Notes: generated by a model from the sequence alone, not told the origin. 64,000 nucleotides of DNA from Gaiellaceae bacterium (GCA_035999905.1 DASYGK010000027.1:11709-75708); one strand, 5' to 3'. Positions 1 through 64,000 are shown, numbered from the stretch's first letter. Program-made: numbers and translations.

Positions 1-50
1 ACGTGGTCGGCGCGAAACGGCGGCGAGGTTCGGCGTGACATGTCAACGCG

Positions 51-1421
51 ATGTATAACGCATCCCCGGTGAGCGATCCGGCAGACCTCGGCGTAGGTGA
101 GGCGGGCGCGTCGCTGCGGCGGCGCGAGCTCTCGTCGCTCGAGCTCGTCGACGCGTGCCTCGCTCGGATCCGCGAGCGCGACGGCGCGCAGAGCCACGAA
201 GGAGACCCGGCGTCGGTCAACGCATGGGTGCGCGTGTACGAGGAGGACGCACGCGCCGCCGCCGTGCTCGCAGACGCGCGGCTCGCCGCCGGCGACGCGT
301 CGCCGCTGTGTGGCATCCCGATCGGGCTGAAGGATCTCTACGCCGTCGCCGGCAAGCCGCTCACCGCGTCGAGCCGCGTGCTCGACGACGTGCCCGAGCG
401 CTCGTGCGATGCGTGGGCGCGGCTCGAAGCCGCCGGGATGGTGCTGCTCGGCCATCTGCACACGCACGAGTTCGCCGCCGGCGGGACGACCGACCAGGTC
501 GGCAACCCGTGGGATCTCTCCTGCTCCGCGGGCGGGTCCAGCGGCGGCTCCGCCGCCGCGCTCGCCGCGCGGATGATGCCGGCGGCGACCGGCACCGACA
601 CGGCGGGGTCGCTGCGCATCCCGTCGGCGATCTGCGGCACGTCGACGCTCAAGCCGACGCGCGGCGCTCTGCCGCTGCGCGGCATCGTCCCGCTCGGCAC
701 GACGTTCGACCACCCCGGGCCGATGACGCGAACGCTCGACGACTGCGAGCCGCTCCTCGCCGCGCTCGCCGGCAGCGAGCCGCCGGCGCAGCGCGCGCCC
801 GTGCGCCGCGTCGTCGTCTCGCCGCGCCTCGGGCTCGTCGACCTCGACCCCGACGTCGCCGACGGCTTCGACGTCGCGCTCGACGCACTCCGCGGCCTGG
901 GCGTCGAGCTCGTCGACGCGCCGCCGCCCGACGTCCCCCTCGACCTGGGGCTCACGCTCCTCGACCTCGTCTGCGCCGAGATGCTCGCGTCGCACCGGCG
1001 CTTCGACGACAGGCGCGCGCTCTACCGCCCGTCGATCCGCGGCTTTCTCGAGTACGCGGAAGAGCGCGCGCTGACGGCGGAGGAGTACGCCGCAGCGCAG
1101 ATCCGGCGCACGGAGGACGCGGCCAGGTGGCTCGACTGGTTCGCCGCGAACCGGATCGACGCGGTGGTCGAGCCGACAGTGCCGATCGTCGCGCACGCGC
1201 GCGGCACGGGCTACGACGCGCCGTTCACCGACGTCGCCGAGATCTCGCTCACGCACTACTGGGACTGGACGGGCTTCCCCGTCGCGGCGCTGCCGTCGGG
1301 TGTCGGGCGCCGCAGCGGCCTCCCGGTGGGCGTGTCGCTCGTCGGCCCGTCCGGCTCCGGCTGGGACATGCTCGCTGCCGGCATCGCGCTGCAGGCCGAA
1401 CTGGATACGGTGACGCTGTGA
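51..1421 (+). CDS. Amidase-signature family amidase (GatA-like)
   Basis: 456-aa ORF from ATG 51. It has the GLKDL lysine block and the Gly/Ser-rich GGSSGGSAAALA amidase signature. Confidence 0.85.
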   Translation: MYNASPVSDPADLGVGEAGASLRRRELSSLELVDACLARIRERDGAQSHEGDPASVNAWVRVYEEDARAAAVLADARLAAGDASPLCGIPIGLKDLYAVAGKPLTASSRVLDDVPERSCDAWARLEAAGMVLLGHLHTHEFAAGGTTDQVGNPWDLSCSAGGSSGGSAAALAARMMPAATGTDTAGSLRIPSAICGTSTLKPTRGALPLRGIVPLGTTFDHPGPMTRTLDDCEPLLAALAGSEPPAQRAPVRRVVVSPRLGLVDLDPDVADGFDVALDALRGLGVELVDAPPPDVPLDLGLTLLDLVCAEMLASHRRFDDRRALYRPSIRGFLEYAEERALTAEEYAAAQIRRTEDAARWLDWFAANRIDAVVEPTVPIVAHARGTGYDAPFTDVAEISLTHYWDWTGFPVAALPSGVGRRSGLPVGVSLVGPSGSGWDMLAAGIALQAELDTVTL

Positions 1422-2284
1422 TCGACGTCGACAAGGTCGAGGCGATCGACGTGCACGTCCACGCCGAGATCGCACGCAGCGGCACGGACGGCATGTCGCC
1501 GGAGTTGCGCGCCGCCGCCGCAGAGTACTTCGGCAGCCACGAGGCGCTGCCCACGGTGGACGACGTCGCGGCGTACTACCGCTCGCGGAACATCGCCGCG
1601 GTCGTGTTCACCGTCGACTGGGAGGCGCGCAGCGGCCGACCGGCGATCCCGAACGAGGAGATCGCGCAGGCGGCGGCCGAGAACCCCGACGTGCTCGTCC
1701 CGTTCGCGAGCATCGACCCCGCGCGCGGCGAGGAAGGCGTGCGGCAGGCACGCCGCCTCGTCGAGGAGCACGGCGTGAAGGGCTTCAAGTTCCATCCGAA
1801 CCTGCAGGCGTTCTTTCCGAACGACCGCAGCGCGTACCCGCTCTACGAGGTGATCGCGGCGGCAGGCGTGCCCGCGCTCTTCCACAGCGGCCACAGCGGC
1901 ATCGGCACCGGCATGCCGGGAGGCGGCGGGCTCCGGCTCAAGTACTCGAACCCGATGTGCCTCGACGACGTCGCGGCCGACTTCCCCGAGCTGAAGATCG
2001 TGATCGCGCACCCGTCCTTCCCGTGGCAGGACGAGGCGATCTCGATCTGCCTGCACAAGGCGAACGTCTGGATCGACCTCTCGGGCTGGTCGCCGAAGTA
2101 CTTCCCGCCGACACTCGTCCAGTATGCGAACTCGCAGCTCCGCACGAAGGTGCTCTTCGGCTCCGACTACCCGCTGATCACGCCCGACCGGTGGCTCGCC
2201 GACTTCGAGCAGCTGCCGCTGAAGGACGAGGTGCGCCCCTTGATCCTCAAGGAGAACGCCGCCGCGCTCCTCGGCCTGCGCTGA
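1418..2284 (+). CDS. Amidohydrolase-2 family metal-dependent hydrolase
   Basis: Only the C-terminal 288 codons of track ORF 155..2284 look like protein (VIDVDKVEAIDVHVHAE... HxH motif, FHSGH, IAHPSFPW, FGSDYP). GTG 1418 overlaps the amidase stop (GTGA). The upstream part of that ORF is Arg-rich out-of-frame amidase sequence. Confidence 0.75.
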   Translation: MIDVDKVEAIDVHVHAEIARSGTDGMSPELRAAAAEYFGSHEALPTVDDVAAYYRSRNIAAVVFTVDWEARSGRPAIPNEEIAQAAAENPDVLVPFASIDPARGEEGVRQARRLVEEHGVKGFKFHPNLQAFFPNDRSAYPLYEVIAAAGVPALFHSGHSGIGTGMPGGGGLRLKYSNPMCLDDVAADFPELKIVIAHPSFPWQDEAISICLHKANVWIDLSGWSPKYFPPTLVQYANSQLRTKVLFGSDYPLITPDRWLADFEQLPLKDEVRPLILKENAAALLGLR

Positions 2285-2315
2285 CTTCCCTTCGGGCGCA
2301 ACCACCAATAGTGTT

Positions 2316-5300
2316 TTGCCGGTGACCTTGCTCGTCCCGGTCCGGTTCGCCCTCCTGCGGCTGCGGGCCCACGCGCAGCGGTCGCTCGTCGTCGCCGCCG
2401 GGATCGCGGTCGCGGCGGCCGCGCTCGCGCTCACCGCGGTCGGCTCGGTCGCCGTCCAGGACCGCGCGGCCCAGCGTGCGCTCGCGCAGCTTCAGCCTTC
2501 CGACCGTGCGGTGCAGGCGGTGTGGAGCGGCGTGCCCGGGCAGTCCGACCTCTCGCTGCCGGCGCTCGACCGGATCGCGCGGCGCGCGCTCCGGCCCGTG
2601 CTGCGGCAGGCGCCGTTCGCGGTGACCGTCTTCCGCCAGGCGACCTGGGGCGGCGTCTTCGTCAACCTCGGCGCCGTCGACGGGCTCGCGCGCTGGCTCG
2701 AGCTGCGCAGCGGGCACCTACCCGCGCCGTGCACCCCGACGCACTGCGAGCTCGTGCAGATCGGCGGTGCACCCGCCGCGCCGCACCTCGCGTTCCTCCA
2801 CGTCGTCGGCCGCGCGACGTTCCGGCCCGGCGCGCCGCTCGCGACGTACTTCGCCGCGACGGGCGAGCACCGGCCGCCGATCCTGCTCGCGAACGGCGTG
2901 ATGGGGTTCGCGCACGTCCCGCTCCCGGACGCGTCGGGCATCGCGCGCACGTACGGCTGGATCGTCCCCGTCGCACCGGGCGCGATCCACTCGTGGGACC
3001 TGCCCGGCTTCGGCGCGCGCATCGATCGCGCGCAGAACCAGCTCGAGCAGTCGACCGATCTCTTCAGCGTCTCCGCACCGACGGACGCGATCGCCGCGAC
3101 CCGCGCGACCGGGCGCGTCGCGGGTGAGCGGCTGCTCGTGCTCGGCGGCGACGCCGCCGTCCTGCTGCTCGGGTTCGCAGTGCTCGCGTCGACACGGCTA
3201 CGCCGCGATCACTTCGCGGTGCGCCGCCGGTTGACGTGGTTCGGCGCGCGCCGCTCGCAGATCTTCGCCGTCGCCGCCACCGAAGTCGCAGTGATGACGC
3301 TCGTCGCGAGTGTCGTCGGCTGGGCGGTCGGCTCGGGCGGAGGAGCATTGCTTGCACGCCACCTCGGCGCACCCGGCGCGCTCGCCGTCGAGCACTCGGT
3401 GCTGACGCTGCGCGCACTCGTCATCGGCATCGCACTCGCACTCGTCACGGCCGTCGTCATGCTCGCCGCGCTGCGGATGCAGACGGTGTCGTTCGGCGGG
3501 CTGACGCTGTCGGTCGCAGACGTCGCGGCGCTCGGCGCGCTCGGAGCCGTGCTGCTCGCGCTTGCGCGCGGGAAAGCGGACGCGACCGCGCTCTCGGGCA
3601 GCGGCACCGGCGTCGTGCTCCTGCTCCTCCCGGGGCTGGTGCTCTTCGTCATCGCCGTCGCGGCCGCGCGCCTGCTCGCGCCGTTCCTCCGCGCGCTCGA
3701 GCTCGTGGGCCGGCGTGCGCCCGCGCCCGTGCGGCTCGCACTGCTCTCGCTCGCCCGGTCGCCGGGACGCGTGCTGCTCTCCGTCGTCTTCTTCGTCCTC
3801 AGCGTCGGCATCGCGCTCTTCGCGATCGCGTACCGCGCGACGCTCGTCCGCGGGGAGCAGGAGCAGGCGCGTTACGCGGTGCCCGCGCCGTTCGTCCTGC
3901 AGGAGAGCCTCGAGCGGCTCGTCACCGTTCAGCAGGCGGCGACGCCCGCGCAGTACGCCGCGCTCGGCCGCGCCACGCCGGTGCTGCGCGACACGGGCTT
4001 CGCGAGCGGAGGCACCGGCCTCGACTTCACGCTCGTTGCGCTGCCCGCCGCCGCGCTCCCCGGGATCGACGGCTGGCGCTCCGACTTCTCTGCGCAATCC
4101 CGGGCCTCGCTCGCACGCCTGCTCACGCCCGCCGCGCGGCCCTCGCTGCGCGGGCCGACGCTGCCTCGCGGCGCGACCCGCGTGACGCTGCCGGCGACCG
4201 TGACCGGCGACTCGCTCGGTCTGACACTCGTCGTCGAGAACACGCGCGGCGACTTCACCTTCATCTCGTTCGGGCAGCTCGGCCACGGACGGCATGCGCC
4301 GTCCGCCGCGGTACCGGACGCCGCGCGCGGCGGCCGCGTCGTCGCGTTGCGGCTGTCGTTCCCCGTGATCGCGGCATTCGTCGCCGGGCACAAGGAGAGC
4401 GGCACCGGTCTCTCGGTCTCCGACGCATCCACCGGCGTGTTGCAGCTCGGCACCTTGCGTGCCGGCGACGCGAGCCTGTCGCTCGCCCGATGGACGGGCC
4501 ACGGCGGCGTGCGGAACGACGCCGGGCGCGTGCACTACCTGCTGAATCGCGCGGCCGACTCGGTTCTCCGGCCGGCGGAGCCGCTCGAAGGCGTCCCCGT
4601 GCCCGTCGTCGCGTCGCCCGCGATCGCGCGCGCGGCCGGTGCCGGCGGGATCCTGCCGCTGCACGTCGGCGACCGCACCGTGGAGGCGCAGGTCGTCGCC
4701 GTCGCGCGCTCGTTCCCGTCCGTCGACGGAGGCCTCGTCGTCGCCGATCTCGACACGTGGCTCACGGCGGCGAACACGGTCGAGCCCGGCACGACGACGT
4801 CGAGCGAGCTCTGGCTCGACGCGCCGCCGTCCGCGGCATCGCGACTCGCACAGAGGCCCTTCTCGCTGCTCGACGTCGCGTCGCAGCACGCAACGGAGGC
4901 GGAGCTCCGCGGCGACCCGCTCGCGCGCGGCGCACTCGCGCTGCTGCTCGTCACGGGGATCGTCGCGCTCGCGCTCGCCGCCGTCGGCGTGCTGCTCACG
5001 GTCGTCGGCGACCTTCGCGACGAGAGCGGGGAGCTCTTCGACCTCGAGGCGCAGGGCGCGACGCCGGGAGACCTGCGCAGGCATCTGCTGCTGCGCGCGG
5101 CGCTCGTCGCGGTGCTCGGGCTCGCGGGCGGCCTTGCCGCCGGCGCGATCGTCAGCGCGCTCGTCGTCGCGGTCGTGACCGTGACGGCAGGAGCGGGCGT
5201 CGCGCTGCCGCCGCTCGAGCTCGTCTACGACCGCCGGCTCGTCGTCCTGGCGCTCGTCGTGCTCGCGGTCGCCTCTGCGCTCGGCGCGCTCGCGGCGACG

Positions 5301-5354
5301 CACCGGGCCTACGAGCGCGTGTCGCGGTGGCGCTTCTCGGAGGGGATCGAGTGA
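2316..5354 (+). CDS. FtsX/MacB-type ABC transporter permease, two fused FtsX units (about 10 TM, two large extracytoplasmic domains)
   Basis: 1012-aa ORF with the pattern TM, ~250-aa soluble domain, 3 TM, then more TMs, ~350-aa soluble domain, 3 TM. The stop overlaps the ATPase start. The start is uncertain (TTG 2316 or GTG 2322). Confidence 0.75.
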   Translation: MPVTLLVPVRFALLRLRAHAQRSLVVAAGIAVAAAALALTAVGSVAVQDRAAQRALAQLQPSDRAVQAVWSGVPGQSDLSLPALDRIARRALRPVLRQAPFAVTVFRQATWGGVFVNLGAVDGLARWLELRSGHLPAPCTPTHCELVQIGGAPAAPHLAFLHVVGRATFRPGAPLATYFAATGEHRPPILLANGVMGFAHVPLPDASGIARTYGWIVPVAPGAIHSWDLPGFGARIDRAQNQLEQSTDLFSVSAPTDAIAATRATGRVAGERLLVLGGDAAVLLLGFAVLASTRLRRDHFAVRRRLTWFGARRSQIFAVAATEVAVMTLVASVVGWAVGSGGGALLARHLGAPGALAVEHSVLTLRALVIGIALALVTAVVMLAALRMQTVSFGGLTLSVADVAALGALGAVLLALARGKADATALSGSGTGVVLLLLPGLVLFVIAVAAARLLAPFLRALELVGRRAPAPVRLALLSLARSPGRVLLSVVFFVLSVGIALFAIAYRATLVRGEQEQARYAVPAPFVLQESLERLVTVQQAATPAQYAALGRATPVLRDTGFASGGTGLDFTLVALPAAALPGIDGWRSDFSAQSRASLARLLTPAARPSLRGPTLPRGATRVTLPATVTGDSLGLTLVVENTRGDFTFISFGQLGHGRHAPSAAVPDAARGGRVVALRLSFPVIAAFVAGHKESGTGLSVSDASTGVLQLGTLRAGDASLSLARWTGHGGVRNDAGRVHYLLNRAADSVLRPAEPLEGVPVPVVASPAIARAAGAGGILPLHVGDRTVEAQVVAVARSFPSVDGGLVVADLDTWLTAANTVEPGTTTSSELWLDAPPSAASRLAQRPFSLLDVASQHATEAELRGDPLARGALALLLVTGIVALALAAVGVLLTVVGDLRDESGELFDLEAQGATPGDLRRHLLLRAALVAVLGLAGGLAAGAIVSALVVAVVTVTAGAGVALPPLELVYDRRLVVLALVVLAVASALGALAATHRAYERVSRWRFSEGIE

Positions 5355-6877
5355 ACGCGGTCGAGGCAGTCGATCTCTTCCGCATCTACGCGACGGCCGA
5401 GGGGACGTCGGTCGCCCTGCAGGGCCTGTCTCTCGACGTCGCGGAAGGAGAGCTCGTCGTCGTGTTCGGGCCGAGCGGCTCCGGCAAGAGCACGCTGCTG
5501 CGGATCCTCGCGGGGCTCGACCGTCCGTCGGCCGGGACGGTGCGCGTGCTCGAGCACGACCTGCGCACGCTCCGCGGACGCGCGCTCGTCGAGTACCGCT
5601 CGCGCACGCTCGGCTACGCGGACCAGCACTACACGCGTGCGCTCGCTCCGGAGCTGACGGCGCGCGAGCTCGTCGGGCTGCGCCTCGGCCTGCTCGGCGA
5701 GCCGGCGCCGGAGCGGGAGCGCGCAGCGGACGCGCTGCTCGAACGCGTCGGTCTGCTCGATCGTCGCGACGCGCATCCGGGTGAGCTCTCCGGCGGGCAG
5801 CAGCAGCGCGTCGCGATCTGCGCTGCGCTCGCGCACCGGCCGAAGCTCTTCATCGCCGACGAGCCGACGGGCGAGCTCGACGCTGCGAACGCGTCGCAGA
5901 TCTACGCGCTCGTGCGCGACCTCTCGCGCGAGGCGGGCGCGACGACGATCGTCGTCAGCCACGATCCGCAGTCGGCCGCGGTCGCGGACCGCGTCGTGCA
6001 GATCCGCGACGGGCGCGTGAGCGGCGAGAGCCGGAGCGGAGGAGCGGTCGAGGCGGTCGTCAACCGCGGCGGCTGGATCCGGCTGCCGGAAGAGCTCGTC
6101 GGCGACGCGGCGCGTGCACGCGTCGAGCCGGCCGAGGGCGGCATCCTCGTACGCGTCGCCGAGCGCGCGGCGGCGCCGCGTCCGGCTGTACAGCCCGCGC
6201 TCGCGACAGGCGCCGTCGTCGCGGAGACACGCCTGCTCGGGAAGGTGCACGGGAGCGGCGCGCACGCAACCGAGGTCTTCCGCGAGCTCAGCATCGGCTT
6301 CGCGGCAGGGCGGCTGTCGGCCGTCACCGGTCCGTCCGGCTCCGGCAAGTCGACGCTCCTGCATCTCCTCGCGGGCCTCGACCTGCCGACGACGGGCGAG
6401 GTGCTCGTCGCCGGCACGGCGATCTCGGCGCTCGACGCGACCGGCCGCGCGCGGCTGCGCCGCTCGCAGATCGGGCTCGTCACGCAGGGAACCGATCTCG
6501 TCCCGTTCCTCGGTGCGCAGGAGAGCATCGAGCTCGCGCTCGCGCTCCGCGGCGTCGCGCGTGCCGACGCGACCGCGCGCGCGGCGAGCGCACTCGCGGA
6601 CGTCGGGCTCGCGGAGCTCGCGGGCCAGCGTGTCGCGCGGCTCTCGATGGGCGAGCGCCAGCGCGTCGCACTCGCGCGCGCGCTCGCTGCTCGGCCCGTG
6701 CTGCTGCTCGCAGACGAGCCGACGGCTCGGCTCGACGAGGCGAACGCGCGCGCCGTCGGCGCACTCTTCGCCGAGCTCGCCTCGCGTACGGAGACGGCGA
6801 TCGTGTGCGCGACGCACGATCCCGCGTTGATCGAGCATGCGGCGAGCGAGGTCGTCCTCGCTACCGTTGCCGCGTGA
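5351..6877 (+). CDS. ABC transporter ATP-binding protein with two fused nucleotide-binding domains
   Basis: Tail of track ORF 3236..6877 from GTG 5351 (GTGA overlap). It has two Walker A motifs (GPSGSGKST twice). Signature 1 is LSGGQQQR and signature 2 is the degenerate LSMGERQR. Walker B motifs are [11 protein letters not shown] and [11 protein letters not shown]. Confidence 0.85.
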
Positions 6878-7293
6878 GCCACCCGAGCGTCGACCTTCTC
6901 CTGCGCGGATATCGCGCGTTCGTCTCGGGCGACCTCGACGCGATCGAGAGCATGCTCGACCCCGAGGTGGAGTGGGTCGGGATCGGAGCGGTCGCGGGCA
7001 CGGCCGACCGCGCGGACGTGCTCGAGATCCTGCGCGACCGCCTCGCAGAGGCGTACTCCGTGACGCTCGACCGCTGCATCGGGATCGGCGACAGGGTCGT
7101 CGTGAGCATGCGCTTCTCGCGTACCGAGCCCGATCCGACCGACGACCGGCCGCTGCAGTCGCGCCGCACGTACCACGTCGGTCGCTACGCCGCGATCGTC
7201 ACGACCCGTGACGGTCATGTCGTGCGGGTCGACGAGCATCCGAGCCTTGCAGCCGCGCTCGAGGCCGCCGGCGTCGACGACGAGGTCGCGTGA
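6874..7293 (+). CDS. SnoaL-like / NTF2-fold small protein
   Basis: GTG 6874 overlaps the ATPase stop (GTGA). The product is ~139 aa, beginning [34 protein letters not shown], which is typical of the SnoaL/NTF2-like family. Function unknown. Confidence 0.55.
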   Translation: MSHPSVDLLLRGYRAFVSGDLDAIESMLDPEVEWVGIGAVAGTADRADVLEILRDRLAEAYSVTLDRCIGIGDRVVVSMRFSRTEPDPTDDRPLQSRRTYHVGRYAAIVTTRDGHVVRVDEHPSLAAALEAAGVDDEVA

Positions 7294-7892
7294 CGCGCGT
7301 TCTCGTCACCGGCTTCGAGCCGTTCGGCGGGAGCGGCGTCAATCCGTCGCAGCGCATCGTCGAGGCGCTCGCCGCTGCGCCGCCGCCGGGCGTCGAGCTC
7401 GCGACGGCCGTGCTTCCCGTCGCCTATGCCCGCACGGCGGACGCGCTCCGCGATGCGGTGCGTTCCGCGGACGCCGGCGTCGTGATCTGCTTCGGCCAGG
7501 CGGACGGGCGCACGGGCATCTCCGTCGAGCGGTTCGCACACAACCTCGACTCCGCCGACCCGGTCGACAACGACGGCGCCGTGTCGGGCGCGGAGATCGA
7601 CCCGGCCGGCCCGGTCGCGTACCGCTCGACCCTGCCGGTGGACGCGATCGTCGCTGCGCTGCGCGCCGAGGGCATTCCCGCCGCGGAGTCGCGGGACGCA
7701 GGCGGATTCCTCTGTAACCACGTCTTCTACGTGCTCATGCGGCTGCTCGTGGAGGAGCGGCCCAGCGCGGCCGGCGGCTTCGTCCACGTGCCGCTCCTGC
7801 CGGAGCAGGCGGTCGAGAAGCCGGCCGCGACGATGCCCCTCGAGCTGCTCGTCCGCGCGGCGCACGTCGTCGTCCGCACCGCGGCTGGTTAG
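7290..7892 (+). CDS. pcp: Pyroglutamyl-peptidase I (pyrrolidone-carboxylate peptidase)
   Basis: 200 aa. The N-terminus VLVTGFEPFGG...NPS and the GGFLCNHVFY cysteine block are characteristic of Pcp. GTG 7290 overlaps the preceding stop. Confidence 0.85.
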   Translation: MTRVLVTGFEPFGGSGVNPSQRIVEALAAAPPPGVELATAVLPVAYARTADALRDAVRSADAGVVICFGQADGRTGISVERFAHNLDSADPVDNDGAVSGAEIDPAGPVAYRSTLPVDAIVAALRAEGIPAAESRDAGGFLCNHVFYVLMRLLVEERPSAAGGFVHVPLLPEQAVEKPAATMPLELLVRAAHVVVRTAAG

Positions 7893-7901
7893 ATTCCCGG
7901 C

Positions 7902-8834
7902 GTGCGTGCTGCGCAGATCGCAGAGCTCGGAGCGGCGCCCGAGCCGGCCGAGCTCCCCGAGCCGGAAGCAGGCGACGGCGAGACGCTCGTGGACGTCGTC
8001 GCGGTCGCGCTCAACCCGCTCGACGTGACGGTCGGCGCCGGGCGCTTCTACGGCGGGCATCCGCCGCTGCCATATGCGCCCGGCTGCGAGGCCGTCGGCC
8101 GCCTCGGGGACGGCGCTCTCGCGTATCTCTTCGGCGACGGCCGCGGCGTCGGCAGGCCGGGATTCCTCGCCGAGCGCGTCGCGGTCCCCGACGACCTGCC
8201 GCTCCGTCTGCCGACAGGCGCCGACCCGGCGCTCGCCGCCGCGGCCGGGATCGCCGGGATCGCAGCCTGGGTCCCGGTCGCCTGGAAGGCCGAGGTCGGC
8301 CCCGGCGACCGCGTGCTCGTGCTCGGCGCGAGCGGCGCGGTCGGGCTCGTGGCGATCCAGGCCGCGAAGCTCCGCGGTGCGGAGCGCGTCGTCGCCGCCG
8401 GCCGCGACGTCGCCCGCCTCGCGCGCGCCGGGGAGCTCGGCGCCGACGAGCTCGTCGAGCTCGGCGACGCGGATGCGCTCGCGGCGGCGTTCGGCGGCGA
8501 CGGCTTCACCGTCTGCATCGACCCGGTCTGGGGCGAGCCGCTCGCACAAGCGCTCGCTGCGGCGGCGCGCCACGCGCGCGTCGTGCACATCGGGCAGTCC
8601 GCGGGCCCGGAGTCGCCGCTCCGCTCCGCCGACGTGCGCGGCAAGGAGCTGCGCATCCTCGGACATTCGAACTTCGCGCTCACGGCGGAGGAGCGCGCAC
8701 GCGCGCACCTCGAGCTGCTCGAGCACGTCGCCGCGGGCCGCATCGTGATCGACCTCGAGCGCTTCCGGCTCGAGCGCGTCGGCGACGCGTGGGCGCACCA
8801 GCGCTCCGGGCGCAAGGCGATCGTCGAGCTCTGA
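7902..8834 (+). CDS. Zinc-type/quinone oxidoreductase (medium-chain dehydrogenase/reductase family)
   Basis: 310 aa. It has an MDR N-terminal GroES-like region (VAVALNPLDV, PYAPGCEAVG) and the Rossmann motif LVLGASGAVG. Confidence 0.8.
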   Translation: MRAAQIAELGAAPEPAELPEPEAGDGETLVDVVAVALNPLDVTVGAGRFYGGHPPLPYAPGCEAVGRLGDGALAYLFGDGRGVGRPGFLAERVAVPDDLPLRLPTGADPALAAAAGIAGIAAWVPVAWKAEVGPGDRVLVLGASGAVGLVAIQAAKLRGAERVVAAGRDVARLARAGELGADELVELGDADALAAAFGGDGFTVCIDPVWGEPLAQALAAAARHARVVHIGQSAGPESPLRSADVRGKELRILGHSNFALTAEERARAHLELLEHVAAGRIVIDLERFRLERVGDAWAHQRSGRKAIVEL

Positions 8835-8840
8835 GACGGT

Positions 8841-8864
8841 GCAGGCCCCGTCGCCGGGGCCCGC
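8841..8864. terminator. Candidate bidirectional hairpin between convergent genes
   Basis: GGCCCCG (8844-8850), loop tcgc, CGGGGCC (8855-8861) form a perfect 7-bp GC stem, extendable by 2 bp. It lies between the stop at 8834 (+) and the stop at 8876 (-). There is no U-tract. Confidence 0.4.
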
Positions 8865-8875
8865 ATCGGCGTGGA

Positions 8876-10258
8876 TCAGATCTTGCCGCGGGCCTGCCAG
8901 CTCGCGTAGATCTGGTTCACCTGCTGAGCCGTCGCCTTCACGGAATCGGCGGCGCTCATCTTCCCCTGCGAGACCTGCGCGAACATCTGCGGGATGAGGT
9001 ACTTCGAGAACACCTCGTCCATCGCGGCGTTCGTCGTGCCCGGATAGCCGATGTTGTGCGTGTACTTTTCGGCGATCGTCGTGAGGATCGTGTACTTCCC
9101 GTGCGGGGGATGGGTGTCCGCGGCGGCAGCCTTGCGGATCTGCTTGAACGGATACGCACCCGGGAAGCTCGGGAAGTTGTAGAGCTGCGAGGCGTTCGTC
9201 GCGTCCTTACCGGCCACGCACAGGTCGACGAGGAACTGCATCGCATTCTCCTGGTTCTGCGCGAACTTCCAGATCGAGTAGCAGCCCATCACGTGCTCGA
9301 GCCCCAGGCGTCCGTGCGGCCCGTTCGGGATCGGCCAGATCCAGAGGTCCTTCGAGAACGGCAGGTTCTGCGCCTCGGGCGTGCGTGTCGCCGAGATCGC
9401 GTTGAGGATCATCGATGCCGTCCCCGAGTAGAGGTAGTTGTTGTTCGACGCCGGGTTCCAGCCGAAGATCGCCGCGTCCTCGCTGCTCGAGTAGAGGTCG
9501 GCCATGAACTTCACGGCCTCGACGGTGGTCTTCGTGTTCAGCGTCGGACGGTTGTGCTCGTTCTGGACGAACGCGCCGAAGCACATCATGAACGCGAGCA
9601 GCGCCATGTTCGAGTCGAGCTCCTGCGACTGCCCGATCCCGATCGGATGGCCGAGCGCCTTCAGCTTCGGTCCCGCCTTGCGCACGTGGTCCCACGTGAA
9701 CGGCGCCTCGCCGATGCCGTTCCAGAGATCGTGACGCCAGATCACCGGGTCGGGCACGTAGTTGTCGGACACCGCGAAGTACTTCTTCGTCTTCGGGTTG
9801 TACGTCGACAGCTTGCCGAGCGCACCGTACGGGCCGACCTTCTTCTGGATCTCCTGGACGATCGGCGCGTGATTGATCACCTGGTCCTCGTACGAGGCCA
9901 TCGGGTGGAGGTTCATGAACAGGTCGTGTCCGCTCTGGGCGGCGACCTCCGCGGCCGCACGCGTGTCGAGCAGCGTGTTGTTGATGTGCTCGACGTTGAC
10001 CTGCACGTCGTTCTTCTCGCCCCACTGCTTCACGAACGTGTTGTCGAACCAGTCGTCGTAGCTCGGGACGAAGTGGACCCACTGGATGATCGAGAGGTTC
10101 CCCTTGAGCCAGCGGCCCTTGTAGCGCATGGGCCCCGCGAACGAGAGCGGCGCCGTCGCCCCGGAAACCCCGAGCGCAGCGGCACCGACGCCCGCTTTCT
10201 TGACGAGGTCACGCCTGGTGAGGCGCTTCCCCTCGATCCTGCCCTTCCCTTCCGGCAT
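8876..10258 (-). CDS. Sugar ABC transporter substrate-binding protein (family 1 extracellular solute-binding protein, Tat-type signal)
   Basis: Last 460 codons of track ORF 8876..11095, starting at ATG 10258. The N-terminus MPEGKGRIEGKRLTRRDLVKKAGVGAAALG looks like a twin-arginine signal. The remainder is typical of solute-binding proteins (rich in W/Y/N/K, lower GC). Confidence 0.85.
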   Translation of the reverse strand: MPEGKGRIEGKRLTRRDLVKKAGVGAAALGVSGATAPLSFAGPMRYKGRWLKGNLSIIQWVHFVPSYDDWFDNTFVKQWGEKNDVQVNVEHINNTLLDTRAAAEVAAQSGHDLFMNLHPMASYEDQVINHAPIVQEIQKKVGPYGALGKLSTYNPKTKKYFAVSDNYVPDPVIWRHDLWNGIGEAPFTWDHVRKAGPKLKALGHPIGIGQSQELDSNMALLAFMMCFGAFVQNEHNRPTLNTKTTVEAVKFMADLYSSSEDAAIFGWNPASNNNYLYSGTASMILNAISATRTPEAQNLPFSKDLWIWPIPNGPHGRLGLEHVMGCYSIWKFAQNQENAMQFLVDLCVAGKDATNASQLYNFPSFPGAYPFKQIRKAAAADTHPPHGKYTILTTIAEKYTHNIGYPGTTNAAMDEVFSKYLIPQMFAQVSQGKMSAADSVKATAQQVNQIYASWQARGKI

Positions 10259-10275
10259 GCATCCTCCCTTCGAGG

Positions 10276-11106
10276 TCAGCGGAATGCTCCGCCCGTGAAC
10301 CCGGCGATGAAACGGTTGAGGAACGCGTTGTAGACGAGCGCAAGCGGAATGCTCGGGATGAGGATCGCGCCCATGATCCCCGGCCAGTTGAAGAGATCGC
10401 CCCGGATCAGATCGGTCGGGACGCCGACGGTGAGCGTGCGGTTCGTCGCGCTCGAGATGAACGTGATCGCGTAGACGAACTCGTTCACGACGAGCGAGAA
10501 CGTGAAGATCACGACGGTCAGGATCCCCGGCACCGAGATCGGGAACACGATGCGCAGCAGCGATCCGAAGCGCGAGCAGCCGTCGATCCGTGCGGCGTCC
10601 TCGAGCTCCTGCGGGATCGTCTTGAAGAAGCCCATCAGCAGCCAGATCGCGAACGGGATCGTGAACGACGGATACACGACGACGAGCGCCCAGAGGCGGT
10701 CGCTGAGATGGAGGTACTGCGCGATCACGCGCGAGAGCGGTAGGAACAGCAGCGTCGGCGGGACGAGGTACGTGAGGAAGATCCCGACCCCCATGCTTCG
10801 CCCGACTCCGCCGGAGAGCCGTGCGAGCGCGTAGCCCGCAGGCATCGAGACGACGAGCGTGATCAGCACGACCATCACGCCGACGAAGCTCGAATTGAGC
10901 AGCCAGCGCACGTAGTCGGTGTGATGGAAGAGGTAGCCGTAGCTCGCGAGCGTGGGGTGGAAGTTCCAGACCTTCTTCGGGTCGTAGACCTGCGCCTCCG
11001 GCTTGAGCGACGTGACGGCCATCCAGACGAACGGGAACGCGAGCACGAACGCGAACGGGATCACGACGCCGTACGAGAACGCCTTGTGCCGCCAACCGCC
11101 CGTCAC
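10276..11106 (-). CDS. Carbohydrate ABC transporter permease (MalG/BPD type)
   Basis: 276 aa, 6 predicted TM segments, EAA-like loop (ELEDAARIDGCSRFGSLLRIVFP). Confidence 0.9.
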   Translation of the reverse strand: MTGGWRHKAFSYGVVIPFAFVLAFPFVWMAVTSLKPEAQVYDPKKVWNFHPTLASYGYLFHHTDYVRWLLNSSFVGVMVVLITLVVSMPAGYALARLSGGVGRSMGVGIFLTYLVPPTLLFLPLSRVIAQYLHLSDRLWALVVVYPSFTIPFAIWLLMGFFKTIPQELEDAARIDGCSRFGSLLRIVFPISVPGILTVVIFTFSLVVNEFVYAITFISSATNRTLTVGVPTDLIRGDLFNWPGIMGAILIPSIPLALVYNAFLNRFIAGFTGGAFR

Positions 11107-11107
11107 G

Positions 11108-12040
11108 TCACGTCACCTCCGCGCGGCGGGCAAAGACGAGCATCCCGATCACGACGACCGCGAGCAGCGGCAGCATGAACAGCGCGATCGCAGCGCCTTC
11201 ACCGATGTTCCCGGCGTTGATGCCCGTCTGGAACGCGTACGTCGTCAGCACCTGCGTCGAGTTGAACGGGCCGCCGTTCGTGAGGATGTACGGAACGATC
11301 ATGTCCGTCGCCGTGAAGATGATCCCGAAGAGGACCGCGACCATTGCGATGGGAAGCTGCAACGGCAGCGAGACGTACCAGAACTTCTTCAAGCCGGTCG
11401 CCGCGTCGATCGCCGCCGCGTCGTCGACCTCCTGCGGGATCGACGAGATGCCGGCGATGAAGATCACGGTCGCGAACGGGATCGTCCGCCACGCCTGCAC
11501 CGTGATGATCGACGACATCGCAGCCTTCGGCGTGCCGAGCCAGTTCGGCAGGTGCTGCGGGTCGACGAGATGCAGCTGGAGGAGGAACCAGTTCCAGATG
11601 CTCGCCTGAGGGTCGTAGAACCAGAGAAAGCCGATCGACGTGAGCGCGATCGGCGCCGCCCACGGCAGCAGGATGAGAAACCGGAGGAACCAGCGGCCGC
11701 GGAACGAGCGCACGAGCGCGTGCGCGAGCAGCCCCGCGCAGACGACCACGACGGCCTGCGAGATCGCGGTGAACGTGAAGGTGTGCCAGAGCGCGCTGCG
11801 GAAGATCGGGTCGTGGATCGCCTGGCGGAAGTTGCGGAGGCCGACCCACTTGCCCGTCAGCGAGCCGGCGGTCGCGTCGGTGAAGCTGAGGTAGATCGCG
11901 AGCACGAGGGGCACCCCGACGAGCGCGCCGATGAAGAGAACGGCAGGGGAGATCAGGAGCGTCGCGAGGAACCCGCGACGTTCCGTGAGGTGCCGGAGCC
12001 GTCCACGACGGCTCCCCCCCGCGGCCGCCACCGCTGCCAT
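11108..12040 (-). CDS. Carbohydrate ABC transporter permease (MalF/BPD type)
   Basis: EAA loop EVDDAAAIDAATGLKKFWYVSLP and multiple TM segments. The track ORF runs to TTG 12079. ATG 12040 (MAAVAAAGG...) is the more plausible start. Confidence 0.88.
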   Translation of the reverse strand: MAAVAAAGGSRRGRLRHLTERRGFLATLLISPAVLFIGALVGVPLVLAIYLSFTDATAGSLTGKWVGLRNFRQAIHDPIFRSALWHTFTFTAISQAVVVVCAGLLAHALVRSFRGRWFLRFLILLPWAAPIALTSIGFLWFYDPQASIWNWFLLQLHLVDPQHLPNWLGTPKAAMSSIITVQAWRTIPFATVIFIAGISSIPQEVDDAAAIDAATGLKKFWYVSLPLQLPIAMVAVLFGIIFTATDMIVPYILTNGGPFNSTQVLTTYAFQTGINAGNIGEGAAIALFMLPLLAVVVIGMLVFARRAEVT

Positions 12041-12073
12041 TCCGAAGGCGACTCTAGAGCCGATCGCAATCCG

Positions 12074-12114
12074 TTGCAAGAAATGCGACCGACCATTTAT
12101 CGTTCGGCCCCGTG
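12074..12114 (+). promoter_or_regulatory. Candidate leaderless promoter of the MsiK-like ATPase gene
   Basis: TTGCAA (12074-12079), 18-nt spacer, TATCGT (12098-12103), 8 nt, then GTG start at 12112. It lies in the only AT-richer stretch of the divergent intergenic region. Confidence 0.4.
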
Positions 12115-13302
12115 GCGGCGATCGAGCTCGACGGGCTGACGAAGGTCTACGGCGACGGGACGCGCGCCGTGCACGAGCTCGACCTCGAGATCGAGGACGG
12201 CGAGTTCGTCGTCTTCGTCGGGCCGTCAGGGTGCGGCAAGACGAGCGCGCTGCGGATGATCGCCGGCCTCGAGGACATCAGCGGCGGCACCGTGAAGGTG
12301 GGGGGCGAGGTCGTCAACGACCTGCCGCCGAAGAACCGCGACATCGCGATGATCTTCCAGAACTACGCGCTGTACCCCCATATGGACGTGTACGACAACA
12401 TGGGGTTCGGGCTGAAGATGCGCGGGATCGATCGCGCCGAGATCCGGCGGCGGGTGGAGGACGCGGCGCGGATCCTCGGGCTCTCCGAGGTGCTGAAGAA
12501 GCGTCCGCGGCACCTTTCCGGCGGCCAGCGTCAGCGCGTCGCGATGGGGCGCGCGATCGTCCGCGAGCCGCAGGCGTTCCTGATGGACGAGCCGCTCTCG
12601 AACCTCGACGCGAAGCTTCGCGTCCACATGCGCGCCGAGATCGCCCGCATCCAGCGCGACCTGAAGGTCACGACGATCTACGTCACGCACGACCAGAGCG
12701 AGGCGATGACCCTCGGCGACCGCGTCTGCGTCATGCGCAACGGGCTGCTGCAGCAGGTCGACCGGCCGCAGGTGCTCTACGACCGGCCGGCGAACCTCTT
12801 CGTCGCGGGCTTCATCGGCTCACCGGCGATGAATCTCGTCGAAGCCGAGCTCGTGGAGCGGGACGGCGGCCTCGCCGCCGTGTTCGGGCCGCACACCCTC
12901 GTCCTGCCGCTGTCCGTGGTCGCTGCGCGCCCCGAGCTGCGCGCGCACGCCGGCCGGAAGATCGCGCTCGGCATCCGGCCCGAGGACATCGAGGATCCGC
13001 TCGGCGCCGGCGCGCCGCCGGACGGGGCGGCTCTCGACGTCACGGTCGACATCAAGGAGGACATGGGCTCGGAGGTGTTCCTCCACTTTGCGGTGCAGGC
13101 GCCGCAGGTGCTCGCGGACGAGTTGCGTGAGATCGTCGGCGACGAGGCGCTCGAGGCGGCCGACGAGCAGACCCACCATGGGAACCCGTTCATCGCCCGT
13201 GTCGGGCGGGGGACGCAGGCGCGGGAGGGGCAGCCGATCCGGCTCGCCGTCGCGACCGGGCGCATGCACTTCTTCGAGCTCGACACCGGCGTCGCGCTCT
13301 AG
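12112..13302 (+). CDS. Sugar ABC transporter ATP-binding protein (MsiK/UgpC/MalK type)
   Basis: 396 aa. Walker A GPSGCGKTS, signature LSGGQRQRVA, Walker B FLMDEPLSNLD, plus a C-terminal MalK-like regulatory domain. Confidence 0.9.
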   Translation: MAAIELDGLTKVYGDGTRAVHELDLEIEDGEFVVFVGPSGCGKTSALRMIAGLEDISGGTVKVGGEVVNDLPPKNRDIAMIFQNYALYPHMDVYDNMGFGLKMRGIDRAEIRRRVEDAARILGLSEVLKKRPRHLSGGQRQRVAMGRAIVREPQAFLMDEPLSNLDAKLRVHMRAEIARIQRDLKVTTIYVTHDQSEAMTLGDRVCVMRNGLLQQVDRPQVLYDRPANLFVAGFIGSPAMNLVEAELVERDGGLAAVFGPHTLVLPLSVVAARPELRAHAGRKIALGIRPEDIEDPLGAGAPPDGAALDVTVDIKEDMGSEVFLHFAVQAPQVLADELREIVGDEALEAADEQTHHGNPFIARVGRGTQAREGQPIRLAVATGRMHFFELDTGVAL

Positions 13303-14138
13303 CGGAACGCAGCCGCGGCGTACTCGAGTGCCGACGGCAGCGTCGCGCGCCAGAAGTGGCCGCGTTCCGCGCGCGGGAGCAGCCAGAGGTCGTGCTGCAG
13401 GCGCAGCGAGCCGAGCTCGCGTGCGAACGAGACCGACCAGCGTCCGAGCACGCCGGCGTGGTTCCCGCCGGCAGAGATGTAGAAGCGGACACCGTCGCGG
13501 TCGAGCGCGCGCGCGTCGCGCCGGACGAGGAGCGCCGGGTCGTGCGCGGCGAGGTACGCGCGCGTGGCGTGCACGAACGGGCCGTCGCGGAACACCGGCG
13601 CGAAGTAGCCCTCCCACGAGCCGAGCGTCCCGAAGATCCCGGGATGCCGGAGGCCGATGTCGACCGCGCCGTAGCCGCCGGCGCAGAGCCCTTCGAGCGC
13701 GCGGCCCGCAGGCGAGGCGACCGTGCGTAGATGCCGGTCGACCCACGGTACGACGTCGCGCACGGTGTAGTCCTCCCAGACGCCCGCCCACTCGCCCGCG
13801 TCCGGGTTCACTCTCGGCCCGGCGACCGGCATCACCGCGATGAACGGCCGGACGCGCCGCGACGCGATCAGCCCGTCCGCGACGCGGGCGAAGTGGAGGC
13901 CGCTCCAGAACGACGCCGGGCTGCCGCGCATCCCGTGCAGGAGGTAGATGGCCGGATACCGGTGCGCCGGGTCGTAGCCGGGCGGCAGGTAGACGGCGCT
14001 CGGCCGCCGGTCGGCGTGCACGAACTGATCCGGGATCCGGCCCTCCCAGACGGCGCCGCCCGCAGGGCCCTTGGCGACGGCGTACCAGCCCGGCGCGGGG
14101 GCGAGGAGCGCGAGTGCGGCGAGCCCGGCGGCGAGCAT
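13299..14138 (-). CDS. Esterase D/Ag85-type alpha/beta hydrolase (putative esterase family), probably secreted
   Basis: YLPPGYDPAHRYPAIYLLHGMRGS block. The nucleophile elbow reads GLCAG (Cys in place of Ser). The track ORF extends to 14210, but ATG 14138 gives a signal-like N-terminus (MLAAGLAALALLAPAPG). Confidence 0.7.
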   Translation of the reverse strand: MLAAGLAALALLAPAPGWYAVAKGPAGGAVWEGRIPDQFVHADRRPSAVYLPPGYDPAHRYPAIYLLHGMRGSPASFWSGLHFARVADGLIASRRVRPFIAVMPVAGPRVNPDAGEWAGVWEDYTVRDVVPWVDRHLRTVASPAGRALEGLCAGGYGAVDIGLRHPGIFGTLGSWEGYFAPVFRDGPFVHATRAYLAAHDPALLVRRDARALDRDGVRFYISAGGNHAGVLGRWSVSFARELGSLRLQHDLWLLPRAERGHFWRATLPSALEYAAAAFR

Positions 14139-14249
14139 CTCCCCCAGTGAAGCGCCGCCCGGGTGAACGCCGTGTGAACCCCGGCGGAGCCTGCCGCCCT
14201 GTCGGTACAATCCGGATACCTAGTACACGGATTGGAGAGTGAACCGATT

Positions 14250-16541
<2,292 letters not shown>

Positions 16542-16543
16542 CG

Positions 16544-16861
16544 ATGCGCTGCCGGCCCTGCCAGCCGCTGCCCGAGGAGGTCGCCCGTGCGGCCGACCTC
16601 CTCGGGCGCCGCTGGGTGCTCGCGATCCTGTGGGCCTCCGCGGAGGCGGGCGCGGTGCGCTTCAACGAGTTCAAGCAGGCGCTCGAGGGAATCCCGCCGC
16701 GGACGCTCGCTGCGCGGCTCGTCGAGCTCGAGGAGGCCGGCGTGCTCGAACGCCGTGTCCTCGACACGCGTCCGCCGCGCGTCGAGTACACGCTGACGCC
16801 GGCGGGCCGCCGCCTCGGTGCGCTCGTCGACGCGATGCGCGCGTACGCGGCACACGCCTAG
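16544..16861 (+). CDS. HxlR-family winged-helix transcriptional regulator
   Basis: 105-aa tail of track ORF 15071..16861, from ATG 16544 (2 nt after the lon stop). LLGRRWVLAILW...RFNEF...GIPPRTLAARLVELEEAGVLERR...PPRVEYTLT is the classic HxlR pattern. Confidence 0.85.
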   Translation: MRCRPCQPLPEEVARAADLLGRRWVLAILWASAEAGAVRFNEFKQALEGIPPRTLAARLVELEEAGVLERRVLDTRPPRVEYTLTPAGRRLGALVDAMRAYAAHA

Positions 16862-16870
16862 ACCGGAAGA

Positions 16871-17938
16871 TCAGGCGGCGGAGCTCAGTGCCGCGATCTC
16901 GCGCTGCTGCGCCAGCCGACCGAGCGCCTGCATCTCGATCTGGCGCACGCGCTCACGCGTGATGCCCATCTCGCGGCCGATGTGCTCGAGCGACATCGGG
17001 TCGCGGTCGGTCTCGAACCCGTAGCGCAGCTTGATCACCATCTTCTCGCGCTCCGGCAGTTGCTCGATCGCGCGGTGGAGCGCATCCTCGCCGAGGCCGA
17101 CGACGACCTCTTCCGCAACATCCGACGACGCCTGCGCGACGAGGTCGCCGTACGACGTGTCGCCGTCGTCTCCGAGCGGCTTGTCGAGGCTCGCGACCGT
17201 GCGCGCCGCATCTCTCGTCTCGCGCACGTGCTTCACCTTCAGCTCCGTCTTCTCCGCGATCTCCTCGTCGGTCGGCGGCCGGTCGAGCTGCGCTGTCAGG
17301 TCGCGCTCGGCGCGCGCGATCTTCTGCTCGCGCTCGGCGATGTGCACGGGGATGCGAATCGTGCGCGCCTTGTTCGCGACGCCGCGCTGCACCGCCTGCC
17401 GGATCCACCACGTCGCATACGTCGAGAACTTGTAGCCGCGGCGCCAGTCGAACTTCTCGACCGCGCGGATGAGCCCGATGATCCCCTCCTGGATGAGGTC
17501 GAGCAGCGAGAGCCCGTGCCCCTGGTAGCGCTTCGCGATCGACACGACGAGGCGGAGGTTCGAGTTGACCATCCGATCCTTCGCCTGCTTGTCGCCGACC
17601 TCGATGAGCTTCGCGAGCTCCACTTCCTCCGCCGCCGTGAGCAGCGGGTAGCGGCCGGCCTCGTTGAGGAAGAGCTGCAGCGAGTCGCTCGTCATCGAGG
17701 CGACCTGCGGATTCGCATACGTCGTCGCCTCGAGATCCGGCAGGCCGCAGTCGTCGGAGATCTCGATGCCGTGCTCGTCGAGGCGCTCGTAGAGCGCGCC
17801 GACCTCCTCGTCGTCCAGCTCCAGCTCCTGCACGAGCGTCGTGAACGCCGTCATGTTGACGCAGCCCACCTCCTCGCCGTGCTCCATCAGTGCGCGCAGT
17901 TGGTCGTGGCTCATGGGTGTCTCATCCCCGCTCGGCAC
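16871..17938 (-). CDS. RNA polymerase sigma-70 factor, RpoD/SigA-like (group 1/2)
   Basis: Regions 1.2-4.2 are recognisable (YLNEAGRYPLLTAAEEVELA, DLIQEGIIGLIRAVEKFD, YKFSTYATWWIRQA, IRIPVH, MSLEHIGREMGITRERVRQIE). The start is either GTG 17938 or ATG 17914. Confidence 0.9.
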   Translation of the reverse strand: MPSGDETPMSHDQLRALMEHGEEVGCVNMTAFTTLVQELELDDEEVGALYERLDEHGIEISDDCGLPDLEATTYANPQVASMTSDSLQLFLNEAGRYPLLTAAEEVELAKLIEVGDKQAKDRMVNSNLRLVVSIAKRYQGHGLSLLDLIQEGIIGLIRAVEKFDWRRGYKFSTYATWWIRQAVQRGVANKARTIRIPVHIAEREQKIARAERDLTAQLDRPPTDEEIAEKTELKVKHVRETRDAARTVASLDKPLGDDGDTSYGDLVAQASSDVAEEVVVGLGEDALHRAIEQLPEREKMVIKLRYGFETDRDPMSLEHIGREMGITRERVRQIEMQALGRLAQQREIAALSSAA

Positions 17939-18011
17939 GCCTCGTAACCGGACCGATGTTCGGAAACCATGAAGTCCAGATCGAGGGTTTCCGGGGCGCT
18001 AGACTCCGGCG

Positions 18012-18293
18012 ATGGCCCGGCACTCGGTCTGGGAGATCGTGTTCCTCATGGTGATCCTCAAGATTCCGATCGTCTATCTCGGCGTGGTCGTCTACCACGC
18101 GGTCAAGGCCGTGCCGCCGCCGGTCGAGGGCGCCGCGGTGACCGCGCGGCTCGGCGGAGACGACGATCCCGGCGCCGGGTGGCGCCGCAACCTTCGCCGG
18201 GGTCGCCCGGGCCCGCACCCGCACGGCGGCCCGACGCGCTCCTATCCACGCGCGCCGCGCATCGCGGCGGCACGCGCACGCGGGAGGAGCTAG
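18012..18293 (+). CDS. Hypothetical small membrane protein (one N-terminal TM, Arg/Pro-rich tail)
   Basis: 93 aa. The hydrophobic segment is WEIVFLMVILKIPIVYLGVVVY. Its 3' end contains GGGAGGAG, and its TAG stop directly abuts the next ATG, which suggests a co-translated pair. Confidence 0.45.
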   Translation: MARHSVWEIVFLMVILKIPIVYLGVVVYHAVKAVPPPVEGAAVTARLGGDDDPGAGWRRNLRRGRPGPHPHGGPTRSYPRAPRIAAARARGRS

Positions 18294-18566
18294 ATGGCGG
18301 AGCTCGACTTCGAGCCGGCCGCCGACGGCTCGCGCCCGTCCGAGACGGTCGCCGGCCTGCTCGCGTCGCTCGCGATCTTCACGAGCGTCATCGCGCTCGC
18401 ATGGCGCCCGCTGCGGCTGCTCCCCGTCGCGATCATCGTCGCCCTCATCGCGGCTGCGATGGGCGGCCGGCACAAGCGCCTCGCGTTCTGGGCCGTGATG
18501 ATCTGCGCCGTCTGCTTCTTCCTCGGCATGACGATCTCCGTCGTGACGAGCAGGCCGCTCTGGTAA
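18294..18566 (+). CDS. Hypothetical membrane protein (3 TM)
   Basis: 90 aa. A strong SD (GGGAGGAG) lies upstream. There are three hydrophobic segments and no recognisable family. Confidence 0.55.
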   Translation: MAELDFEPAADGSRPSETVAGLLASLAIFTSVIALAWRPLRLLPVAIIVALIAAAMGGRHKRLAFWAVMICAVCFFLGMTISVVTSRPLW

Positions 18567-18596
18567 CCGGCGCGCCGCTGCTACAAAGGTTCTCGG

Positions 18597-21422
18597 ATGT
18601 CACGCCCTGACGTCGACGGACTCAATGCGGGCTATGCGGCGCTCGTTCTCGAGCAGTACCTCGACAACCCTGCAGCGGTGCCCGCCGAATGGCGTGCGCT
18701 CTTCGAGAGCGACCCGGAGGCCCTCCTCTCGGTTCAGCCCGGCCTGGCGCGCCTGCTCGATCATTTCCATCCCGCCGAGAACGGGCATGAGCAGGTCTTC
18801 GCCGCTCCGGCGGAGCCGGCGGGGCCCAGCGACGAGCTCGTCGGAGGCGTCGCCGCGGCGATGGCGCTCGTCAAGGCGTTCCGCATGGTCGGCCACCTCG
18901 CGGCGCATCTCGACCCGCTCGGGTCGGAGCCGTCCGGTGACCCGGCACTCGAGCCGGAGCGGCTGATCCCGAAGCTGACCCCCGCGCTGCAGGCGCGCAT
19001 CCCGTCGACCGTCCTCCGGCTCTACGTCGAGGGGAGCACGCTCGCCGAGGCGCTCCCGCATCTGCGGGAGACGTACTGCGGGACGATCGCGTACGAGATC
19101 GAGCACATCTCCGACCACGAGGAGCGCGTCTGGCTCCGCCAGGCGATCGAGTCCGGCCGCTACCGCGACCACCTCTCCGACGACGAGCGTGTCGCGCTGC
19201 TCGAGCGGCTGAGCGAGGTCGAGGGCATGGAGCAGTACCTGCGCAAGGCGTTCCTCGGCCAGAAGCAGTTCTCGATCGAAGGCGTCGACGTGATGGTGCC
19301 GATGCTCGACGAGGCGATCGCGCTCGCCGCCGACGACGGCGCGCACGAGGTCGTGATCGGGATGGCGCACCGCGGCCGCCTCAACGTGCTCGCGCACGTC
19401 GTCGGCCGTCCGTACGACGTCGTGCTGCGCGAGTTCGAGGGCGAGCGCACGATCGACGCCGTGGTGACGAACGACGAGGGCGGCACCGGCGACGTGAAGT
19501 ACCACATCGGCGCCGAAGGAACGCGCGCGACGCTCGCCGGCGACATCACCGTCACGCTCGCGTCGAACCCGAGCCATCTCGAAGCCGTCGACCCCGTCGT
19601 CGAAGGTCGCGCCCGCGCCGAGCAGACGGACCGCTCCACACGCGAGGGCTACCACGACCCGAGCGTCGCGCTGCCGGTGCTCATCCACGGCGACGCGTCG
19701 TTCGCGGGCCAGGGCGAGGTCGCGGAGACGCTGAACCTCCAGAGCCTCGTCGGCTACTCGACCGGCGGCACGCTGCACATCATCGCCAACAACCAGGTCG
19801 GGTTCACGACCGATCCCTCCGACGGGCGCTCGACGCGTTACTCGAGCGACCTCGCGAAGGGCTTCGACATCCCGATCATCCACGTCAACGCCGATGACCC
19901 CGAGGCGGCGATCTCGTCGATCCGCCTCGCGCTCGCGTACCGTCGCCGCTTCGGCAACGACGTCGTCGTGGATCTCGTCGGCTACCGGCGCCACGGGCAC
20001 AACGAGCAGGACGAGGCCGCGTACACGCAGCCGCTGCTCGCCGCGGCGATCGCGTCGCACGCGACCGTCCGCGAGCAGTTCGCGGCACGGCTCGTCGAGG
20101 CGGGCGTCGTCACGCAGGAGCGGGCGGACGCGCTCGTGAAGGACGTCTTCTCGGAGCTGCGCGCTGCACACGAGGCGTTGAAGGAGTCGTTCGGCACCGC
20201 GCCGCAGGTCTCACCGGCCGAGGGACGGATCCCGATGGGCACCGCGGACACCGTCGTCACCGCGGTCGCGGCCGACCGGCTCCGCGGGCTGAACGAGGAG
20301 CTCCTGCGCGTGCCCGAGTGGTTCACGCCGCATCCGAAGCTCTTCAAGCAGCTCGAGCGCCGGCGCGAGACGATCGAGCACGGCGGCATCGACTGGGGCC
20401 AGGCGGAGGCGCTCGCGTTCGCGGCGCTGCTCGTCGACGGGATCCCGATCCGCATCACCGGTCAGGACACCGAGCGCGGAACGTTCTCGCACCGCCACGC
20501 AGTGCTCCACGACGTGAACACGGGAGCGACGTTCACGCCGATGCAGCATCTCGACGAGGCGTCGGCCGCGTTCGAGATCCACAACTCGCCGCTCTCCGAG
20601 TACGCGTGCGTCGGCTTCGAGTACGGGTACTCCGCTGCCGCGCCGGAGGCGCTCGTGCTGTGGGAGGCCCAGTTCGGCGACTTTGTGAACGGCGCGCAGA
20701 TCATCATCGACCAGTTCATCTCCGCCGGCCTCTCCAAGTGGCGCGAGACGTCGCGCCTCACGCTGCTGCTGCCGCACGGCTACGAGGGCAACGGGCCGGA
20801 GCACTCGAGCGCACGGCTCGAGCGGTTCCTCCAGCTCGCCGCACAGGAGAACATCCGCATCGCGAACTGCACGACGTCGGCGCAGTACTTCCACCTGCTG
20901 CGGAGGCAGGCGCTCGACGCGACGGCGCGGCCGCTCGTCGTGATGACGCCGAAGGGCCTGCTGCGGCTGAAGCAGGCGGGCTCGACGCTCGCGGATCTCG
21001 CCGAGGGCGAGTTCATGCCGCTGCTCGACGACGCATCCGCCGATCGCGACCGCGTCACGCGGCTCGTGCTCTGCCAGGGCAAGGTCTACTACGACATCGT
21101 CGGCCACGACGACCACGCGTCGGCATCGCACGTCGCGGTTGCGCGGCTCGAGCAGCTCTACCCGTTCCCGGTCGAGCAGGCGGCGGCGCTCGTGCGCGGC
21201 TACCCGAACCTCCGCGAGGTCGTCTGGGCGCAGGAGGAGCCGCAGAACATGGGCGCGTGGCGTGCGATCCGCCACCGGCTCGAAGAGGCGAAGCCCGACG
21301 GCGTACCGCTCCTCTACGTCGGCCGGCCGTGGCGCGCGAGCCCGAGCGAGGGCTATCCGACCTCGCACCTGCGCGAGCAGGACCGCATCGTCCGCGCGGC
21401 GCTCGCCGAGCCCGCGTCCTAG
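18597..21422 (+). CDS. sucA: 2-oxoglutarate dehydrogenase E1 component
   Basis: 941 aa. N-terminus LNAGYAALVLEQYL, plus blocks GMAHRGRLNVL, HGDASFAGQGEV, QVGFTT, HGHNEQDE and LLPHGYEGNGPEHSSARLERFLQL, all typical of SucA. Confidence 0.92.
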   Translation: MSRPDVDGLNAGYAALVLEQYLDNPAAVPAEWRALFESDPEALLSVQPGLARLLDHFHPAENGHEQVFAAPAEPAGPSDELVGGVAAAMALVKAFRMVGHLAAHLDPLGSEPSGDPALEPERLIPKLTPALQARIPSTVLRLYVEGSTLAEALPHLRETYCGTIAYEIEHISDHEERVWLRQAIESGRYRDHLSDDERVALLERLSEVEGMEQYLRKAFLGQKQFSIEGVDVMVPMLDEAIALAADDGAHEVVIGMAHRGRLNVLAHVVGRPYDVVLREFEGERTIDAVVTNDEGGTGDVKYHIGAEGTRATLAGDITVTLASNPSHLEAVDPVVEGRARAEQTDRSTREGYHDPSVALPVLIHGDASFAGQGEVAETLNLQSLVGYSTGGTLHIIANNQVGFTTDPSDGRSTRYSSDLAKGFDIPIIHVNADDPEAAISSIRLALAYRRRFGNDVVVDLVGYRRHGHNEQDEAAYTQPLLAAAIASHATVREQFAARLVEAGVVTQERADALVKDVFSELRAAHEALKESFGTAPQVSPAEGRIPMGTADTVVTAVAADRLRGLNEELLRVPEWFTPHPKLFKQLERRRETIEHGGIDWGQAEALAFAALLVDGIPIRITGQDTERGTFSHRHAVLHDVNTGATFTPMQHLDEASAAFEIHNSPLSEYACVGFEYGYSAAAPEALVLWEAQFGDFVNGAQIIIDQFISAGLSKWRETSRLTLLLPHGYEGNGPEHSSARLERFLQLAAQENIRIANCTTSAQYFHLLRRQALDATARPLVVMTPKGLLRLKQAGSTLADLAEGEFMPLLDDASADRDRVTRLVLCQGKVYYDIVGHDDHASASHVAVARLEQLYPFPVEQAAALVRGYPNLREVVWAQEEPQNMGAWRAIRHRLEEAKPDGVPLLYVGRPWRASPSEGYPTSHLREQDRIVRAALAEPAS

Positions 21423-21429
21423 CGGCGGG

Positions 21430-21606
21430 CTACTTGCCGCGGATGGTGCGGCGCGCCTGCAGGAGCTTCGACGCGGCCTTCGGGCCGTGCTTGCGGGCGA
21501 GCGTCAGCAGCTGCTTGCGCTGCTTCGGCGGCAGGCGCCGCCAGATGTCGTAGGCCGCGATCGCGAGACCGACGGGGCCGGGGCGGAGCTTGCCGAGGCG
21601 TGCCAC
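21430..21606 (-). CDS. Possible small basic protein (58 aa)
   Basis: Not in the track (below its length cutoff). GTG 21606 lies 9 nt after the stop of the upstream secreted-protein gene and is preceded by AGGA. Translation: VARLGKLRPGPVGLAIAAYDIWRRLPPKQRKQLLTLARKHGPKAASKLLQARRTIRGK. No family recognised. Confidence 0.3.
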   Translation of the reverse strand: MARLGKLRPGPVGLAIAAYDIWRRLPPKQRKQLLTLARKHGPKAASKLLQARRTIRGK

Positions 21607-21615
21607 GGCGCCATC

Positions 21616-22377
21616 CTAGTGGTCGCCGCCGCCTCCCCGCCCGCCGCCGTCGCCGTGGTCGTGCCCGCGGTGGCCGTGGTCGCCGCCGCCGTCCACCTGC
21701 GCGGGGTCGTCGGGCGCCGGAGTGGTGAGCGCCTGCGGCGCGGGCGGTGACCCGTCCGGTGCGGGGGCGGCCGGTTCCGCCGGAGGAGGCACCGAGGCAA
21801 GTACCAGCTGAGCCGGGGCGTTCTCGCCGCCGTTGCCCTGGTCGTGGTGGCGGCCCTCGTCGTGGCCGCGGGAGCGGCCGTGGTCGCCGCCCGTGACCGG
21901 CGCGGTTGCGGTCGTGACGGTCAGTGCGCGCGCGGCGGGGGCCGGCGCGGACAGGACGGGTGCGGGGGCGGGCGCCGCGACCGGGACGACGGCGGGAGCC
22001 GTAGGCGCGGGCGCCGCCGGTGCGGGGGGCGCCGGCTGCGGTGCGGGCGCGGGCGGCGCGATGACCGGCGCGTCCGGGATCGAGCGGGTCCGGCCGACGG
22101 GCGTCCTGAGCGAATGGACGACGCCCGCGACGGCCGCTCTGACCGGCTGCGAGGCCGGGAAGAGCCGGATGGGCCGAAGCGCGGCGCTCGGCAGCGCGAG
22201 CGGCGGCGCGGGCGCGACGACGACCGCGATTGGGGCGGAGAGCCGCGGAGCGGGCATCCCGGCGATGCGGATCGGTGCGGGGGTAGCCTCGGTACCGAGC
22301 TGATGCGCGAATGCGGCAGCGCCCGCCACCGCACCGGCGAGTAGGAGTGTTGCGACGACCCTCCCGATACAACTCAT
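21616..22377 (-). CDS. Secreted Pro/Ala-rich protein with His/Asp/Gly-rich segments
   Basis: Last 253 codons of track ORF 21616..24123, from ATG 22377. It has a signal-like N-terminus (MSCIGRVVATLLLAGAVAGAAAFA), long APAPxP tracts, and GGDHGRSRGHDEGRHHDQ and DGGGDHGHRGHDHGDGGGRGGGGDH segments. Confidence 0.6.
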   Translation of the reverse strand: MSCIGRVVATLLLAGAVAGAAAFAHQLGTEATPAPIRIAGMPAPRLSAPIAVVVAPAPPLALPSAALRPIRLFPASQPVRAAVAGVVHSLRTPVGRTRSIPDAPVIAPPAPAPQPAPPAPAAPAPTAPAVVPVAAPAPAPVLSAPAPAARALTVTTATAPVTGGDHGRSRGHDEGRHHDQGNGGENAPAQLVLASVPPPAEPAAPAPDGSPPAPQALTTPAPDDPAQVDGGGDHGHRGHDHGDGGGRGGGGDH

Positions 22378-22440
22378 GATTTCCCCCCGCGTTGCCGAAA
22401 ACATCACTCGAACGAGGTATCGGCAGGGGAAGCCGGTTCC

Positions 22441-24237
22441 TTGAACGTTCAGGAGGTGTGGGGATTCCAGTTGGGTAGCTTCAAGGTCAAGCTCGTCGTC
22501 TATTTCCTGCTCTTGTCGGTACTGCCGATGGCTGCCGCGTTCTGGGGATTCACGGCAGTTGCGGGACAGTCGGAGACGCGGCACGTCGATGCACGCCTGC
22601 AGGCGGGCCTGCGCGCTGCGCTCGCGGGCTACCAGGAGCAGCTCGACGCCGCGCAGGGCGCCGCTGCAGCGCTCGCGCACAGCCGCCCGTTCCAGCTCGA
22701 GCTCGAGCGCCGCGACCGCCCCGGCCTCACGCGAATGCTCCGCGACGTCCCGAACATCTACGTCGTCGCGGGAAACGGCTTCCACGTCGGTCGCAACCCG
22801 GGCGTCTCCGCACAGCGTCAGGTTGCCGTCGTGACGCAGGCCGGCCTCGTCGGCAGGGTGATCGCGTTCGTCCCCTTCGACTCGACGCTCCTCGACGCGG
22901 TACGCGCCCGCTCGGGCCTCGCGCCTGCCGACGCCCTCGCGCTCGTCCTCGGAAACCGGATCGTGACCGCGACGCCAGACGTCGAGGGAACGCTGGCGCT
23001 GGCGCCCGGGCGCACCGCGACCGTGCGCATCGGCGGTGCGCGGTACCGCGCACTCGCCGCGTCGTCGCTCGGCGACGTACGCGGTGTGCACTTCGCCGCG
23101 CTCAGCCCGCAGTCGCTCATCGACTCCGCGAACTCCGCGTCGCGCAACCGGCTCCTGCTCGGACTGCTCGCGTCGCTTGCCGTCGTCTCCATCGTCGCGT
23201 ATCTCGAAGGCCGCTCGATCGTGCGCAACCTGCGCAACCTCGCGCGCAGCGCGAACGCGATCGCACACGGGCGACTCGGGGAGCGGGTCGAGGTGCGGGG
23301 CCGCGACGAGTTCGCCGAGCTGGGAACGGCGTTCAACGAGATGGCGAGCCAGCTTCAGGCGCGGCTCGACGAGCTCGACTCCGAGCGCGCGCGGCTGCGC
23401 GACGCCATCACCCGCTTCGGCGAGGCGCTTGCGGCGACCCACGACGTCGGCCAGCTCCTGCGCGTGATCGTCGAGGCGGCGGTCGAGGCCACCGGCGCGA
23501 CCGGAGCCCGGCTCACCGCCGACGGAGGCTCGATCGTCGAGAGCGGCGATCCCGACGCCGACGGCCAGAGGCTCGAGCTGCCGATCAGCGCAGGGCAGGA
23601 GACGTTCGGCGCGCTCTCGCTCGTCGGCCCGGCTTTCGACGGGGAGCAGCGAATGACTGCCGCGTCGCTCGCGTCGCACGCCGCGATCGCGCTCGAGAAC
23701 GCGCGGCTCCACCGGATCGTCGAGCGGCAGGCGATGGTCGACGGCCTCACCGGCATCGCCAACCGGCGCGCCTGCGAGGAGGCGCTCGCCTCCGAGATCG
23801 CGCAGGCCGATCGGCTCGGCACGACGCTCACGCTCGTCCTCGCCGACCTCGACGACTTCAAGCGCGTCAACGACGAGCACGGCCACGCCGCCGGCGACGA
23901 CGTCCTGCGGGAGTTCGCCTCGGTGATCCGCGCGACCGTCCGCGACTCCGACGTCGCCGGCCGCTGGGGCGGCGAGGAGTTCCTCCTGCTGCTCCCCGGG
24001 GCCGACGCGGCAGGCGGCGCCCAGCTCGCCGAACGCGTCCGGACGACCCTCGCGGAGCGGTCGTTCCTCGGCGCCCACGGGGCCGTCCTGACGGTCGGCT
24101 GCAGCTTCGGGGTGGCCCAGCACGCCACAGGCGGAGACGCCCGCGACCTCTTCGCGGCCGCCGACCGGGCCCTCTACCGGGCCAAGCGGGCCGGGAAGAA
24201 CCGGGTCGAGACTGACGCACCCGTCCGCAGCTTTTAG
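22441..24237 (+). CDS. Membrane sensor diguanylate cyclase (periplasmic sensor, HAMP, GAF-like, GGDEF)
   Basis: 598 aa with two TM segments flanking a ~200-aa loop and a HAMP-like linker. The GGDEF domain carries an active-site GGEEF and an RxxD I-site (RDSDVAGRWGGEEF). The start may be TTG 22471 behind AGGAGG rather than TTG 22441. Confidence 0.85.
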   Translation: MNVQEVWGFQLGSFKVKLVVYFLLLSVLPMAAAFWGFTAVAGQSETRHVDARLQAGLRAALAGYQEQLDAAQGAAAALAHSRPFQLELERRDRPGLTRMLRDVPNIYVVAGNGFHVGRNPGVSAQRQVAVVTQAGLVGRVIAFVPFDSTLLDAVRARSGLAPADALALVLGNRIVTATPDVEGTLALAPGRTATVRIGGARYRALAASSLGDVRGVHFAALSPQSLIDSANSASRNRLLLGLLASLAVVSIVAYLEGRSIVRNLRNLARSANAIAHGRLGERVEVRGRDEFAELGTAFNEMASQLQARLDELDSERARLRDAITRFGEALAATHDVGQLLRVIVEAAVEATGATGARLTADGGSIVESGDPDADGQRLELPISAGQETFGALSLVGPAFDGEQRMTAASLASHAAIALENARLHRIVERQAMVDGLTGIANRRACEEALASEIAQADRLGTTLTLVLADLDDFKRVNDEHGHAAGDDVLREFASVIRATVRDSDVAGRWGGEEFLLLLPGADAAGGAQLAERVRTTLAERSFLGAHGAVLTVGCSFGVAQHATGGDARDLFAAADRALYRAKRAGKNRVETDAPVRSF

Positions 24238-24271
24238 TAGTCTCGAATCGGAATACGCACGGAAATCGGGC

Positions 24272-24309
24272 TACAATGCCCCCCGAGGAGCACGTCCACG
24301 ATCGGGAGG
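24272..24309 (+). promoter_or_regulatory. Candidate -10 box and Shine-Dalgarno of the small acidic ORF
   Basis: TACAAT at 24272-24277. GGGAGG at 24304-24309, 6 nt before ATG 24316. Confidence 0.4.
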
Positions 24310-24315
24310 AACGAT

Positions 24316-24651
24316 ATGCCGGTAGAGACACCGTCGTTGTTCGCAGAGGTGATCAAGGATCACCTGGCACTGAAGGAGCGGAACCAGACGCTCGACCCCC
24401 AGATGCCGATCGACCGCTACAAGGCGGAGGATCCCTTCCAGAACCACCCGCTGTTCAAGACCGAGGAGCAGGCGCGCCTCGAGGAGACGATGGACGGGGA
24501 GCAGCCGGCCTTCGTCGCTCACAGCGCCGACGTCACGCTCCCCTGGCCGGGCGAGGAGACCGCGGAGAACGCGGCAACGCCCGCGGTGGAGATCGAGGAC
24601 TCAGGCTTCTGGGCCGTCGATCGCGCCCGCGACTTCGACTGGGGCGACTGA
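24316..24651 (+). CDS. Small acidic hypothetical protein (111 aa)
   Basis: A clean monocistronic unit with a strong SD and a terminator hairpin 5 nt after the stop. The protein is Asp/Glu-rich with no TM segment, and I recognise no family. Confidence 0.6.
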   Translation: MPVETPSLFAEVIKDHLALKERNQTLDPQMPIDRYKAEDPFQNHPLFKTEEQARLEETMDGEQPAFVAHSADVTLPWPGEETAENAATPAVEIEDSGFWAVDRARDFDWGD

Positions 24652-24655
24652 GTTT

Positions 24656-24682
24656 CGTGGGGGAACCCAGGGTTCCCCCACG
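24656..24682 (+). terminator. Intrinsic-terminator-like hairpin
   Basis: CGTGGGGGAAC(C) / (G)GTTCCCCCACG forms an 11-12-bp perfect stem with a 3-5-nt loop, followed by a T/C-rich tract (ttccccctccttctt). Confidence 0.6.
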
Positions 24683-25061
24683 TTCCCCCTCCTTCTTCGC
24701 GGTGACTGACGCCGCGCGTGCGTGCGCTGCGGGCAGAGCGTGGTCTGCCCTTCGCGCCGAGGACGGCTCTGCTCAAAGAGCGGTCTTGACGGTGGCGCGG
24801 TGCCGCGCGGCTCGGGGTGGCGGAGCCATCCCGAGCACGCTGGACGCCTCCGTCTAAGCCTGCTGCGCTCGGCTTAGCCGGAGGCCTGGGCCGTAGGAGG
24901 CTCGCCACAGTTACGGATGCTTACGCCTTTGCTGGTGCGGGTCGGTTCCCTCATGTGGGGGAGGTGGGGGCGGCGCCGGGCCGCGATGCTTCTGGAGGTC
25001 TGGCGTTCGACTTCGAGGAGCACGACCTGCGGCACGGGACAATCAACTTGCGGGAGCGCAC

Positions 25062-27728
25062 GTGGTAGTGCGCAACGAAGCTCGGCTTCGGCTCGTCGCC
25101 GAGGACGACGGCGCGCCTGCGGCACCGGCGCTCGTCGAGTCGTACCGCCGGCTCGCCGACGTGTTCCACGAGGTGCTCGCGGAGCAGAGCCTCGACGCGC
25201 TGCTCGTGCGCATCGCGAACACGCTCGCCGAGCTTGTCCCTCACGACACGCTGACGATCTACGAGGCGGACGAGGCGCAGGAAGTGCTCGTGCCGATGCT
25301 CGCCCGTGACCAGTACGCCGACGAGATCCTTCGCACGCGCATCAGCTTCGACGAGGGCATCACCGGCTGGGCGGCACGGCGCCGCGAGCCGGCGCTCTCG
25401 AACGACGCGCACCTCGACCCGCGCGTTCGCTTCGTGCCCGGCACCCCCGTCGACCCCGAGGCGCTCATCTCGATCCCGCTCGTGTCGCGCTCGCACATCA
25501 AGGGCGTGCTCAACATCTACCGCGTCGGCGTGGACGGGAAGTTCAGCGAGGACGAGTTCGAGCTCGCGAAGCGTTTCGGCGACGCGGCCGCGCTCGCGAT
25601 CGACAACGCGCAGATCCGCGCACGGCTCGAGCGCGAGGCGCAGACCGACTCCCTCACCGGCCTCCTCAACCACCGGAGCTTCCACGAGCGGCTCCTGAAC
25701 GCCCTGCAGGAGGCGAGCCGGACGCATCGCCCGGTCGCGGTGCTGATGCTGGACATCGACGACTTCAAGCGCGTCAACGACGTGCACGGCCACGGCGTCG
25801 GCGACGAGCTGATCCGGCTGCTCGCGGACACGCTTCGCTCGTCGGTCCGGCCGCAGGACGTCGTCTGCCGCCTCGGCGGCGAGGAGTTCGCCGTGATCAT
25901 GAGCGCCTGCGACGGCGTCGACGCCTCGCACGTCGCCGAGCGCATCGTCTCGAACATCGGCGAGATCGACCTTCCCGCGGTCGGCGTCGTGACGATCTCC
26001 GTCGGGCTCGCGCGCGGCCCCGAGCACGCGATGAACCCGCGCGAGCTCGCCGCCTGCGCCGAGGCGGCGATGATGACCGCGAAGGCACAAGGGAAGAACC
26101 GGATCGTCCACTACGACGAGGGCGACAACCTGCGGCCCGCCGGGCCGGTCGAAGCGCGCGACGTGCGCTCCCTCGCGCACATGAAGATGCTGCAGAGCCT
26201 CAGCGGCAAGCTCAACCGGCTCAACGACGTGCGCGAGATCGGCGACGAGATCGGCGCCGAGCTCCGCTCACTGATCGATTACCACAACTGCCGCGTGTTC
26301 GTCGTCGACGGCGAGGACCTCGTTCCCGTCGCGTTCCGCGGCGAGTTCACCGCCGAGACGCTCGCACTGCCGCTCGAGATCCTGCGCGGCAAGGTCGGGC
26401 GCGGCATCACCGGCAAGTGCGCCGAGCGCGGCGAGTCGCTGCTCGTCGGCGACGCTGCCAACTGCGAGTTCGGGTATCGCATCCCGGGCACGCCGGTGAT
26501 CGAGGAGTCGCTCCTCGCCGTGCCCCTGCTCTACGGCTCGCGCGTCGTCGGCGTGATCGTCGTGTCGAAGCTCGGGCTCGACCAGTTCGACGAGGACGAC
26601 GTCCGGCTGCTCGAGGTGCTCGCCGGCCATGCGGCGGTCGCCGTCGAGAACGCGCGGCTCTACGAGTCGGCGCGCCGCGAGGCGGACAGCGCGACCGCGC
26701 TTCTCGGCTTCGGCCGCGAGCTCGCTACGGCTCCGAGCCTCGACGAGATCCTCCAGAAGGTCGTCATGCTGACCGCGAGCCTCCTCGGCGCGCCGCGCAC
26801 GTCGGTCTGGCTCGAGGACGAGAGCGGCTGGCTCGTCCCGCGCGCACTCCACGGGCATTCCGACACGGAGCATGAGAACGTCTCCGCGCGGCGCTTCACG
26901 GTCGCCGAGGCGAGGGCCATCGCGAGCGACGCCGAGCCGTTCGTGCTCACGCCCGCCGAGATCCAGCGAACCTTCGACGACCCCCTCGATCCGGAGGCGT
27001 CGTACGCGATCGCGCCGCTCGTCGTCGGGGGCCGGCTCGGCTGCATCGTCGCGTCGCTCCCGGAGGGCGACTTCGGCGAGCGCGAGCTGCGCATGCTCGG
27101 CGGCCTCGCGCACCAGGCCAAGCTCGCGATCGCGAACGCAAGCAGCTTCGAAGGGCTCGAGCGCTCGTTCGTGTCCACCGTCGAAGCCCTCGCCAACGCG
27201 CTCGAGGCGAACGACGAGTACACGTCGACGCACGCGCGCTGGATCACCGACCTCTCGCTTCGCGTCGGCCGCGAGCTCGGCCTCGAGGACGGCGCGCTGA
27301 AGCGCCTCGAGCTCGGCGCCCTCCTGCACGACATCGGGAAGATCGGCATCCCGAGCGGCATCCTCTCGAAGCCGGGCCGTCTCAGCGCCGAGGAGCGGCG
27401 CGTGATCGAGTCGCATCCGTCGCTCGGCGAGGGCATCATCGCGCCGATCGACCGGCTGCAGGAGGTGCGGCCGATCGTGCGGCACTGCCACGAGCGCTGG
27501 GACGGCCGCGGCTACCCCGACGGTCTTGCCGGCGAGGCGATCCCGCTCGAGTCGCGGATCATCTTCGTCTGCGACGCGTATCACGCGATGACGACCGACC
27601 GGCCGTACCGAAAGCGCCTGAGCCATCCCGAGGCGGTACGCCGGCTCCGCGAAGGGGCCGGGTCGCAGTTCGACCCTCTCGTCGTCGAGACGTGCGTGCA
27701 CGTGCTCGAGGACGCGCGCGCCCGCTAA
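25062..27728 (+). CDS. Multi-domain c-di-GMP enzyme: GAF, GGDEF, GAF, GAF, HD-GYP
   Basis: 888 aa. GGGAG lies 5 nt before GTG 25062. The GGDEF domain has GGEEF and an RxxD I-site (RPQDVVCRLGGEEF). The C-terminal HD-GYP domain has HDIGKIGIP and HERWDGRGYPDGL. Confidence 0.85.
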   Translation: MVVRNEARLRLVAEDDGAPAAPALVESYRRLADVFHEVLAEQSLDALLVRIANTLAELVPHDTLTIYEADEAQEVLVPMLARDQYADEILRTRISFDEGITGWAARRREPALSNDAHLDPRVRFVPGTPVDPEALISIPLVSRSHIKGVLNIYRVGVDGKFSEDEFELAKRFGDAAALAIDNAQIRARLEREAQTDSLTGLLNHRSFHERLLNALQEASRTHRPVAVLMLDIDDFKRVNDVHGHGVGDELIRLLADTLRSSVRPQDVVCRLGGEEFAVIMSACDGVDASHVAERIVSNIGEIDLPAVGVVTISVGLARGPEHAMNPRELAACAEAAMMTAKAQGKNRIVHYDEGDNLRPAGPVEARDVRSLAHMKMLQSLSGKLNRLNDVREIGDEIGAELRSLIDYHNCRVFVVDGEDLVPVAFRGEFTAETLALPLEILRGKVGRGITGKCAERGESLLVGDAANCEFGYRIPGTPVIEESLLAVPLLYGSRVVGVIVVSKLGLDQFDEDDVRLLEVLAGHAAVAVENARLYESARREADSATALLGFGRELATAPSLDEILQKVVMLTASLLGAPRTSVWLEDESGWLVPRALHGHSDTEHENVSARRFTVAEARAIASDAEPFVLTPAEIQRTFDDPLDPEASYAIAPLVVGGRLGCIVASLPEGDFGERELRMLGGLAHQAKLAIANASSFEGLERSFVSTVEALANALEANDEYTSTHARWITDLSLRVGRELGLEDGALKRLELGALLHDIGKIGIPSGILSKPGRLSAEERRVIESHPSLGEGIIAPIDRLQEVRPIVRHCHERWDGRGYPDGLAGEAIPLESRIIFVCDAYHAMTTDRPYRKRLSHPEAVRRLREGAGSQFDPLVVETCVHVLEDARAR

Positions 27729-29458
27729 CCCGCCGCGCTGCGAATCGCCGCGTCTCCGGTGAGGTCGTGCGCGAGCCGGCGGAACGGGCCGTCCTGCGCG
27801 AGCAGCACGCGCTCGGTGCCGCGCTGCACGATGCGGCCGTGCTCGATCACGACGATCTCGTCCGCGCGGCGGACGGTGGAGAGACGGTGCGCGATGATGA
27901 TCGACGTGCGCCCGCTCAGGAGGCGATCGAGCGCGCGCTCGATCAAGACTTCGGTCGGGCGGTCGATGTTCGACGTCGCCTCGTCGAGGATGAGGATGCG
28001 CGGATCGGCGAGCAATGCCCGGGCGATCGAGATCAGCTGGCGTTCGCCGGCGGACAGGCCCGACCCGCCTTCGCGCACGGCGTGGTCGAGCCCGCCGCTC
28101 AGCCGGGCCGCGACGCGGTCGACGCCGACCGCGTGCGCCGCGGCCGCGACCTCTTCGTCGGTGGCGTCCGGCTTCGCGAAGCGGATGTTCGACGCGATCG
28201 TGCCGCTGAACAGGAACGGGTCCTGGAGCACGACGCCGAGCTGCCGGCGATACGACCGCAGAGCGACGCCGCGCAGGTCGGCTCCGTCGACGCGCACCAT
28301 GCCGGCGTCCGGGTCGTAGAACCGGCCGACGAGCCGTGCGAGCGTCGACTTTCCGCCGCCCGACTCCCCGACGAGCGCGAGGCAGCCGCCCGCAGGCACG
28401 TGGATCTTCACGCCGTGGAGGACGGGCTCGGCGCCGTACGCGAACACGACCTCGTCGATCTCGAGGTCGCCATCGATGCGCGGCAGCTCGCGGGCGTTCT
28501 TCACATCCTGGATCTCGGGCTCCTCGTCGAGGATCGCCGCGATCTTCACCATCGCCGCCGCGCCGGACTGCAGCTGCCCGTACACGTCTGAGAGCTCCTG
28601 CAGCGGCTGGAACACGAGCTGCAGCAGGTAGAGCGCGGTGATGAGCGTCCCGATCGTCAGCGTGTGGTGCGCGAGCAGCTTCTCGCCGACGTAGATCACC
28701 GCGACGGTCGAGACCGCGCCGAGGAACTCGATCGACGGGAAGAAGACCGAGAAGATCTTCTGCACGTAGGTCGCCTGCTCGCGGTTCGCATCGTTCAGCT
28801 CGTCGAACTGCGCCTGGAAGCGCCGCTCACGGTTGAACGCCTGCACGATCGCCATGCCGGACACCGATTCGGCGATCTGCGCGGTGACCGCGCCGATGCG
28901 GTTGCGGTTCTCGACGAGCGCGACGTGCGAGGTGCGCTGGAACCAGCGGGTGAGCGCGAACGCGGGCGGGAGGACGCACATCACGACGAGCCCGAGCCGC
29001 CAGTCGGCGATCAGCAGCGCCGCGATCGCTGCCGGCAGCAGCACGACGTTCGAGACGAGCGTCGGCATCCCCTGCGAGAGGACGTCGCTGACCGCATCGA
29101 CGTCGCTCGTGAGGCGCGCGATGATCCAGCCCGCCTTCTGCTGCGAGAAATAGCGGAGCGAGAGGCCGGTGAGATGGTCGAACAGGCTTCGGCGCAGCCC
29201 GATCACCATCCGCTGGCCGACACCCGCGAGCCCGCGGATCAGGATCGCCTGCAGCACCCAGCCCGCCGCGGCGACGCCGAGGTAGATCAGGACGATGACC
29301 TCGAGGTGGTGCTCGTTGTTCGCGCGGATGCCCTTGTCGATCGCGTTCCGGACGAGCAGCCAGCCGCCGGTCTGCGCGGCGGCGTTGCCGGTCGCGACGA
29401 GGAGGAGCACGCCCGTCCAGAGCTTCTGGCCCTCGAGGTACTGCCAGAGCCGCCTCAC
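27725..29458 (-). CDS. ABC exporter, fused TMD-NBD half transporter (MdlB/type I exporter), subunit 2
   Basis: Last 577 codons of track ORF 27725..31135, from GTG 29458 (4-nt overlap with the upstream partner). It has 6 TM segments, Walker A GESGGGKST, signature LSAGERQL and Walker B LILDEATS. Confidence 0.9.
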   Translation of the reverse strand: MRRLWQYLEGQKLWTGVLLLVATGNAAAQTGGWLLVRNAIDKGIRANNEHHLEVIVLIYLGVAAAGWVLQAILIRGLAGVGQRMVIGLRRSLFDHLTGLSLRYFSQQKAGWIIARLTSDVDAVSDVLSQGMPTLVSNVVLLPAAIAALLIADWRLGLVVMCVLPPAFALTRWFQRTSHVALVENRNRIGAVTAQIAESVSGMAIVQAFNRERRFQAQFDELNDANREQATYVQKIFSVFFPSIEFLGAVSTVAVIYVGEKLLAHHTLTIGTLITALYLLQLVFQPLQELSDVYGQLQSGAAAMVKIAAILDEEPEIQDVKNARELPRIDGDLEIDEVVFAYGAEPVLHGVKIHVPAGGCLALVGESGGGKSTLARLVGRFYDPDAGMVRVDGADLRGVALRSYRRQLGVVLQDPFLFSGTIASNIRFAKPDATDEEVAAAAHAVGVDRVAARLSGGLDHAVREGGSGLSAGERQLISIARALLADPRILILDEATSNIDRPTEVLIERALDRLLSGRTSIIIAHRLSTVRRADEIVVIEHGRIVQRGTERVLLAQDGPFRRLAHDLTGDAAIRSAAG

Positions 29459-31221
29459 GCCGCCACCACCTCGTCGCCGAAGAGCTCGGCGAAGATCCCG
29501 TTCGCGCGCAGCAGCTCGCGCGGCGTGCCGGACTCGACGATCTTCCCCTCGTGGAGGACGACCGCGCGGTCGGCGAGCTCGACCGTCGAGAGCCGCTGCG
29601 TCGCGACGAGCACCGTCTTCCCGGCGAGCGCGGGCCGCAGGCGCTTGACGAGCCGCCGCTCGGTCAGCGTGTCGACGGCCGAGAGCGGGTCGTCGAGCAC
29701 CATCACGCGCGCACCGGTCACGAGCGCGCGTGCGAGCGCGACCCGCTGGCGCTGGCCGCCCGAGAGGTTGACGCCGCGCTCGCCGATCAGCGTGTCGTAG
29801 CCGTCCGGAAGCTCGTCCACGAACGCGTCGACCCCGGCTGCGGTGCATGCTGCGAGCACGTCGTCCCAGCTCGCGTCCTCGCGCCCGGCGGTGAGATTCT
29901 CCCGGAGCAGAACCGAGAAGAGCACGGGGCGCTGCGTCCCGACGGCGACGTCCGAACGCAGCCTCGCGATCGGGATGTCGCGCGTATCGACGCCGCCGAC
30001 GAGCACGCGCCCGCCGGTCGGGTCGTAGAAGCGCGGCAGGAGGCTGAGCAGCGACGTCTTGCCCGTGCCGGTCGCACCGCAGACGGCGACGATCTCGCCG
30101 GGCGCGAGCTCGAGGTCGAGCCCTGCGAGCACGTCCTCCTCGCCGCCGTAGGCGAACCGCACCGCTTCGAACCGGACGCCCAGCGGCCCGGGTGGCAGCG
30201 GCTTCGGCGCCGCCGGCTCCGGCAGCGGCGCGATCCCCTCGAGCCAGGCGAAGCTGCGGCCGGCCGACGCGAGTGCGCGCTGCGCGAGGTTCGTGATCCA
30301 GCCGAGCGCCTCGAGCGGCCAGACGAGCTGGAGGAGCAGCGTCTCGAAGAGCACGAACTGCCCGATCGAGAGATGGCCGGCGATCACCTGGCGACCGCCG
30401 AAGAAGACGACCGCGGCGATCGAGAGCGACGGGAGGTAGTAGAGCCCCGGGAGATGACGCGCCTCGACGCCCGCCTGGCGAAGCACCGTCGAGCGCACGG
30501 CCTCCGCGCGGTCGCCGAAGCGGCCGCGCACGTCCTCCTCGCGCCCGAACGCCTGCACCATCTCGATGCCGACGACCGCCTCGTCCGCGGCCTCCGTCAC
30601 GTCGCCCTTGCGTTCCTGCACCTGTCGCGACAGCGGCGACACGCGTCGCGCGAAGCGCAGCGCGAGCACCGTGATCGGCGGCATCGCGACCGCGGTGTAG
30701 AGGGCGAGCCGCGGATTGACGATCACGAGCACGATCCCGGCGGCGACGATCATCAGCATGCTCTGGATCCCCTGGATCAGCCCCCAGCCGATGAAGTAGC
30801 GGATGGGGTAGAGGTCGTTCGTCGCGCGCGAGAGCACCTGCCCGGTCGCGTGACGGTCGTAGAACGCGCGCGGATAGCGCAGGTACGCCTGATACAGGAG
30901 CTCGCGCATGCGCGCCTCGATGCGGATGCCGATGCGCGCGGTCGCGTAGCGTCGCGAGAAGTTGATCGCGAAACGCAGCGAGGCGAGTGCGAGGATCGCG
31001 GCGAGATACGGCCACAACGGCTTCGAGTGGCGGACGACGGCATGGTCGATCGCCTGCTGCGTCAGCAGCGGGATCGCGATCGAGATCAGCGTGTAACAGA
31101 ACGCGAACGCGATGCCGAGCGCGCCCAGCCGCCACTCCCTCCGCCAGAGGCGGAGCAGCCTGCGGAACGTCGGCAGCAGGCCGAGGTCGGGCGGATCGAC
31201 GGGGTTCGCGTATTCGGGCAT
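29455..31221 (-). CDS. ABC exporter, fused TMD-NBD half transporter, subunit 1
   Basis: Walker A GATGTGKTS, signature LSGGQRQRVA, Walker B MVLDDPLS. The ORF extends to 31299. ATG 31221 (MPEYANPVD...) is an equally plausible start. Confidence 0.9.
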   Translation of the reverse strand: MPEYANPVDPPDLGLLPTFRRLLRLWRREWRLGALGIAFAFCYTLISIAIPLLTQQAIDHAVVRHSKPLWPYLAAILALASLRFAINFSRRYATARIGIRIEARMRELLYQAYLRYPRAFYDRHATGQVLSRATNDLYPIRYFIGWGLIQGIQSMLMIVAAGIVLVIVNPRLALYTAVAMPPITVLALRFARRVSPLSRQVQERKGDVTEAADEAVVGIEMVQAFGREEDVRGRFGDRAEAVRSTVLRQAGVEARHLPGLYYLPSLSIAAVVFFGGRQVIAGHLSIGQFVLFETLLLQLVWPLEALGWITNLAQRALASAGRSFAWLEGIAPLPEPAAPKPLPPGPLGVRFEAVRFAYGGEEDVLAGLDLELAPGEIVAVCGATGTGKTSLLSLLPRFYDPTGGRVLVGGVDTRDIPIARLRSDVAVGTQRPVLFSVLLRENLTAGREDASWDDVLAACTAAGVDAFVDELPDGYDTLIGERGVNLSGGQRQRVALARALVTGARVMVLDDPLSAVDTLTERRLVKRLRPALAGKTVLVATQRLSTVELADRAVVLHEGKIVESGTPRELLRANGIFAELFGDEVVAA

Positions 31222-31320
31222 GACAAGGCGGGCCGCCCGGCAGACGCCTTCTCCCGTCGCGGGCAGCCGTTCGACCTTAGCAAGCGCCCTACGCTTCAAA
31301 GAGCGCAGCGCGGACGCGCG

Positions 31321-32265
31321 TCAGCGGCGGGTGCGTGCGCGCGCGAGGGCGGCGAGGCCGTCGCTGAAGCTCGGTGGAGCAAGCGGAGGCGCGAGCGACT
31401 CGCGCACGTCCGCGACTTCGCGGCGGCGCAGCGCACGCTCGCGCTCGAGCAGCGCGTTCCGGTCGGCGTCGATTCCCTGCCGCACGATCGCGAGCTCTCG
31501 CTCCCGCGCGTCGAGCCTGGCCTCGAGCTGCTCGAGCTCGCTCTCGCGCTCCGGAGCCGGCGTCTCCTGCGGCGCCTCCGGTGCGGCGACGTGCGCGGCG
31601 CGCGCATCGAGCTCCCGCGCGCGGGCGTCGAGCCGTTTGCGCTCGCGCTCGAGCTCGATGCGCGCCGCCGCGAGCTGCTTCTCGACCTCGTGGACGGCCA
31701 GGTCGCGCTCCTCGAGCCGCTCGCGTTCCGCGGCTGCGAGCTCGCGCTCGGAGTCCGTCTCGCCGAGCCGCGCCTCCGCGTCGGCGAGTGCGTCGAGCAG
31801 CTCGCGTTCCCGCGCAGCGAGACGCGCCTTCTCCGCCTCGAGCTCGGCGGCATGCTCGCGCGCTGCCCGTTCGCGCTCGTCGAGCGACCGCGCGCGCTCG
31901 AGCGCAGCACGCTCCCGCGCCGAGATCACTCCTTCGTCGACGGGCTCGGCACGCTTCGGCCGCAGGTCGCCGATGCGCGCGCGAAGCGCCGGACGCGGGC
32001 GCTCGACCTCGCGCTCCCGGCGGTCGAGCTCGCGCTCGCGCGCCGCGACCGCTTCCGCCCGCTCACGGAGCGACCGCTTCAGCTGCTCGAGCTCCTCGTG
32101 TGCCGCCGTCTGCTCCGCTTCCCGCCGGGAGGCGAGGTCGCGGGCCAGCCGGAGGAGTTCCGCCCGGTCGAGGTCGGTGTCCGTCTCGTCCGCGCCGGCC
32201 GGGGCCGGAGGTGTCCAGGTGTCGAAGCTCTCTTCCCAGCTGTCCATCGGGTGCACAGTCTGCAT
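31321..32265 (-). CDS. Glu/Arg/Ala-rich coiled-coil protein (hypothetical)
   Basis: 314 aa. There is a short acidic N-terminus, then about 250 aa of heptad-like ERxxLxxRE repeats. It is co-directional with, and immediately upstream of, the ABC exporter pair. Confidence 0.6.
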   Translation of the reverse strand: MQTVHPMDSWEESFDTWTPPAPAGADETDTDLDRAELLRLARDLASRREAEQTAAHEELEQLKRSLRERAEAVAARERELDRREREVERPRPALRARIGDLRPKRAEPVDEGVISARERAALERARSLDERERAAREHAAELEAEKARLAARERELLDALADAEARLGETDSERELAAAERERLEERDLAVHEVEKQLAAARIELERERKRLDARARELDARAAHVAAPEAPQETPAPERESELEQLEARLDARERELAIVRQGIDADRNALLERERALRRREVADVRESLAPPLAPPSFSDGLAALARARTRR

Positions 32266-32315
32266 GACCCGGGCGGGGGATGGAGCGGGCCGGCGGCCGA
32301 CCCGATCCTCAGGAC

Positions 32316-32483
32316 ATGGACCGCAAGATCTTGTGGATCTGCATGCTCGTGGGCTCGACGATCGGCGGCTACCTGCCGACGCTTGCCGGCTACAGCTCGT
32401 TCGGCGCCGTCTCGCTGATCGGCTCCGGCATCGGCGGCGTCGCCGGCGTGTTCGCCGCGGCCCGCATCGACGCCGCGCTCTGA
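32316..32483 (+). CDS. Small Gly-rich membrane protein (55 aa)
   Basis: MDRKILWICMLVGSTIGGYLPTLAGYSSFGAVSLIGSGIGGVAGVFAAARI gives two hydrophobic Gly-zipper-like helices. The track ORF starts at 32280. Confidence 0.45.
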   Translation: MDRKILWICMLVGSTIGGYLPTLAGYSSFGAVSLIGSGIGGVAGVFAAARIDAAL

Positions 32484-32498
32484 CCAGCTCTCGCCGCG

Positions 32499-34241
32499 CT
32501 ACAAGCTCGTCGGCAGTACGAGCTCGAAGCGTGCGCCGTGCGGCTCGGCGTCCCGATAGAAGAGATCGCCGCCGTGTGCACGCGCGTACGAGCGCGCGAT
32601 CGCCAGGCCGAGCCCGGTGCCGGTTGCGTTCCGGCGCGCGTCGTCGCTCCGTGCGAAGCGCTCGAACAGGTCCGGAACGAACTCGGGCGCCACGCCGCGG
32701 CCCTCGTCCTCCACCGTGAGGCGGAAGTGGCGGTCGCTCTGCGCCGCGCGCACCGTGATCGGCGTCTGCCCGTAACGGAACGCGTTCGTGACGAGATTCG
32801 AGAGGATCCGGTCGAGGGCGTTCCTGTCGATGATCGTGACCGCGTCGTCGGCGACGTCGATCACGACCGATCCCGGGTCGGACGCAGACGCGGCGACGAT
32901 CGATTCGACCTGCGTGCGCACGTGCAGCGGCTCGGGCATGATCTCGATCGCGTCGGCGTCGAGGCGCGAGAGATCGAGCAGCTGCTCGACGAGATTCGCC
33001 ATTCGCTGCGTCTGCTGGAGGAGCGCTACACGCACCTCCTCCTTCTTCTGCTCGTCGAGGCGGTCGGAGAGGTGGTGGAGCGTCGTCACGAACCCGTGGA
33101 TCGTCGTCATCGGCGTCCGCAGCTCATGCGCGGCGAGCGCGACGAAGTTCGACTTCACCTCGTTCGCACGCTCGAGGGCGACCCTGGACTCGTGCTCCGC
33201 CTGGAAGAGACGGACGCGGTCGAGTGCGAGGCCCGTGAGCGCGCCGAGCGTGCGCAGCGCCGCGAGCTCCTCTTCGCCGAAGAACGGCGCGTACGGAGAC
33301 GTCCAGACGACGAGGCTCCCACCGGGCACCTCGAGGTCGACGATCTCCGCGTCGTCCCAGAGCTGCGGCGGCTCCTCGCCGTCGGCGAGGCCGCGCCAGG
33401 AGCTGTCCGGCACGTTCCACGCCGCGACGACCCTGCCCTCGGCGTTGCGGATCGCGATCGCGCGCGCGCCGACGATCGCTGCGGCGGGCTCGAGCACGCG
33501 CGCAGCGACCTCCTCCTGTGAGGCCGCGAAGCTCAGCAGGCTCGCGATCGCCTGCTGCGTTCGCGCCTGCTCCGGCGCACGCCACGACATGCGGATCATC
33601 GCCGGCGGCGCGAAGCCGAGGAGGAACGCAGCGGCGCTCAGCAGGCCGAGGATGCCCGTGCCGAGCGCGAGTGCGGAGTACTGGTTCGTGTTGAAGACGG
33701 CGAGCAGAAGCGCGAGCACGAGGCCGCCCGATGCGATCGCGAGAAGCTGCATGCGCCGCCGTGCCACCGTCGGCTGTGCGCTGCCCGCCCGCCAGAGCCG
33801 GACCGCGGACACCGTCGAGAGCACCGCCCAGTGCACCATGAAGACGGCGATGTAGGCGAAGAGCCACCACGGCCGCTTCTCGCCCGGCTGCGGAAGGCTC
33901 GGAAGCGCGAAGGTCCAGACGACGAGCACGACGGTGAGGGAGACGAGCAGGTCGGCGAGCCTGCGCCCGGGCCGCCGGAAGGCGCCGGTGAAGCGGAAGA
34001 GGAGGTAGGGGAAGAGGACGAGGAGCGCGATGTCCACGCGCCCAACCGCGCGTTCGGGGAGGTTCCCCGGATGATTCGGGACCAGGCTGAGGAGCTCGAG
34101 GAGGCCGAGCGAGCCGAACGTCGCGGCGGCCCACATCGACGCCCGGTCCCGGCGACGGCGCCACGACATGAGCCCGACGACGCCGAGCGCGGTGTAGCCG
34201 ACGAGATTGACGTACCGAACGGCAAGGACTGCCGCATGCAT
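32499..34241 (-). CDS. Sensor histidine kinase (multi-TM N-terminal domain, GAF-like, HisKA, HATPase_c)
   Basis: 580 aa with about 7 N-terminal TM segments, H-box AAHELRTPMTTIHGF, N-box LSNLVTNAFRYG and G-boxes EDEGRGV / GTGLGLAIA. No response regulator gene is adjacent. Confidence 0.85.
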   Translation of the reverse strand: MHAAVLAVRYVNLVGYTALGVVGLMSWRRRRDRASMWAAATFGSLGLLELLSLVPNHPGNLPERAVGRVDIALLVLFPYLLFRFTGAFRRPGRRLADLLVSLTVVLVVWTFALPSLPQPGEKRPWWLFAYIAVFMVHWAVLSTVSAVRLWRAGSAQPTVARRRMQLLAIASGGLVLALLLAVFNTNQYSALALGTGILGLLSAAAFLLGFAPPAMIRMSWRAPEQARTQQAIASLLSFAASQEEVAARVLEPAAAIVGARAIAIRNAEGRVVAAWNVPDSSWRGLADGEEPPQLWDDAEIVDLEVPGGSLVVWTSPYAPFFGEEELAALRTLGALTGLALDRVRLFQAEHESRVALERANEVKSNFVALAAHELRTPMTTIHGFVTTLHHLSDRLDEQKKEEVRVALLQQTQRMANLVEQLLDLSRLDADAIEIMPEPLHVRTQVESIVAASASDPGSVVIDVADDAVTIIDRNALDRILSNLVTNAFRYGQTPITVRAAQSDRHFRLTVEDEGRGVAPEFVPDLFERFARSDDARRNATGTGLGLAIARSYARAHGGDLFYRDAEPHGARFELVLPTSL

Positions 34242-34324
34242 GCCGCTTCCCCCGAGACGAAGGCGTCGAACTCTACGTGGACAACGTACGAGGCCGCGGC
34301 CCGATTACCTGCGCCTGCCTCCGG

Positions 34325-35503
34325 TCAAACGTGCTCGAGACCGACGTAGTTCTCCGCGAGGCTCGTCGCGGCGGCGGTCGAGGTGGTGACGTACCGGAGC
34401 TGTGCGAGCTGGAGCTTCAGGTCGAACGCGTCGGCGTCCGGTGCGTTGTGGAGCATCGTCGTCATCCAGAAGGAGAAATGCTCGGCACGCCACACGCGGC
34501 GCAGACACGCCGCCGAATAGCCGTCGAGCCCGGCGGTGCTGCCGCGGTCGTACCACTCGATCAGCGCGTCGGCGAGCACACGGACGTCGTGCTCGGCGAG
34601 GTTCAGGCCCTTCGCACCGGTCGGAGGGACGATGTGCGCGGCGTCGCCTGCGAGGTAGAGGCGCCCGTGCTGCATCGGCTCGGCGACGAAGCTGCGCATG
34701 CCGGTGACGCTCTTCTCGAGCACGGGCCCTTCCGCGAGCGTCCAGCCGTCGAGGGCCGTGCGCGCCTGCAGCTCCTCCCAGATGCGGTCGTCAGGCCACT
34801 CATCGAGGTCCTCGTCGGGGCGGCACTGGATGTACAGGCGGCTGCGGGTCGGCGAGCGGAGGCTGAGCAGCGCGAATCCGCGCGGGTGGTGCGTGTATAC
34901 GAGCTCGTCGGAGGAGGGCGGGACGTCGGCGAGGATCCCGAGCCAGCCGAACGGGTACTCGCGCTCGAACGTGCGCAGCACCGCTTCGATCGCGGGGCGG
35001 CACACGCCGTGGAAGCCGTCGCAGCCGGCGATCACGTCGCAGTCGATGCGGTGCTCTTCGCCCTCGTGCTCGTAGGTCACGTGCGGGGCCTCGCTCTCGA
35101 GGTCGTGAACCTCGACGTGCGACGTCTCGAAATGCAGCGGCAGCCCGGCGGCGAGACGTGCGGCGATCAGATCCTTGACGACCTCCGTCTGCCCGTAGAC
35201 CACGATCGTCCGCCCGCCGGTGAGCTCGCTCATCGGGATGTAGTGCCGCTCCGAGTCGAACTGAAGATGGATGCCGTGATGGACGATCCCCTCGCGCTGC
35301 AGCCGGTCGGCGACTCCCGCGCGCTCGAGCAGGTCGACCGTGCCCTGTTCGAGCACGCCCGCGCGGACGCGCGCCTCGACGTAGTCCCGGCTGCGATCCT
35401 CGAGCACGACGGCCTCGATGCCGGCGACGTGCAACAGTTGCGCGAGCGTCAGGCCCGCAGGACCGGCGCCGACGATCGCGACCTGCGTCCGGGTTCGGCT
35501 CAC
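34325..35503 (-). CDS. pobA: 4-hydroxybenzoate 3-monooxygenase
   Basis: 392-aa tail of track ORF 34325..35740, from GTG 35503. It has the FAD fingerprint VAIVGAGPAGL, plus GCDGFHG and LAGDAAHIVPPTGAKGLN blocks typical of PobA. The start overlaps the pcaC stop by 4 nt. Confidence 0.9.
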   Translation of the reverse strand: MSRTRTQVAIVGAGPAGLTLAQLLHVAGIEAVVLEDRSRDYVEARVRAGVLEQGTVDLLERAGVADRLQREGIVHHGIHLQFDSERHYIPMSELTGGRTIVVYGQTEVVKDLIAARLAAGLPLHFETSHVEVHDLESEAPHVTYEHEGEEHRIDCDVIAGCDGFHGVCRPAIEAVLRTFEREYPFGWLGILADVPPSSDELVYTHHPRGFALLSLRSPTRSRLYIQCRPDEDLDEWPDDRIWEELQARTALDGWTLAEGPVLEKSVTGMRSFVAEPMQHGRLYLAGDAAHIVPPTGAKGLNLAEHDVRVLADALIEWYDRGSTAGLDGYSAACLRRVWRAEHFSFWMTTMLHNAPDADAFDLKLQLAQLRYVTTSTAAATSLAENYVGLEHV

Positions 35504-35862
35504 GACTCGGCGAGAACCTGCTGCGCGATCGCGAACGCGCGATTGGCGGCCGGCACGCCGCAGTAGATCGCCGCGTGCAGCAGGACCTCTTTGATCTCGT
35601 CCGGGGTCAGTCCGTTTCGGAGCGCTGCGCGCACGTGCATCGCGAGCTCTTCGTGATGGTTGAGTGCGACGAGCGCCGTGAGCGTGACCGCGCTGCGCGT
35701 CTTGCGGTCGAGGCCGGGCCGCGACCAGATCTCGCCCCACGCGTACCGGGTGATCAGATCCTGAAAGTCGGCGGTGAACTCGGTCGTGCCCGCGACGGCG
35801 CGGTCGACGTGCTCGTCGCCGAGCACCTCGCGGCGTACTTGCATTCCCTCGTCGTGGCTCAC
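35500..35862 (-). CDS. pcaC: 4-carboxymuconolactone decarboxylase
   Basis: 120-aa tail of track ORF 35500..37131. It shows the CMD-family pattern (ITRYAWGEIWSRPGLD.KTRS..TL..L......EL..H...AL.NG.T..EI.E.LLH.A.YCG.PAA). Confidence 0.88.
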   Translation of the reverse strand: MSHDEGMQVRREVLGDEHVDRAVAGTTEFTADFQDLITRYAWGEIWSRPGLDRKTRSAVTLTALVALNHHEELAMHVRAALRNGLTPDEIKEVLLHAAIYCGVPAANRAFAIAQQVLAES

Positions 35863-36545
35863 AGATGCTCCTTCAGGAGTTGGTTGAAGGCGTCGGGACG
35901 CTCGACGTTGGCGAGATGTGCAGCGACGTCGATCACCTCGTGCCGTGCGCCGGGGATGCGCGACGCGATCGCGGCGCCCGTGGCGGGCGGCGTCGTGGGG
36001 TCCTCGGCACCCGAGATCACGAGGGTCGGCACGGAGATCGCGGCGAGCTTCGCCTCGACGTCGAAGCGCGCGAGCAGCTCGCAGCAGCGTGCGTACCCCT
36101 CGGGGTCGATCGACAGCATCATCGCGCGGTAGCGCTCGACGTCGTCGAACGCGGGAGTGAACCAGCGCGGCAGGACCAGGTCGGCGACCGGCGCGAGGCC
36201 GCGGGCTCGTACCGTCGCTGCGCGCTCTTCCCAGCCCGCGGGCTCGCCGAAGCGCGGCGCGGTGCATGCGAGCACGAGCCTGTCGATCCGCTCGGGCGCG
36301 TCGAGCGCGAGCCGCATGCCGACGGCGCCGCCGAGCGACAGGCCGACGAAGGAGAACGTGTCGGCGTCGACCGTCTCGAGGACGTGTGCGGCGAGGTCGT
36401 CGACCGACTGCGCGTCCGACACGGGTGCGCCGCCGTGTCCGGGATGCTCGACGGCGATCACCTCGTGCTCCCGGAGTGCCGGAAGCTGCGGGTCCCACAT
36501 CGCCGCGGTCGAGCCGAGCGAGCCGCTGAGGACGACGGTGCTCAC
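35859..36545 (-). CDS. pcaD: 3-oxoadipate enol-lactonase (alpha/beta hydrolase)
   Basis: 228-aa tail of track ORF 35859..36815, from GTG 36545. It has the nucleophile elbow GLSLGG, and its position between pcaB and pcaC fits the call. Confidence 0.85.
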   Translation of the reverse strand: MSTVVLSGSLGSTAAMWDPQLPALREHEVIAVEHPGHGGAPVSDAQSVDDLAAHVLETVDADTFSFVGLSLGGAVGMRLALDAPERIDRLVLACTAPRFGEPAGWEERAATVRARGLAPVADLVLPRWFTPAFDDVERYRAMMLSIDPEGYARCCELLARFDVEAKLAAISVPTLVISGAEDPTTPPATGAAIASRIPGARHEVIDVAAHLANVERPDAFNQLLKEHL

Positions 36546-37702
36546 CCGCGGTAGAGCGCGAGCGCGCGGTCGACGAAGATGCCTGTTGCGCCGAGATAGT
36601 CGTCCGGCCCGGCGACCTCGACGCCGAGTCGGCGTGCCTCCGACAGCGTCTCGTCGGAGACGTTCGTGCGCATGCGGCCGGCATCGACCTGGAGCCCGTC
36701 GAGCGAGCGGCGGATCGCGGCCGCGGCCCCGCCTGCCGCCGCGAGCGCCGTCGAGAGCGCATGCCACTCGGCATGCCACGCGCCGGCCGCGCGCTCGTGC
36801 TCCTGCACGGCGCACTCATAGAGCAGCGCCGCGTTCGCTCGGGCGTGCCGCGCGCAGGCGTCCGCGAGGATCGCGTTCGTCGGGTTGCGCTTGTGCGGCA
36901 TCGTCGACGACGCGCCGCCGGCGGCTTCCCGCACCTCGCCGATCTCCGTCTGCGCGAGCAGGACGATGTCGCGGCCGATCTTCGCGGCCGCGCCGGCGGC
37001 GGCGGCGAGCGCGCCCGCGAGATCGGTGAGAGGCGTGCGGCGCGTGTGCCACGGCAGCGCCGGCTCCTGCAGGCCGAGTGCCTCTGCGTAGAGGCGGAGC
37101 ACCTCGGGGCCGTCGGCGCCGAGCGCCGCAAGCGTCCCGGCCGCGCCGCCGAGCTGCGCCGGAAGCACGACCGCGCGGAGCCGCGTGCGCGCGTCGAGCA
37201 CGCCGACGAGCCAGCCTGCCGCCTTGTACCCGAACGTCGTCGGCACCGCCTGCTGCAGGAGCGTGCGCGCCGCCATCACCGTTCCGCGATGGGCGTCCGC
37301 GAGGCCCGCGCACGCGGCGGCCGCGCCGTCGAGCTCCGCGTCGATCAGCACCAGCGCGCGCTTCGCCACGAGCATCGCCGCCGAGTCGAGGATGTCCTGG
37401 CTCGTCGCACCGTGATGGATGCAGCCGGCGTGCTCCTCGCTCACACCCGCGCGGAGGGCGCGCACGAGCGGCTCGACCGGATTGCCGGCGGAGCGGCCGT
37501 CGCGCGCGAGCTCCCCGGCGTCGTAGCCGCCGGCGTCGAGCGCGGCTGCGACGGCGGCCGCGGCGCCGGCGGGGAGGATCCCCGCGCGCTCCTCGGCGTC
37601 GACGAGCGCGCGCTCCGCGTCGAGCAGCGCTTCGAGCCACGCCCGGTCGGAGAGCGCGGCCGCGAGCTCGTCGGGGACGAAGATCGCCGTGAACGGGCTC
37701 AC
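36542..37702 (-). CDS. pcaB: 3-carboxy-cis,cis-muconate cycloisomerase
   Basis: 386 aa. It carries the fumarate-lyase superfamily signature SSTMPHKRNP and sits in pca operon context. Confidence 0.88.
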   Translation of the reverse strand: MSPFTAIFVPDELAAALSDRAWLEALLDAERALVDAEERAGILPAGAAAAVAAALDAGGYDAGELARDGRSAGNPVEPLVRALRAGVSEEHAGCIHHGATSQDILDSAAMLVAKRALVLIDAELDGAAAACAGLADAHRGTVMAARTLLQQAVPTTFGYKAAGWLVGVLDARTRLRAVVLPAQLGGAAGTLAALGADGPEVLRLYAEALGLQEPALPWHTRRTPLTDLAGALAAAAGAAAKIGRDIVLLAQTEIGEVREAAGGASSTMPHKRNPTNAILADACARHARANAALLYECAVQEHERAAGAWHAEWHALSTALAAAGGAAAAIRRSLDGLQVDAGRMRTNVSDETLSEARRLGVEVAGPDDYLGATGIFVDRALALYRG

Positions 37703-38178
37703 GTGGAGAAGAAGACCGTCTCGTGCAGGCCCTGCATGTGGATGTCGAAGCGCAAGGCCCCATCATCACGCTCCGCGACGAGCAGCGCACGATCTGCCTC
37801 GTCGAGCCCCGCGAGCACGGGGTCGGCCGCGTTCGCGTCCGCCTCGTCGGGGAAGTAGACGCGCGTGCGCTGGTGCTTCAGGAGGCCGCGCGCGAAGACG
37901 TAGACGTCGAGATGCGGCGCCTCGCCGGCCGGCGCCGCCGGCTTGGAGACGACGAACGTGAACTCCCCCGCCGGGTGCGTGCCGCAGCGTCCCCAGAGGC
38001 GCTCGACCGGCTGCCAGACCTCGATCATCCCGTCGACGATCGGCGCGCCGTCGCCGTCGAAGAGCGTGCCGCGCAGGACGATCGCCGCAGGGTCGCCCGC
38101 GGGGACGAGCTCGTTCTCGCTTCTGCGCGTGAGGCCGATCGAGTAGAAGGGGCCGACGGTCTGCGACGGCGTCTTCAC
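37699..38178 (-). CDS. pcaG: Protocatechuate 3,4-dioxygenase alpha subunit
   Basis: 159-aa tail of track ORF 37699..39147, from GTG 38178. TPSQTVGPFY N-terminus and intradiol dioxygenase fold blocks. Confidence 0.9.
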   Translation of the reverse strand: MKTPSQTVGPFYSIGLTRRSENELVPAGDPAAIVLRGTLFDGDGAPIVDGMIEVWQPVERLWGRCGTHPAGEFTFVVSKPAAPAGEAPHLDVYVFARGLLKHQRTRVYFPDEADANAADPVLAGLDEADRALLVAERDDGALRFDIHMQGLHETVFFST

Positions 38179-38894
38179 GACGACGGCTCCTCGACCGGTG
38201 TCGTGCCGCTGCCGCCGCGTCCGAGCACGATGTCCCAGCGATACGCGAGCGCCCACTCCGGCGTCGTCGTCGCGAGGTCGAACTGCGAGACGAGCAGCGC
38301 CCGCGCCTTCGGGTCGCGCACCGAATGGAAGATCGGATCGAACTCGAACAGCGGGTCGCCCGGGAAGTACATCTGCGTGACGACACGCTGCGTGAACGCG
38401 CGGCCGAAGACGGAGAAGTGGATGTGCGCGGGACGCCACGCGTTCTCGTGGTTGCCCCACGGATACGAGCCGGGCTTGATCGTGACGAAGCGGTAGCGGC
38501 CCTCCGCATCCGTGAGCACGCGGCCCGCGCCGGAGAAGTTGGGGTCGAGCGGCGCGGGGTGCTGGTCGACCTCGTGCCGGTAGCGGCCGCCGGCGTTCGC
38601 CTGCCACACCTCGACGAGCGTGCCGGGGATCGGCCGGCCGTCCTCGTCGACGACGCGGCCGCTGACGACGATCCGCTCGCCGAGCGGCTCGCCGTCGTGC
38701 TGCGCGGTGAGGTCGCCGTCGTGCTCCTCGAGCGCGTCCTCGCCGAAGACCGGGCCGTCGGGGGAGTGGAGCTCCTCGGGCAGCGTGACGAGCGGCCGCT
38801 TCGGCGCGCGCAGCCGCGTCGAGCGGTACCCCGGGTAGTCGACCTGGACCTCCGGGCCGAACGAGGGGTCGTCCGGCAGGACGATGTCGCTCAC
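38175..38894 (-). CDS. pcaH: Protocatechuate 3,4-dioxygenase beta subunit
   Basis: 239-aa tail of track ORF 38175..39698, from GTG 38894. Blocks include VEVWQANAGGRYRH, YRF.TIKPG.YPW and WRPAHIHFS (iron ligands). Confidence 0.9.
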   Translation of the reverse strand: MSDIVLPDDPSFGPEVQVDYPGYRSTRLRAPKRPLVTLPEELHSPDGPVFGEDALEEHDGDLTAQHDGEPLGERIVVSGRVVDEDGRPIPGTLVEVWQANAGGRYRHEVDQHPAPLDPNFSGAGRVLTDAEGRYRFVTIKPGSYPWGNHENAWRPAHIHFSVFGRAFTQRVVTQMYFPGDPLFEFDPIFHSVRDPKARALLVSQFDLATTTPEWALAYRWDIVLGRGGSGTTPVEEPSS

Positions 38895-39616
38895 TCGCGC
38901 CCCTTCGACTCGAGCGCGCGCAGCGTCTCGAGCTCGAAGTCGGTCGGCGGAGCCGTGACGCCGACGTCGTCTGCGACAGCCAGCTCCCAGCCGGTCGCGG
39001 CTCGAACGTCGTCGATCTCGACGCCGGGATGCACGCGCACGAGCGTAAGCTCGCCGTCGCGCGGCTCGAGCGTGCCCAGATCGGTGACGACGACGCGGAC
39101 GCGGTCGCCGAGGCTCGTCTTGAAGTCGAGCTCCTCGACGAACGCACGCGGCGTCTGCCGCAGCATCACGAACACGTCGGCGACCGATGTCGCGATCTCC
39201 GGTGCGCCGCCGCCGCCGGGAAGCCGCACGCTCGGACTGTCGTAGTCGCCGATCACGGTGCTGTTGAGATTGCCATGACGGTCGATCTGCGCGGCGCCGA
39301 GGAAGCCGACGTCGATCCGGCCCGCCTGGAGCCAGTACGCGAACATCTCCGGGACGGAGACGACGGCGTCCGCGGTCTCGGCAAGCTCGCCGTCGCCGAT
39401 CGAGAGCGGAAGCTTGGTCGGCTTCGCGCCGATCGTGCCGCTCTCGTACACGAGCACGCAGTTCGGCGCGTGCGTGCGGCGCGCGAGATTCGCCGCGACG
39501 CTCGGCAGGCCGATCCCGACGAAGCAGACGTCGCCGTTCGCGAGGCGCCGCGCCGCCTCGACGGCCATCATCTCGTCGGATGTGAACGTCAGCGGCTGCT
39601 CGGAGGTCGCGGTCAT
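38891..39616 (-). CDS. pcaJ: 3-oxoadipate:succinyl-CoA transferase subunit B
   Basis: 241-aa tail of track ORF 38891..40003, from ATG 39616. It is a CoA-transferase family I beta subunit (VYESG active-site Glu region, GAAQID.HGN.N). Confidence 0.85.
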   Translation of the reverse strand: MTATSEQPLTFTSDEMMAVEAARRLANGDVCFVGIGLPSVAANLARRTHAPNCVLVYESGTIGAKPTKLPLSIGDGELAETADAVVSVPEMFAYWLQAGRIDVGFLGAAQIDRHGNLNSTVIGDYDSPSVRLPGGGGAPEIATSVADVFVMLRQTPRAFVEELDFKTSLGDRVRVVVTDLGTLEPRDGELTLVRVHPGVEIDDVRAATGWELAVADDVGVTAPPTDFELETLRALESKGRE

Positions 39617-40425
39617 GCAGCGACGGCCCCGAGCACGTGCTCCTGCATCCACGCCGTGAATGTCGCACGGTCGCGGCTGATCCCGTCCCACGCCGCATAG
39701 AACTCGTTGTCGCGGTCGTAGTACCCGTGCGCGTACGACGGCCGCGCGCCGCCCGGTGCCTCGGCGACCACGTCGATCACCCACGTCGGCAGCACGACCG
39801 CGCCGGGACGCGGCTCGAGCTCGTCGACGACCTCTTCGACCGTGACTATCGACCGCGCGGACGCGAGCACTGTCTCCTTCTGCACGCCGGTGATTCCCCA
39901 CAGCTGCACGTTCCCCCGACGGTCTGCCTGCTGCGCGTGGATGATGCCGACGTCCGGCCGCAGCGCCGGGACGGCCGAGAGCTCCTCGCCGGTGAACGGG
40001 CACGTGACCGTGGCGACGCGCGTGCGCGCAACGAGATCGGTGCCTGCGTAACCGCGCAGGACGCCGAACGGCAGCGCGGCCGCTCCGGCCGCGTACGCCG
40101 CCGCCATGCCGGCATGCGAGTGCTCCTCGAGCTCGAGAGGGGCGGGCCAGCCGTGCTCGACCGCGTCTCGCAGGCGGTGCAGCGAGCCGACGCCCGGGTT
40201 GCCGCCCCAGCTGAAGACGAGCTTCCGCGCCACGCCCATGCCGATCATCTGGTCGTAGACGAGGTCGGGCGTCATGCGGACGAGCGTCAGCTCGCGCAGG
40301 CGCTGCCGGATCAGCTCGTGACCGGCGGCGTTCGGGATCAGGTGCGTGAAGCCCTCGAGCGCGACGGTGTCCCCGTCGTGCACGAGCTCGCGTACGGCCT
40401 CCGAGAGAGTGACGATCTCCGCCAT
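39613..40425 (-). CDS. pcaI: 3-oxoadipate:succinyl-CoA transferase subunit A
   Basis: 270 aa. CoA-transferase alpha-subunit pattern. It is the first gene of the overlap-coupled pca operon. Confidence 0.85.
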   Translation of the reverse strand: MAEIVTLSEAVRELVHDGDTVALEGFTHLIPNAAGHELIRQRLRELTLVRMTPDLVYDQMIGMGVARKLVFSWGGNPGVGSLHRLRDAVEHGWPAPLELEEHSHAGMAAAYAAGAAALPFGVLRGYAGTDLVARTRVATVTCPFTGEELSAVPALRPDVGIIHAQQADRRGNVQLWGITGVQKETVLASARSIVTVEEVVDELEPRPGAVVLPTWVIDVVAEAPGGARPSYAHGYYDRDNEFYAAWDGISRDRATFTAWMQEHVLGAVAA

Positions 40426-40580
40426 CGGCTCAGAACGGGTGAGGGTGACCCACCCTGGACCGCTTGGCCGCGCGTACCTCAGACCTGACGCTCGTCACGT
40501 CGTCTCCTCTCCCGTGGCGGATCGGCAGCAAGCGTGGCGGGTGGGCTGCCGCCCTGTCAAGGCAGCGTACGAGCAGGCCT

Positions 40581-40596
40581 TCCCGTTCGTCAAGAC
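40581..40596. promoter_or_regulatory. Box A: TCCCGTTCGTCAAGAC (shared 16-nt box; minus-strand TTGACG -35 of a candidate pca promoter)
   Basis: 15/16 identical to Box C at 54799-54814. On the minus strand, TTGACG (40588-40593), an 18-nt spacer and TACGCT (40564-40569) point toward pcaI. Confidence 0.5.
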
Positions 40597-40636
40597 ACCG
40601 TTCTGTTTAGTCGAACAACTTTTTACGTCAGGACTG

Positions 40637-40652
40637 TTCCATTCGTCAAGAC
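40637..40652. promoter_or_regulatory. Box B: TTCCATTCGTCAAGAC (second copy of the shared box)
   Basis: 14/16 identical to Box A, 56 nt away, in the same orientation. On the minus strand, TTGACG, an 18-nt spacer and TAAAAA form a second leftward promoter candidate. Confidence 0.45.
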
Positions 40653-40675
40653 AGTGATCTAGTATCCGGGACGTG
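40637..40675 (+). promoter_or_regulatory. Candidate rightward promoter in the pca / liv-type divergent region
   Basis: TTCCAT (40637-40642), 17-nt spacer, TAGTAT (40660-40665), 7 nt, then GTG 40673. This is the same architecture as the iclR promoter candidate at 54819-54856. Confidence 0.4.
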
Positions 40676-40969
40676 ACAGCGGCGACGGAGACGTTGGGCG
40701 GGACGCTGGACCCATCCGGCCCGCCGCGGGTGAGGGCGTGGGACCGGGCCGGCCCGGCGGGTGCGAGCCCGCCGTGCCTTGACTCTTCGCCGGAGGCCGA
40801 TTTACGGTCGCCGGGCACCAGCGTACGACGCGAGTCCCTCCGCATGGCCTCGACGCGAGGAGGACGCACTTGACGAGATCGTGATCGGAGGGGCGCGGCG
40901 GCTCTCGCGTCGCGCCGACCGCCTCGTGGCTCAAGTCAAAGGAAGCGACAGATCCAGAGGAGAGACCTG

Positions 40970-42277
40970 ATGAGATCGACGAAGATCAAAATCGGTGTTG
41001 CGTTCGCCGCCAGCGGGCTTCTCGCGCTGATGCTGACGGCGGCCGCCATCGGTGCGGGAAGCGCGGCACGCGTCGGCTCCGGAACGGCGTCCGCGACGAA
41101 GTCCGTGTGCGGGCTGGGGACCGGGAAGAAGGCAACCGGAACGCCGATCAAGCTCGGCGGCATCGACATGCTCATCCCCGGCGTGGACTTCACCACGATC
41201 GGCAAGGTCGCGCAGGCGTACTTCAACTGCGTCAACGACAACGGCGGCATTCACGGTCGCCCGATCAAGTACATCCTCTACAACGAGCAGCTCAACCCGG
41301 CGCAGGAAGCGTCGCTCGCCAGGAAGCTGATCCAGAGCGACAAGGTCGTCGGGATCGTCGGGAACACGAGCTTCGCCGAGTGCGGGACGAACGCCAAGTA
41401 CTACGCGAGCAAGGGCTTCGTCGTGATCGGCGCGGGCGTCCAGGCGGAGTGCTACAGCACGCCGGCGTTCGCCGAGGTGAACAACGGGCCGCGGTACAGC
41501 AACGTCGGTGCGGCGCAGGCACTCATCAAGGCCGGCGTGAAGAAGCTCGCGATTGCATCGCCGGACACGATCTCCGCGTACGCGGACGGCGGGCCGGCTC
41601 TCGTCGCGCAGAAGGCGGGTATCCCGGTCAAGATCTTCCCGACCCACCTGCCGGTCACCGACGCCACCTCGCAGCTGCTGCAGATGTACCAGTTCGCCGG
41701 TGAAGGCGGAGGCATCCTGCTCGACTTCACCCCCGATACCGCTCCGGCGTTCATGAAGGCCGCCGAGGCGCAGAACATCGTCGACAAGGTGAAGTGGGGC
41801 TCGTCCACCCCGATCGCGAACACGTTCATGGCCGGGCAGTTCTCGCCCGCGTTCGACGGTCATCTGTGGATCGACAACGAGTTCAGCAACGTCGACCCGA
41901 CCGTCGGACCCGACTCGGCGCTGATGTTCCAGGTGCTCAAGAAGTACGCGCCGACGATCGCTCCGCAGGCGTTCGGGCAGATGGGCTTCCTCGACGGGAA
42001 GTTCGCCGTCAACGCGCTGATGAGCGTCAAGGGCGCGATCACCGCGAAGTCGTACAACGCGGCGGTCAGGGCGCTCAAGAACCAGAAGAGCGACATGTTG
42101 TGCGCCCCCTTCTACGTGGGGAACCTCGCGTACCACATCCCGAACAACTCGGACATCATCGTCGACTACAAGAACGGCGCCGTCGTCGTCAAGCAGACGT
42201 GCTTCCGGATTGAGGCGGTCGACAAGGCGATCAGCCAGACGCGGGTCTGGGAGAAGAAGTTCCACCTGCAAGGCTGA
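40970..42277 (+). CDS. ABC transporter substrate-binding protein, LivJ/Leu-Ile-Val-binding (type I PBP) family
   Basis: 435 aa. GAGGAGAG lies before ATG 40970. It has a signal peptide with a hydrophobic core (GVAFAASGLLALMLTAAAIGAGSA) and LivJ-like blocks (IKLGGI, GG..GR.I, VVGIVG). Confidence 0.85.
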   Translation: MRSTKIKIGVAFAASGLLALMLTAAAIGAGSAARVGSGTASATKSVCGLGTGKKATGTPIKLGGIDMLIPGVDFTTIGKVAQAYFNCVNDNGGIHGRPIKYILYNEQLNPAQEASLARKLIQSDKVVGIVGNTSFAECGTNAKYYASKGFVVIGAGVQAECYSTPAFAEVNNGPRYSNVGAAQALIKAGVKKLAIASPDTISAYADGGPALVAQKAGIPVKIFPTHLPVTDATSQLLQMYQFAGEGGGILLDFTPDTAPAFMKAAEAQNIVDKVKWGSSTPIANTFMAGQFSPAFDGHLWIDNEFSNVDPTVGPDSALMFQVLKKYAPTIAPQAFGQMGFLDGKFAVNALMSVKGAITAKSYNAAVRALKNQKSDMLCAPFYVGNLAYHIPNNSDIIVDYKNGAVVVKQTCFRIEAVDKAISQTRVWEKKFHLQG

Positions 42278-42313
42278 TCGCGGAGTGACGATCAGGGTGT
42301 CCGGAGGTGTCGA

Positions 42314-43243
42314 TTGAGCTACGTGCTCGGCTTCAGCGTGTTCGGCGTCGACTGGCAGTTCGTCAAGCCGTTCATCGTCATCGGTCTCGCGTTCGGCGGC
42401 GTGTACGCGCTGTCCGGCGTCGGGCTGGTCGTGCTGTACCGGGCAACGGGTGTGCTCAACGTCGCGTTCGGAGCCATCGGCGCCGCCGGCGCCCTGATCG
42501 CCTATTACCTGCTGAACCACACGAGCTGCCCCGACTGGCTTGCGTTCTCGATCTGCGTCGCCTTCGGCGGGGTCGTCAATCTCGCCTACGGCATGATCTT
42601 CGGCCCCGCCTTCGCGCGACGCGATCCGCTCGTGAAGATGATGGGCACGCTCGGGCTCGCACTCATCCTCCTCGGGCTGATGGCGTGGCGGGCGCCGGCC
42701 GGCGGTGCGTTCGCGCGCTTCCTGCCGCTGCCGAGCTCCTCGCACCACTTCACCATCCTGAAGACCACCGTGAGCCTCACGCAGGTGATCGCGATCGGGC
42801 TCGCGCTCGCGATCACCACAGCAGTCAGCGTCTTCCTCCGCGTGACGAAGCTCGGCACGGCGATGCGGGCGCTCGCGAACGACCGTGACGTGACGGCCAC
42901 GCTCGGCGTGCCCGTCCGGAGGGTCGAGGCCGCCGCCTGGTTCGGCTCCGGCCTCGCCTGCGGAGCTGCCGGCCTGCTGCTGCCCGATCTCCTCACGTCG
43001 CTCGACTACTCGGCGCTCACGTTTCTCGTCATCTCCTCGCTCGCCGCCGCGCTGATCGGGCGGCTGCGCTCCCTCTGGGTCACGATGTTCGGCGGGCTCG
43101 CCGTCGGCGTCGCGCAGTCGGTGCTCAGCCCGTACGGGAACGTCTCCGCGTACCGCTCGGCGGCGCCGTTCGTGCTGGCGATCGTCGCGCTCCTCTACCT
43201 CTCGCGCAGGCGCGTCGTCACGATCTCGCGGGCCACGGGGTGA
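42314..43243 (+). CDS. Branched-chain-type ABC permease (LivH family)
   Basis: 309 aa with about 8 TM segments. The LivH pattern is present (GLAFGGVYALSGVGLVVLY, NVAFGA, TKLGTAMRALANDRD). Confidence 0.88.
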   Translation: MSYVLGFSVFGVDWQFVKPFIVIGLAFGGVYALSGVGLVVLYRATGVLNVAFGAIGAAGALIAYYLLNHTSCPDWLAFSICVAFGGVVNLAYGMIFGPAFARRDPLVKMMGTLGLALILLGLMAWRAPAGGAFARFLPLPSSSHHFTILKTTVSLTQVIAIGLALAITTAVSVFLRVTKLGTAMRALANDRDVTATLGVPVRRVEAAAWFGSGLACGAAGLLLPDLLTSLDYSALTFLVISSLAAALIGRLRSLWVTMFGGLAVGVAQSVLSPYGNVSAYRSAAPFVLAIVALLYLSRRRVVTISRATG

Positions 43244-44331
43244 GGGCTGCAGGCGCGTCCACCGGCCGCGCCGACCGGGCGCGCGCCGTGCAGAGCATCG
43301 GTAGGGCGAACGTCATCCGTGGCGTCGTCGCCGTCGCGCTGCTTGCGATCGCGATCTTCGCGCTGCCGCACCTCGCGGGCGCCGACTGGGTGACGACGTT
43401 CACGAGCGTCGCGATCTATTCCGTCGTCGCGCTCGGGTTCGGGATCCTCTACGGCAGGGTCGGCCTCATCTCGCTCGGCCAGGTCGCGCTGCTCACGATC
43501 GGCTGCTGGGTGGGTGCGCGGATCGCGTATGCGACCTCGCTGCCGTTCCCGCTGCTTCTGCTGGCGACCGGTGGCATCACCTGCGCGATCGGCGTGCTCG
43601 TCGGCCTCCCGGCGTTGCGCCTCTCCGGCCTCTATCTCGCGCTCGTCACGCTCATGTTCGCCGGTGCGACGACCGTCGTCCTTTCGGTCACCGACTTCCC
43701 GAACGGCGCCGGCGGCTTCACGGGCCGCTCCGCCACCGGTGCGTTGACCACCAGCACGCCGCCGGTGCGGAGGCCGTCGTGGGCGGTCGGGGATGTCGCG
43801 TACTACCGCTACACCGTGATCGTCGCAGCGCTGCTCTTCCTGCTCGCGCTCCTCCACGTCTCGGGCAAGCCGGGCCGCGCGTGGGCGTCGATCCGGGAGA
43901 GCGAGCCGGCGGCGCTCGCCGCGGGCGTCAACATCACGCTCTACAAGCTCTGGGCCTTCGCGCTCGCGTCCTTCGTTACCGGCGTCGCGGGCTGCCTGCT
44001 CGCGGCCCAGGTCGGCGTGCCGCGGGCGATCACGTTCCAGACGCAGGACTCGCTCACGCTCGCCGCAACCGCGCTGATCGGGGGCATCTTCAGCATCTGG
44101 GGTGCGGTCGTCGCAGGCGTCTTCAACCAGCTCCTGCCCTTTCTGTTTCAGGCCGTCTGGGGCCTCAATCCGAACTTCCTGCTGATCCTCTTCGGCGCCG
44201 GACTGCTGCAGGTGCTGCTGACCGCGCCGGGCGGCCTCGTCGAGCAGTTCCCGAAGGACATGGCGAACCTCGGCCGCCTGCTGTACCAGAGCGCGCGCCG
44301 CCTCGTGGGCGGGACGAAGAAGGCGTCGTGA
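43240..44331 (+). CDS. Branched-chain-type ABC permease (LivM family)
   Basis: 363 aa. GTGA overlap with the upstream gene. LivM blocks are present (YGRVGLISLGQVA, LPALRLSGLYLALVTLMFA, GRAWASIRESE.AA...G). Confidence 0.88.
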   Translation: MRAAGASTGRADRARAVQSIGRANVIRGVVAVALLAIAIFALPHLAGADWVTTFTSVAIYSVVALGFGILYGRVGLISLGQVALLTIGCWVGARIAYATSLPFPLLLLATGGITCAIGVLVGLPALRLSGLYLALVTLMFAGATTVVLSVTDFPNGAGGFTGRSATGALTTSTPPVRRPSWAVGDVAYYRYTVIVAALLFLLALLHVSGKPGRAWASIRESEPAALAAGVNITLYKLWAFALASFVTGVAGCLLAAQVGVPRAITFQTQDSLTLAATALIGGIFSIWGAVVAGVFNQLLPFLFQAVWGLNPNFLLILFGAGLLQVLLTAPGGLVEQFPKDMANLGRLLYQSARRLVGGTKKAS

Positions 44332-45044
44332 TCGAGGTCGCCGGTCTCACCGTCCGCTTCGCGGGCGTCACGCCGATCGACGACATGAGCGTGACGTTCC
44401 CCGGCGGCACGTGCGGCCTCATCGGCCCGAACGGCGCCGGCAAGACGACCTTCTTCAACGTGCTCAGCGGGTTCGTCAAGCCCGCAGCGGGCACGGTCAG
44501 CGCATTCGGAGAGAACGTGCTCGCGATGGCCGACTTCAGGCGCGCGCGCTGGGGACTGCGCCGGACGTTCCAGACCGAGATGGCGATCGAGAAGCTTTCC
44601 GTCTACGACAACGTTGCGATGATCCACGAGCACTCGGGTGCGAAGCGCGCGTCGCGCCGGCCCGACGTGCTGAGCGCGATCGAGTTCGTCGGTCTCGACG
44701 CGTCGCCGAAGGCCAAGGTCGGGACGCTCGGTGCGCGCGAACGGCGGCTCGTCGAGGTGGCGCGCGCCGTGGTGGGAAGCCCCCGCGTCGTCCTCCTGGA
44801 CGAGCCGGCGGCCGGCCTGCCGGACGAGGAGACGGAACAGCTCGGCGCGGTGATCAAGCGTATCCCGGAGCAGTTCGGCGCGCTCGTGATCCTCGTCGAC
44901 CACGACATGAGCCTCGTCTCGGGCTGCTGCGAGACGACGGCGGTGCTCGACTTCGGCAAGCTGATCGCCTCGGGACCGACGGCGCACGTGCTGCGCGACG
45001 AGCACGTGATGCGCGCGTACCTCGGTACGGCGGAGGAGCTGTGA
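44328..45044 (+). CDS. ABC ATP-binding protein (LivG family)
   Basis: 238-aa tail of track ORF 43779..45044, from GTG 44328 (GTGA overlap). Walker A GPNGAGKTT, Walker B VLLDEPAAGL. Confidence 0.9.
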   Translation: MIEVAGLTVRFAGVTPIDDMSVTFPGGTCGLIGPNGAGKTTFFNVLSGFVKPAAGTVSAFGENVLAMADFRRARWGLRRTFQTEMAIEKLSVYDNVAMIHEHSGAKRASRRPDVLSAIEFVGLDASPKAKVGTLGARERRLVEVARAVVGSPRVVLLDEPAAGLPDEETEQLGAVIKRIPEQFGALVILVDHDMSLVSGCCETTAVLDFGKLIASGPTAHVLRDEHVMRAYLGTAEEL

Positions 45045-45808
45045 CGGACGCCGGCCCGACGCTGCGCCTCGACGGTCTCACGGTCGCGCGGGGAGGGCGG
45101 CCGGTCGTGCGCGACGTCTCGCTCGAGATCCCGCCGGCGCAGGTGACGACGCTGCTCGGCGCGAACGGCGCCGGCAAGTCGACGCTCGTCCTGTCGGTCG
45201 CGGGCCTGCTGCGGCCGAGCGCGGGGCGCGTGCTGCTGGGCGACCGCGACCTCACGCGCCTGCGGCCCGAGCAGGTGCGCACGGCGGGTGTCGCGGTCGT
45301 GCCGGAGGGGCGCCGCCTGCTGCCGGAGCTCACCGTGGAGGACAACCTCCGTGTCGCGACGTACGCGCTGTCGAGCGCGCACGCGAAGGAAGGCATCGCG
45401 TACGCACTCGAGCTCTTCCCCGAGCTCGAGAAGCGCTGGACAGCGCCGGCGCGGCTGCTCTCCGGCGGCGAGCAGCAGATGGTCGTGCTCGCGCAGGCGC
45501 TCGCCGCCCGGCCGAAGATCCTGCTCGTCGACGAGCTCTCGCTCGGTCTAGCGCCGGTCGTCGTCAAGCGTCTCGTCCCGACGCTCCAGACGGTGGCTGC
45601 GGAGGGTGTCGGCGTCCTGCTGATCGAGCAATTCGCACACGTCGCCCTGGCGCTCGCGGAGACGGCGTACGTCATCGAGGGAGGCCGCATCCGCTACAGC
45701 GGCACCTCGCAGAAGCTGAGGGACGAGCCCGAGCTCCTGCGTTCGGCCTACCTGCTCCGCGACATGGAGGCCAAGGCGACGCCCGGCCTCGACGTCGACC
45801 TGATCTAG
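45041..45808 (+). CDS. ABC ATP-binding protein (LivF family)
   Basis: 255-aa tail of track ORF 44411..45808, from GTG 45041 (GTGA overlap). Walker A GANGAGKST, signature LSGGEQQM, Walker B LLVDELSLGL. Confidence 0.9.
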   Translation: MTDAGPTLRLDGLTVARGGRPVVRDVSLEIPPAQVTTLLGANGAGKSTLVLSVAGLLRPSAGRVLLGDRDLTRLRPEQVRTAGVAVVPEGRRLLPELTVEDNLRVATYALSSAHAKEGIAYALELFPELEKRWTAPARLLSGGEQQMVVLAQALAARPKILLVDELSLGLAPVVVKRLVPTLQTVAAEGVGVLLIEQFAHVALALAETAYVIEGGRIRYSGTSQKLRDEPELLRSAYLLRDMEAKATPGLDVDLI

Positions 45809-46815
45809 GGCACGAGCACGGCGCGGCCGGTGACCTCGCCGTCGCGGAGCTTCGCGAGCACGTCGTTCACGTCGGCGAGCGGATGGGTCTCGGTCTTCAG
45901 GACGACCTTCCCTGCGGCATGGAGCTGCAGGAGCTCCCAGAGATCGACCCACGTGCCGACGAGGTTGCCGACCACCGCGTGCTCGTTGACGACGAGCGCG
46001 CCCGACGGGATCGAGATCGTTCCGCCGTAGCCGATCACCGAATACGTCCCGCCGCGCGCGAGGATCGCCGCCGAGTCCGCGTGCGTCTGGTCCGTGCCGA
46101 CGAAGTCGAACACGATGTCCGCTCCTCGTCCGCCGGTCGCGTCGCGCACCGCGTCCGCGCTCGGGACGACCTCGTCCGCGCCGAGCTCCGCGGCGAGGCG
46201 GCGCCTGCGCTCGTCCGTGTCCACCGCGATCACCGTGCTCGATCCGAGCGTGCGCACGAGTTGCAGCGCGATGTGCCCGACGCCGCCAACGCCGATCACG
46301 GCCGCCGTCGTCCCCGGGGTCGCGAGATGTGCGAGCTTTCGCACCGCGTGGTACGCGGTGAGCCCCGCGTCGGCGTGCGGTGCGACCGCTGCCGGCTCGA
46401 CACCGGCGGGTAGCCGGACGAGCGAGCGCTCCGACACGAGCACGTAGTCGGCGAACCCGCCGTCGACGGAGAGCCCCGTGAACTGATGACGGTCGCAGTG
46501 CATGTCGTTGCCGCGGCGGCACGCGACGCAGAGGCCGCAGCTGTACGGCGGATAGACGAGCACGGCGTCGCCCGGTGCGACCGTCGTCACCCCGTCACCC
46601 GTCTCCTCGACCCAGCCCGCGTTCTCGTGGCCGAGCACGCGCGGCAGCGTCACGCCGGCGGGCTCCATCAGGCCCTCCATCGCGTGCAGGTCGGTGGCGC
46701 AGACGCCGGCGCCGCCGATCCGCACGAGCACGTCGTTCGGGCGCGCGACCTCGGGCACGGGACGCTCGACGAGCTCGAGCGGCCGATGGTACTCGCGCAT
46801 GAGTGCGGCTCTCAT
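45805..46815 (-). CDS. Zinc-dependent alcohol dehydrogenase (MDR family)
   Basis: 336-aa tail of track ORF 45805..47736, from ATG 46815. Catalytic zinc block GVCATDLH...GHENAGWV, structural zinc Cys cluster CGLCVACRRGNDMHC, Rossmann motif VIGVGGVGH. Confidence 0.88.
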   Translation of the reverse strand: MRAALMREYHRPLELVERPVPEVARPNDVLVRIGGAGVCATDLHAMEGLMEPAGVTLPRVLGHENAGWVEETGDGVTTVAPGDAVLVYPPYSCGLCVACRRGNDMHCDRHQFTGLSVDGGFADYVLVSERSLVRLPAGVEPAAVAPHADAGLTAYHAVRKLAHLATPGTTAAVIGVGGVGHIALQLVRTLGSSTVIAVDTDERRRRLAAELGADEVVPSADAVRDATGGRGADIVFDFVGTDQTHADSAAILARGGTYSVIGYGGTISIPSGALVVNEHAVVGNLVGTWVDLWELLQLHAAGKVVLKTETHPLADVNDVLAKLRDGEVTGRAVLVP

Positions 46816-48419
46816 GCCCTGAACTCCGCGTCCTGCGCAACGGTGACCTCGAGCACGAGCGGCTCCTTTCGCGTAGGCAGGCTCGGGACGATCTCGTCGA
46901 GCGCCGCGTGCAGCTCGTCGAGCGTCTCGATCTCGCGCGCCGCGCAGCCGAAGCTGCGCGCGAGCCCGGAGATGTCGACGTTCACTGCGGGCCACGGCCC
47001 CGAGCCGCCGTGGATCTCGGCGAGGCGGTCCATGATCGCGTAGCCGCCGTTCGAGAGGACGACGAAGAGCGCGCCCGCGTCGTACTGGGCGGCGCTCCAG
47101 AGCGCTTGGATCGAGTAGAGCGACGATCCGTCGCCGACGATCGCGACGACCGGGCGCGCCGGGAGCGCCATCCGCAGGCCGGCGGCCGCGGGCATCGCGA
47201 AGCCGAGGCCGCCCATCGCGGGGCTGAGCGACGCGAGCGGGACGCGCGCGGGGATGCGCGCGAGCAGCTCGGCGCGGCTCGACGGCGACTCCTCGATCAC
47301 GATCGCGTCGCGCGGCAGCCGTTCCGCGAGCGCGTGCAGGACGTGTGCGACGCGCATGGGCTCTCCGGCGGCGGGCGGAGGCGGCGGCGCGGACGGCGCG
47401 AACGGCTCTCCGGGCGGTGCGGTGCGCGCCGGCACGAGCTTCGCGAGCTCGGCGCACACGGCGGCGGGGTGCGCGATCACCGCGAGATCGGCTGCGCTGC
47501 GGTGCACCTCCGCCGCGTCGCGGCTGACGACGGCGACGCGCGTGCCGGCCTCGACGAACGGCCCCGGCGCGAACGGGTACTGGCGAAAGGCGGGGCCGCC
47601 GACGACGAGCAGCACGTCGTATGGTGCGAGCACGTCGCGAAGGCGTCTGCGGTCGGCGGGGAGGTGGCCCGCGAAGAGGGGATGGTCCTGGGGGAAGCCG
47701 GCACTGCCGCCGAACGGCTCCTGCCAGACGGGGCACGCGAGCCGCTCGGCCAGTGCGAGCAGCGCGTCCCAGCTCTCCGGCTCGTCGGCGAACGAGCCTG
47801 CGACGAGCGCGGGGCGCTCCGAGCCGGCGAGGAATGCGGTGAGCGCGCCCATCGTCGCCGGGTCGACTCCGGCGGCGTGGAGCACGCGCCGCGGTGCGAG
47901 CCGCTCCGCGGGGTCACCGGCTTCGGCCATCCAATCGTCCATCGGCACGATCACGACCGCCGGGCCGCGGCCGGCGACGGACTCGTGGTACGCGCGTGCG
48001 ACAGCGGCAGGCACGTCCTGCGCGCGCACGGGCTCGTCGACCCACACGGGATACTCGCCCGCCAGGCCGCGCAGCTTGCCCGCGAGGAACGGCTGCGCCG
48101 CGAGGTGGCGGCGGTCCTGCTGGCCCACGATCACGACGAGCGGCGCGCGGTTCACGCGCGCGGTGGCGAGGGCCGAGATGCCGTTCGCGTAACCGGCCGT
48201 CGTGTGCAGGATCGCGAGCGCCGGCCGGCCGCGGCCGAGCGCATAGCCGATCGCCATTCCGACGACCGAGCTCTCGTGCAGGCCGAGCACGAAATGCAAA
48301 TCGTCCGGCAGGTCCGCGAGGAGCATGATCTCGGTCGAGCCCGGGTTCGCAAAGAGCGTCGTGAGCTCGTATTCGCGCAGGACGTCGAACGTCGCGTCGC
48401 GGACCGTCCTGACCGTCAT
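46812..48419 (-). CDS. Thiamine-diphosphate enzyme, benzoylformate decarboxylase-like
   Basis: 535 aa. The N-terminal block (LFANPGSTEI..L.......FVLGLHE..VVGMA.GYA) resembles benzoylformate decarboxylase (MdlC) as I remember it. TPP-binding motif IVGDGSSLYS...SNGGY. Confidence 0.8.
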   Translation of the reverse strand: MTVRTVRDATFDVLREYELTTLFANPGSTEIMLLADLPDDLHFVLGLHESSVVGMAIGYALGRGRPALAILHTTAGYANGISALATARVNRAPLVVIVGQQDRRHLAAQPFLAGKLRGLAGEYPVWVDEPVRAQDVPAAVARAYHESVAGRGPAVVIVPMDDWMAEAGDPAERLAPRRVLHAAGVDPATMGALTAFLAGSERPALVAGSFADEPESWDALLALAERLACPVWQEPFGGSAGFPQDHPLFAGHLPADRRRLRDVLAPYDVLLVVGGPAFRQYPFAPGPFVEAGTRVAVVSRDAAEVHRSAADLAVIAHPAAVCAELAKLVPARTAPPGEPFAPSAPPPPPAAGEPMRVAHVLHALAERLPRDAIVIEESPSSRAELLARIPARVPLASLSPAMGGLGFAMPAAAGLRMALPARPVVAIVGDGSSLYSIQALWSAAQYDAGALFVVLSNGGYAIMDRLAEIHGGSGPWPAVNVDISGLARSFGCAAREIETLDELHAALDEIVPSLPTRKEPLVLEVTVAQDAEFRA

Positions 48420-49406
48420 CTACCGGGCCTCCCTTCGTGTGAGCCTCCGTACTGCGGCGACGATGTCGTCTGCGCCTGGAACATACGCGTCCTCGAGGGG
48501 AGCGCTGAACGGAATGGGGGCGAAGGGAGCACCCACGCGCACGACGGGGGCGTCGAGGTAGTCGAATGCCGCGGCCTGCACCTGCGCTGCGATCTCGGCG
48601 CCGAAGCCGCCGTGCGTGACGGCTTCGTGCGCGACGACGATCCGCCCCGTGCGCTCGACGGACTCGACGATCGCCGCGAGGTCGAGCGGTACGAGCGTGC
48701 GCAGGTCGATCACTTCGGCCCCGACCCCGTCCTCGGCGGCGAGCCGCTCGGCCGCCGCGAGAGCCGCGTCGACGAGGGCGGAGAATGCGACGATCGTGAC
48801 GTCGCCGCCGCTCCGGAGCGTCGCGGCCTTGCCGATCGGCACCGCGGGCACGGGATCGGGAACCTCGCCCTTGCGGAAGTAGAGCGTCTTGTTCTCGATG
48901 AAGACGACGGGATTCGGATCGGCGATCGCGCTCGCGAGCAGCCCGGCGGCGTCGGCCGGCCCGCTCGGCATCACCACCTTGAGCCCCGGAACGTGCGTGA
49001 GCCAGCTTTCGAGGCTCTGCGAGTGCTGCGCGGCGCCGCGGTGGCCGGCTCCGCCCTGCGTGCGCAGCACCATCGGCACGGTGAGCTGGCCGCCGGACAT
49101 GAAGTGCGCCTTTGCCGCGGCGTTCACGAGCTGGTCGAGCGCGAGCGTGATGAAGTCGATGAACATGATCTCGAGCACCGGGCGCATGCCGGACTGCGCC
49201 GCGCCGATCGCGACGCCGGTGATCGCCGCTTCGGAGATCGGCGTGTTGATCACGCGCGCGGTGCCGAACTCCTCGGCGAGGCCCGCGGTCGCGGTGTAGG
49301 GGCCGCCTTCGGCGACGTCCTCGCCGAGCACGAACACGCGCGGGTCTGCGCGCATCGCGGCGGCGAGCGCGCCGGTGATCGCCTTGATCGTCGTCGTCTC
49401 AGGCAT
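48420..49406 (-). CDS. 2-oxoacid/acetoin dehydrogenase E1 component beta subunit (pair 1)
   Basis: 328 aa. Transketolase-like pyrimidine-binding and C-terminal domains (VINTPISEAAITGVAIGAA, VPGLKVVMPS). Its stop abuts the downstream start with no gap. Confidence 0.88.
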   Translation of the reverse strand: MPETTTIKAITGALAAAMRADPRVFVLGEDVAEGGPYTATAGLAEEFGTARVINTPISEAAITGVAIGAAQSGMRPVLEIMFIDFITLALDQLVNAAAKAHFMSGGQLTVPMVLRTQGGAGHRGAAQHSQSLESWLTHVPGLKVVMPSGPADAAGLLASAIADPNPVVFIENKTLYFRKGEVPDPVPAVPIGKAATLRSGGDVTIVAFSALVDAALAAAERLAAEDGVGAEVIDLRTLVPLDLAAIVESVERTGRIVVAHEAVTHGGFGAEIAAQVQAAAFDYLDAPVVRVGAPFAPIPFSAPLEDAYVPGADDIVAAVRRLTRREAR

Positions 49407-50373
49407 GCGCGTAGACCATCTCGCCGGTCAGGCCGTCGGGCGGGAACGGGCTCGCGCGCGCGTATGCGGTCGCCTGCTCGACCGCGGCGGCGGCTTCGGC
49501 TTCGAGCTTCGCGGGCACGTCGTCGCCGAACCAGCCCGCCGCGATCCCGTGGCGCTGCAGCCGGAGGATCGGATCCTTCTGCTGCCAGTCGTCGGCGGCG
49601 AGCGCCTCGCGATACCTGCCGGGGTCACCCTCGTAGTGGCCGCGCAGCCGGTGCGTGAGGCACTCGAGCAGGAACGGGCCCTCGCCCGTGCGCGCTGCGG
49701 CGAGGAAGCGGCCGAACGCGTCCCACACTGCGAGCACGTCGTTGCCGTCGACGGTCTCGCGCTCGACGTCGTACGGCGCGACGACGTCGCTGACGCGCTC
49801 GACGTTCGTGTGCGCGGAGCGCGGCGTGAACTCCGCGAAGCCGTTGTTCTCGCAGACGAGGATGAGCGGCAGGCCCCACAGCGTGGCGAGGTTCACCGTC
49901 TCGTTGAAGTGGCCGGCCTGTACCGCGCCGTCGCCGAAGAACACGACGGCGACCGCGTCGTCGCCGCGCAGCCGGGCAGCGAGTGCGCTGCCGAGCGCGA
50001 TCGGGATCGTGCCGCCGACAACGCCCGTCGCGCCCATGAACCCGTGCGCGGCGTCGACGACGTGCATCGAGCCTCCGAGCCCGCGGCACAGGCCGCCGTC
50101 GCGCCCCATCAGCTCCGCGAGCAGGCGGTCGAGCGGCGCCCCCTTGGCGATCGCGTGGCCGTGCGCACGGTGGCCGGAGTACACCGCGTCGTCGTCGCGG
50201 AGCTGCGTGCACACCGCGGCGGCGACGCCTTCCTGGCCGGTGCTGAGATGCACGAGCCCGTGCAGCTCGTTCGCGCGCGCGAGCGCGCCGACCTGCTCCT
50301 CGAAGAGGCGGATGCGCCACATCGTCGCGAGCAGGCGCTGGGCCTGCTCGCGATCGAGTGACGATGCTGCCAC
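49399..50373 (-). CDS. 2-oxoacid/acetoin dehydrogenase E1 component alpha subunit (pair 1)
   Basis: 324-aa tail of track ORF 49399..50781, from GTG 50373. TPP motif FFGDGAVQAGHFNETVNLATLWGLPLILVCENNGFA. Confidence 0.88.
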   Translation of the reverse strand: MAASSLDREQAQRLLATMWRIRLFEEQVGALARANELHGLVHLSTGQEGVAAAVCTQLRDDDAVYSGHRAHGHAIAKGAPLDRLLAELMGRDGGLCRGLGGSMHVVDAAHGFMGATGVVGGTIPIALGSALAARLRGDDAVAVVFFGDGAVQAGHFNETVNLATLWGLPLILVCENNGFAEFTPRSAHTNVERVSDVVAPYDVERETVDGNDVLAVWDAFGRFLAAARTGEGPFLLECLTHRLRGHYEGDPGRYREALAADDWQQKDPILRLQRHGIAAGWFGDDVPAKLEAEAAAAVEQATAYARASPFPPDGLTGEMVYAHA

Positions 50374-51353
50374 TACGCCGTGACGGGTGCCGACCCGACG
50401 ACCTGCTGCACGGCGGAGACGATCTTGTCCTCGTTCGGCATGATCCACGCCTCGAGCGGCTCGCTGTACGGGACGGTCGCGTCGAGCGCCGTGACCTGCA
50501 CGATCGGCGCCTTCAACGACGAGAACCCGTGCTCGGCGACCTCGCCGGCGATCACCGTCGAGGCCGACGCGTGCCGCGTCGCCTGGTCGACGAGGACGAG
50601 CCGCCCGGTCTTGTCGACCGATTCGAGGATGGTCTGCGTGTCGAGCGGCGCGAGCGTACGCGGGTCGATCACCTCGGCCTGGATGCCCTGCGCAGCGAGC
50701 TGCTCCGCGGCGCCGAGCGCACGGTCGACCGTCCAGCCGGTGGCGACGATCGTCACGTCGCTGCCCTCGCGCCGGATGCACGCCTCGCCGAACGGCACGA
50801 GATACTCGCCGTCGGGCACTTCGCCGTGCTCGAGCGTGAGGAGGTAGTGGTGGAGGTAGACGACCGGGTTGTCGTCGCGGATCGCCGTCGCCATCAATCC
50901 CTTCGCGTCGGCCGCCGTCGACGGCATCACGACCTTCAGGCCGGGCACGCCCATGAAGAGCGCGCCGATCGTGCCCGTGTGCTGGCCGGCCCAGCCCGCG
51001 GTGAAGCCGAACCCGGCCTTCAGCACGAGCGGCACCTTGACCTGGCCGCCGCTCATCGCGCGGAAGCGCGGCGCCTCGTTGATCACCTGGTCCATGGCGA
51101 CGAGCATGAACTCGGCCATGTAGAGCTCGACCACCGGCCGGTAGCCGGCGACCGCAGCGCCGATCGCCATGCCGATCTCGGCCGTCTCGGAGATCGGCGT
51201 GACGCGCACGCGGTCGGAGCCGAACGCGTCGACGTACGGCTCGTTCTCCGTCGTCGCCATGTTCTGCCCGAAGTAGAGAACGGTGTCGTCGCGCTCCATC
51301 TCGAGCCGGATCGCCTCGTCGATGGCGGCGATGAAAGGCAGTTCGTGTGCCAT
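50373..51353 (-). CDS. 2-oxoacid/acetoin dehydrogenase E1 component beta subunit (pair 2)
   Basis: 326-aa tail of track ORF 50373..52004, from ATG 51353. It shares the fold blocks of pair 1 (TPISETAEIGMAIGAA, VPGLKVVMPS) but is clearly divergent in sequence. Confidence 0.88.
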   Translation of the reverse strand: MAHELPFIAAIDEAIRLEMERDDTVLYFGQNMATTENEPYVDAFGSDRVRVTPISETAEIGMAIGAAVAGYRPVVELYMAEFMLVAMDQVINEAPRFRAMSGGQVKVPLVLKAGFGFTAGWAGQHTGTIGALFMGVPGLKVVMPSTAADAKGLMATAIRDDNPVVYLHHYLLTLEHGEVPDGEYLVPFGEACIRREGSDVTIVATGWTVDRALGAAEQLAAQGIQAEVIDPRTLAPLDTQTILESVDKTGRLVLVDQATRHASASTVIAGEVAEHGFSSLKAPIVQVTALDATVPYSEPLEAWIMPNEDKIVSAVQQVVGSAPVTA

Positions 51354-51370
51354 GGTCTCGATCGCCTCCT

Positions 51371-52411
51371 TTAGGCGTAGACGTACTCGAGGGACGACTC
51401 GACGTCGGGGAACGGGCTGTCGAGCCCGAAGCTCACCGCGCCCTGCATCTCGTCGCGCACGCGCGCGGCGATCGCTTCCGCCTCGTCGGCGGTGAGCGTG
51501 CCGTCGCCGACGAGCCGGCCGCGGAACGCCGGCACCGGGTCGCCGGCGAGTGCGGCTTCGTACTCCTCCGGTGCGCCGAACTTCTCGATCGCCTCGTGCT
51601 CGGGGAAGTGGAGCGGCACGCCGGGCGGCGCGATGATGTTGCCGTGCGCCGAGAGGCGGTACATCTGCGACTCGACGAGCGTCGGGCCGTCTCCGGCACG
51701 CGCACGTGTCACCGCAGCGCCGACCGTCTCGTACACCTCGACCGGGTCGCGCCCGTCGATCGTCACGCCGGGCATGCTGAATGCCTTCGCCTTGACGGAG
51801 AGGTCTTCGCCGTTGGCGCGGTTCGCGTCCTCCTGCTCGGTGCGCGTGTGGACGTTGTAGCCGTTGTTCTCCATCACGAACACGATGGGGAGCTTCCAGA
51901 GCGACGCGATGTTGAGTGATTCGGAGAACGCGCCCTGCTTCGATGCGCCGTCGCCGAAGAAGCAGAGGACGACCTGCCTCTGCTTGCGGATCTGCGCGGC
52001 CCATGCGGCGCCGGTCGCGTGGGGGATGCCCGCCGCGACGATGCCCGACGTGCCCATGAAGCCGTTCGAGACGTCGGTGAGGTGCATCGAGCCGCCGATG
52101 CCCTTGCAGAGCCCGTCCTTGCGCCCGTAGATCTCCGCCATCATCTTCTTCGGGTCGGTGCCGCGCGCGAGCGGGTAGCCGTGGCAGCGGTACGTCGCGA
52201 AGAACTGGTCGTCGGGCTCGAGCGTCGCGATCGAGCCGACGATCGACGCCTCGGCGCCGTCGGCGAGATGCGTGTGGCCGCGGATGACGCCGGGATGCTC
52301 GACGAACGTCCGCTTGACGCGCTCCTCGAACTCGCGGATCCGCAGCATCTGCTCGTACATCCAGACGAGGCGGTCGCGGTCGAGCTCCTTCACTCCCTTC
52401 GGTGCGCTCAC
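51371..52411 (-). CDS. 2-oxoacid/acetoin dehydrogenase E1 component alpha subunit (pair 2)
   Basis: 346-aa tail of the 1543-aa track ORF 51371..56002, from GTG 52411 (4-nt overlap with the upstream gene). TPP motif FFGDGASKQGAFSESLNIASLWKLPIVFVMENNGYN. Confidence 0.88.
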   Translation of the reverse strand: MSAPKGVKELDRDRLVWMYEQMLRIREFEERVKRTFVEHPGVIRGHTHLADGAEASIVGSIATLEPDDQFFATYRCHGYPLARGTDPKKMMAEIYGRKDGLCKGIGGSMHLTDVSNGFMGTSGIVAAGIPHATGAAWAAQIRKQRQVVLCFFGDGASKQGAFSESLNIASLWKLPIVFVMENNGYNVHTRTEQEDANRANGEDLSVKAKAFSMPGVTIDGRDPVEVYETVGAAVTRARAGDGPTLVESQMYRLSAHGNIIAPPGVPLHFPEHEAIEKFGAPEEYEAALAGDPVPAFRGRLVGDGTLTADEAEAIAARVRDEMQGAVSFGLDSPFPDVESSLEYVYA

Positions 52412-53286
52412 GTGGAGCTCCTCTCGTGTCCGAATTGGGCGGCGGTCGTCTCGTATGCCCGCCGGAAGATGACGTCGATCGGATTGTTGCGCAAGTCGTC
52501 CGAGAGCACCTCGACGCCCCACGGCCCGCTGTAGCCGTGGTCGACGCACGTGTCGACGTAGCCGCCGAGGTCGAACTCGCCCTCGCCGGGCAGCGCGCGG
52601 TGGTTGACGGTCTCGTCGACGAGGTCGTCCATGCTCTCGAGCCGTCCGTCGCTCAGCTCGATCCAGGAGAGATACTCGAGCGGGACGCGGCGGAGGTCCT
52701 CCGGCGGGATGCCGAGCTTCGTCATGTGCCACGTGTCGATCGCGAGGCCGCCGTTCGGCGCGGCTGCGCCCTCGACGATCGTGAGTGCGGCGTCGAGCGT
52801 CTTGACGTTCTCGTCGAACGGCATGAACTCGTACACGACCTTCGCATCGGTGTGCTGCGCGGCGTCCTCGCAGAGCTCGCCGAAGCGCTCGGTGAGCTGC
52901 GCGAGCCCGCACGGCGCGCCCGGGATGTTCCCGACCTTGATGTGATGCGCTCCGAGCACGGCGGACGCGTCGAAGAGCAGCCGCCGGATCGTGTCGGACG
53001 CGCGGCGGCGGTCGTCGTCCTCGTCGAGGAACCAGTCCATCAGGAACTCGAGCTCGAGGTGCCGGAGCCCGTTGTCGTCGAACGTGGACTTCAGGTCCTG
53101 CAGGCTCTGCGTCTCGAGCGAGTGCTGCAGGTCTGCGTGCCAGATGCCGAGCCCCGCGAAGCCGACCTTGCGAGCCTCGGTGCAGCGGTCGGCCCAGCTG
53201 AAGAGGCTCCACTCCCGCCCGACGTGCACCTCGACCGGCCCGGAGACCGTCCAGTAGAGGCCGAGCAGCTCGACGTCGTCGCTCAC
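52408..53286 (-). CDS. Xylose-isomerase-like TIM-barrel protein (sugar-phosphate isomerase/epimerase family; dehydratase-type function possible)
   Basis: 292 aa. The pattern of acidic/His metal-ligand blocks (HIKVGN, YEFMPF, IDTWH, WIELSD) is typical of the AP-endonuclease-2/xylose-isomerase TIM fold. The specific activity is not deducible. Confidence 0.7.
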   Translation of the reverse strand: MSDDVELLGLYWTVSGPVEVHVGREWSLFSWADRCTEARKVGFAGLGIWHADLQHSLETQSLQDLKSTFDDNGLRHLELEFLMDWFLDEDDDRRRASDTIRRLLFDASAVLGAHHIKVGNIPGAPCGLAQLTERFGELCEDAAQHTDAKVVYEFMPFDENVKTLDAALTIVEGAAAPNGGLAIDTWHMTKLGIPPEDLRRVPLEYLSWIELSDGRLESMDDLVDETVNHRALPGEGEFDLGGYVDTCVDHGYSGPWGVEVLSDDLRNNPIDVIFRRAYETTAAQFGHERSST

Positions 53287-53295
53287 TCCGCCCGC

Positions 53296-54663
53296 CTAGT
53301 GCGGCCGGTACGAGGCGCGGACGACCTCGGCGTAGGGGACCGGCGACACGATCGCGCGGATCTCGGTCTGCACGTGACGCTCGACGACCGGCTTGTCGGA
53401 GCCGCCGTTCTCCTCGCCCCAGATGAGCGTGACCTCGGTGCCCGGCTCTGCCTGCTCGACGTTCACGATCGCGAGCGACAGCATCGAGCTCTCGTTCGAG
53501 CTGTAGCCGGAGAACGTCGACACGCCGACCATCTTCCCGTCCTTGAGGATCTTGTCGTTCGGCCAGGTCGAGTAGTTCGAGAGCGGCAGGTCGATGTACT
53601 TCGCGCGGTTCTCCTTCTGGAACATCGTCCCCATCGCGCGGGCGACGTCCTCGCCGTTCCAGGCGAGCGTGACCTTCTTCCGCTTCGGCTCGCCCATCTT
53701 CTCGAGCGCCTCGCGCCCGGTGAAGTCGTGGTCGTAGCGCACGAACGACCCGTAGCCGAGGTCCCACGGCGTGAGGTAGTAGTCGCGGATGTCGTTCGAG
53801 TAGAAGCTGCCGCCGAGCGAGCCCGTGCCCTCGTAGCCCTGCGCGGGCAGCCATTCGCGGTACGACTTCAGGTCGTCGCCCGTGAACACCGCCGGCAGCG
53901 GGCATGGGATCCAGCCGGACTCGAGCGTGTTCGTCGCGTAGACGCGCGAGCCGACCTGCGCGAGCCCGAACTCCTTGCCCGCCTCGACGATCGCAGCGCG
54001 AACGTCGTCGCCCTCCGCCCACGGCCCGAAGAGCTCGAGGCCGGGAACGCCCGACATGCCGTGATGCAGCGCGCGCACCTTGTGGCCGCCGATCGTGAGC
54101 TCGCCCATGTTGAAGAACTTGATCTCGGGGAGCGCGCCGCCGTTGACCTTCTTCAGGACCTCGTTCGCGGTCGGGCCCTGCACCTGGAAGCGGTAGAGCC
54201 GGCGGCCGGTCGGGTTGACGGCGGAGCGCTCGTCGCGCTCGAACGTCACGTCGTAGTCGCCCGTCTCGCCGTGGAACTGCACCCAGTTGTGCGCCGACGG
54301 CCGGCCGACGAGGCTGAGCGTGTTCTCGTCGAGGAAGAAGAGGATGGCGTCGCCGATCACGTAGCCGTCGTAGTTGACGGCGACGAACTGCTTCGCCTTG
54401 TCGACGGCGAACGTCGCGAAGCTGTTGACGCCGGTGGCCTCGAGCAGCTTCAGCGCGTCGGGGCCCTTGATCGTGAGGTCGGTCATGTGGTGCGACTGGT
54501 CGAAGAGACAGCAGGTCTCCCGCCAGGCGTGCTGCTCGTCGCGCCAGTTCGTGAACTCGCCCGGGACCTTGGGGTAGACGTACGGGCCGATCTGCGAGTT
54601 CCGGACGAGCTCGACCGGATTCCCTACGGCGTCCAGCAGGTCTTGCAGGCTCTGAGAACTCAT
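53296..54663 (-). CDS. GcvT/aminomethyltransferase-family, tetrahydrofolate-dependent aryl O-demethylase (LigM/DesA-like)
   Basis: 455 aa. Blocks match my recollection of Sphingobium LigM/DesA: LVRNSQIGPYVYP, NWRDEQHAWRE, LFDQSHHM, KFFNM, LHHGMSGVPGLELFGP, EAGKEFGL.QVGSR.Y..NTLESGWIP.PLPA, YREWLPA, KKVTLAWNGEDV, LIWGEENGG and VSPVPY. Confidence 0.82.
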   Translation of the reverse strand: MSSQSLQDLLDAVGNPVELVRNSQIGPYVYPKVPGEFTNWRDEQHAWRETCCLFDQSHHMTDLTIKGPDALKLLEATGVNSFATFAVDKAKQFVAVNYDGYVIGDAILFFLDENTLSLVGRPSAHNWVQFHGETGDYDVTFERDERSAVNPTGRRLYRFQVQGPTANEVLKKVNGGALPEIKFFNMGELTIGGHKVRALHHGMSGVPGLELFGPWAEGDDVRAAIVEAGKEFGLAQVGSRVYATNTLESGWIPCPLPAVFTGDDLKSYREWLPAQGYEGTGSLGGSFYSNDIRDYYLTPWDLGYGSFVRYDHDFTGREALEKMGEPKRKKVTLAWNGEDVARAMGTMFQKENRAKYIDLPLSNYSTWPNDKILKDGKMVGVSTFSGYSSNESSMLSLAIVNVEQAEPGTEVTLIWGEENGGSDKPVVERHVQTEIRAIVSPVPYAEVVRASYRPH

Positions 54664-54798
54664 GGCTGCGAACGACTCCTTGTCTCGGCCGATTCCTCGG
54701 GTTGGTGGAGCTCCCGGACGTCCCAGCTGTCAGGATTCCGGTCGTGCAGGTGTCGGCCCGCCGTCCGGGCACACCGAGCCGGACACTCTCAAGGCACC

Positions 54799-54814
54799 TC
54801 CCGTTTGTCAAGAC
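54799..54814. promoter_or_regulatory. Box C: TCCCGTTTGTCAAGAC (third copy of the shared 16-nt box)
   Basis: It lies in the divergent region between the demethylase operon and iclR, 5 nt upstream of the iclR -35 candidate. The minus strand reads GTCTTGACAAACGGGA, with a perfect TTGACA facing the demethylase gene. The octamer TCAAGGCA (54789-54796) also recurs at 40557-40564. Confidence 0.5.
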
Positions 54815-54818
54815 GGTG

Positions 54819-54856
54819 TTCCAATTGATGGAACGCTGCGCTAGGATGCGCGCGTG
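54819..54856 (+). promoter_or_regulatory. Candidate leaderless promoter of the iclR gene, with a GTTCCA/TGGAAC palindrome
   Basis: TTCCAA (54819-54824), 17-nt spacer, TAGGAT (54842-54847), 6 nt, then GTG 54854. The inverted repeat GTTCCAattgaTGGAAC (54818-54834) overlaps the -35 and the spacer. Confidence 0.4.
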
Positions 54857-55663
54857 GAGAGCCGAGGCTCTGACGGGGGCACGGGGACGTCGCAGTCCTT
54901 GGAACGCGGCCTCGCGATCCTCTCCTCGTTCCATTCCGACCGGCCGCTGATCGGTGTCAGCGAGCTCTCGCGCGACCTCGAGCTGAGCCGGAGCACCGCG
55001 CACCGCTACGTCGCGACGCTCGCGAAGCTCGGCTATCTCCAGCAGGACGCCGAGTCGAAGCGCTACCGGCTCGGCCCGAAGGTGCTCGACCTCGGCTTCT
55101 CGGCGCTCAACTCGATGGAGCTCGTCGAGATCTCGGCGCCGCACCTCCGGCGGCTGAGCGACGAGACCGGCCGCACCGTCAACCTCGCGATCCTCGACGG
55201 CATCGACGTCGTCTACATCGAGCGCTACCGGACGGCGCAGCAGGGCCAGCGCGAGATCGACCTCAACCTCCACGTCGGCGCGCGGCTCCCGGCGTACTGC
55301 ACGGCGATGGGGAAGGCGATCCTCGCGTTCGTCCCCGAGGAGCAGCTTGCCGGCGTCCTTCCTCAGATCGACTTCGTGCCGCGCGGGCCGAACACGCTCA
55401 CGAGCCCCAGTGCGTTCCGCGCCGAGCTCGCGAAGATCCGCAGCGCGGGGCTCGCCGTGAACGACGAGGAGCTCGCATACGGGCTGCGCTCGATCGCGGC
55501 GCCGATCTACTCGCACTCGGGCGAGGTGATCGCGGCGCTCAACCTCGCGGTGCACCGCACCATGGCGTCGATGGACGAGATGGTCGCGCGCTTCGGCCCT
55601 GCGGTGATCAAGTCGGCGCAGGAGATCTCGCAGAGCATGGGGCACAGGCCCGCCACCGTCTGA
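54854..55663 (+). CDS. IclR-family transcriptional regulator (PcaR/PobR-like)
   Basis: 269 aa. N-terminal wHTH (SLERGLAILSSF....LIGVSELSRDLELSRSTAHRYVATLAKLGYL) and a C-terminal IclR effector domain (GLAVNDEELAYGLRSIAAPI). Confidence 0.88.
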   Translation: MESRGSDGGTGTSQSLERGLAILSSFHSDRPLIGVSELSRDLELSRSTAHRYVATLAKLGYLQQDAESKRYRLGPKVLDLGFSALNSMELVEISAPHLRRLSDETGRTVNLAILDGIDVVYIERYRTAQQGQREIDLNLHVGARLPAYCTAMGKAILAFVPEEQLAGVLPQIDFVPRGPNTLTSPSAFRAELAKIRSAGLAVNDEELAYGLRSIAAPIYSHSGEVIAALNLAVHRTMASMDEMVARFGPAVIKSAQEISQSMGHRPATV

Positions 55664-57639
55664 TGCCCGCGCCGCAGCGTGACGACCCGGGCGTCCTGTG
55701 GACGCCGCCGCCCGACGTCCGCGACACGACCGAGATCGGGCGGTATCTCGCGTGGCTCGAGCGCGAGCGCGGGCTCGCGTTCGCCGGCTACGACGAGCTG
55801 CAACGCTGGTCGGTCGACGATCTCGAAGGCTTCTGGTCGTCGATCTGGGAGTTCTTCGAGGTGAAGGCGCACGCGCCGTATGACGCGGTGCTCGCGTCGG
55901 ACGCGATGCCGGGCGCCGTGTGGTTCCCCGGGGCGCGGCTGAACCTCGCGGAGCACCTGCTCGGCGCGGACGAGGACACGGACGCGGTCGCGGTGATCGC
56001 ACGCGGTCAGACGCGCGACCCGATCGAGCTGACGTTCGGCGAGCTCCGCGAGCAGGTCGCGCGGGCGCGCGCCGGGCTGCTGCGTCTCGGCGTCCAGCCG
56101 GGCGACCGGGTCGTCGCGTTCATGCCGAACATCCCCGAGACGCTCGTCGCGTTCGCCGCGACGGCGAGCATCGGCGCCGTGTGGGCGAGCTGCGCGCCGG
56201 AGCTCGGGCCGCGCAGCGTCATCGACCGGCTCGTGCAGCTCGAGCCGACGGTGCTCCTCACGGTCGCCGGCTACGGCTTCCGCGACCGCTCCGTCGATCG
56301 CCGCGACGAGGTGGCGACGATCCGTGCGGCGCTGCCCACGCTCCGTCACGTCGTGCACGTGCCGTACGGCGAGCACGTCATCGCCGACGCGCTGCCGTGG
56401 AGCGAGCTCCTTGCGGAGAGCGGTCCGCTCGAGTTCGCGGGCGTCCCGTTCGACCATCCGCTGTTCGTGCTCTTCTCGTCGGGCACGACTGGACGCCCGA
56501 AGGCGATCGTGCACGGGCACGGCGGCATCCTGCTCGAGTACCTCAAGGCGCACTCGTTCAGCTGGGATCTGAAGCCGGGCGGCCGGCTGCTGTGGTTCTC
56601 GACGACGTCGTGGATGATGTGGAACGCGCTCGTTCACGCGCTGCTCGTGCGCTCGTCGATCGTGATGCTCGACGGCGACCCCGCGTGGCCCGACTACGAC
56701 TGGCAGTGGCAGGTCGCCGAGGAGACGCGTCCGACGTTCATGGGCGTCGCGCCGGTGTTCCTGATGGCGTGCCGCAAGGCGGGGCTCCATCCCGGCCGCG
56801 ATCACGACCTCTCGTCGATCCGCGTCTTCGGCGCGGCCGGCTCGCCGCTCCCGCTCGAGGGCTACCGCTACGTCTACGAGGAGCTCGGGCCCGACGTGAT
56901 GCTGCTCAACGGCAGCGGCGGCACCGATGTCTGCAGCGGGATCGTCGGCGGCTCGCCGATGCTGCCGGTCTACGAGGGCGAGATCTCGGGGCGCCTGCTC
57001 GGCTGTGCGGCCGACGCGGTCGACGCGGACATGAGGCCGGTCGTGGGCGAGCTCGGCGAGCTCGTGATCACGAAGCCGATGCCGTCGATGCCCGTCGCGC
57101 TCTGGGGCGACGCGGACGGGTCGCTCTACCGGAGCTCGTACTTCGAGATGTTCCCCGGCGTGTGGCGGCAGGGCGACTGGATCATCTTCGCGGAGCGCGG
57201 CTCGTGCCGCGTGACGGGGCGCTCCGACGCGACGCTCAACCGCGGCGGCGTGCGCCTCGGCACGAGCGAGTTCTACGGCGTCGTCGAGGAGCTCCCGGAG
57301 ATCGTCGACAGCCTCGTCGTCCATCTCGAGGACGCGGAAGGCGGCGCGGGCGAGCTCGTGCTGTTCGTCGTGCTCGCCGACGGGGTCTCACTCGACGACG
57401 ACCTGCGCGGGCGGATCGGCAGGGCGCTGCGCGCGGAGCTCTCGCCGCGGCACGTCCCCGACACGATCCGTGCGGTGCCCGCGGTGCCGCGCACGCTCAC
57501 GGGCAAGAAGCTCGAGGCGCCCGTGAAGCGCCTGCTCCGCGGCGATCCGATCGAGGCCGTCGCAAGCCGCGACTCGCTGCTCGACCCGACGGCGCTCGAC
57601 CTGTTCGCCTCGATCGCGCTCGACCGGCCGGCGACCTAG
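55663..57639 (+). CDS. Acetoacetyl-CoA synthetase-like acyl-CoA ligase (AMP-forming, beta-keto-acid type)
   Basis: 658 aa. The AACS-type N-terminus is present (LWTPP......T.IGRYLAWLE.ERGL.F..Y.EL.RWSV.DLE.FW.S.W.FF), with AMP-binding motif FSSGTTGRPK and a C-terminal TLTGKKLE. Its ATG overlaps the iclR stop (TGATG). Confidence 0.85.
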   Translation: MPAPQRDDPGVLWTPPPDVRDTTEIGRYLAWLERERGLAFAGYDELQRWSVDDLEGFWSSIWEFFEVKAHAPYDAVLASDAMPGAVWFPGARLNLAEHLLGADEDTDAVAVIARGQTRDPIELTFGELREQVARARAGLLRLGVQPGDRVVAFMPNIPETLVAFAATASIGAVWASCAPELGPRSVIDRLVQLEPTVLLTVAGYGFRDRSVDRRDEVATIRAALPTLRHVVHVPYGEHVIADALPWSELLAESGPLEFAGVPFDHPLFVLFSSGTTGRPKAIVHGHGGILLEYLKAHSFSWDLKPGGRLLWFSTTSWMMWNALVHALLVRSSIVMLDGDPAWPDYDWQWQVAEETRPTFMGVAPVFLMACRKAGLHPGRDHDLSSIRVFGAAGSPLPLEGYRYVYEELGPDVMLLNGSGGTDVCSGIVGGSPMLPVYEGEISGRLLGCAADAVDADMRPVVGELGELVITKPMPSMPVALWGDADGSLYRSSYFEMFPGVWRQGDWIIFAERGSCRVTGRSDATLNRGGVRLGTSEFYGVVEELPEIVDSLVVHLEDAEGGAGELVLFVVLADGVSLDDDLRGRIGRALRAELSPRHVPDTIRAVPAVPRTLTGKKLEAPVKRLLRGDPIEAVASRDSLLDPTALDLFASIALDRPAT

Positions 57640-58358
57640 AGCTGCTCGAGCCACGCCGCCGCGGCCGACGCGATGCGCGGCTCGACGCCGAGCTCTTCGA
57701 GGTACGCGGCCGCCGCCTGCATCTCGTCGACGCGCCGGGCCGCATGCGCGTGGCTGCCCGACACGAGCCGCTCGAGCAGCGGCTCCCCGAGCACCGCGGC
57801 GATCTCGTCGCGGATGCGGTCCTCGGCGCCCGCCGCGCGCGCCGCCTCGAGGCTCTCGATCGCGGCGGCCGCCATCCCCTTCATGAAGACGCTCCGCAGC
57901 AGCTTCAGGCCCGCCGCGTCGCCGGGCTCCGGCCCGACGACCTCGACCGGCATCCCGAGCGGGACGAGGAGCTCGGCGAAGCGCGCCGCTCCCGCGCCCG
58001 ACGCGAGCGCCGGCGTCGCGAGCCCCGTGCTCGGGACGATGCCGAGCAGCGCGACGTCGGCGAACGGCACCGGCAGCGCCGCCGCGAGCTCGCGCTTGAG
58101 CGCCGGTGCGCTCGTGTTGAGATCGGCGTACACCGCGCCCGCGTCGAGCGCGCCCCCGACCTCGCGTGCGACGTCGGCCGCGACCGCCGCGGCGTTCACG
58201 CTCAGCACGGCCTCGGCGCCCGCGACCGCGTCCGCCGCGCTCTCGACTCCCTCGACCCGGTGTGCGGGATCCCAGCCGCGCACGACGCAGCCTGCCGCGG
58301 CGAGGTCGGCGGCGAGTCGTCCGCCCGCCTCCCCGAGCCCGAGGACGGCGACCCGCAT
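57636..58358 (-). CDS. NAD(P)-binding oxidoreductase (6-phosphogluconate-dehydrogenase-like N-domain plus DUF1932-like C-domain)
   Basis: 240-aa tail of track ORF 57636..59345, from ATG 58358. Rossmann N-terminus MRVAVLGLGEAGGRLA, then LKLLRSVFMKGM in the helical C-domain. Confidence 0.6.
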   Translation of the reverse strand: MRVAVLGLGEAGGRLAADLAAAGCVVRGWDPAHRVEGVESAADAVAGAEAVLSVNAAAVAADVAREVGGALDAGAVYADLNTSAPALKRELAAALPVPFADVALLGIVPSTGLATPALASGAGAARFAELLVPLGMPVEVVGPEPGDAAGLKLLRSVFMKGMAAAAIESLEAARAAGAEDRIRDEIAAVLGEPLLERLVSGSHAHAARRVDEMQAAAAYLEELGVEPRIASAAAAWLEQL

Positions 58359-58975
58359 CAGCCCTCGAAGAGCTCGCGCAGCCCGTTCACGTCGTACGAC
58401 AGCTCGCCCGCCGCGTAGCGCTCGCGCAGCGCACGCTCGCGCTCCGCACGCTCGCGCGCGAGCGGCAGCACCTCGTCGATCCGCTCGGCCGGCAGCGCCA
58501 TCGCGCCGTCGCAGTCGAGCACGACGAGGTCGCCCGGCTTGATCTCCGCGCCGCCGACGACGACCGGCACGTCGAGCTCGCCCTGCTCGCCCTTCGTCGC
58601 ACCCGACGCGCGCACGAAGCGCGCCCAGATCGGCAGGCCGATCGCGGCGAGCTCGTCCAGGTCGCGCACCGCGCCGTCGACGAGGATCCCCGCGACGCCG
58701 CGCACCTGCGCCTGCGTCGCCAGGAGCTCCCCGACGAGCGCAACGGCGACGGGCTCGAAGCTCGTGAGCACGAGCACGTCGCCCGGCTCCGCGTGCGCGA
58801 TCGCCGCGTGCACCATCGAGTTGTCGCCGGAGGCGTTGAGAGCGATCCGCGCGGGCCCTGCGACGCGCGAGCCGGGCACGACCTGCTTCAGCGGGAGGTC
58901 GACGACGCCGATCCGGCCGGCCGCCTCGTGCACGGTCGCAACGCCGAGCTCGGCCAGCTCCGCGTAGTCGGTCAC
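58358..58975 (-). CDS. RraA-family class II aldolase (4-carboxy-4-hydroxy-2-oxoadipate / HMG aldolase, oxaloacetate decarboxylase type; LigK/GalC-like)
   Basis: 205 aa. RraA fold blocks are present (GDNSMVH.AI....GDVLV, GELLAT.A...GVAGILVDGAVRD, P.WAR). Confidence 0.78.
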   Translation of the reverse strand: MTDYAELAELGVATVHEAAGRIGVVDLPLKQVVPGSRVAGPARIALNASGDNSMVHAAIAHAEPGDVLVLTSFEPVAVALVGELLATQAQVRGVAGILVDGAVRDLDELAAIGLPIWARFVRASGATKGEQGELDVPVVVGGAEIKPGDLVVLDCDGAMALPAERIDEVLPLARERAERERALRERYAAGELSYDVNGLRELFEG

Positions 58976-59685
58976 AGCGCGTCGACGACGACGGGGATCT
59001 CGCGCTCGAACGCCTCCGCGTACGCGACGTCCTTACGTCCGGAGATGCGCCGCGCGTGGTTCGCGCGATGCTCGCCGCGCTCGGAGTAGTACTGCTTGAG
59101 GTAGTTCTGCGCGCCCATCGCGTCCATCGCCGCCACCTTCTTCTTCCACACCGGCGTGACGTCGACGAACGTCGTCGGCACGAAGCCGCAGAGCTCTGGC
59201 TGGTGCGGCTCGAAGAGCAGCAGCTCCGGCGGCGCGACCGTCTTGAACGCGCTCGCGACGCCGGCGCCGCTCGCGAGCTGCCGCGCCTGCACCGTCGCGT
59301 CGTGAGCGACGCCGTGATCGGGATTGAATGGGTCGCGCGCCGCATGCGTGAGCATCACGTTCGGGGCGAGCTCGCAGATGAGGTCGCGCAGCCGGTCGAC
59401 CGCCGCCGCGTCGAGCACGAGCGGATAGTCCCCGAGATCGAAGCTGCTGAACGTCGCTCCGAGCGCGGCCGCCGCCGTCGTCGCCTCGCCGCGGCGGATC
59501 TCCTTCACGCGCTCCTCGGTCTGGCCAGGCTCCTTCCAGAGCTCGCCCGACTCGCCGCGCTCGCCGTAGGACAGCGCGACGACGTGCGCGGTCCCGCCGT
59601 CCTCGACGAAGCGCGCGATCGCGCCGCCCGCCCGCCAGACGAAGTCGGCGGCGTGCGCGCTCACCACGAGCATCGACCTAGGCAC
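58972..59685 (-). CDS. PIG-L/LmbE-family zinc hydrolase-fold protein (GalB-type 4-oxalomesaconate hydratase candidate)
   Basis: 237 aa. PIG-L motifs are present (LVVSAHAADF..RAGG, NPDHGVAH). It overlaps the aldolase gene by 4 nt. Confidence 0.75.
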   Translation of the reverse strand: MPRSMLVVSAHAADFVWRAGGAIARFVEDGGTAHVVALSYGERGESGELWKEPGQTEERVKEIRRGEATTAAAALGATFSSFDLGDYPLVLDAAAVDRLRDLICELAPNVMLTHAARDPFNPDHGVAHDATVQARQLASGAGVASAFKTVAPPELLLFEPHQPELCGFVPTTFVDVTPVWKKKVAAMDAMGAQNYLKQYYSERGEHRANHARRISGRKDVAYAEAFEREIPVVVDAL

Positions 59686-60568
59686 CGGCGAGCAGCCTCG
59701 TGTTCGTCACGGCCATCACCCGCACATCATCCTCGCTGAAGCCCGCCTCGAGCAGCCGATCCGCCATCAGCGCGAGCCCGTCCTCGACCGGCGGATTCTG
59801 CACCTGGCCGAGATCGGTCGAGAGGACGTTACGCTCCGGGCCGGTCGCGCGGATCGACTCGAACGTCTGCTCCCACGAGACCTTCCCGCTGTGGATCGGC
59901 GCGAAGCAGCGCTCGAGCAGCGCGCCCTTCTCCGCGAGCGCGCGCTGCTCGTCGACCGGAACGCCCTGGGTCGGATAGTCCGGATGCGTGACGACGACGT
60001 GCCGCACGCCCGCCGCGAGCGCACCGTCGACGACGTCGTGGATCTCCGCCCGGCCGAGGTGCCCGGTCGCGAGCACGAGCTCGTGCTGGGCCACGACGGC
60101 GTACACCCGCGCGAGCGCGCCGTCCTCGAGGGCGACCGGCGGCATGCCGACCCCCGCCTCCGCGAGCGAGTCCTGCACCTTCCGCCACGCCGGCGGCTTC
60201 GCGGGCTTCGGTCCGTCCTCGCTCGCCTCGTTCTCGGAGTCGACGGTGGGCAGCCAGACGATCCGGCCGCCTTCGCGCGCCAGGATCTCGACCGCCTGCG
60301 CGTTCAGGCCGCCGACGCCGTTGTTGAGCGTGATCGCGCCGAGGGCGTCGACGCCCGGGACCGCGCCGCGGACGACCGCCGCGCGCTCCGCCGTCGGGAC
60401 GTAGTGCGACTTGAGCACGAAGCCCGCGAGCCCGACCGCCTCGAACCGGCGTGCGAGCCCGAGGTCGTCGATCCGGCGCTTCGCGAGATCGGGCTCGACG
60501 TGCACGTGCAGGTCGTACCCGCCGCGGACGAGCTCGCGTGCGCGCGACGAGCACTCAGTGTCCGGCAA
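59678..60568 (-). CDS. Metal-dependent hydrolase-like TIM-barrel protein (amidohydrolase/PHP-like, uncharacterised family)
   Basis: 296 aa. It has an N-terminal DLHVHVEPD motif and later ATGHL and VVTHPDYP His blocks. The only in-frame start is TTG 60568, which overlaps the dioxygenase 3' end by 14 nt. Confidence 0.55.
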   Translation of the reverse strand: MPDTECSSRARELVRGGYDLHVHVEPDLAKRRIDDLGLARRFEAVGLAGFVLKSHYVPTAERAAVVRGAVPGVDALGAITLNNGVGGLNAQAVEILAREGGRIVWLPTVDSENEASEDGPKPAKPPAWRKVQDSLAEAGVGMPPVALEDGALARVYAVVAQHELVLATGHLGRAEIHDVVDGALAAGVRHVVVTHPDYPTQGVPVDEQRALAEKGALLERCFAPIHSGKVSWEQTFESIRATGPERNVLSTDLGQVQNPPVEDGLALMADRLLEAGFSEDDVRVMAVTNTRLLAGA

Positions 60569-61529
60569 GAAGCTCCTCTTCCTGCGCGACGGGCGGCGAG
60601 CCCTTGATGTGGAACGACGCGACCGTCTGCATGCCCCACGCCTGGCCCTTCGCGCGCTCGGCCTGCGACCAGACGACCGGCTCGTGCGCGGGGTCGAAGA
60701 TGAGATAGCCGCCGGCGCACACCTCGATGCGGTTGCCGCCCGGCTCCCACGTGTAGAGGAAGAATGTCTGTTGGATCGCGTGCTTGTGCGGGCCCGACTC
60801 CATCACGATCCCGTGCTCGAGGAAGATGTCCGCCCCGCGCAGCACGTCCTCACGCTGGTCGACGAAGAACGCGATGTGGTGCAGCCGGCCGCGCGTCCCC
60901 GTCATGTCGCGCGTGTACGTCACGTCGTACGACTTCTGGTTCGACGCGAGCCACACGCCCGCCTCGCGGCCGTCGTCGAGCACGATCTGCTCCGTGAGGC
61001 GCAGTCCGAGGTTCGCCTCGAGGAACGCGCGGTTCTCACCGGGGTCGACGGCGAGGAAGTTGATGTGGTCGAGATGGCGCACCCCGACGCCGCGGCCGGG
61101 ATACCGCTGCGGCTGGTTCTTGAGCGACGGCTTCAGCTCCGGTGGCGCGACATAGCGCTCCGACTCGTAGAAGAGCTCGAAGCGGTGGCCGTCGGGGTCG
61201 AGGAAGCTGTAGGCGCGCCCGTGCCCGAGGTCGCCGTCGTGCCACTCGCCGCCCGCTCCGTTCGCCTCGAGCGCGGCGACGCGGCGGTCGAGCGCCTCGG
61301 GGCTGTGCGTGCGATACGCGAGGTGGCCGACGCCCGACGAGGGCGCGTGCGTGAGCTTCAGCGACGCGCGCTCGTAGTCGCCGAAGCAGCGGAGGTACAC
61401 CGAGTCGCCGCGCTCGGCCTCGACCTCCATGCCGAGGATCCCGCGGAAGTAGTGGAGGCTCTCGTCCGGCTTCGGCGTCAGCAGCTCGACGTGCGACAGG
61501 TGCGCGAGGTCGCGAACGGTCTCGGTCAT
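60555..61529 (-). CDS. Type I (vicinal oxygen chelate) extradiol ring-cleavage dioxygenase, catechol 2,3-dioxygenase family
   Basis: 324-aa tail of track ORF 60555..61829, from ATG 61529. It is a two-domain VOC protein with metal ligands in HLDHINF, RLHHIAFFV and YTWEPGGNRIE. Confidence 0.88.
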   Translation of the reverse strand: MTETVRDLAHLSHVELLTPKPDESLHYFRGILGMEVEAERGDSVYLRCFGDYERASLKLTHAPSSGVGHLAYRTHSPEALDRRVAALEANGAGGEWHDGDLGHGRAYSFLDPDGHRFELFYESERYVAPPELKPSLKNQPQRYPGRGVGVRHLDHINFLAVDPGENRAFLEANLGLRLTEQIVLDDGREAGVWLASNQKSYDVTYTRDMTGTRGRLHHIAFFVDQREDVLRGADIFLEHGIVMESGPHKHAIQQTFFLYTWEPGGNRIEVCAGGYLIFDPAHEPVVWSQAERAKGQAWGMQTVASFHIKGSPPVAQEEELLAGH

Positions 61530-62971
61530 GCGAGGTAGCCGTGCGGATCGGCATGCAGGTGGTCGGCGAGCCGGCTCGCGAGCGCCATGATCGTCAGCGA
61601 CGGGTTGACCGAGAGCGTCCGCGGGACGACCGAGCCGTCGCCGACGTAGAGCCGTTTCACGTCCCACGACTGCGCGTCCGCGTCGACGACCGAGCGCTCG
61701 GGGTCGCTGCCCATCCGGCAGGTCCCCTGGATGTGCGTCGTGATCAGCCCGGTCCAGAGCACTTCCGTCGCGCCGGCGGCGCGCAGCGCGTCGCGGCTGA
61801 AGTCGAGGGCGCCGTCGATCCGCTTCCACTCTCGGTCGTTGAACGCCGCCTCGAACGACTCGGCGCCGCTCTCGTCGACGTGGACGCTGCCGTTGTTCTC
61901 GTCGTTGACCATCGCGAGCACGCCGACCCAGCGCCGGAAGCCGCGCGCGGCCTCGACGAGCTTCGGCCCCCAGAGCGGGCCGTTCTCGTCCTCGAGCGTC
62001 GTCGCGAAGCCGATCGGATCCTGGATCGTCGCCGCCTCGACGACGAAGCCGCCGTCCTCGTCGTGCTGGTGGTCCATCGCGTGCGTCGTGATCGGGTAGA
62101 CCATGTGCGTGTCCTGCGGCTCGTCGAAGAGCCCATAGACGAGGCGCGCAGGGTGGAAGCCGAGGTTGCGGCCGACGAGCCGGCTCGACGGGCTGTCGGG
62201 CAGCCCGGAGCGCATCAGGAGCTGCGGCGTGTTGAGCGTGCCGGCAGCGACGACGACCGCGCCCGCGTCGACACGGCGCAGCGCGCCGTCTGGCCCGACG
62301 TACTCGACTCCCGTGGCCTCACCGTTCTCGACCACGACGCGTTCGACGCGGCAGTCGGCGCGCAGCTCGAGGCCGCCGGTGACCCAGGCGTCCTGGATGT
62401 AGGTGTTCTGCGTCGACTTGCCGGAGTTCGTCGGGCAGCCCTGGAGGCACGAGCCGCAACTCATGCACGTCGTGTCGGTGTACGAGCGGACGGACTCGAG
62501 CGTGGAGCCGAGCGCCCGGAATCCCGGTTCGACGGTGCGCACGCTCTTCGGCCAGTCGTTGCGCTCGCGCACCCCGAGCCGCTGCTCGACGCGGTCGTAG
62601 TGCGGCGCGAGGTCGCTCTCGCCGAACGGCGAACCGCCGGTGGTAGCCAGCCCGCTCGCCGCGTGCCATTTCTCGAAGTCCTTCGCGTGCGCGCGCAGAG
62701 CGACCTTCGTGTTGATCGTCGTCGAGCCGCCGACGCAGCGGCCGGCGACGAGCCCGACGGCGCCGCGCGCGCCGCCGTCGATCAGCGCGAAGCGGATCGG
62801 CCACCAGAGATCGTGCGCCGCCTTCGCCTCCCAGCGCGTGAAGTCGGCGGCTGTCTTGTGCGGGCCGACCTCGAGGAGCAGGACCTTCCGGCCGCGCTCC
62901 GCGAGCTCGCCGGCGACGACGCCGCCGCCCGCGCCCGATCCGACCACGACGACGTCGAAGCGCTCGCTCAT
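61526..62971 (-). CDS. GMC-family FAD oxidoreductase
   Basis: 481-aa tail of track ORF 61526..63889, from ATG 62971. FAD fingerprint DVVVVGSGAGGGVVAGELA, GGSTTIN, and a C-terminal GTCRMG...VVD....W.V..LYV.DGSV.P block. Confidence 0.85.
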   Translation of the reverse strand: MSERFDVVVVGSGAGGGVVAGELAERGRKVLLLEVGPHKTAADFTRWEAKAAHDLWWPIRFALIDGGARGAVGLVAGRCVGGSTTINTKVALRAHAKDFEKWHAASGLATTGGSPFGESDLAPHYDRVEQRLGVRERNDWPKSVRTVEPGFRALGSTLESVRSYTDTTCMSCGSCLQGCPTNSGKSTQNTYIQDAWVTGGLELRADCRVERVVVENGEATGVEYVGPDGALRRVDAGAVVVAAGTLNTPQLLMRSGLPDSPSSRLVGRNLGFHPARLVYGLFDEPQDTHMVYPITTHAMDHQHDEDGGFVVEAATIQDPIGFATTLEDENGPLWGPKLVEAARGFRRWVGVLAMVNDENNGSVHVDESGAESFEAAFNDREWKRIDGALDFSRDALRAAGATEVLWTGLITTHIQGTCRMGSDPERSVVDADAQSWDVKRLYVGDGSVVPRTLSVNPSLTIMALASRLADHLHADPHGYLA

Positions 62972-63330
62972 GCGATGCCGAGGTACGACCAGTCCTTCGC
63001 GAGCCGCGTCGCGAGGGGCGTGTTGAAGTCGATCTCGGCCCAGGCGCCCTCGACGTCGACTCCGGGTGCGACGAAATCGCTGTAGAACGCCTCGATCGCG
63101 AGCGCGCGGACGTAGAGGAAGTCCGGTGTCCCGACGTGGTCTCCGACGTCGCCGGAGGCGACCGTCGCGAAGGCGGCGAGCGTGCCTGCGCGCATGCCGT
63201 CGTCCATCCGCGCGAGCAGCGCGTCGAGGTACACCGCGGGCCTGACGCGGGCCGACCCCGGGACGATCGCGTCGCAGACGCGCTCGACCGATTCCGCCGT
63301 CGCCGCGTCCAGCACCTTGAGGTCGACCAT
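62968..63330 (-). CDS. Small subunit partner of the GMC oxidoreductase (gluconate 2-dehydrogenase subunit-3-like)
   Basis: 120-aa tail of track ORF 62968..63699, from ATG 63330. It overlaps the GMC gene by 4 nt. No twin-arginine signal is visible. The family assignment is tentative and rests on size, context and the A.E.FYSD block. Confidence 0.5.
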   Translation of the reverse strand: MVDLKVLDAATAESVERVCDAIVPGSARVRPAVYLDALLARMDDGMRAGTLAAFATVASGDVGDHVGTPDFLYVRALAIEAFYSDFVAPGVDVEGAWAEIDFNTPLATRLAKDWSYLGIA

Positions 63331-63370
63331 CGCCCGATGATAAATCAGGCAGACTGATATCGGAAATGCG

Positions 63371-64000
63371 ATGCAGCCCATGACCCCGTTCCGCGAACAG
63401 CTCACGCGCCCCGGCGCGTTCGTGGTCGCGGCCGAGGTCGTCACGAGCCGCGGGCTGATCACGGCCGACAGCAGCCGCCGCGTGCTGGAGATCGCGCGGG
63501 AGCTCGCGGCCGACGAGCGCATCGACGTGCTCTCGATCACCGACAACCCCGGCGGCCACGCGATGCTCGCGCCCGACACGCTCGGAACCGACCTCGTCTC
63601 GCGCGGGCAGGAAGTCGTGATCCACCTCTCGTGCAAGGACTGGAACCGCAACGCGCTCGAGAGCCGCGGCTGGAAGCTCGGGTCGGAGGGCTTCGACAAC
63701 GTGCTCGCGCTGTCGGGCGACTACCCGGTCACGGGGCACAAGGGGCTCGCGGCGCCCGTGTTCGACATCGACTCCGTCGGGCTGCTCAGCCTCTTCTCGG
63801 AGATGAACGACGGTTTGCGCGACACGCGCAAACCGGGCACGCGCCTCGACAGGACGAATTTCTTCCTCGGCGGCGTCGTCACGAACCACAAGCGGCGCGA
63901 GCGCGAGGTGATGCCGCAGTACTTCAAGCTGAAGAAGAAGGTCGAGGCCGGCGCGCGGTTCGTGATCAACCAGATCGGCTGGGACGTGCGCAAGGACGAC
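63371..64000 (+). CDS. metF: Methylenetetrahydrofolate reductase (MetF family), 3'-truncated by the window edge
   Basis: Open frame from ATG 63371 (or ATG 63380) to the window end. It is absent from the track because no stop is reached. Blocks FVVAAEVVTSRG, DVLSITDNPGG, VIHLSCKDWNRN, NVLALSGDYP and FFLGGVV are MTHFR-like. Confidence 0.78.
   Translation, partial: MQPMTPFREQLTRPGAFVVAAEVVTSRGLITADSSRRVLEIARELAADERIDVLSITDNPGGHAMLAPDTLGTDLVSRGQEVVIHLSCKDWNRNALESRGWKLGSEGFDNVLALSGDYPVTGHKGLAAPVFDIDSVGLLSLFSEMNDGLRDTRKPGTRLDRTNFFLGGVVTNHKRREREVMPQYFKLKKKVEAGARFVINQIGWDVRKDD

Follow-up and report, generated by a model that had tools for sequence, protein, structure and literature searches.

A Gaiellaceae operon proposed to encode a non-orthologous meta-cleavage pathway of the protocatechuate/gallate type

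Introduction

Could a lower pathway for protocatechuate or gallate meta-cleavage be built from enzyme families other than the familiar ones? This question is raised by seven overlapping genes in a 64,000-nt stretch of DNA (hereafter, the window) from a soil actinobacterium of the Gaiellaceae. The initial annotation regarded these genes as such a rebuilt pathway and was aware of no described pathway with this combination; we likewise found no published description of the operon or pathway in the searchable literature. If the proposal is true, three enzyme families never linked to the protocatechuate/gallate pathway (VOC, DUF1932 and DUF6282) serve it, and the ring substrate would be a lignin-derived dihydroxybenzoate.

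Results

As shown in Table 1, the seven genes (g1 to g7) all lie on the minus strand between positions 63330 and 57636, with successive overlaps of 4, 4, 14, 8, 4 and 1 nt that agree exactly with those first described. GC3 was 0.93-0.97 across all seven frames, and g4 starts with TTG, preceded by GGAAGAGGAG. A promoter and terminator scan of the operon found no promoter-like site, and its sole terminator-like match was on the opposite (+) strand and within chance expectation. At least 27 of the 36 related Gaiellales loci kept the order g1 to g7, with median junction gaps of -4, -4, -8, -8 and -4 nt. Given that order and overlaps are kept in Gaiellales, with no internal promoter or terminator match, the seven-gene arrangement exceeds chance. 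The sole non-coding DNA upstream of the operon is a relatively AT-rich interval containing the palindromes TGATAAATCA and GATATC, in which a search for the sigma-70 consensus returned no match. Profile searches against Pfam and NCBIfam agreed with the original family calls for g2 to g7, finding GMC_oxred_N/C, two Glyoxalase domains (g3), DUF6282, PIG-L, RraA-like, and NAD_binding_2 with DUF1932 (g7).

Table 1. Coordinates of the operon and neighboring features in the window, with predicted products.
Feature	Position	Strand	Description
LigM/DesA-type tetrahydrofolate-dependent aryl O-demethylase	53296..54663	-	NF047885, NF047633
IclR-family regulator, PcaR/PcaU/PobR-like	54854..55663	+	IclR_C, HTH_IclR
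g7, Rossmann/DUF1932 oxidoreductase, NAD(P)-binding	57636..58358	-	240 aa
g6, RraA-like CHA aldolase	58358..58975	-	205 aa
g5, PIG-L-fold GalB-type hydratase	58972..59685	-	237 aa
g4, HxH TIM protein, DUF6282	59678..60568	-	296 aa
g3, VOC extradiol dioxygenase	60555..61529	-	324 aa; two-domain type I
g2, GMC flavoprotein	61526..62971	-	481 aa
g1, small protein	62968..63330	-	120 aa; all-helical
Putative divergent control region, g1 to MTHFR gene	63331..63370	.	~40 nt
Methylenetetrahydrofolate reductase-like gene, divergent	63371..64000	+	PF02219 MTHFR, NF006396; window ends inside gene

Two of the gene products could be assigned by clear orthology, upholding the identities first given to them. 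The g5 protein matched P. putida GalB (PDB 5CGZ) with 45.5% identity over 233 residues (E 1.5e-61), while the second-ranked PDB matches, MshB deacetylases, reached merely E 5e-5. Judged by this homology, g5 is a GalB-type 4-oxalomesaconate/4-carboxy-2-hydroxymuconate hydratase. The g6 protein passed the NF006731 cut-off (184.8 bits versus 179), matched PDB 3NOJ with 42.2% identity (E 4e-43), and has an intact Arg-Asp pair, its R104/D105 aligning with R123/D124 of 3NOJ. On these similarities g6 is an orthologue of the CHA aldolase.

The candidate ring-cleavage enzyme, g3, scored just below the cut-off of TIGR03211 (316.2 versus 320.2 bits). Its nearest solved structure is 9WGJ (E 4e-121, ~55-60% identity), a Geobacillus zalihae enzyme whose gene adjoins a DUF6282-GalB-aldolase-DUF1932 module in that organism. 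The next-best PDB relatives were deposited as catechol 2,3-dioxygenases; 7Q2A we take to be the alkylcatechol enzyme AphC. The metal triad of g3 (H155/H218/E269) is intact, and Tyr201 occupies the position of the catalytic His200 in homoprotocatechuate dioxygenase, a swap common to g3, 9WGJ and proteins from Thermus, Meiothermus and Nocardioides. Also missing from g3 are the carboxylate-binding Arg residues of homoprotocatechuate dioxygenase. (Alkyl)catechol 2,3-dioxygenases cut 4-substituted catechols on the side giving the 5-carboxy, not the 4-carboxy, isomer. The gene context of g3 predicts a carboxylated substrate, and we propose the protein as the ring-cleavage enzyme for protocatechuate and/or gallate/3-O-methylgallate.

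The g4 protein matched PF19799 (DUF6282) at 3e-56, and its AF2 model is a (beta/alpha)8 barrel with a pLDDT of 96.7. Foldseek aligned the model at TM 0.56-0.64 with PHP (1BF6), dihydroorotase, the COG3618 amidohydrolase 4DLF and PTE-like lactonases, whereas the DUF6282 family profile found PHP alone in the PDB (E 0.013). Conserved residues are H21, H23, K53, H55, H170, H195, E219 and D252. The model confidently places g4 among amidohydrolase-superfamily barrels. LigI belongs to the COG3618 group, and g4 is a proposed 2-pyrone-4,6-dicarboxylate (PDC) lactone hydrolase analogous to LigI. Its original description as a metal hydrolase in the LigI position has thus gained a family and a modeled superfamily fold, with the PDC hydrolase role suggested by context and fold.

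Both a GMC flavoprotein and the DUF1932 oxidoreductase had been put forward in place of LigC. The PDB relatives of g7 (3QSG, 4EZB and 1I36) carry molecule names that are generic or "uncharacterized/hypothetical". A DUF1932 gene was present in every examined locus with a VOC gene. In comparison, the GMC gene and its small partner were linked to the module only in Gaiellales and Solirubrobacterales and were lacking in two Gaiellales loci (L016 and L017), making DUF1932 the better stand-in for LigC. We therefore retain only that half of the original suggestion and propose g7 as a dehydrogenase of the hemiacetal of 4-carboxy-2-hydroxymuconate semialdehyde (CHMS). LigC itself is from a different family, and we know of no DUF1932 or 6-phosphogluconate-dehydrogenase-like member that oxidizes a hemiacetal.

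Within the class Thermoleophilia alone, the GMC pair appears to be added as an accessory. The g2 protein matched GMC_oxred_N (1.3e-38) and GMC_oxred_C (2.3e-20), reached the cut-off of no NCBIfam equivalog, and is related over its C-terminal part to the FAD-glucose dehydrogenase alpha subunit and fructose dehydrogenase large subunit, its best PDB relatives. It begins right at the FAD-binding GxGxxG without a signal peptide, and residues 169-180 form an iron-sulfur-type motif, CxxCxxCxxxCP, kept in 31 of 35 homologues. We predict a cytoplasmic GMC-family flavoprotein dehydrogenase. Its neighbor g1 had been called a small subunit. Searches of Pfam and NCBIfam gave it no family, and its all-helical AF2 model (pLDDT 81) matched no PDB fold. 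Independent gene calling in a Gaiellaceae MAG gave an identical 120-aa protein (P0391), conservation within Gaiellales is 71-93%, and a Solirubrobacterales homologue (L038) has a g1-similar segment fused to the GMC N-terminus (26-28% alignment identity). With the 4-nt coupling, this conservation and fusion make g1 the presumed partner of g2, which is as much of the earlier label as stands. The pair might feed the pathway by oxidizing an aromatic alcohol or aldehyde or, alternatively, provide electron-transport-linked hemiacetal oxidation.

Flanking the operon are a LigM/DesA-type O-demethylase gene and the MTHFR-like gene. The product of 53296..54663 exceeded the NF047885 cut-off for vanillate/3-O-methylgallate O-demethylase (639 versus 580 bits) and fell under that of NF047633 (DesA; 700 versus 800 bits). 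Of 36 Gaiellales loci, 27 had such a gene no more than 10 kb from the module, as did three actinomycete MAGs (L054, L059 and L062), and the enzyme is likely to supply the operon with its diol substrate. In Sphingobium SYK-6, MetF recycles methyl-THF from LigM/DesA-type O-demethylases. The IclR-family protein, which scored under the TIGR02431 cut-off (242 versus 285 bits) and whose gene is a conserved neighbor of the module in many Gaiellales loci, is a candidate regulator of the region. The window additionally encodes pobA and pcaHGBDC, implying that the operon is not the organism's sole protocatechuate route; its main substrate may be gallate or 3-O-methylgallate.

Although the order of all seven genes is kept in Gaiellales, the conserved unit elsewhere is five genes: VOC, DUF6282, GalB, aldolase and DUF1932. 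This core is clustered in three phyla at 33-70% identity, including Meiothermus (L036), Thermus (L078), plasmid pTHEOS01 of T. oshimai (L085), G. zalihae (L081), the Solirubrobacterales locus and the three actinomycete MAGs. The module of Meiothermus and T. oshimai adjoins a gene for 4-hydroxybenzoate 3-monooxygenase (PobA), whose product is protocatechuate (NF006091, 478 bits; cut-off 351). In T. oshimai a ring-fission-type aldehyde dehydrogenase, which could bypass PDC, adjoins the VOC gene. In the Solirubrobacterales locus, a GMC gene follows the module and is in turn followed by an aldehyde dehydrogenase.

We surveyed neighbors within 10 kb of 45 DUF6282 genes outside Gaiellales. The commonest was DUF1932 (28 loci), followed by a GntR regulator (26), RraA aldolase (24) and GalB (19), with an NMT1-type ABC transporter in 18-20 loci. 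Only 8 of the 45 had a VOC gene, most having a transporter instead, and no recurring neighbor family resembled a LigAB-type dioxygenase. In five Micromonospora loci, DUF6282 and DUF1932 accompany a canonical OMA tautomerase (NF033377, 507 bits; cut-off 440), a LigJ-like Amidohydro_2 protein and an RraA aldolase, where by analogy they would occupy the LigC and LigI slots of canonical clusters. The window's module pairs a GalB-type hydratase with no tautomerase, and no PrpF-like gene, already reported missing from the operon, exists anywhere in the 64,000 nt; the Micromonospora loci pair a tautomerase with a LigJ-type hydratase. PDC hydrolysis yields the enol used by GalB, while LigJ depends on the product of LigU. 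In the 45-locus survey the tautomerase-hydratase pairing, based on putative BLAST gene families, was not clean: one locus had PrpF with GalB (L077) and another Amidohydro_2 without PrpF within 10 kb (L060). Distant alpha-proteobacterial homologues of DUF6282 again have an oxidoreductase and a pyruvate aldolase as neighbors, behind an organic-acid transporter, their partners being a TRAP transporter, a dihydroorotate-dehydrogenase-like flavoprotein and an HpcH aldolase.

Discussion

We consider it somewhat probable that this operon specifies all steps of an extradiol ("4,5-type") route by which a 4-carboxycatechol becomes pyruvate and oxaloacetate. The substrate would be protocatechuate and/or gallate and 3-O-methylgallate, the latter two being products of the neighboring O-demethylase. 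In the proposed scheme, g3 would open the ring of protocatechuate to give CHMS, g7 would oxidize the cyclic hemiacetal of CHMS to PDC with NAD(P), g4 would hydrolyze the PDC lactone to 4-oxalomesaconate/4-carboxy-2-hydroxymuconate, g5 would add water to yield CHA, and g6 would split CHA into pyruvate and oxaloacetate. Alternatively, g3 might turn gallate or 3-O-methylgallate straight into OMA or PDC. The last two steps follow from clear orthology, and the first three are suggested by gene context and fold. Our best reading is thus a non-orthologous pathway of the protocatechuate-4,5/gallate type with VOC for LigAB, DUF1932 for LigC and DUF6282 for LigI. Its five steps correspond to five genes with none spare, and the orthology of g5 and g6, the cross-phylum core, PobA, and the LigM/DesA and MTHFR context all support this reading, as do the Micromonospora loci, the tautomerase pairing, the modeled DUF6282 fold, the distant homologues and the conserved overlaps. 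On the other side, g3 is in the (alkyl)catechol 2,3-dioxygenase subfamily and has neither the carboxylate-binding Arg residues nor the catalytic His; a CHMS dehydrogenase without a nearby dioxygenase, the situation in most surveyed loci, is odd; and a second protocatechuate route would be redundant alongside pobA and pcaHG. Comparative genomics and orthology sustain the idea of a rebuilt lower pathway, reduced to five genes with the GMC pair as accessory and with the roles of g3, g4 and g7 proposed.

The same redundancy, the flanking demethylase and MTHFR genes, and the presence near DUF6282, in several loci, of esterases that belong to the tannase family or weakly resemble it would fit a pathway for gallate or 3-O-methylgallate from S-lignin rather than protocatechuate, as would the top match of g5, which comes from the P. 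putida gallate pathway. The VOC enzyme would then make OMA from gallate, or the methyl ester CHMOD, cyclizing to PDC, from 3-O-methylgallate; DUF6282 would be a PDC hydrolase or CHMOD methyl-esterase, GalB and the aldolase would finish, and DUF1932 would have a side role without CHMS oxidation. We judge this unlikely, as it leaves the steadiest partner of DUF6282 without a job, the Thermus/Meiothermus module is coupled to formation of protocatechuate and not gallate, and direct conversion of gallate to OMA(keto) should call for a GalD/LigU tautomerase, which the window lacks. We are similarly doubtful of a scheme in which the ancestral unit is a transporter with DUF1932, DUF6282, hydratase and aldolase acting on a compound imported with its ring already open, for example PDC or a reduced pyrone/lactone. 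DUF6282 would open the heterocycle, DUF1932 would adjust the oxidation state to reach OMA, and VOC would be a later addition in some lineages, including this one. Outside Gaiellales most cores are accompanied within 10 kb by a transporter but by no dioxygenase, and so may start from an imported ring-opened compound; the partner counts, the lack of a recurrent LigAB-like family and the partners of the distant homologues all agree with such an origin. However, a dioxygenase may lie elsewhere in those genomes, NMT1-type ABC systems also import aromatic acids such as phthalate, in the window and nine other lineages the module contains the VOC gene or directly adjoins it, and we know of no natural reduced-PDC substrate.

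Two further explanations concern individual enzymes. The GMC flavoprotein and its partner could be the real CHMS-hemiacetal dehydrogenase, passing electrons to the respiratory chain via an Fe-S cluster, with DUF1932 doing another job. One of the nearest solved relatives of the C-terminal half of g2, FAD-glucose dehydrogenase, forms a lactone from a cyclic hemiacetal, as LigC does. Translational coupling links g1 and g2 to the dioxygenase gene, and the Solirubrobacterales locus also has a GMC gene behind the module. We nonetheless find this quite improbable because the modules of Thermus, Meiothermus, Geobacillus and most actinomycetes lack the pair, DUF1932 accompanies VOC in every examined locus, and the aldehyde dehydrogenase after the Solirubrobacterales GMC gene suggests a peripheral alcohol-to-acid route. 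Least credible, to the point of being very hard to sustain, is the absence of any carboxy-catechol pathway, with g3 an ordinary (alkyl)catechol 2,3-dioxygenase, the PIG-L protein a deacetylase and the RraA-like protein in another role. The near-threshold TIGR03211 score, the deposited names of the next PDB relatives and the PGAP name of the Thermus g5 homologue ("PIG-L deacetylase family protein") are compatible with this. Against it, g5 matches GalB ~56 orders of magnitude better than any deacetylase, g6 is above a curated CHA-aldolase threshold, the genes of a catechol meta pathway (hydrolase, 4-oxalocrotonate or HpaI-type) are missing from the operon, and cross-phylum linkage with PobA, LigM and OMA tautomerase favors carboxylated substrates.

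One close counterpart of the non-orthologous route we favor is protocatechuate 4,5-cleavage, exemplified by LigAB-LigC-LigI-LigU-LigJ-LigK in Sphingobium sp. SYK-6, pmd in Comamonas and pcm/pca in Arthrobacter/Pseudarthrobacter. The proposed chemistry and end products are alike (fission to PDC, OMA, CHA, then pyruvate and oxaloacetate), the RraA-type aldolase is shared, and in SYK-6 as here there is a link to THF-dependent O-demethylation (LigM/DesA, MetF). In contrast, the dioxygenase is a type I VOC protein rather than a LigB-superfamily member, DUF1932 and/or GMC would replace the Gfo/Idh/MocA protein LigC, the PrpF tautomerase is missing, and the hydratase is GalB-type, not LigJ-type. The Amidohydro_2/COG3618 protein LigI is missing too, its proposed replacement being DUF6282, which has the same superfamily fold and no detectable sequence kinship. 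With the gallate pathway of P. putida KT2440 (GalA, GalD, GalB and GalC) the operon shares a GalB-type PIG-L Zn hydratase and CHA aldolase, but it lacks a LigB-type GalA and the GalD tautomerase and has DUF6282, DUF1932 and the GMC pair, unneeded by the gallate route. KT2440 carries pcaHG, as does this genome, so a meta route could be kept for gallate-type substrates.

Individual proteins also have known counterparts. The catechol 2,3-dioxygenase subfamily (TIGR03211; AphC, RHA1 3LM4 and G. zalihae 9WGJ) shares with g3 the two-domain VOC fold and His-His-Glu triad, whereas g3 has Tyr for the second-sphere catalytic His and a conserved C-terminal ER(A/K)KGQAWG...FH segment missing from AphC and homoprotocatechuate dioxygenase. 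FAD-dependent glucose/fructose dehydrogenase complexes consist of a GMC subunit with an Fe-S cluster, a small "hitch-hiker" subunit and a cytochrome c subunit. The GMC catalytic subunit, a Cys-rich Fe-S-type motif and a translationally coupled small-protein gene directly upstream are common to these complexes and g1/g2. Unlike them, the complex here has neither a Tat signal nor a cytochrome c subunit, and is thus predicted to be cytoplasmic; g1 resembles no known small subunit in sequence or fold, and the Cys spacing of g2 differs from theirs in being ferredoxin-type.

A conserved five-gene core within an overlap-coupled operon

The seven minus-strand genes g1 to g7 were placed by calling genes on GC3 and listing ORFs, in a window of ~70% GC. 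The initial annotation described them as a chain of overlapping genes, and recomputing the junctions returned the same overlaps of 4, 4, 14, 8, 4, and 1 nucleotides (nt). A consensus scan found no promoter-like sites within the operon, and its only terminator-like match is on the other (+) strand, a single match being compatible with chance. From the overlaps, the kept gene order, and the lack of internal promoter or same-strand terminator matches, we infer that g1 to g7 form one transcription unit. The short gap separating g1 from a divergent methylenetetrahydrofolate reductase (MTHFR)-like gene contains two palindromes that are possible operator sites, and transcripts starting in this region may be leaderless. 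At the other end, g7 faces a convergent acetoacetate-CoA ligase gene (NF002937, 850 bits versus a cut-off of 639), the two genes overlapping by 4 nt at their stop codons (57636-57639). In about 25 Gaiellales loci, this ligase gene likewise separates the module from the IclR/LigM genes.

Coordinates and properties of the operon genes and neighbouring features
Feature	Window position	Strand	Remarks
g1, small protein	63330..62968	-	120 aa
g2, GMC	62971..61526	-	481 aa
g3, VOC dioxygenase	61529..60555	-	324 aa
g4, DUF6282	60568..59678	-	296 aa; TTG start, ribosome-binding site GGAAGAGGAG upstream
g5, PIG-L/GalB-type	59685..58972	-	237 aa
g6, RraA-like aldolase	58975..58358	-	205 aa
g7, DUF1932	58358..57636	-	240 aa
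g1-MTHFR gap	63331-63370		~40 nt; palindromes TGATAAATCA and GATATC (candidate operators)
MTHFR-like gene	starts ~40 nt upstream of g1	divergent	
Acetoacetate-CoA ligase	55663-57639	+	
LigM/DesA-type aryl O-demethylase	53296-54663	-	NF047885, 639 bits versus cut-off 580
Eight-gene run led by LigM/DesA-like gene	45805-54663	-	overlap-coupled
ABC importer genes	41030-45808	+	
pobA-pcaC-pcaD-pcaB-pcaG-pcaH-CoA-transferase cluster	34325-40425	-	complete

The operon is borne out as a real feature by its arrangement in related Gaiellales genomes. Scanning a genome collection with g4 returned 80 loci, onto which the window proteins were mapped by tblastn. The full order g1 to g7 was present in at least 27 of the 36 Gaiellales loci, with median junction gaps of -4, -4, -8, -8, and -4 nt. 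A LigM-like gene lay within 10 kb in 27 Gaiellales loci, and a LigM and TIM-barrel pair stood beside the module in most. At the protein level, g1 has a 100% identical counterpart in a 'Gaiellaceae bacterium' MAG, and g4 matches proteins of Gaiellaceae/Gaiellales MAGs at up to 91% identity. In loci beyond Gaiellales, g1 and the GMC gene are lost and a core of VOC, DUF6282, GalB, aldolase, and DUF1932 genes persists. We found this core in Meiothermus (L036), Thermus thalpophilus (L078), a Solirubrobacterales MAG (L038), actinomycete MAGs (L054, L059, L062), the Thermus oshimai JL-2 megaplasmid (pTHEOS01, L085), and Geobacillus zalihae (L081/L082), its proteins being 33% to 70% identical to those of the window. 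Hence, the proposed seven-gene unit holds for gene order within Gaiellales, but the conserved core comprises five genes.

To count gene neighbours, all ORFs of the 45 non-Gaiellales loci were clustered into families. The families most often near DUF6282 were DUF1932 (28 loci), a GntR/FCD regulator (26), an RraA aldolase (24-27), GalB (19), and an NMT1-type ABC transporter (18-20); VOC was near it in only 8 loci. Five Micromonospora loci bring together RraA aldolase, PrpF, DUF1932, Amidohydro_2 (LigJ-like), DUF6282, and ABC transporter genes, and the PrpF protein passes the OMA-tautomerase equivalog (507 bits versus a cut-off of 440). More distant DUF6282 homologues (29-38% identity) occur in contexts that do not look aromatic on plasmids of Natrinema, Agrobacterium, and Paracoccus (L087, L088, L089). 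On two alpha-proteobacterial plasmids, DUF6282 (29-31% identity) lies behind a TRAP transporter, between an oxidoreductase that is dihydroorotate-dehydrogenase-like (or unannotated) and an HpcH/HpaI pyruvate aldolase. Since these distant homologues again adjoin an oxidoreductase and a pyruvate aldolase, they suggest a general pairing of a redox enzyme with a heterocycle-opening hydrolase. The Agrobacterium plasmid locus also carries a GMC oxidoreductase and a succinate-semialdehyde dehydrogenase.

Enzyme families of the core

Pfam, NCBIfam, and PDB searches identified g3 as a two-domain Glyoxalase/VOC extradiol dioxygenase. It is the sole dioxygenase of the operon, and a second extradiol dioxygenase gene was not found in the window. 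Its score on the catechol 2,3-dioxygenase equivalog TIGR03211 was 316.2 bits versus a cut-off of 320.2. The best solved relative was 9WGJ (E 4e-121), which is the G. zalihae module dioxygenase (100% identity). In an alignment to homoprotocatechuate 2,3-dioxygenase (HPCD), the metal triad H155/H218/E269 is kept in g3, and Tyr201 falls at the position of the second-sphere catalytic His200, as judged by sequence alignment only. This Tyr is not confined to g3: 9WGJ has it, as do the Thermus, Meiothermus, Nocardioides, and Alicyclobacillus homologues. His is retained in the enzymes linked to the module in the Solirubrobacterales MAG and L059. All module-linked VOC enzymes share a C-terminal ER(A/K)(K/R)GQAWG...FH segment that is absent from HPCD and from the alkylcatechol enzyme AphC. 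The carboxylate-binding Arg residues of HPCD are not conserved. PraA, a protocatechuate 2,3-dioxygenase, was rejected as a relative, its 881-bp gene being too short for a 324-aa two-domain VOC protein.

The initial annotation described g4 as resembling a TIM-barrel metal hydrolase with an HxH motif, and the predicted structure agrees. In Pfam, g4 matches PF19799 (DUF6282) and no other family. Searching the PDB with the single sequence returned nothing meaningful, and the DUF6282 family profile matched only phosphotriesterase-homology protein (PHP) among all PDB sequences (E 0.013). An AlphaFold2 model built on an alignment of 61 diverse DUF6282 members had a mean pLDDT of 96.7 and formed a (beta/alpha)8 barrel. 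In this model, the conserved residues H21-x-H23, H170, H195, and D252 lie at the ends of strands 1, 5, 6, and 8. The amidohydrolase superfamily has HxH after strand 1, His after strands 5 and 6, and Asp after strand 8, such that g4 is predicted to be an amidohydrolase-superfamily barrel. Foldseek gave probability 1.0 to many amidohydrolases, although the relatives were distant (TM 0.56-0.64) and included E. coli PHP, dihydroorotase, isoaspartyl dipeptidase, and PTE-like lactonases. Among them was 4DLF (TM 0.56), from the COG3618 group, to which LigI belongs. Because the fold relatives are distant and the profile retrieves PHP alone, DUF6282 is, going by the model, a distinct and uncharacterised lineage within a superfamily in which hydrolases that open lactones and cyclic amides are plentiful. 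Homologues are abundant in soil metagenomes, with 7,805 scored matches and 3,042 representative clusters at 50% identity. Fusions of DUF6282 to GntR-FCD and HpcH aldolase in the representative library are probably gene-call run-throughs of overlapping neighbours and were not taken as Rosetta-stone evidence.

The next two genes conform to the functions first proposed for them. A PDB sequence search with g5 matched the Pseudomonas putida OMA hydratase GalB (5CGZ) at 45.5% identity over 233 residues (E 1.5e-61), versus E 5e-5 at best for deacetylases of the same fold. The AHxxD, GERGES, and DH motifs of GalB align in g5, which is thus a probable gallate-pathway GalB-type hydratase. Similarly, g6 scored 184.8 bits on NF006731 (CHA aldolase / oxaloacetate decarboxylase; cut-off 179) and aligned with the P. 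putida F1 enzyme 3NOJ (E 4e-43, 42.2% identity) with the Arg-Asp pair kept. These matches place g6 among putative RraA-like class II CHA/HMG aldolases. The last gene, g7, contains NAD_binding_2 and DUF1932 domains (Pfam), and its solved relatives are limited to 3QSG, 4EZB, and 1I36, which have generic or 'uncharacterized/hypothetical' molecule names.

The GMC pair is regarded as accessory

The g2 protein has GMC_oxred_N and GMC_oxred_C domains (Pfam) and reached the cut-off of no curated NCBIfam equivalog. Its N-terminus begins at the FAD-binding motif, and therefore it is predicted to be cytoplasmic. Residues 169-180 (CMSCGSCLQGCP) fit the ferredoxin-type pattern CxxCxxCxxxCP, which 31 of 35 homologues retain; Fer4 Pfam matches to it were weak and sub-threshold. 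The g1 product is a conserved helical protein (AlphaFold2 pLDDT 81) for which no relatives were found with Pfam (to E 1), NCBIfam, or Foldseek of the model against the PDB. Homology of g1 to the FAD-GDH gamma subunit or gluconate-2-dehydrogenase subunit 3 is unsupported, as both sequence and fold searches were empty. FAD-glucose and -fructose dehydrogenase complexes have a small subunit with a Tat signal and a cytochrome c subunit, whereas g1 lacks a twin-arginine motif and the operon lacks a cytochrome gene. In the Solirubrobacterales MAG, a GMC homologue (39% identity to g2) has an N-terminal extension of ~145 residues that aligns weakly with g1, and is followed by an aldehyde dehydrogenase gene. 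Given that the g1/g2 pair is missing from all non-Thermoleophilia modules and from two Gaiellales loci (L016, L017), we regard it as accessory. It could be a peripheral alcohol/aldehyde dehydrogenase or an alternative hemiacetal dehydrogenase.

Neighbouring genes and likely substrate supply

The operon is bracketed by two genes for THF-dependent O-demethylation, encoding the MTHFR-like protein and the LigM/DesA-type aryl O-demethylase, and the LigM/MTHFR association recurs in L059. The LigM/DesA-like gene leads a second overlap-coupled run, in which the next gene encodes a xylose-isomerase-like TIM-barrel protein with weak similarity to QuiC. Then come two E1alpha/E1beta ThDP heterodimer pairs in succession, with neither E2 nor E3, followed by a ThDP enzyme resembling benzoylformate decarboxylase (NF005485, 459.6 bits versus a cut-off of 493) and finally a Zn alcohol dehydrogenase. 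The run could encode a pathway that cleaves C-C bonds in the side chains of methoxylated aromatics. Seventeen kb from the meta-type operon, and separated from it by ABC importer genes, lies the complete pca cluster. With pobA, pcaHGBDC, and CoA-transferase genes present, the window therefore already holds an ortho route for protocatechuate. Because of pcaHG and the tie to the LigM/DesA demethylase, gallate and 3-O-methylgallate may be physiological substrates of the operon no less than protocatechuate.

Other loci vary in their surroundings. In the Solirubrobacterales MAG, pca genes run straight into the DUF1932-VOC-DUF6282-GalB module. Beside the module, Meiothermus and T. oshimai encode a 4-hydroxybenzoate 3-monooxygenase (NF006091, 478 bits versus a cut-off of 351), accompanied by an ABC importer and a Rieske dioxygenase. 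Tannase/feruloyl-esterase-family genes occur near DUF6282 in three actinomycete loci (L049, L052, L056; Virgisporangium and Streptomyces), and the Geobacillus module ends with an Abhydrolase_3 esterase (weakly tannase_B-like; L081 2983-3813) and an MFS transporter. These genes hint that the natural source may be phenolic acids bound as esters, tannins for example.

A proposed route to OMA

To our knowledge, OMA has only three sources: gallate cleavage, PDC hydrolysis, and the ester from 3-O-methylgallate cleavage. PDC arises by oxidation of the CHMS hemiacetal, and its hydrolysis yields the enol form used by GalB. This biochemistry is drawn from the Lig/Des pathway of Sphingobium SYK-6, the Pmd pathway of Comamonas, and the Gal pathway of P. 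putida. The core supplies one dioxygenase, one NAD(P) oxidoreductase, one hydrolase of ring-opening type, a hydratase, and an aldolase, and for this reason the simplest mapping would have VOC (g3) replace LigAB in ring cleavage, DUF1932 (g7) replace LigC in oxidising the CHMS hemiacetal to PDC, and DUF6282 (g4) replace LigI in PDC hydrolysis. This mapping is supported by Micromonospora, where DUF6282 and DUF1932 fill the LigC and LigI slots amid canonical tautomerase, hydratase, and aldolase genes, and by the distant alpha-proteobacterial DUF6282 arrangement. It is also supported by the tautomerase being missing alongside the GalB-type hydratase in the window and present with the LigJ-type hydratase in Micromonospora. 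The broader pattern draws on gene families grouped by BLAST, without member-by-member verification, and has exceptions in L077 (PrpF with GalB) and L060 (Amidohydro_2 without PrpF).

The main weakness of the model is that the closest characterised relatives of g3 perform proximal cleavage of 4-alkylcatechols. Moreover, we know of no precedent for hemiacetal oxidation by DUF1932-type enzymes. Most non-Gaiellales loci have no dioxygenase within 10 kb, and accordingly the substrate of the core may be a compound taken up with its ring already opened, such as PDC. On the T. oshimai megaplasmid, an aldehyde dehydrogenase gene (L085 5755-7200) is divergent to the VOC gene and is nearest to ring-fission semialdehyde dehydrogenases, scoring 352 bits on the HpaE model, under its cut-off; this enzyme could instead oxidise the open-chain semialdehyde directly, bypassing PDC. 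We propose, with somewhat less than even confidence, that DUF6282 and DUF1932 are a previously unrecognised pair, a ring-opening hydrolase and an NAD(P) oxidoreductase whose substrate is a six-membered oxygen heterocycle, and that they would provide a widespread cross-phylum entry to OMA/CHA. The pair would be fed either by type I extradiol dioxygenases of a new class (Tyr for the catalytic His; protocatechuate/gallate) or by uptake of pyrone-type compounds from soil.

Implications

Within the searched literature, outside which most subscription journals fall, no paper was found on DUF6282 or 9WGJ, only irrelevant papers on DUF1932, and no description of the module, the matches being to the canonical Lig/Pmd/Gal/Pra pathways. 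Marker-gene surveys of lignin and tannin degradation count ligAB, ligC, ligI, and galA, and would miss a VOC/DUF1932/DUF6282 module doing the same job. Gaiellales are common in soil. If the proposal is true, abundant uncultured soil Gaiellales, as well as Thermus and Geobacillus, would mineralise aromatics from lignin and tannin through a route that present annotation does not reveal. It would also give concrete, testable functions to two domains of unknown function and implies a protocatechuate-4,5- or gallate-cleaving type I extradiol dioxygenase, which would be the first of its kind. Cultured, tractable hosts include T. oshimai JL-2 (megaplasmid), G. zalihae, Micromonospora, and Promicromonospora, and a crystal structure of a module-type dioxygenase exists (9WGJ). 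Because PDC is sought after as a bioplastic monomer, thermostable CHMS dehydrogenases and PDC hydrolases, if new ones, would be of practical value.

Comparison with known pathways

The initial reading of the operon as a non-orthologous version of the protocatechuate/gallate lower pathway appears largely right, except that it pertains to the five core genes and that the constant partner is DUF1932 rather than GMC. The noted absence of a PrpF-like gene was upheld: tblastn with the Micromonospora OMA tautomerase found no PrpF-type tautomerase (LigU) in the window. Relative to the Gal pathway, neither the LigB-type gallate dioxygenase family of GalA nor the PrpF family of GalD is represented in the operon or window. 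A LigJ-like tblastn probe gave a weak match at 1622-2011 alone, far from the operon. The Gfo/Idh/MocA gene near the L059 module was rejected as LigC; it is inositol-dehydrogenase-like and adjoins an EboE-family TIM-barrel gene.

The Lig/Pmd pathway begins with a LigB-superfamily (type II) protocatechuate 4,5-dioxygenase, and LigAB of SYK-6 acts on protocatechuate, gallate, and 3-O-methylgallate; in contrast, the operon has a VOC enzyme. The Lig/Pmd CHMS dehydrogenase (LigC/PmdC) belongs to Gfo/Idh/MocA, a domain that Pfam detected in none of the seven operon products; the candidates for this role in the operon are DUF1932 and GMC. Finally, the PDC hydrolase LigI is an Amidohydro_2/COG3618 protein, whereas g4 belongs to DUF6282 and would share its superfamily by fold only.
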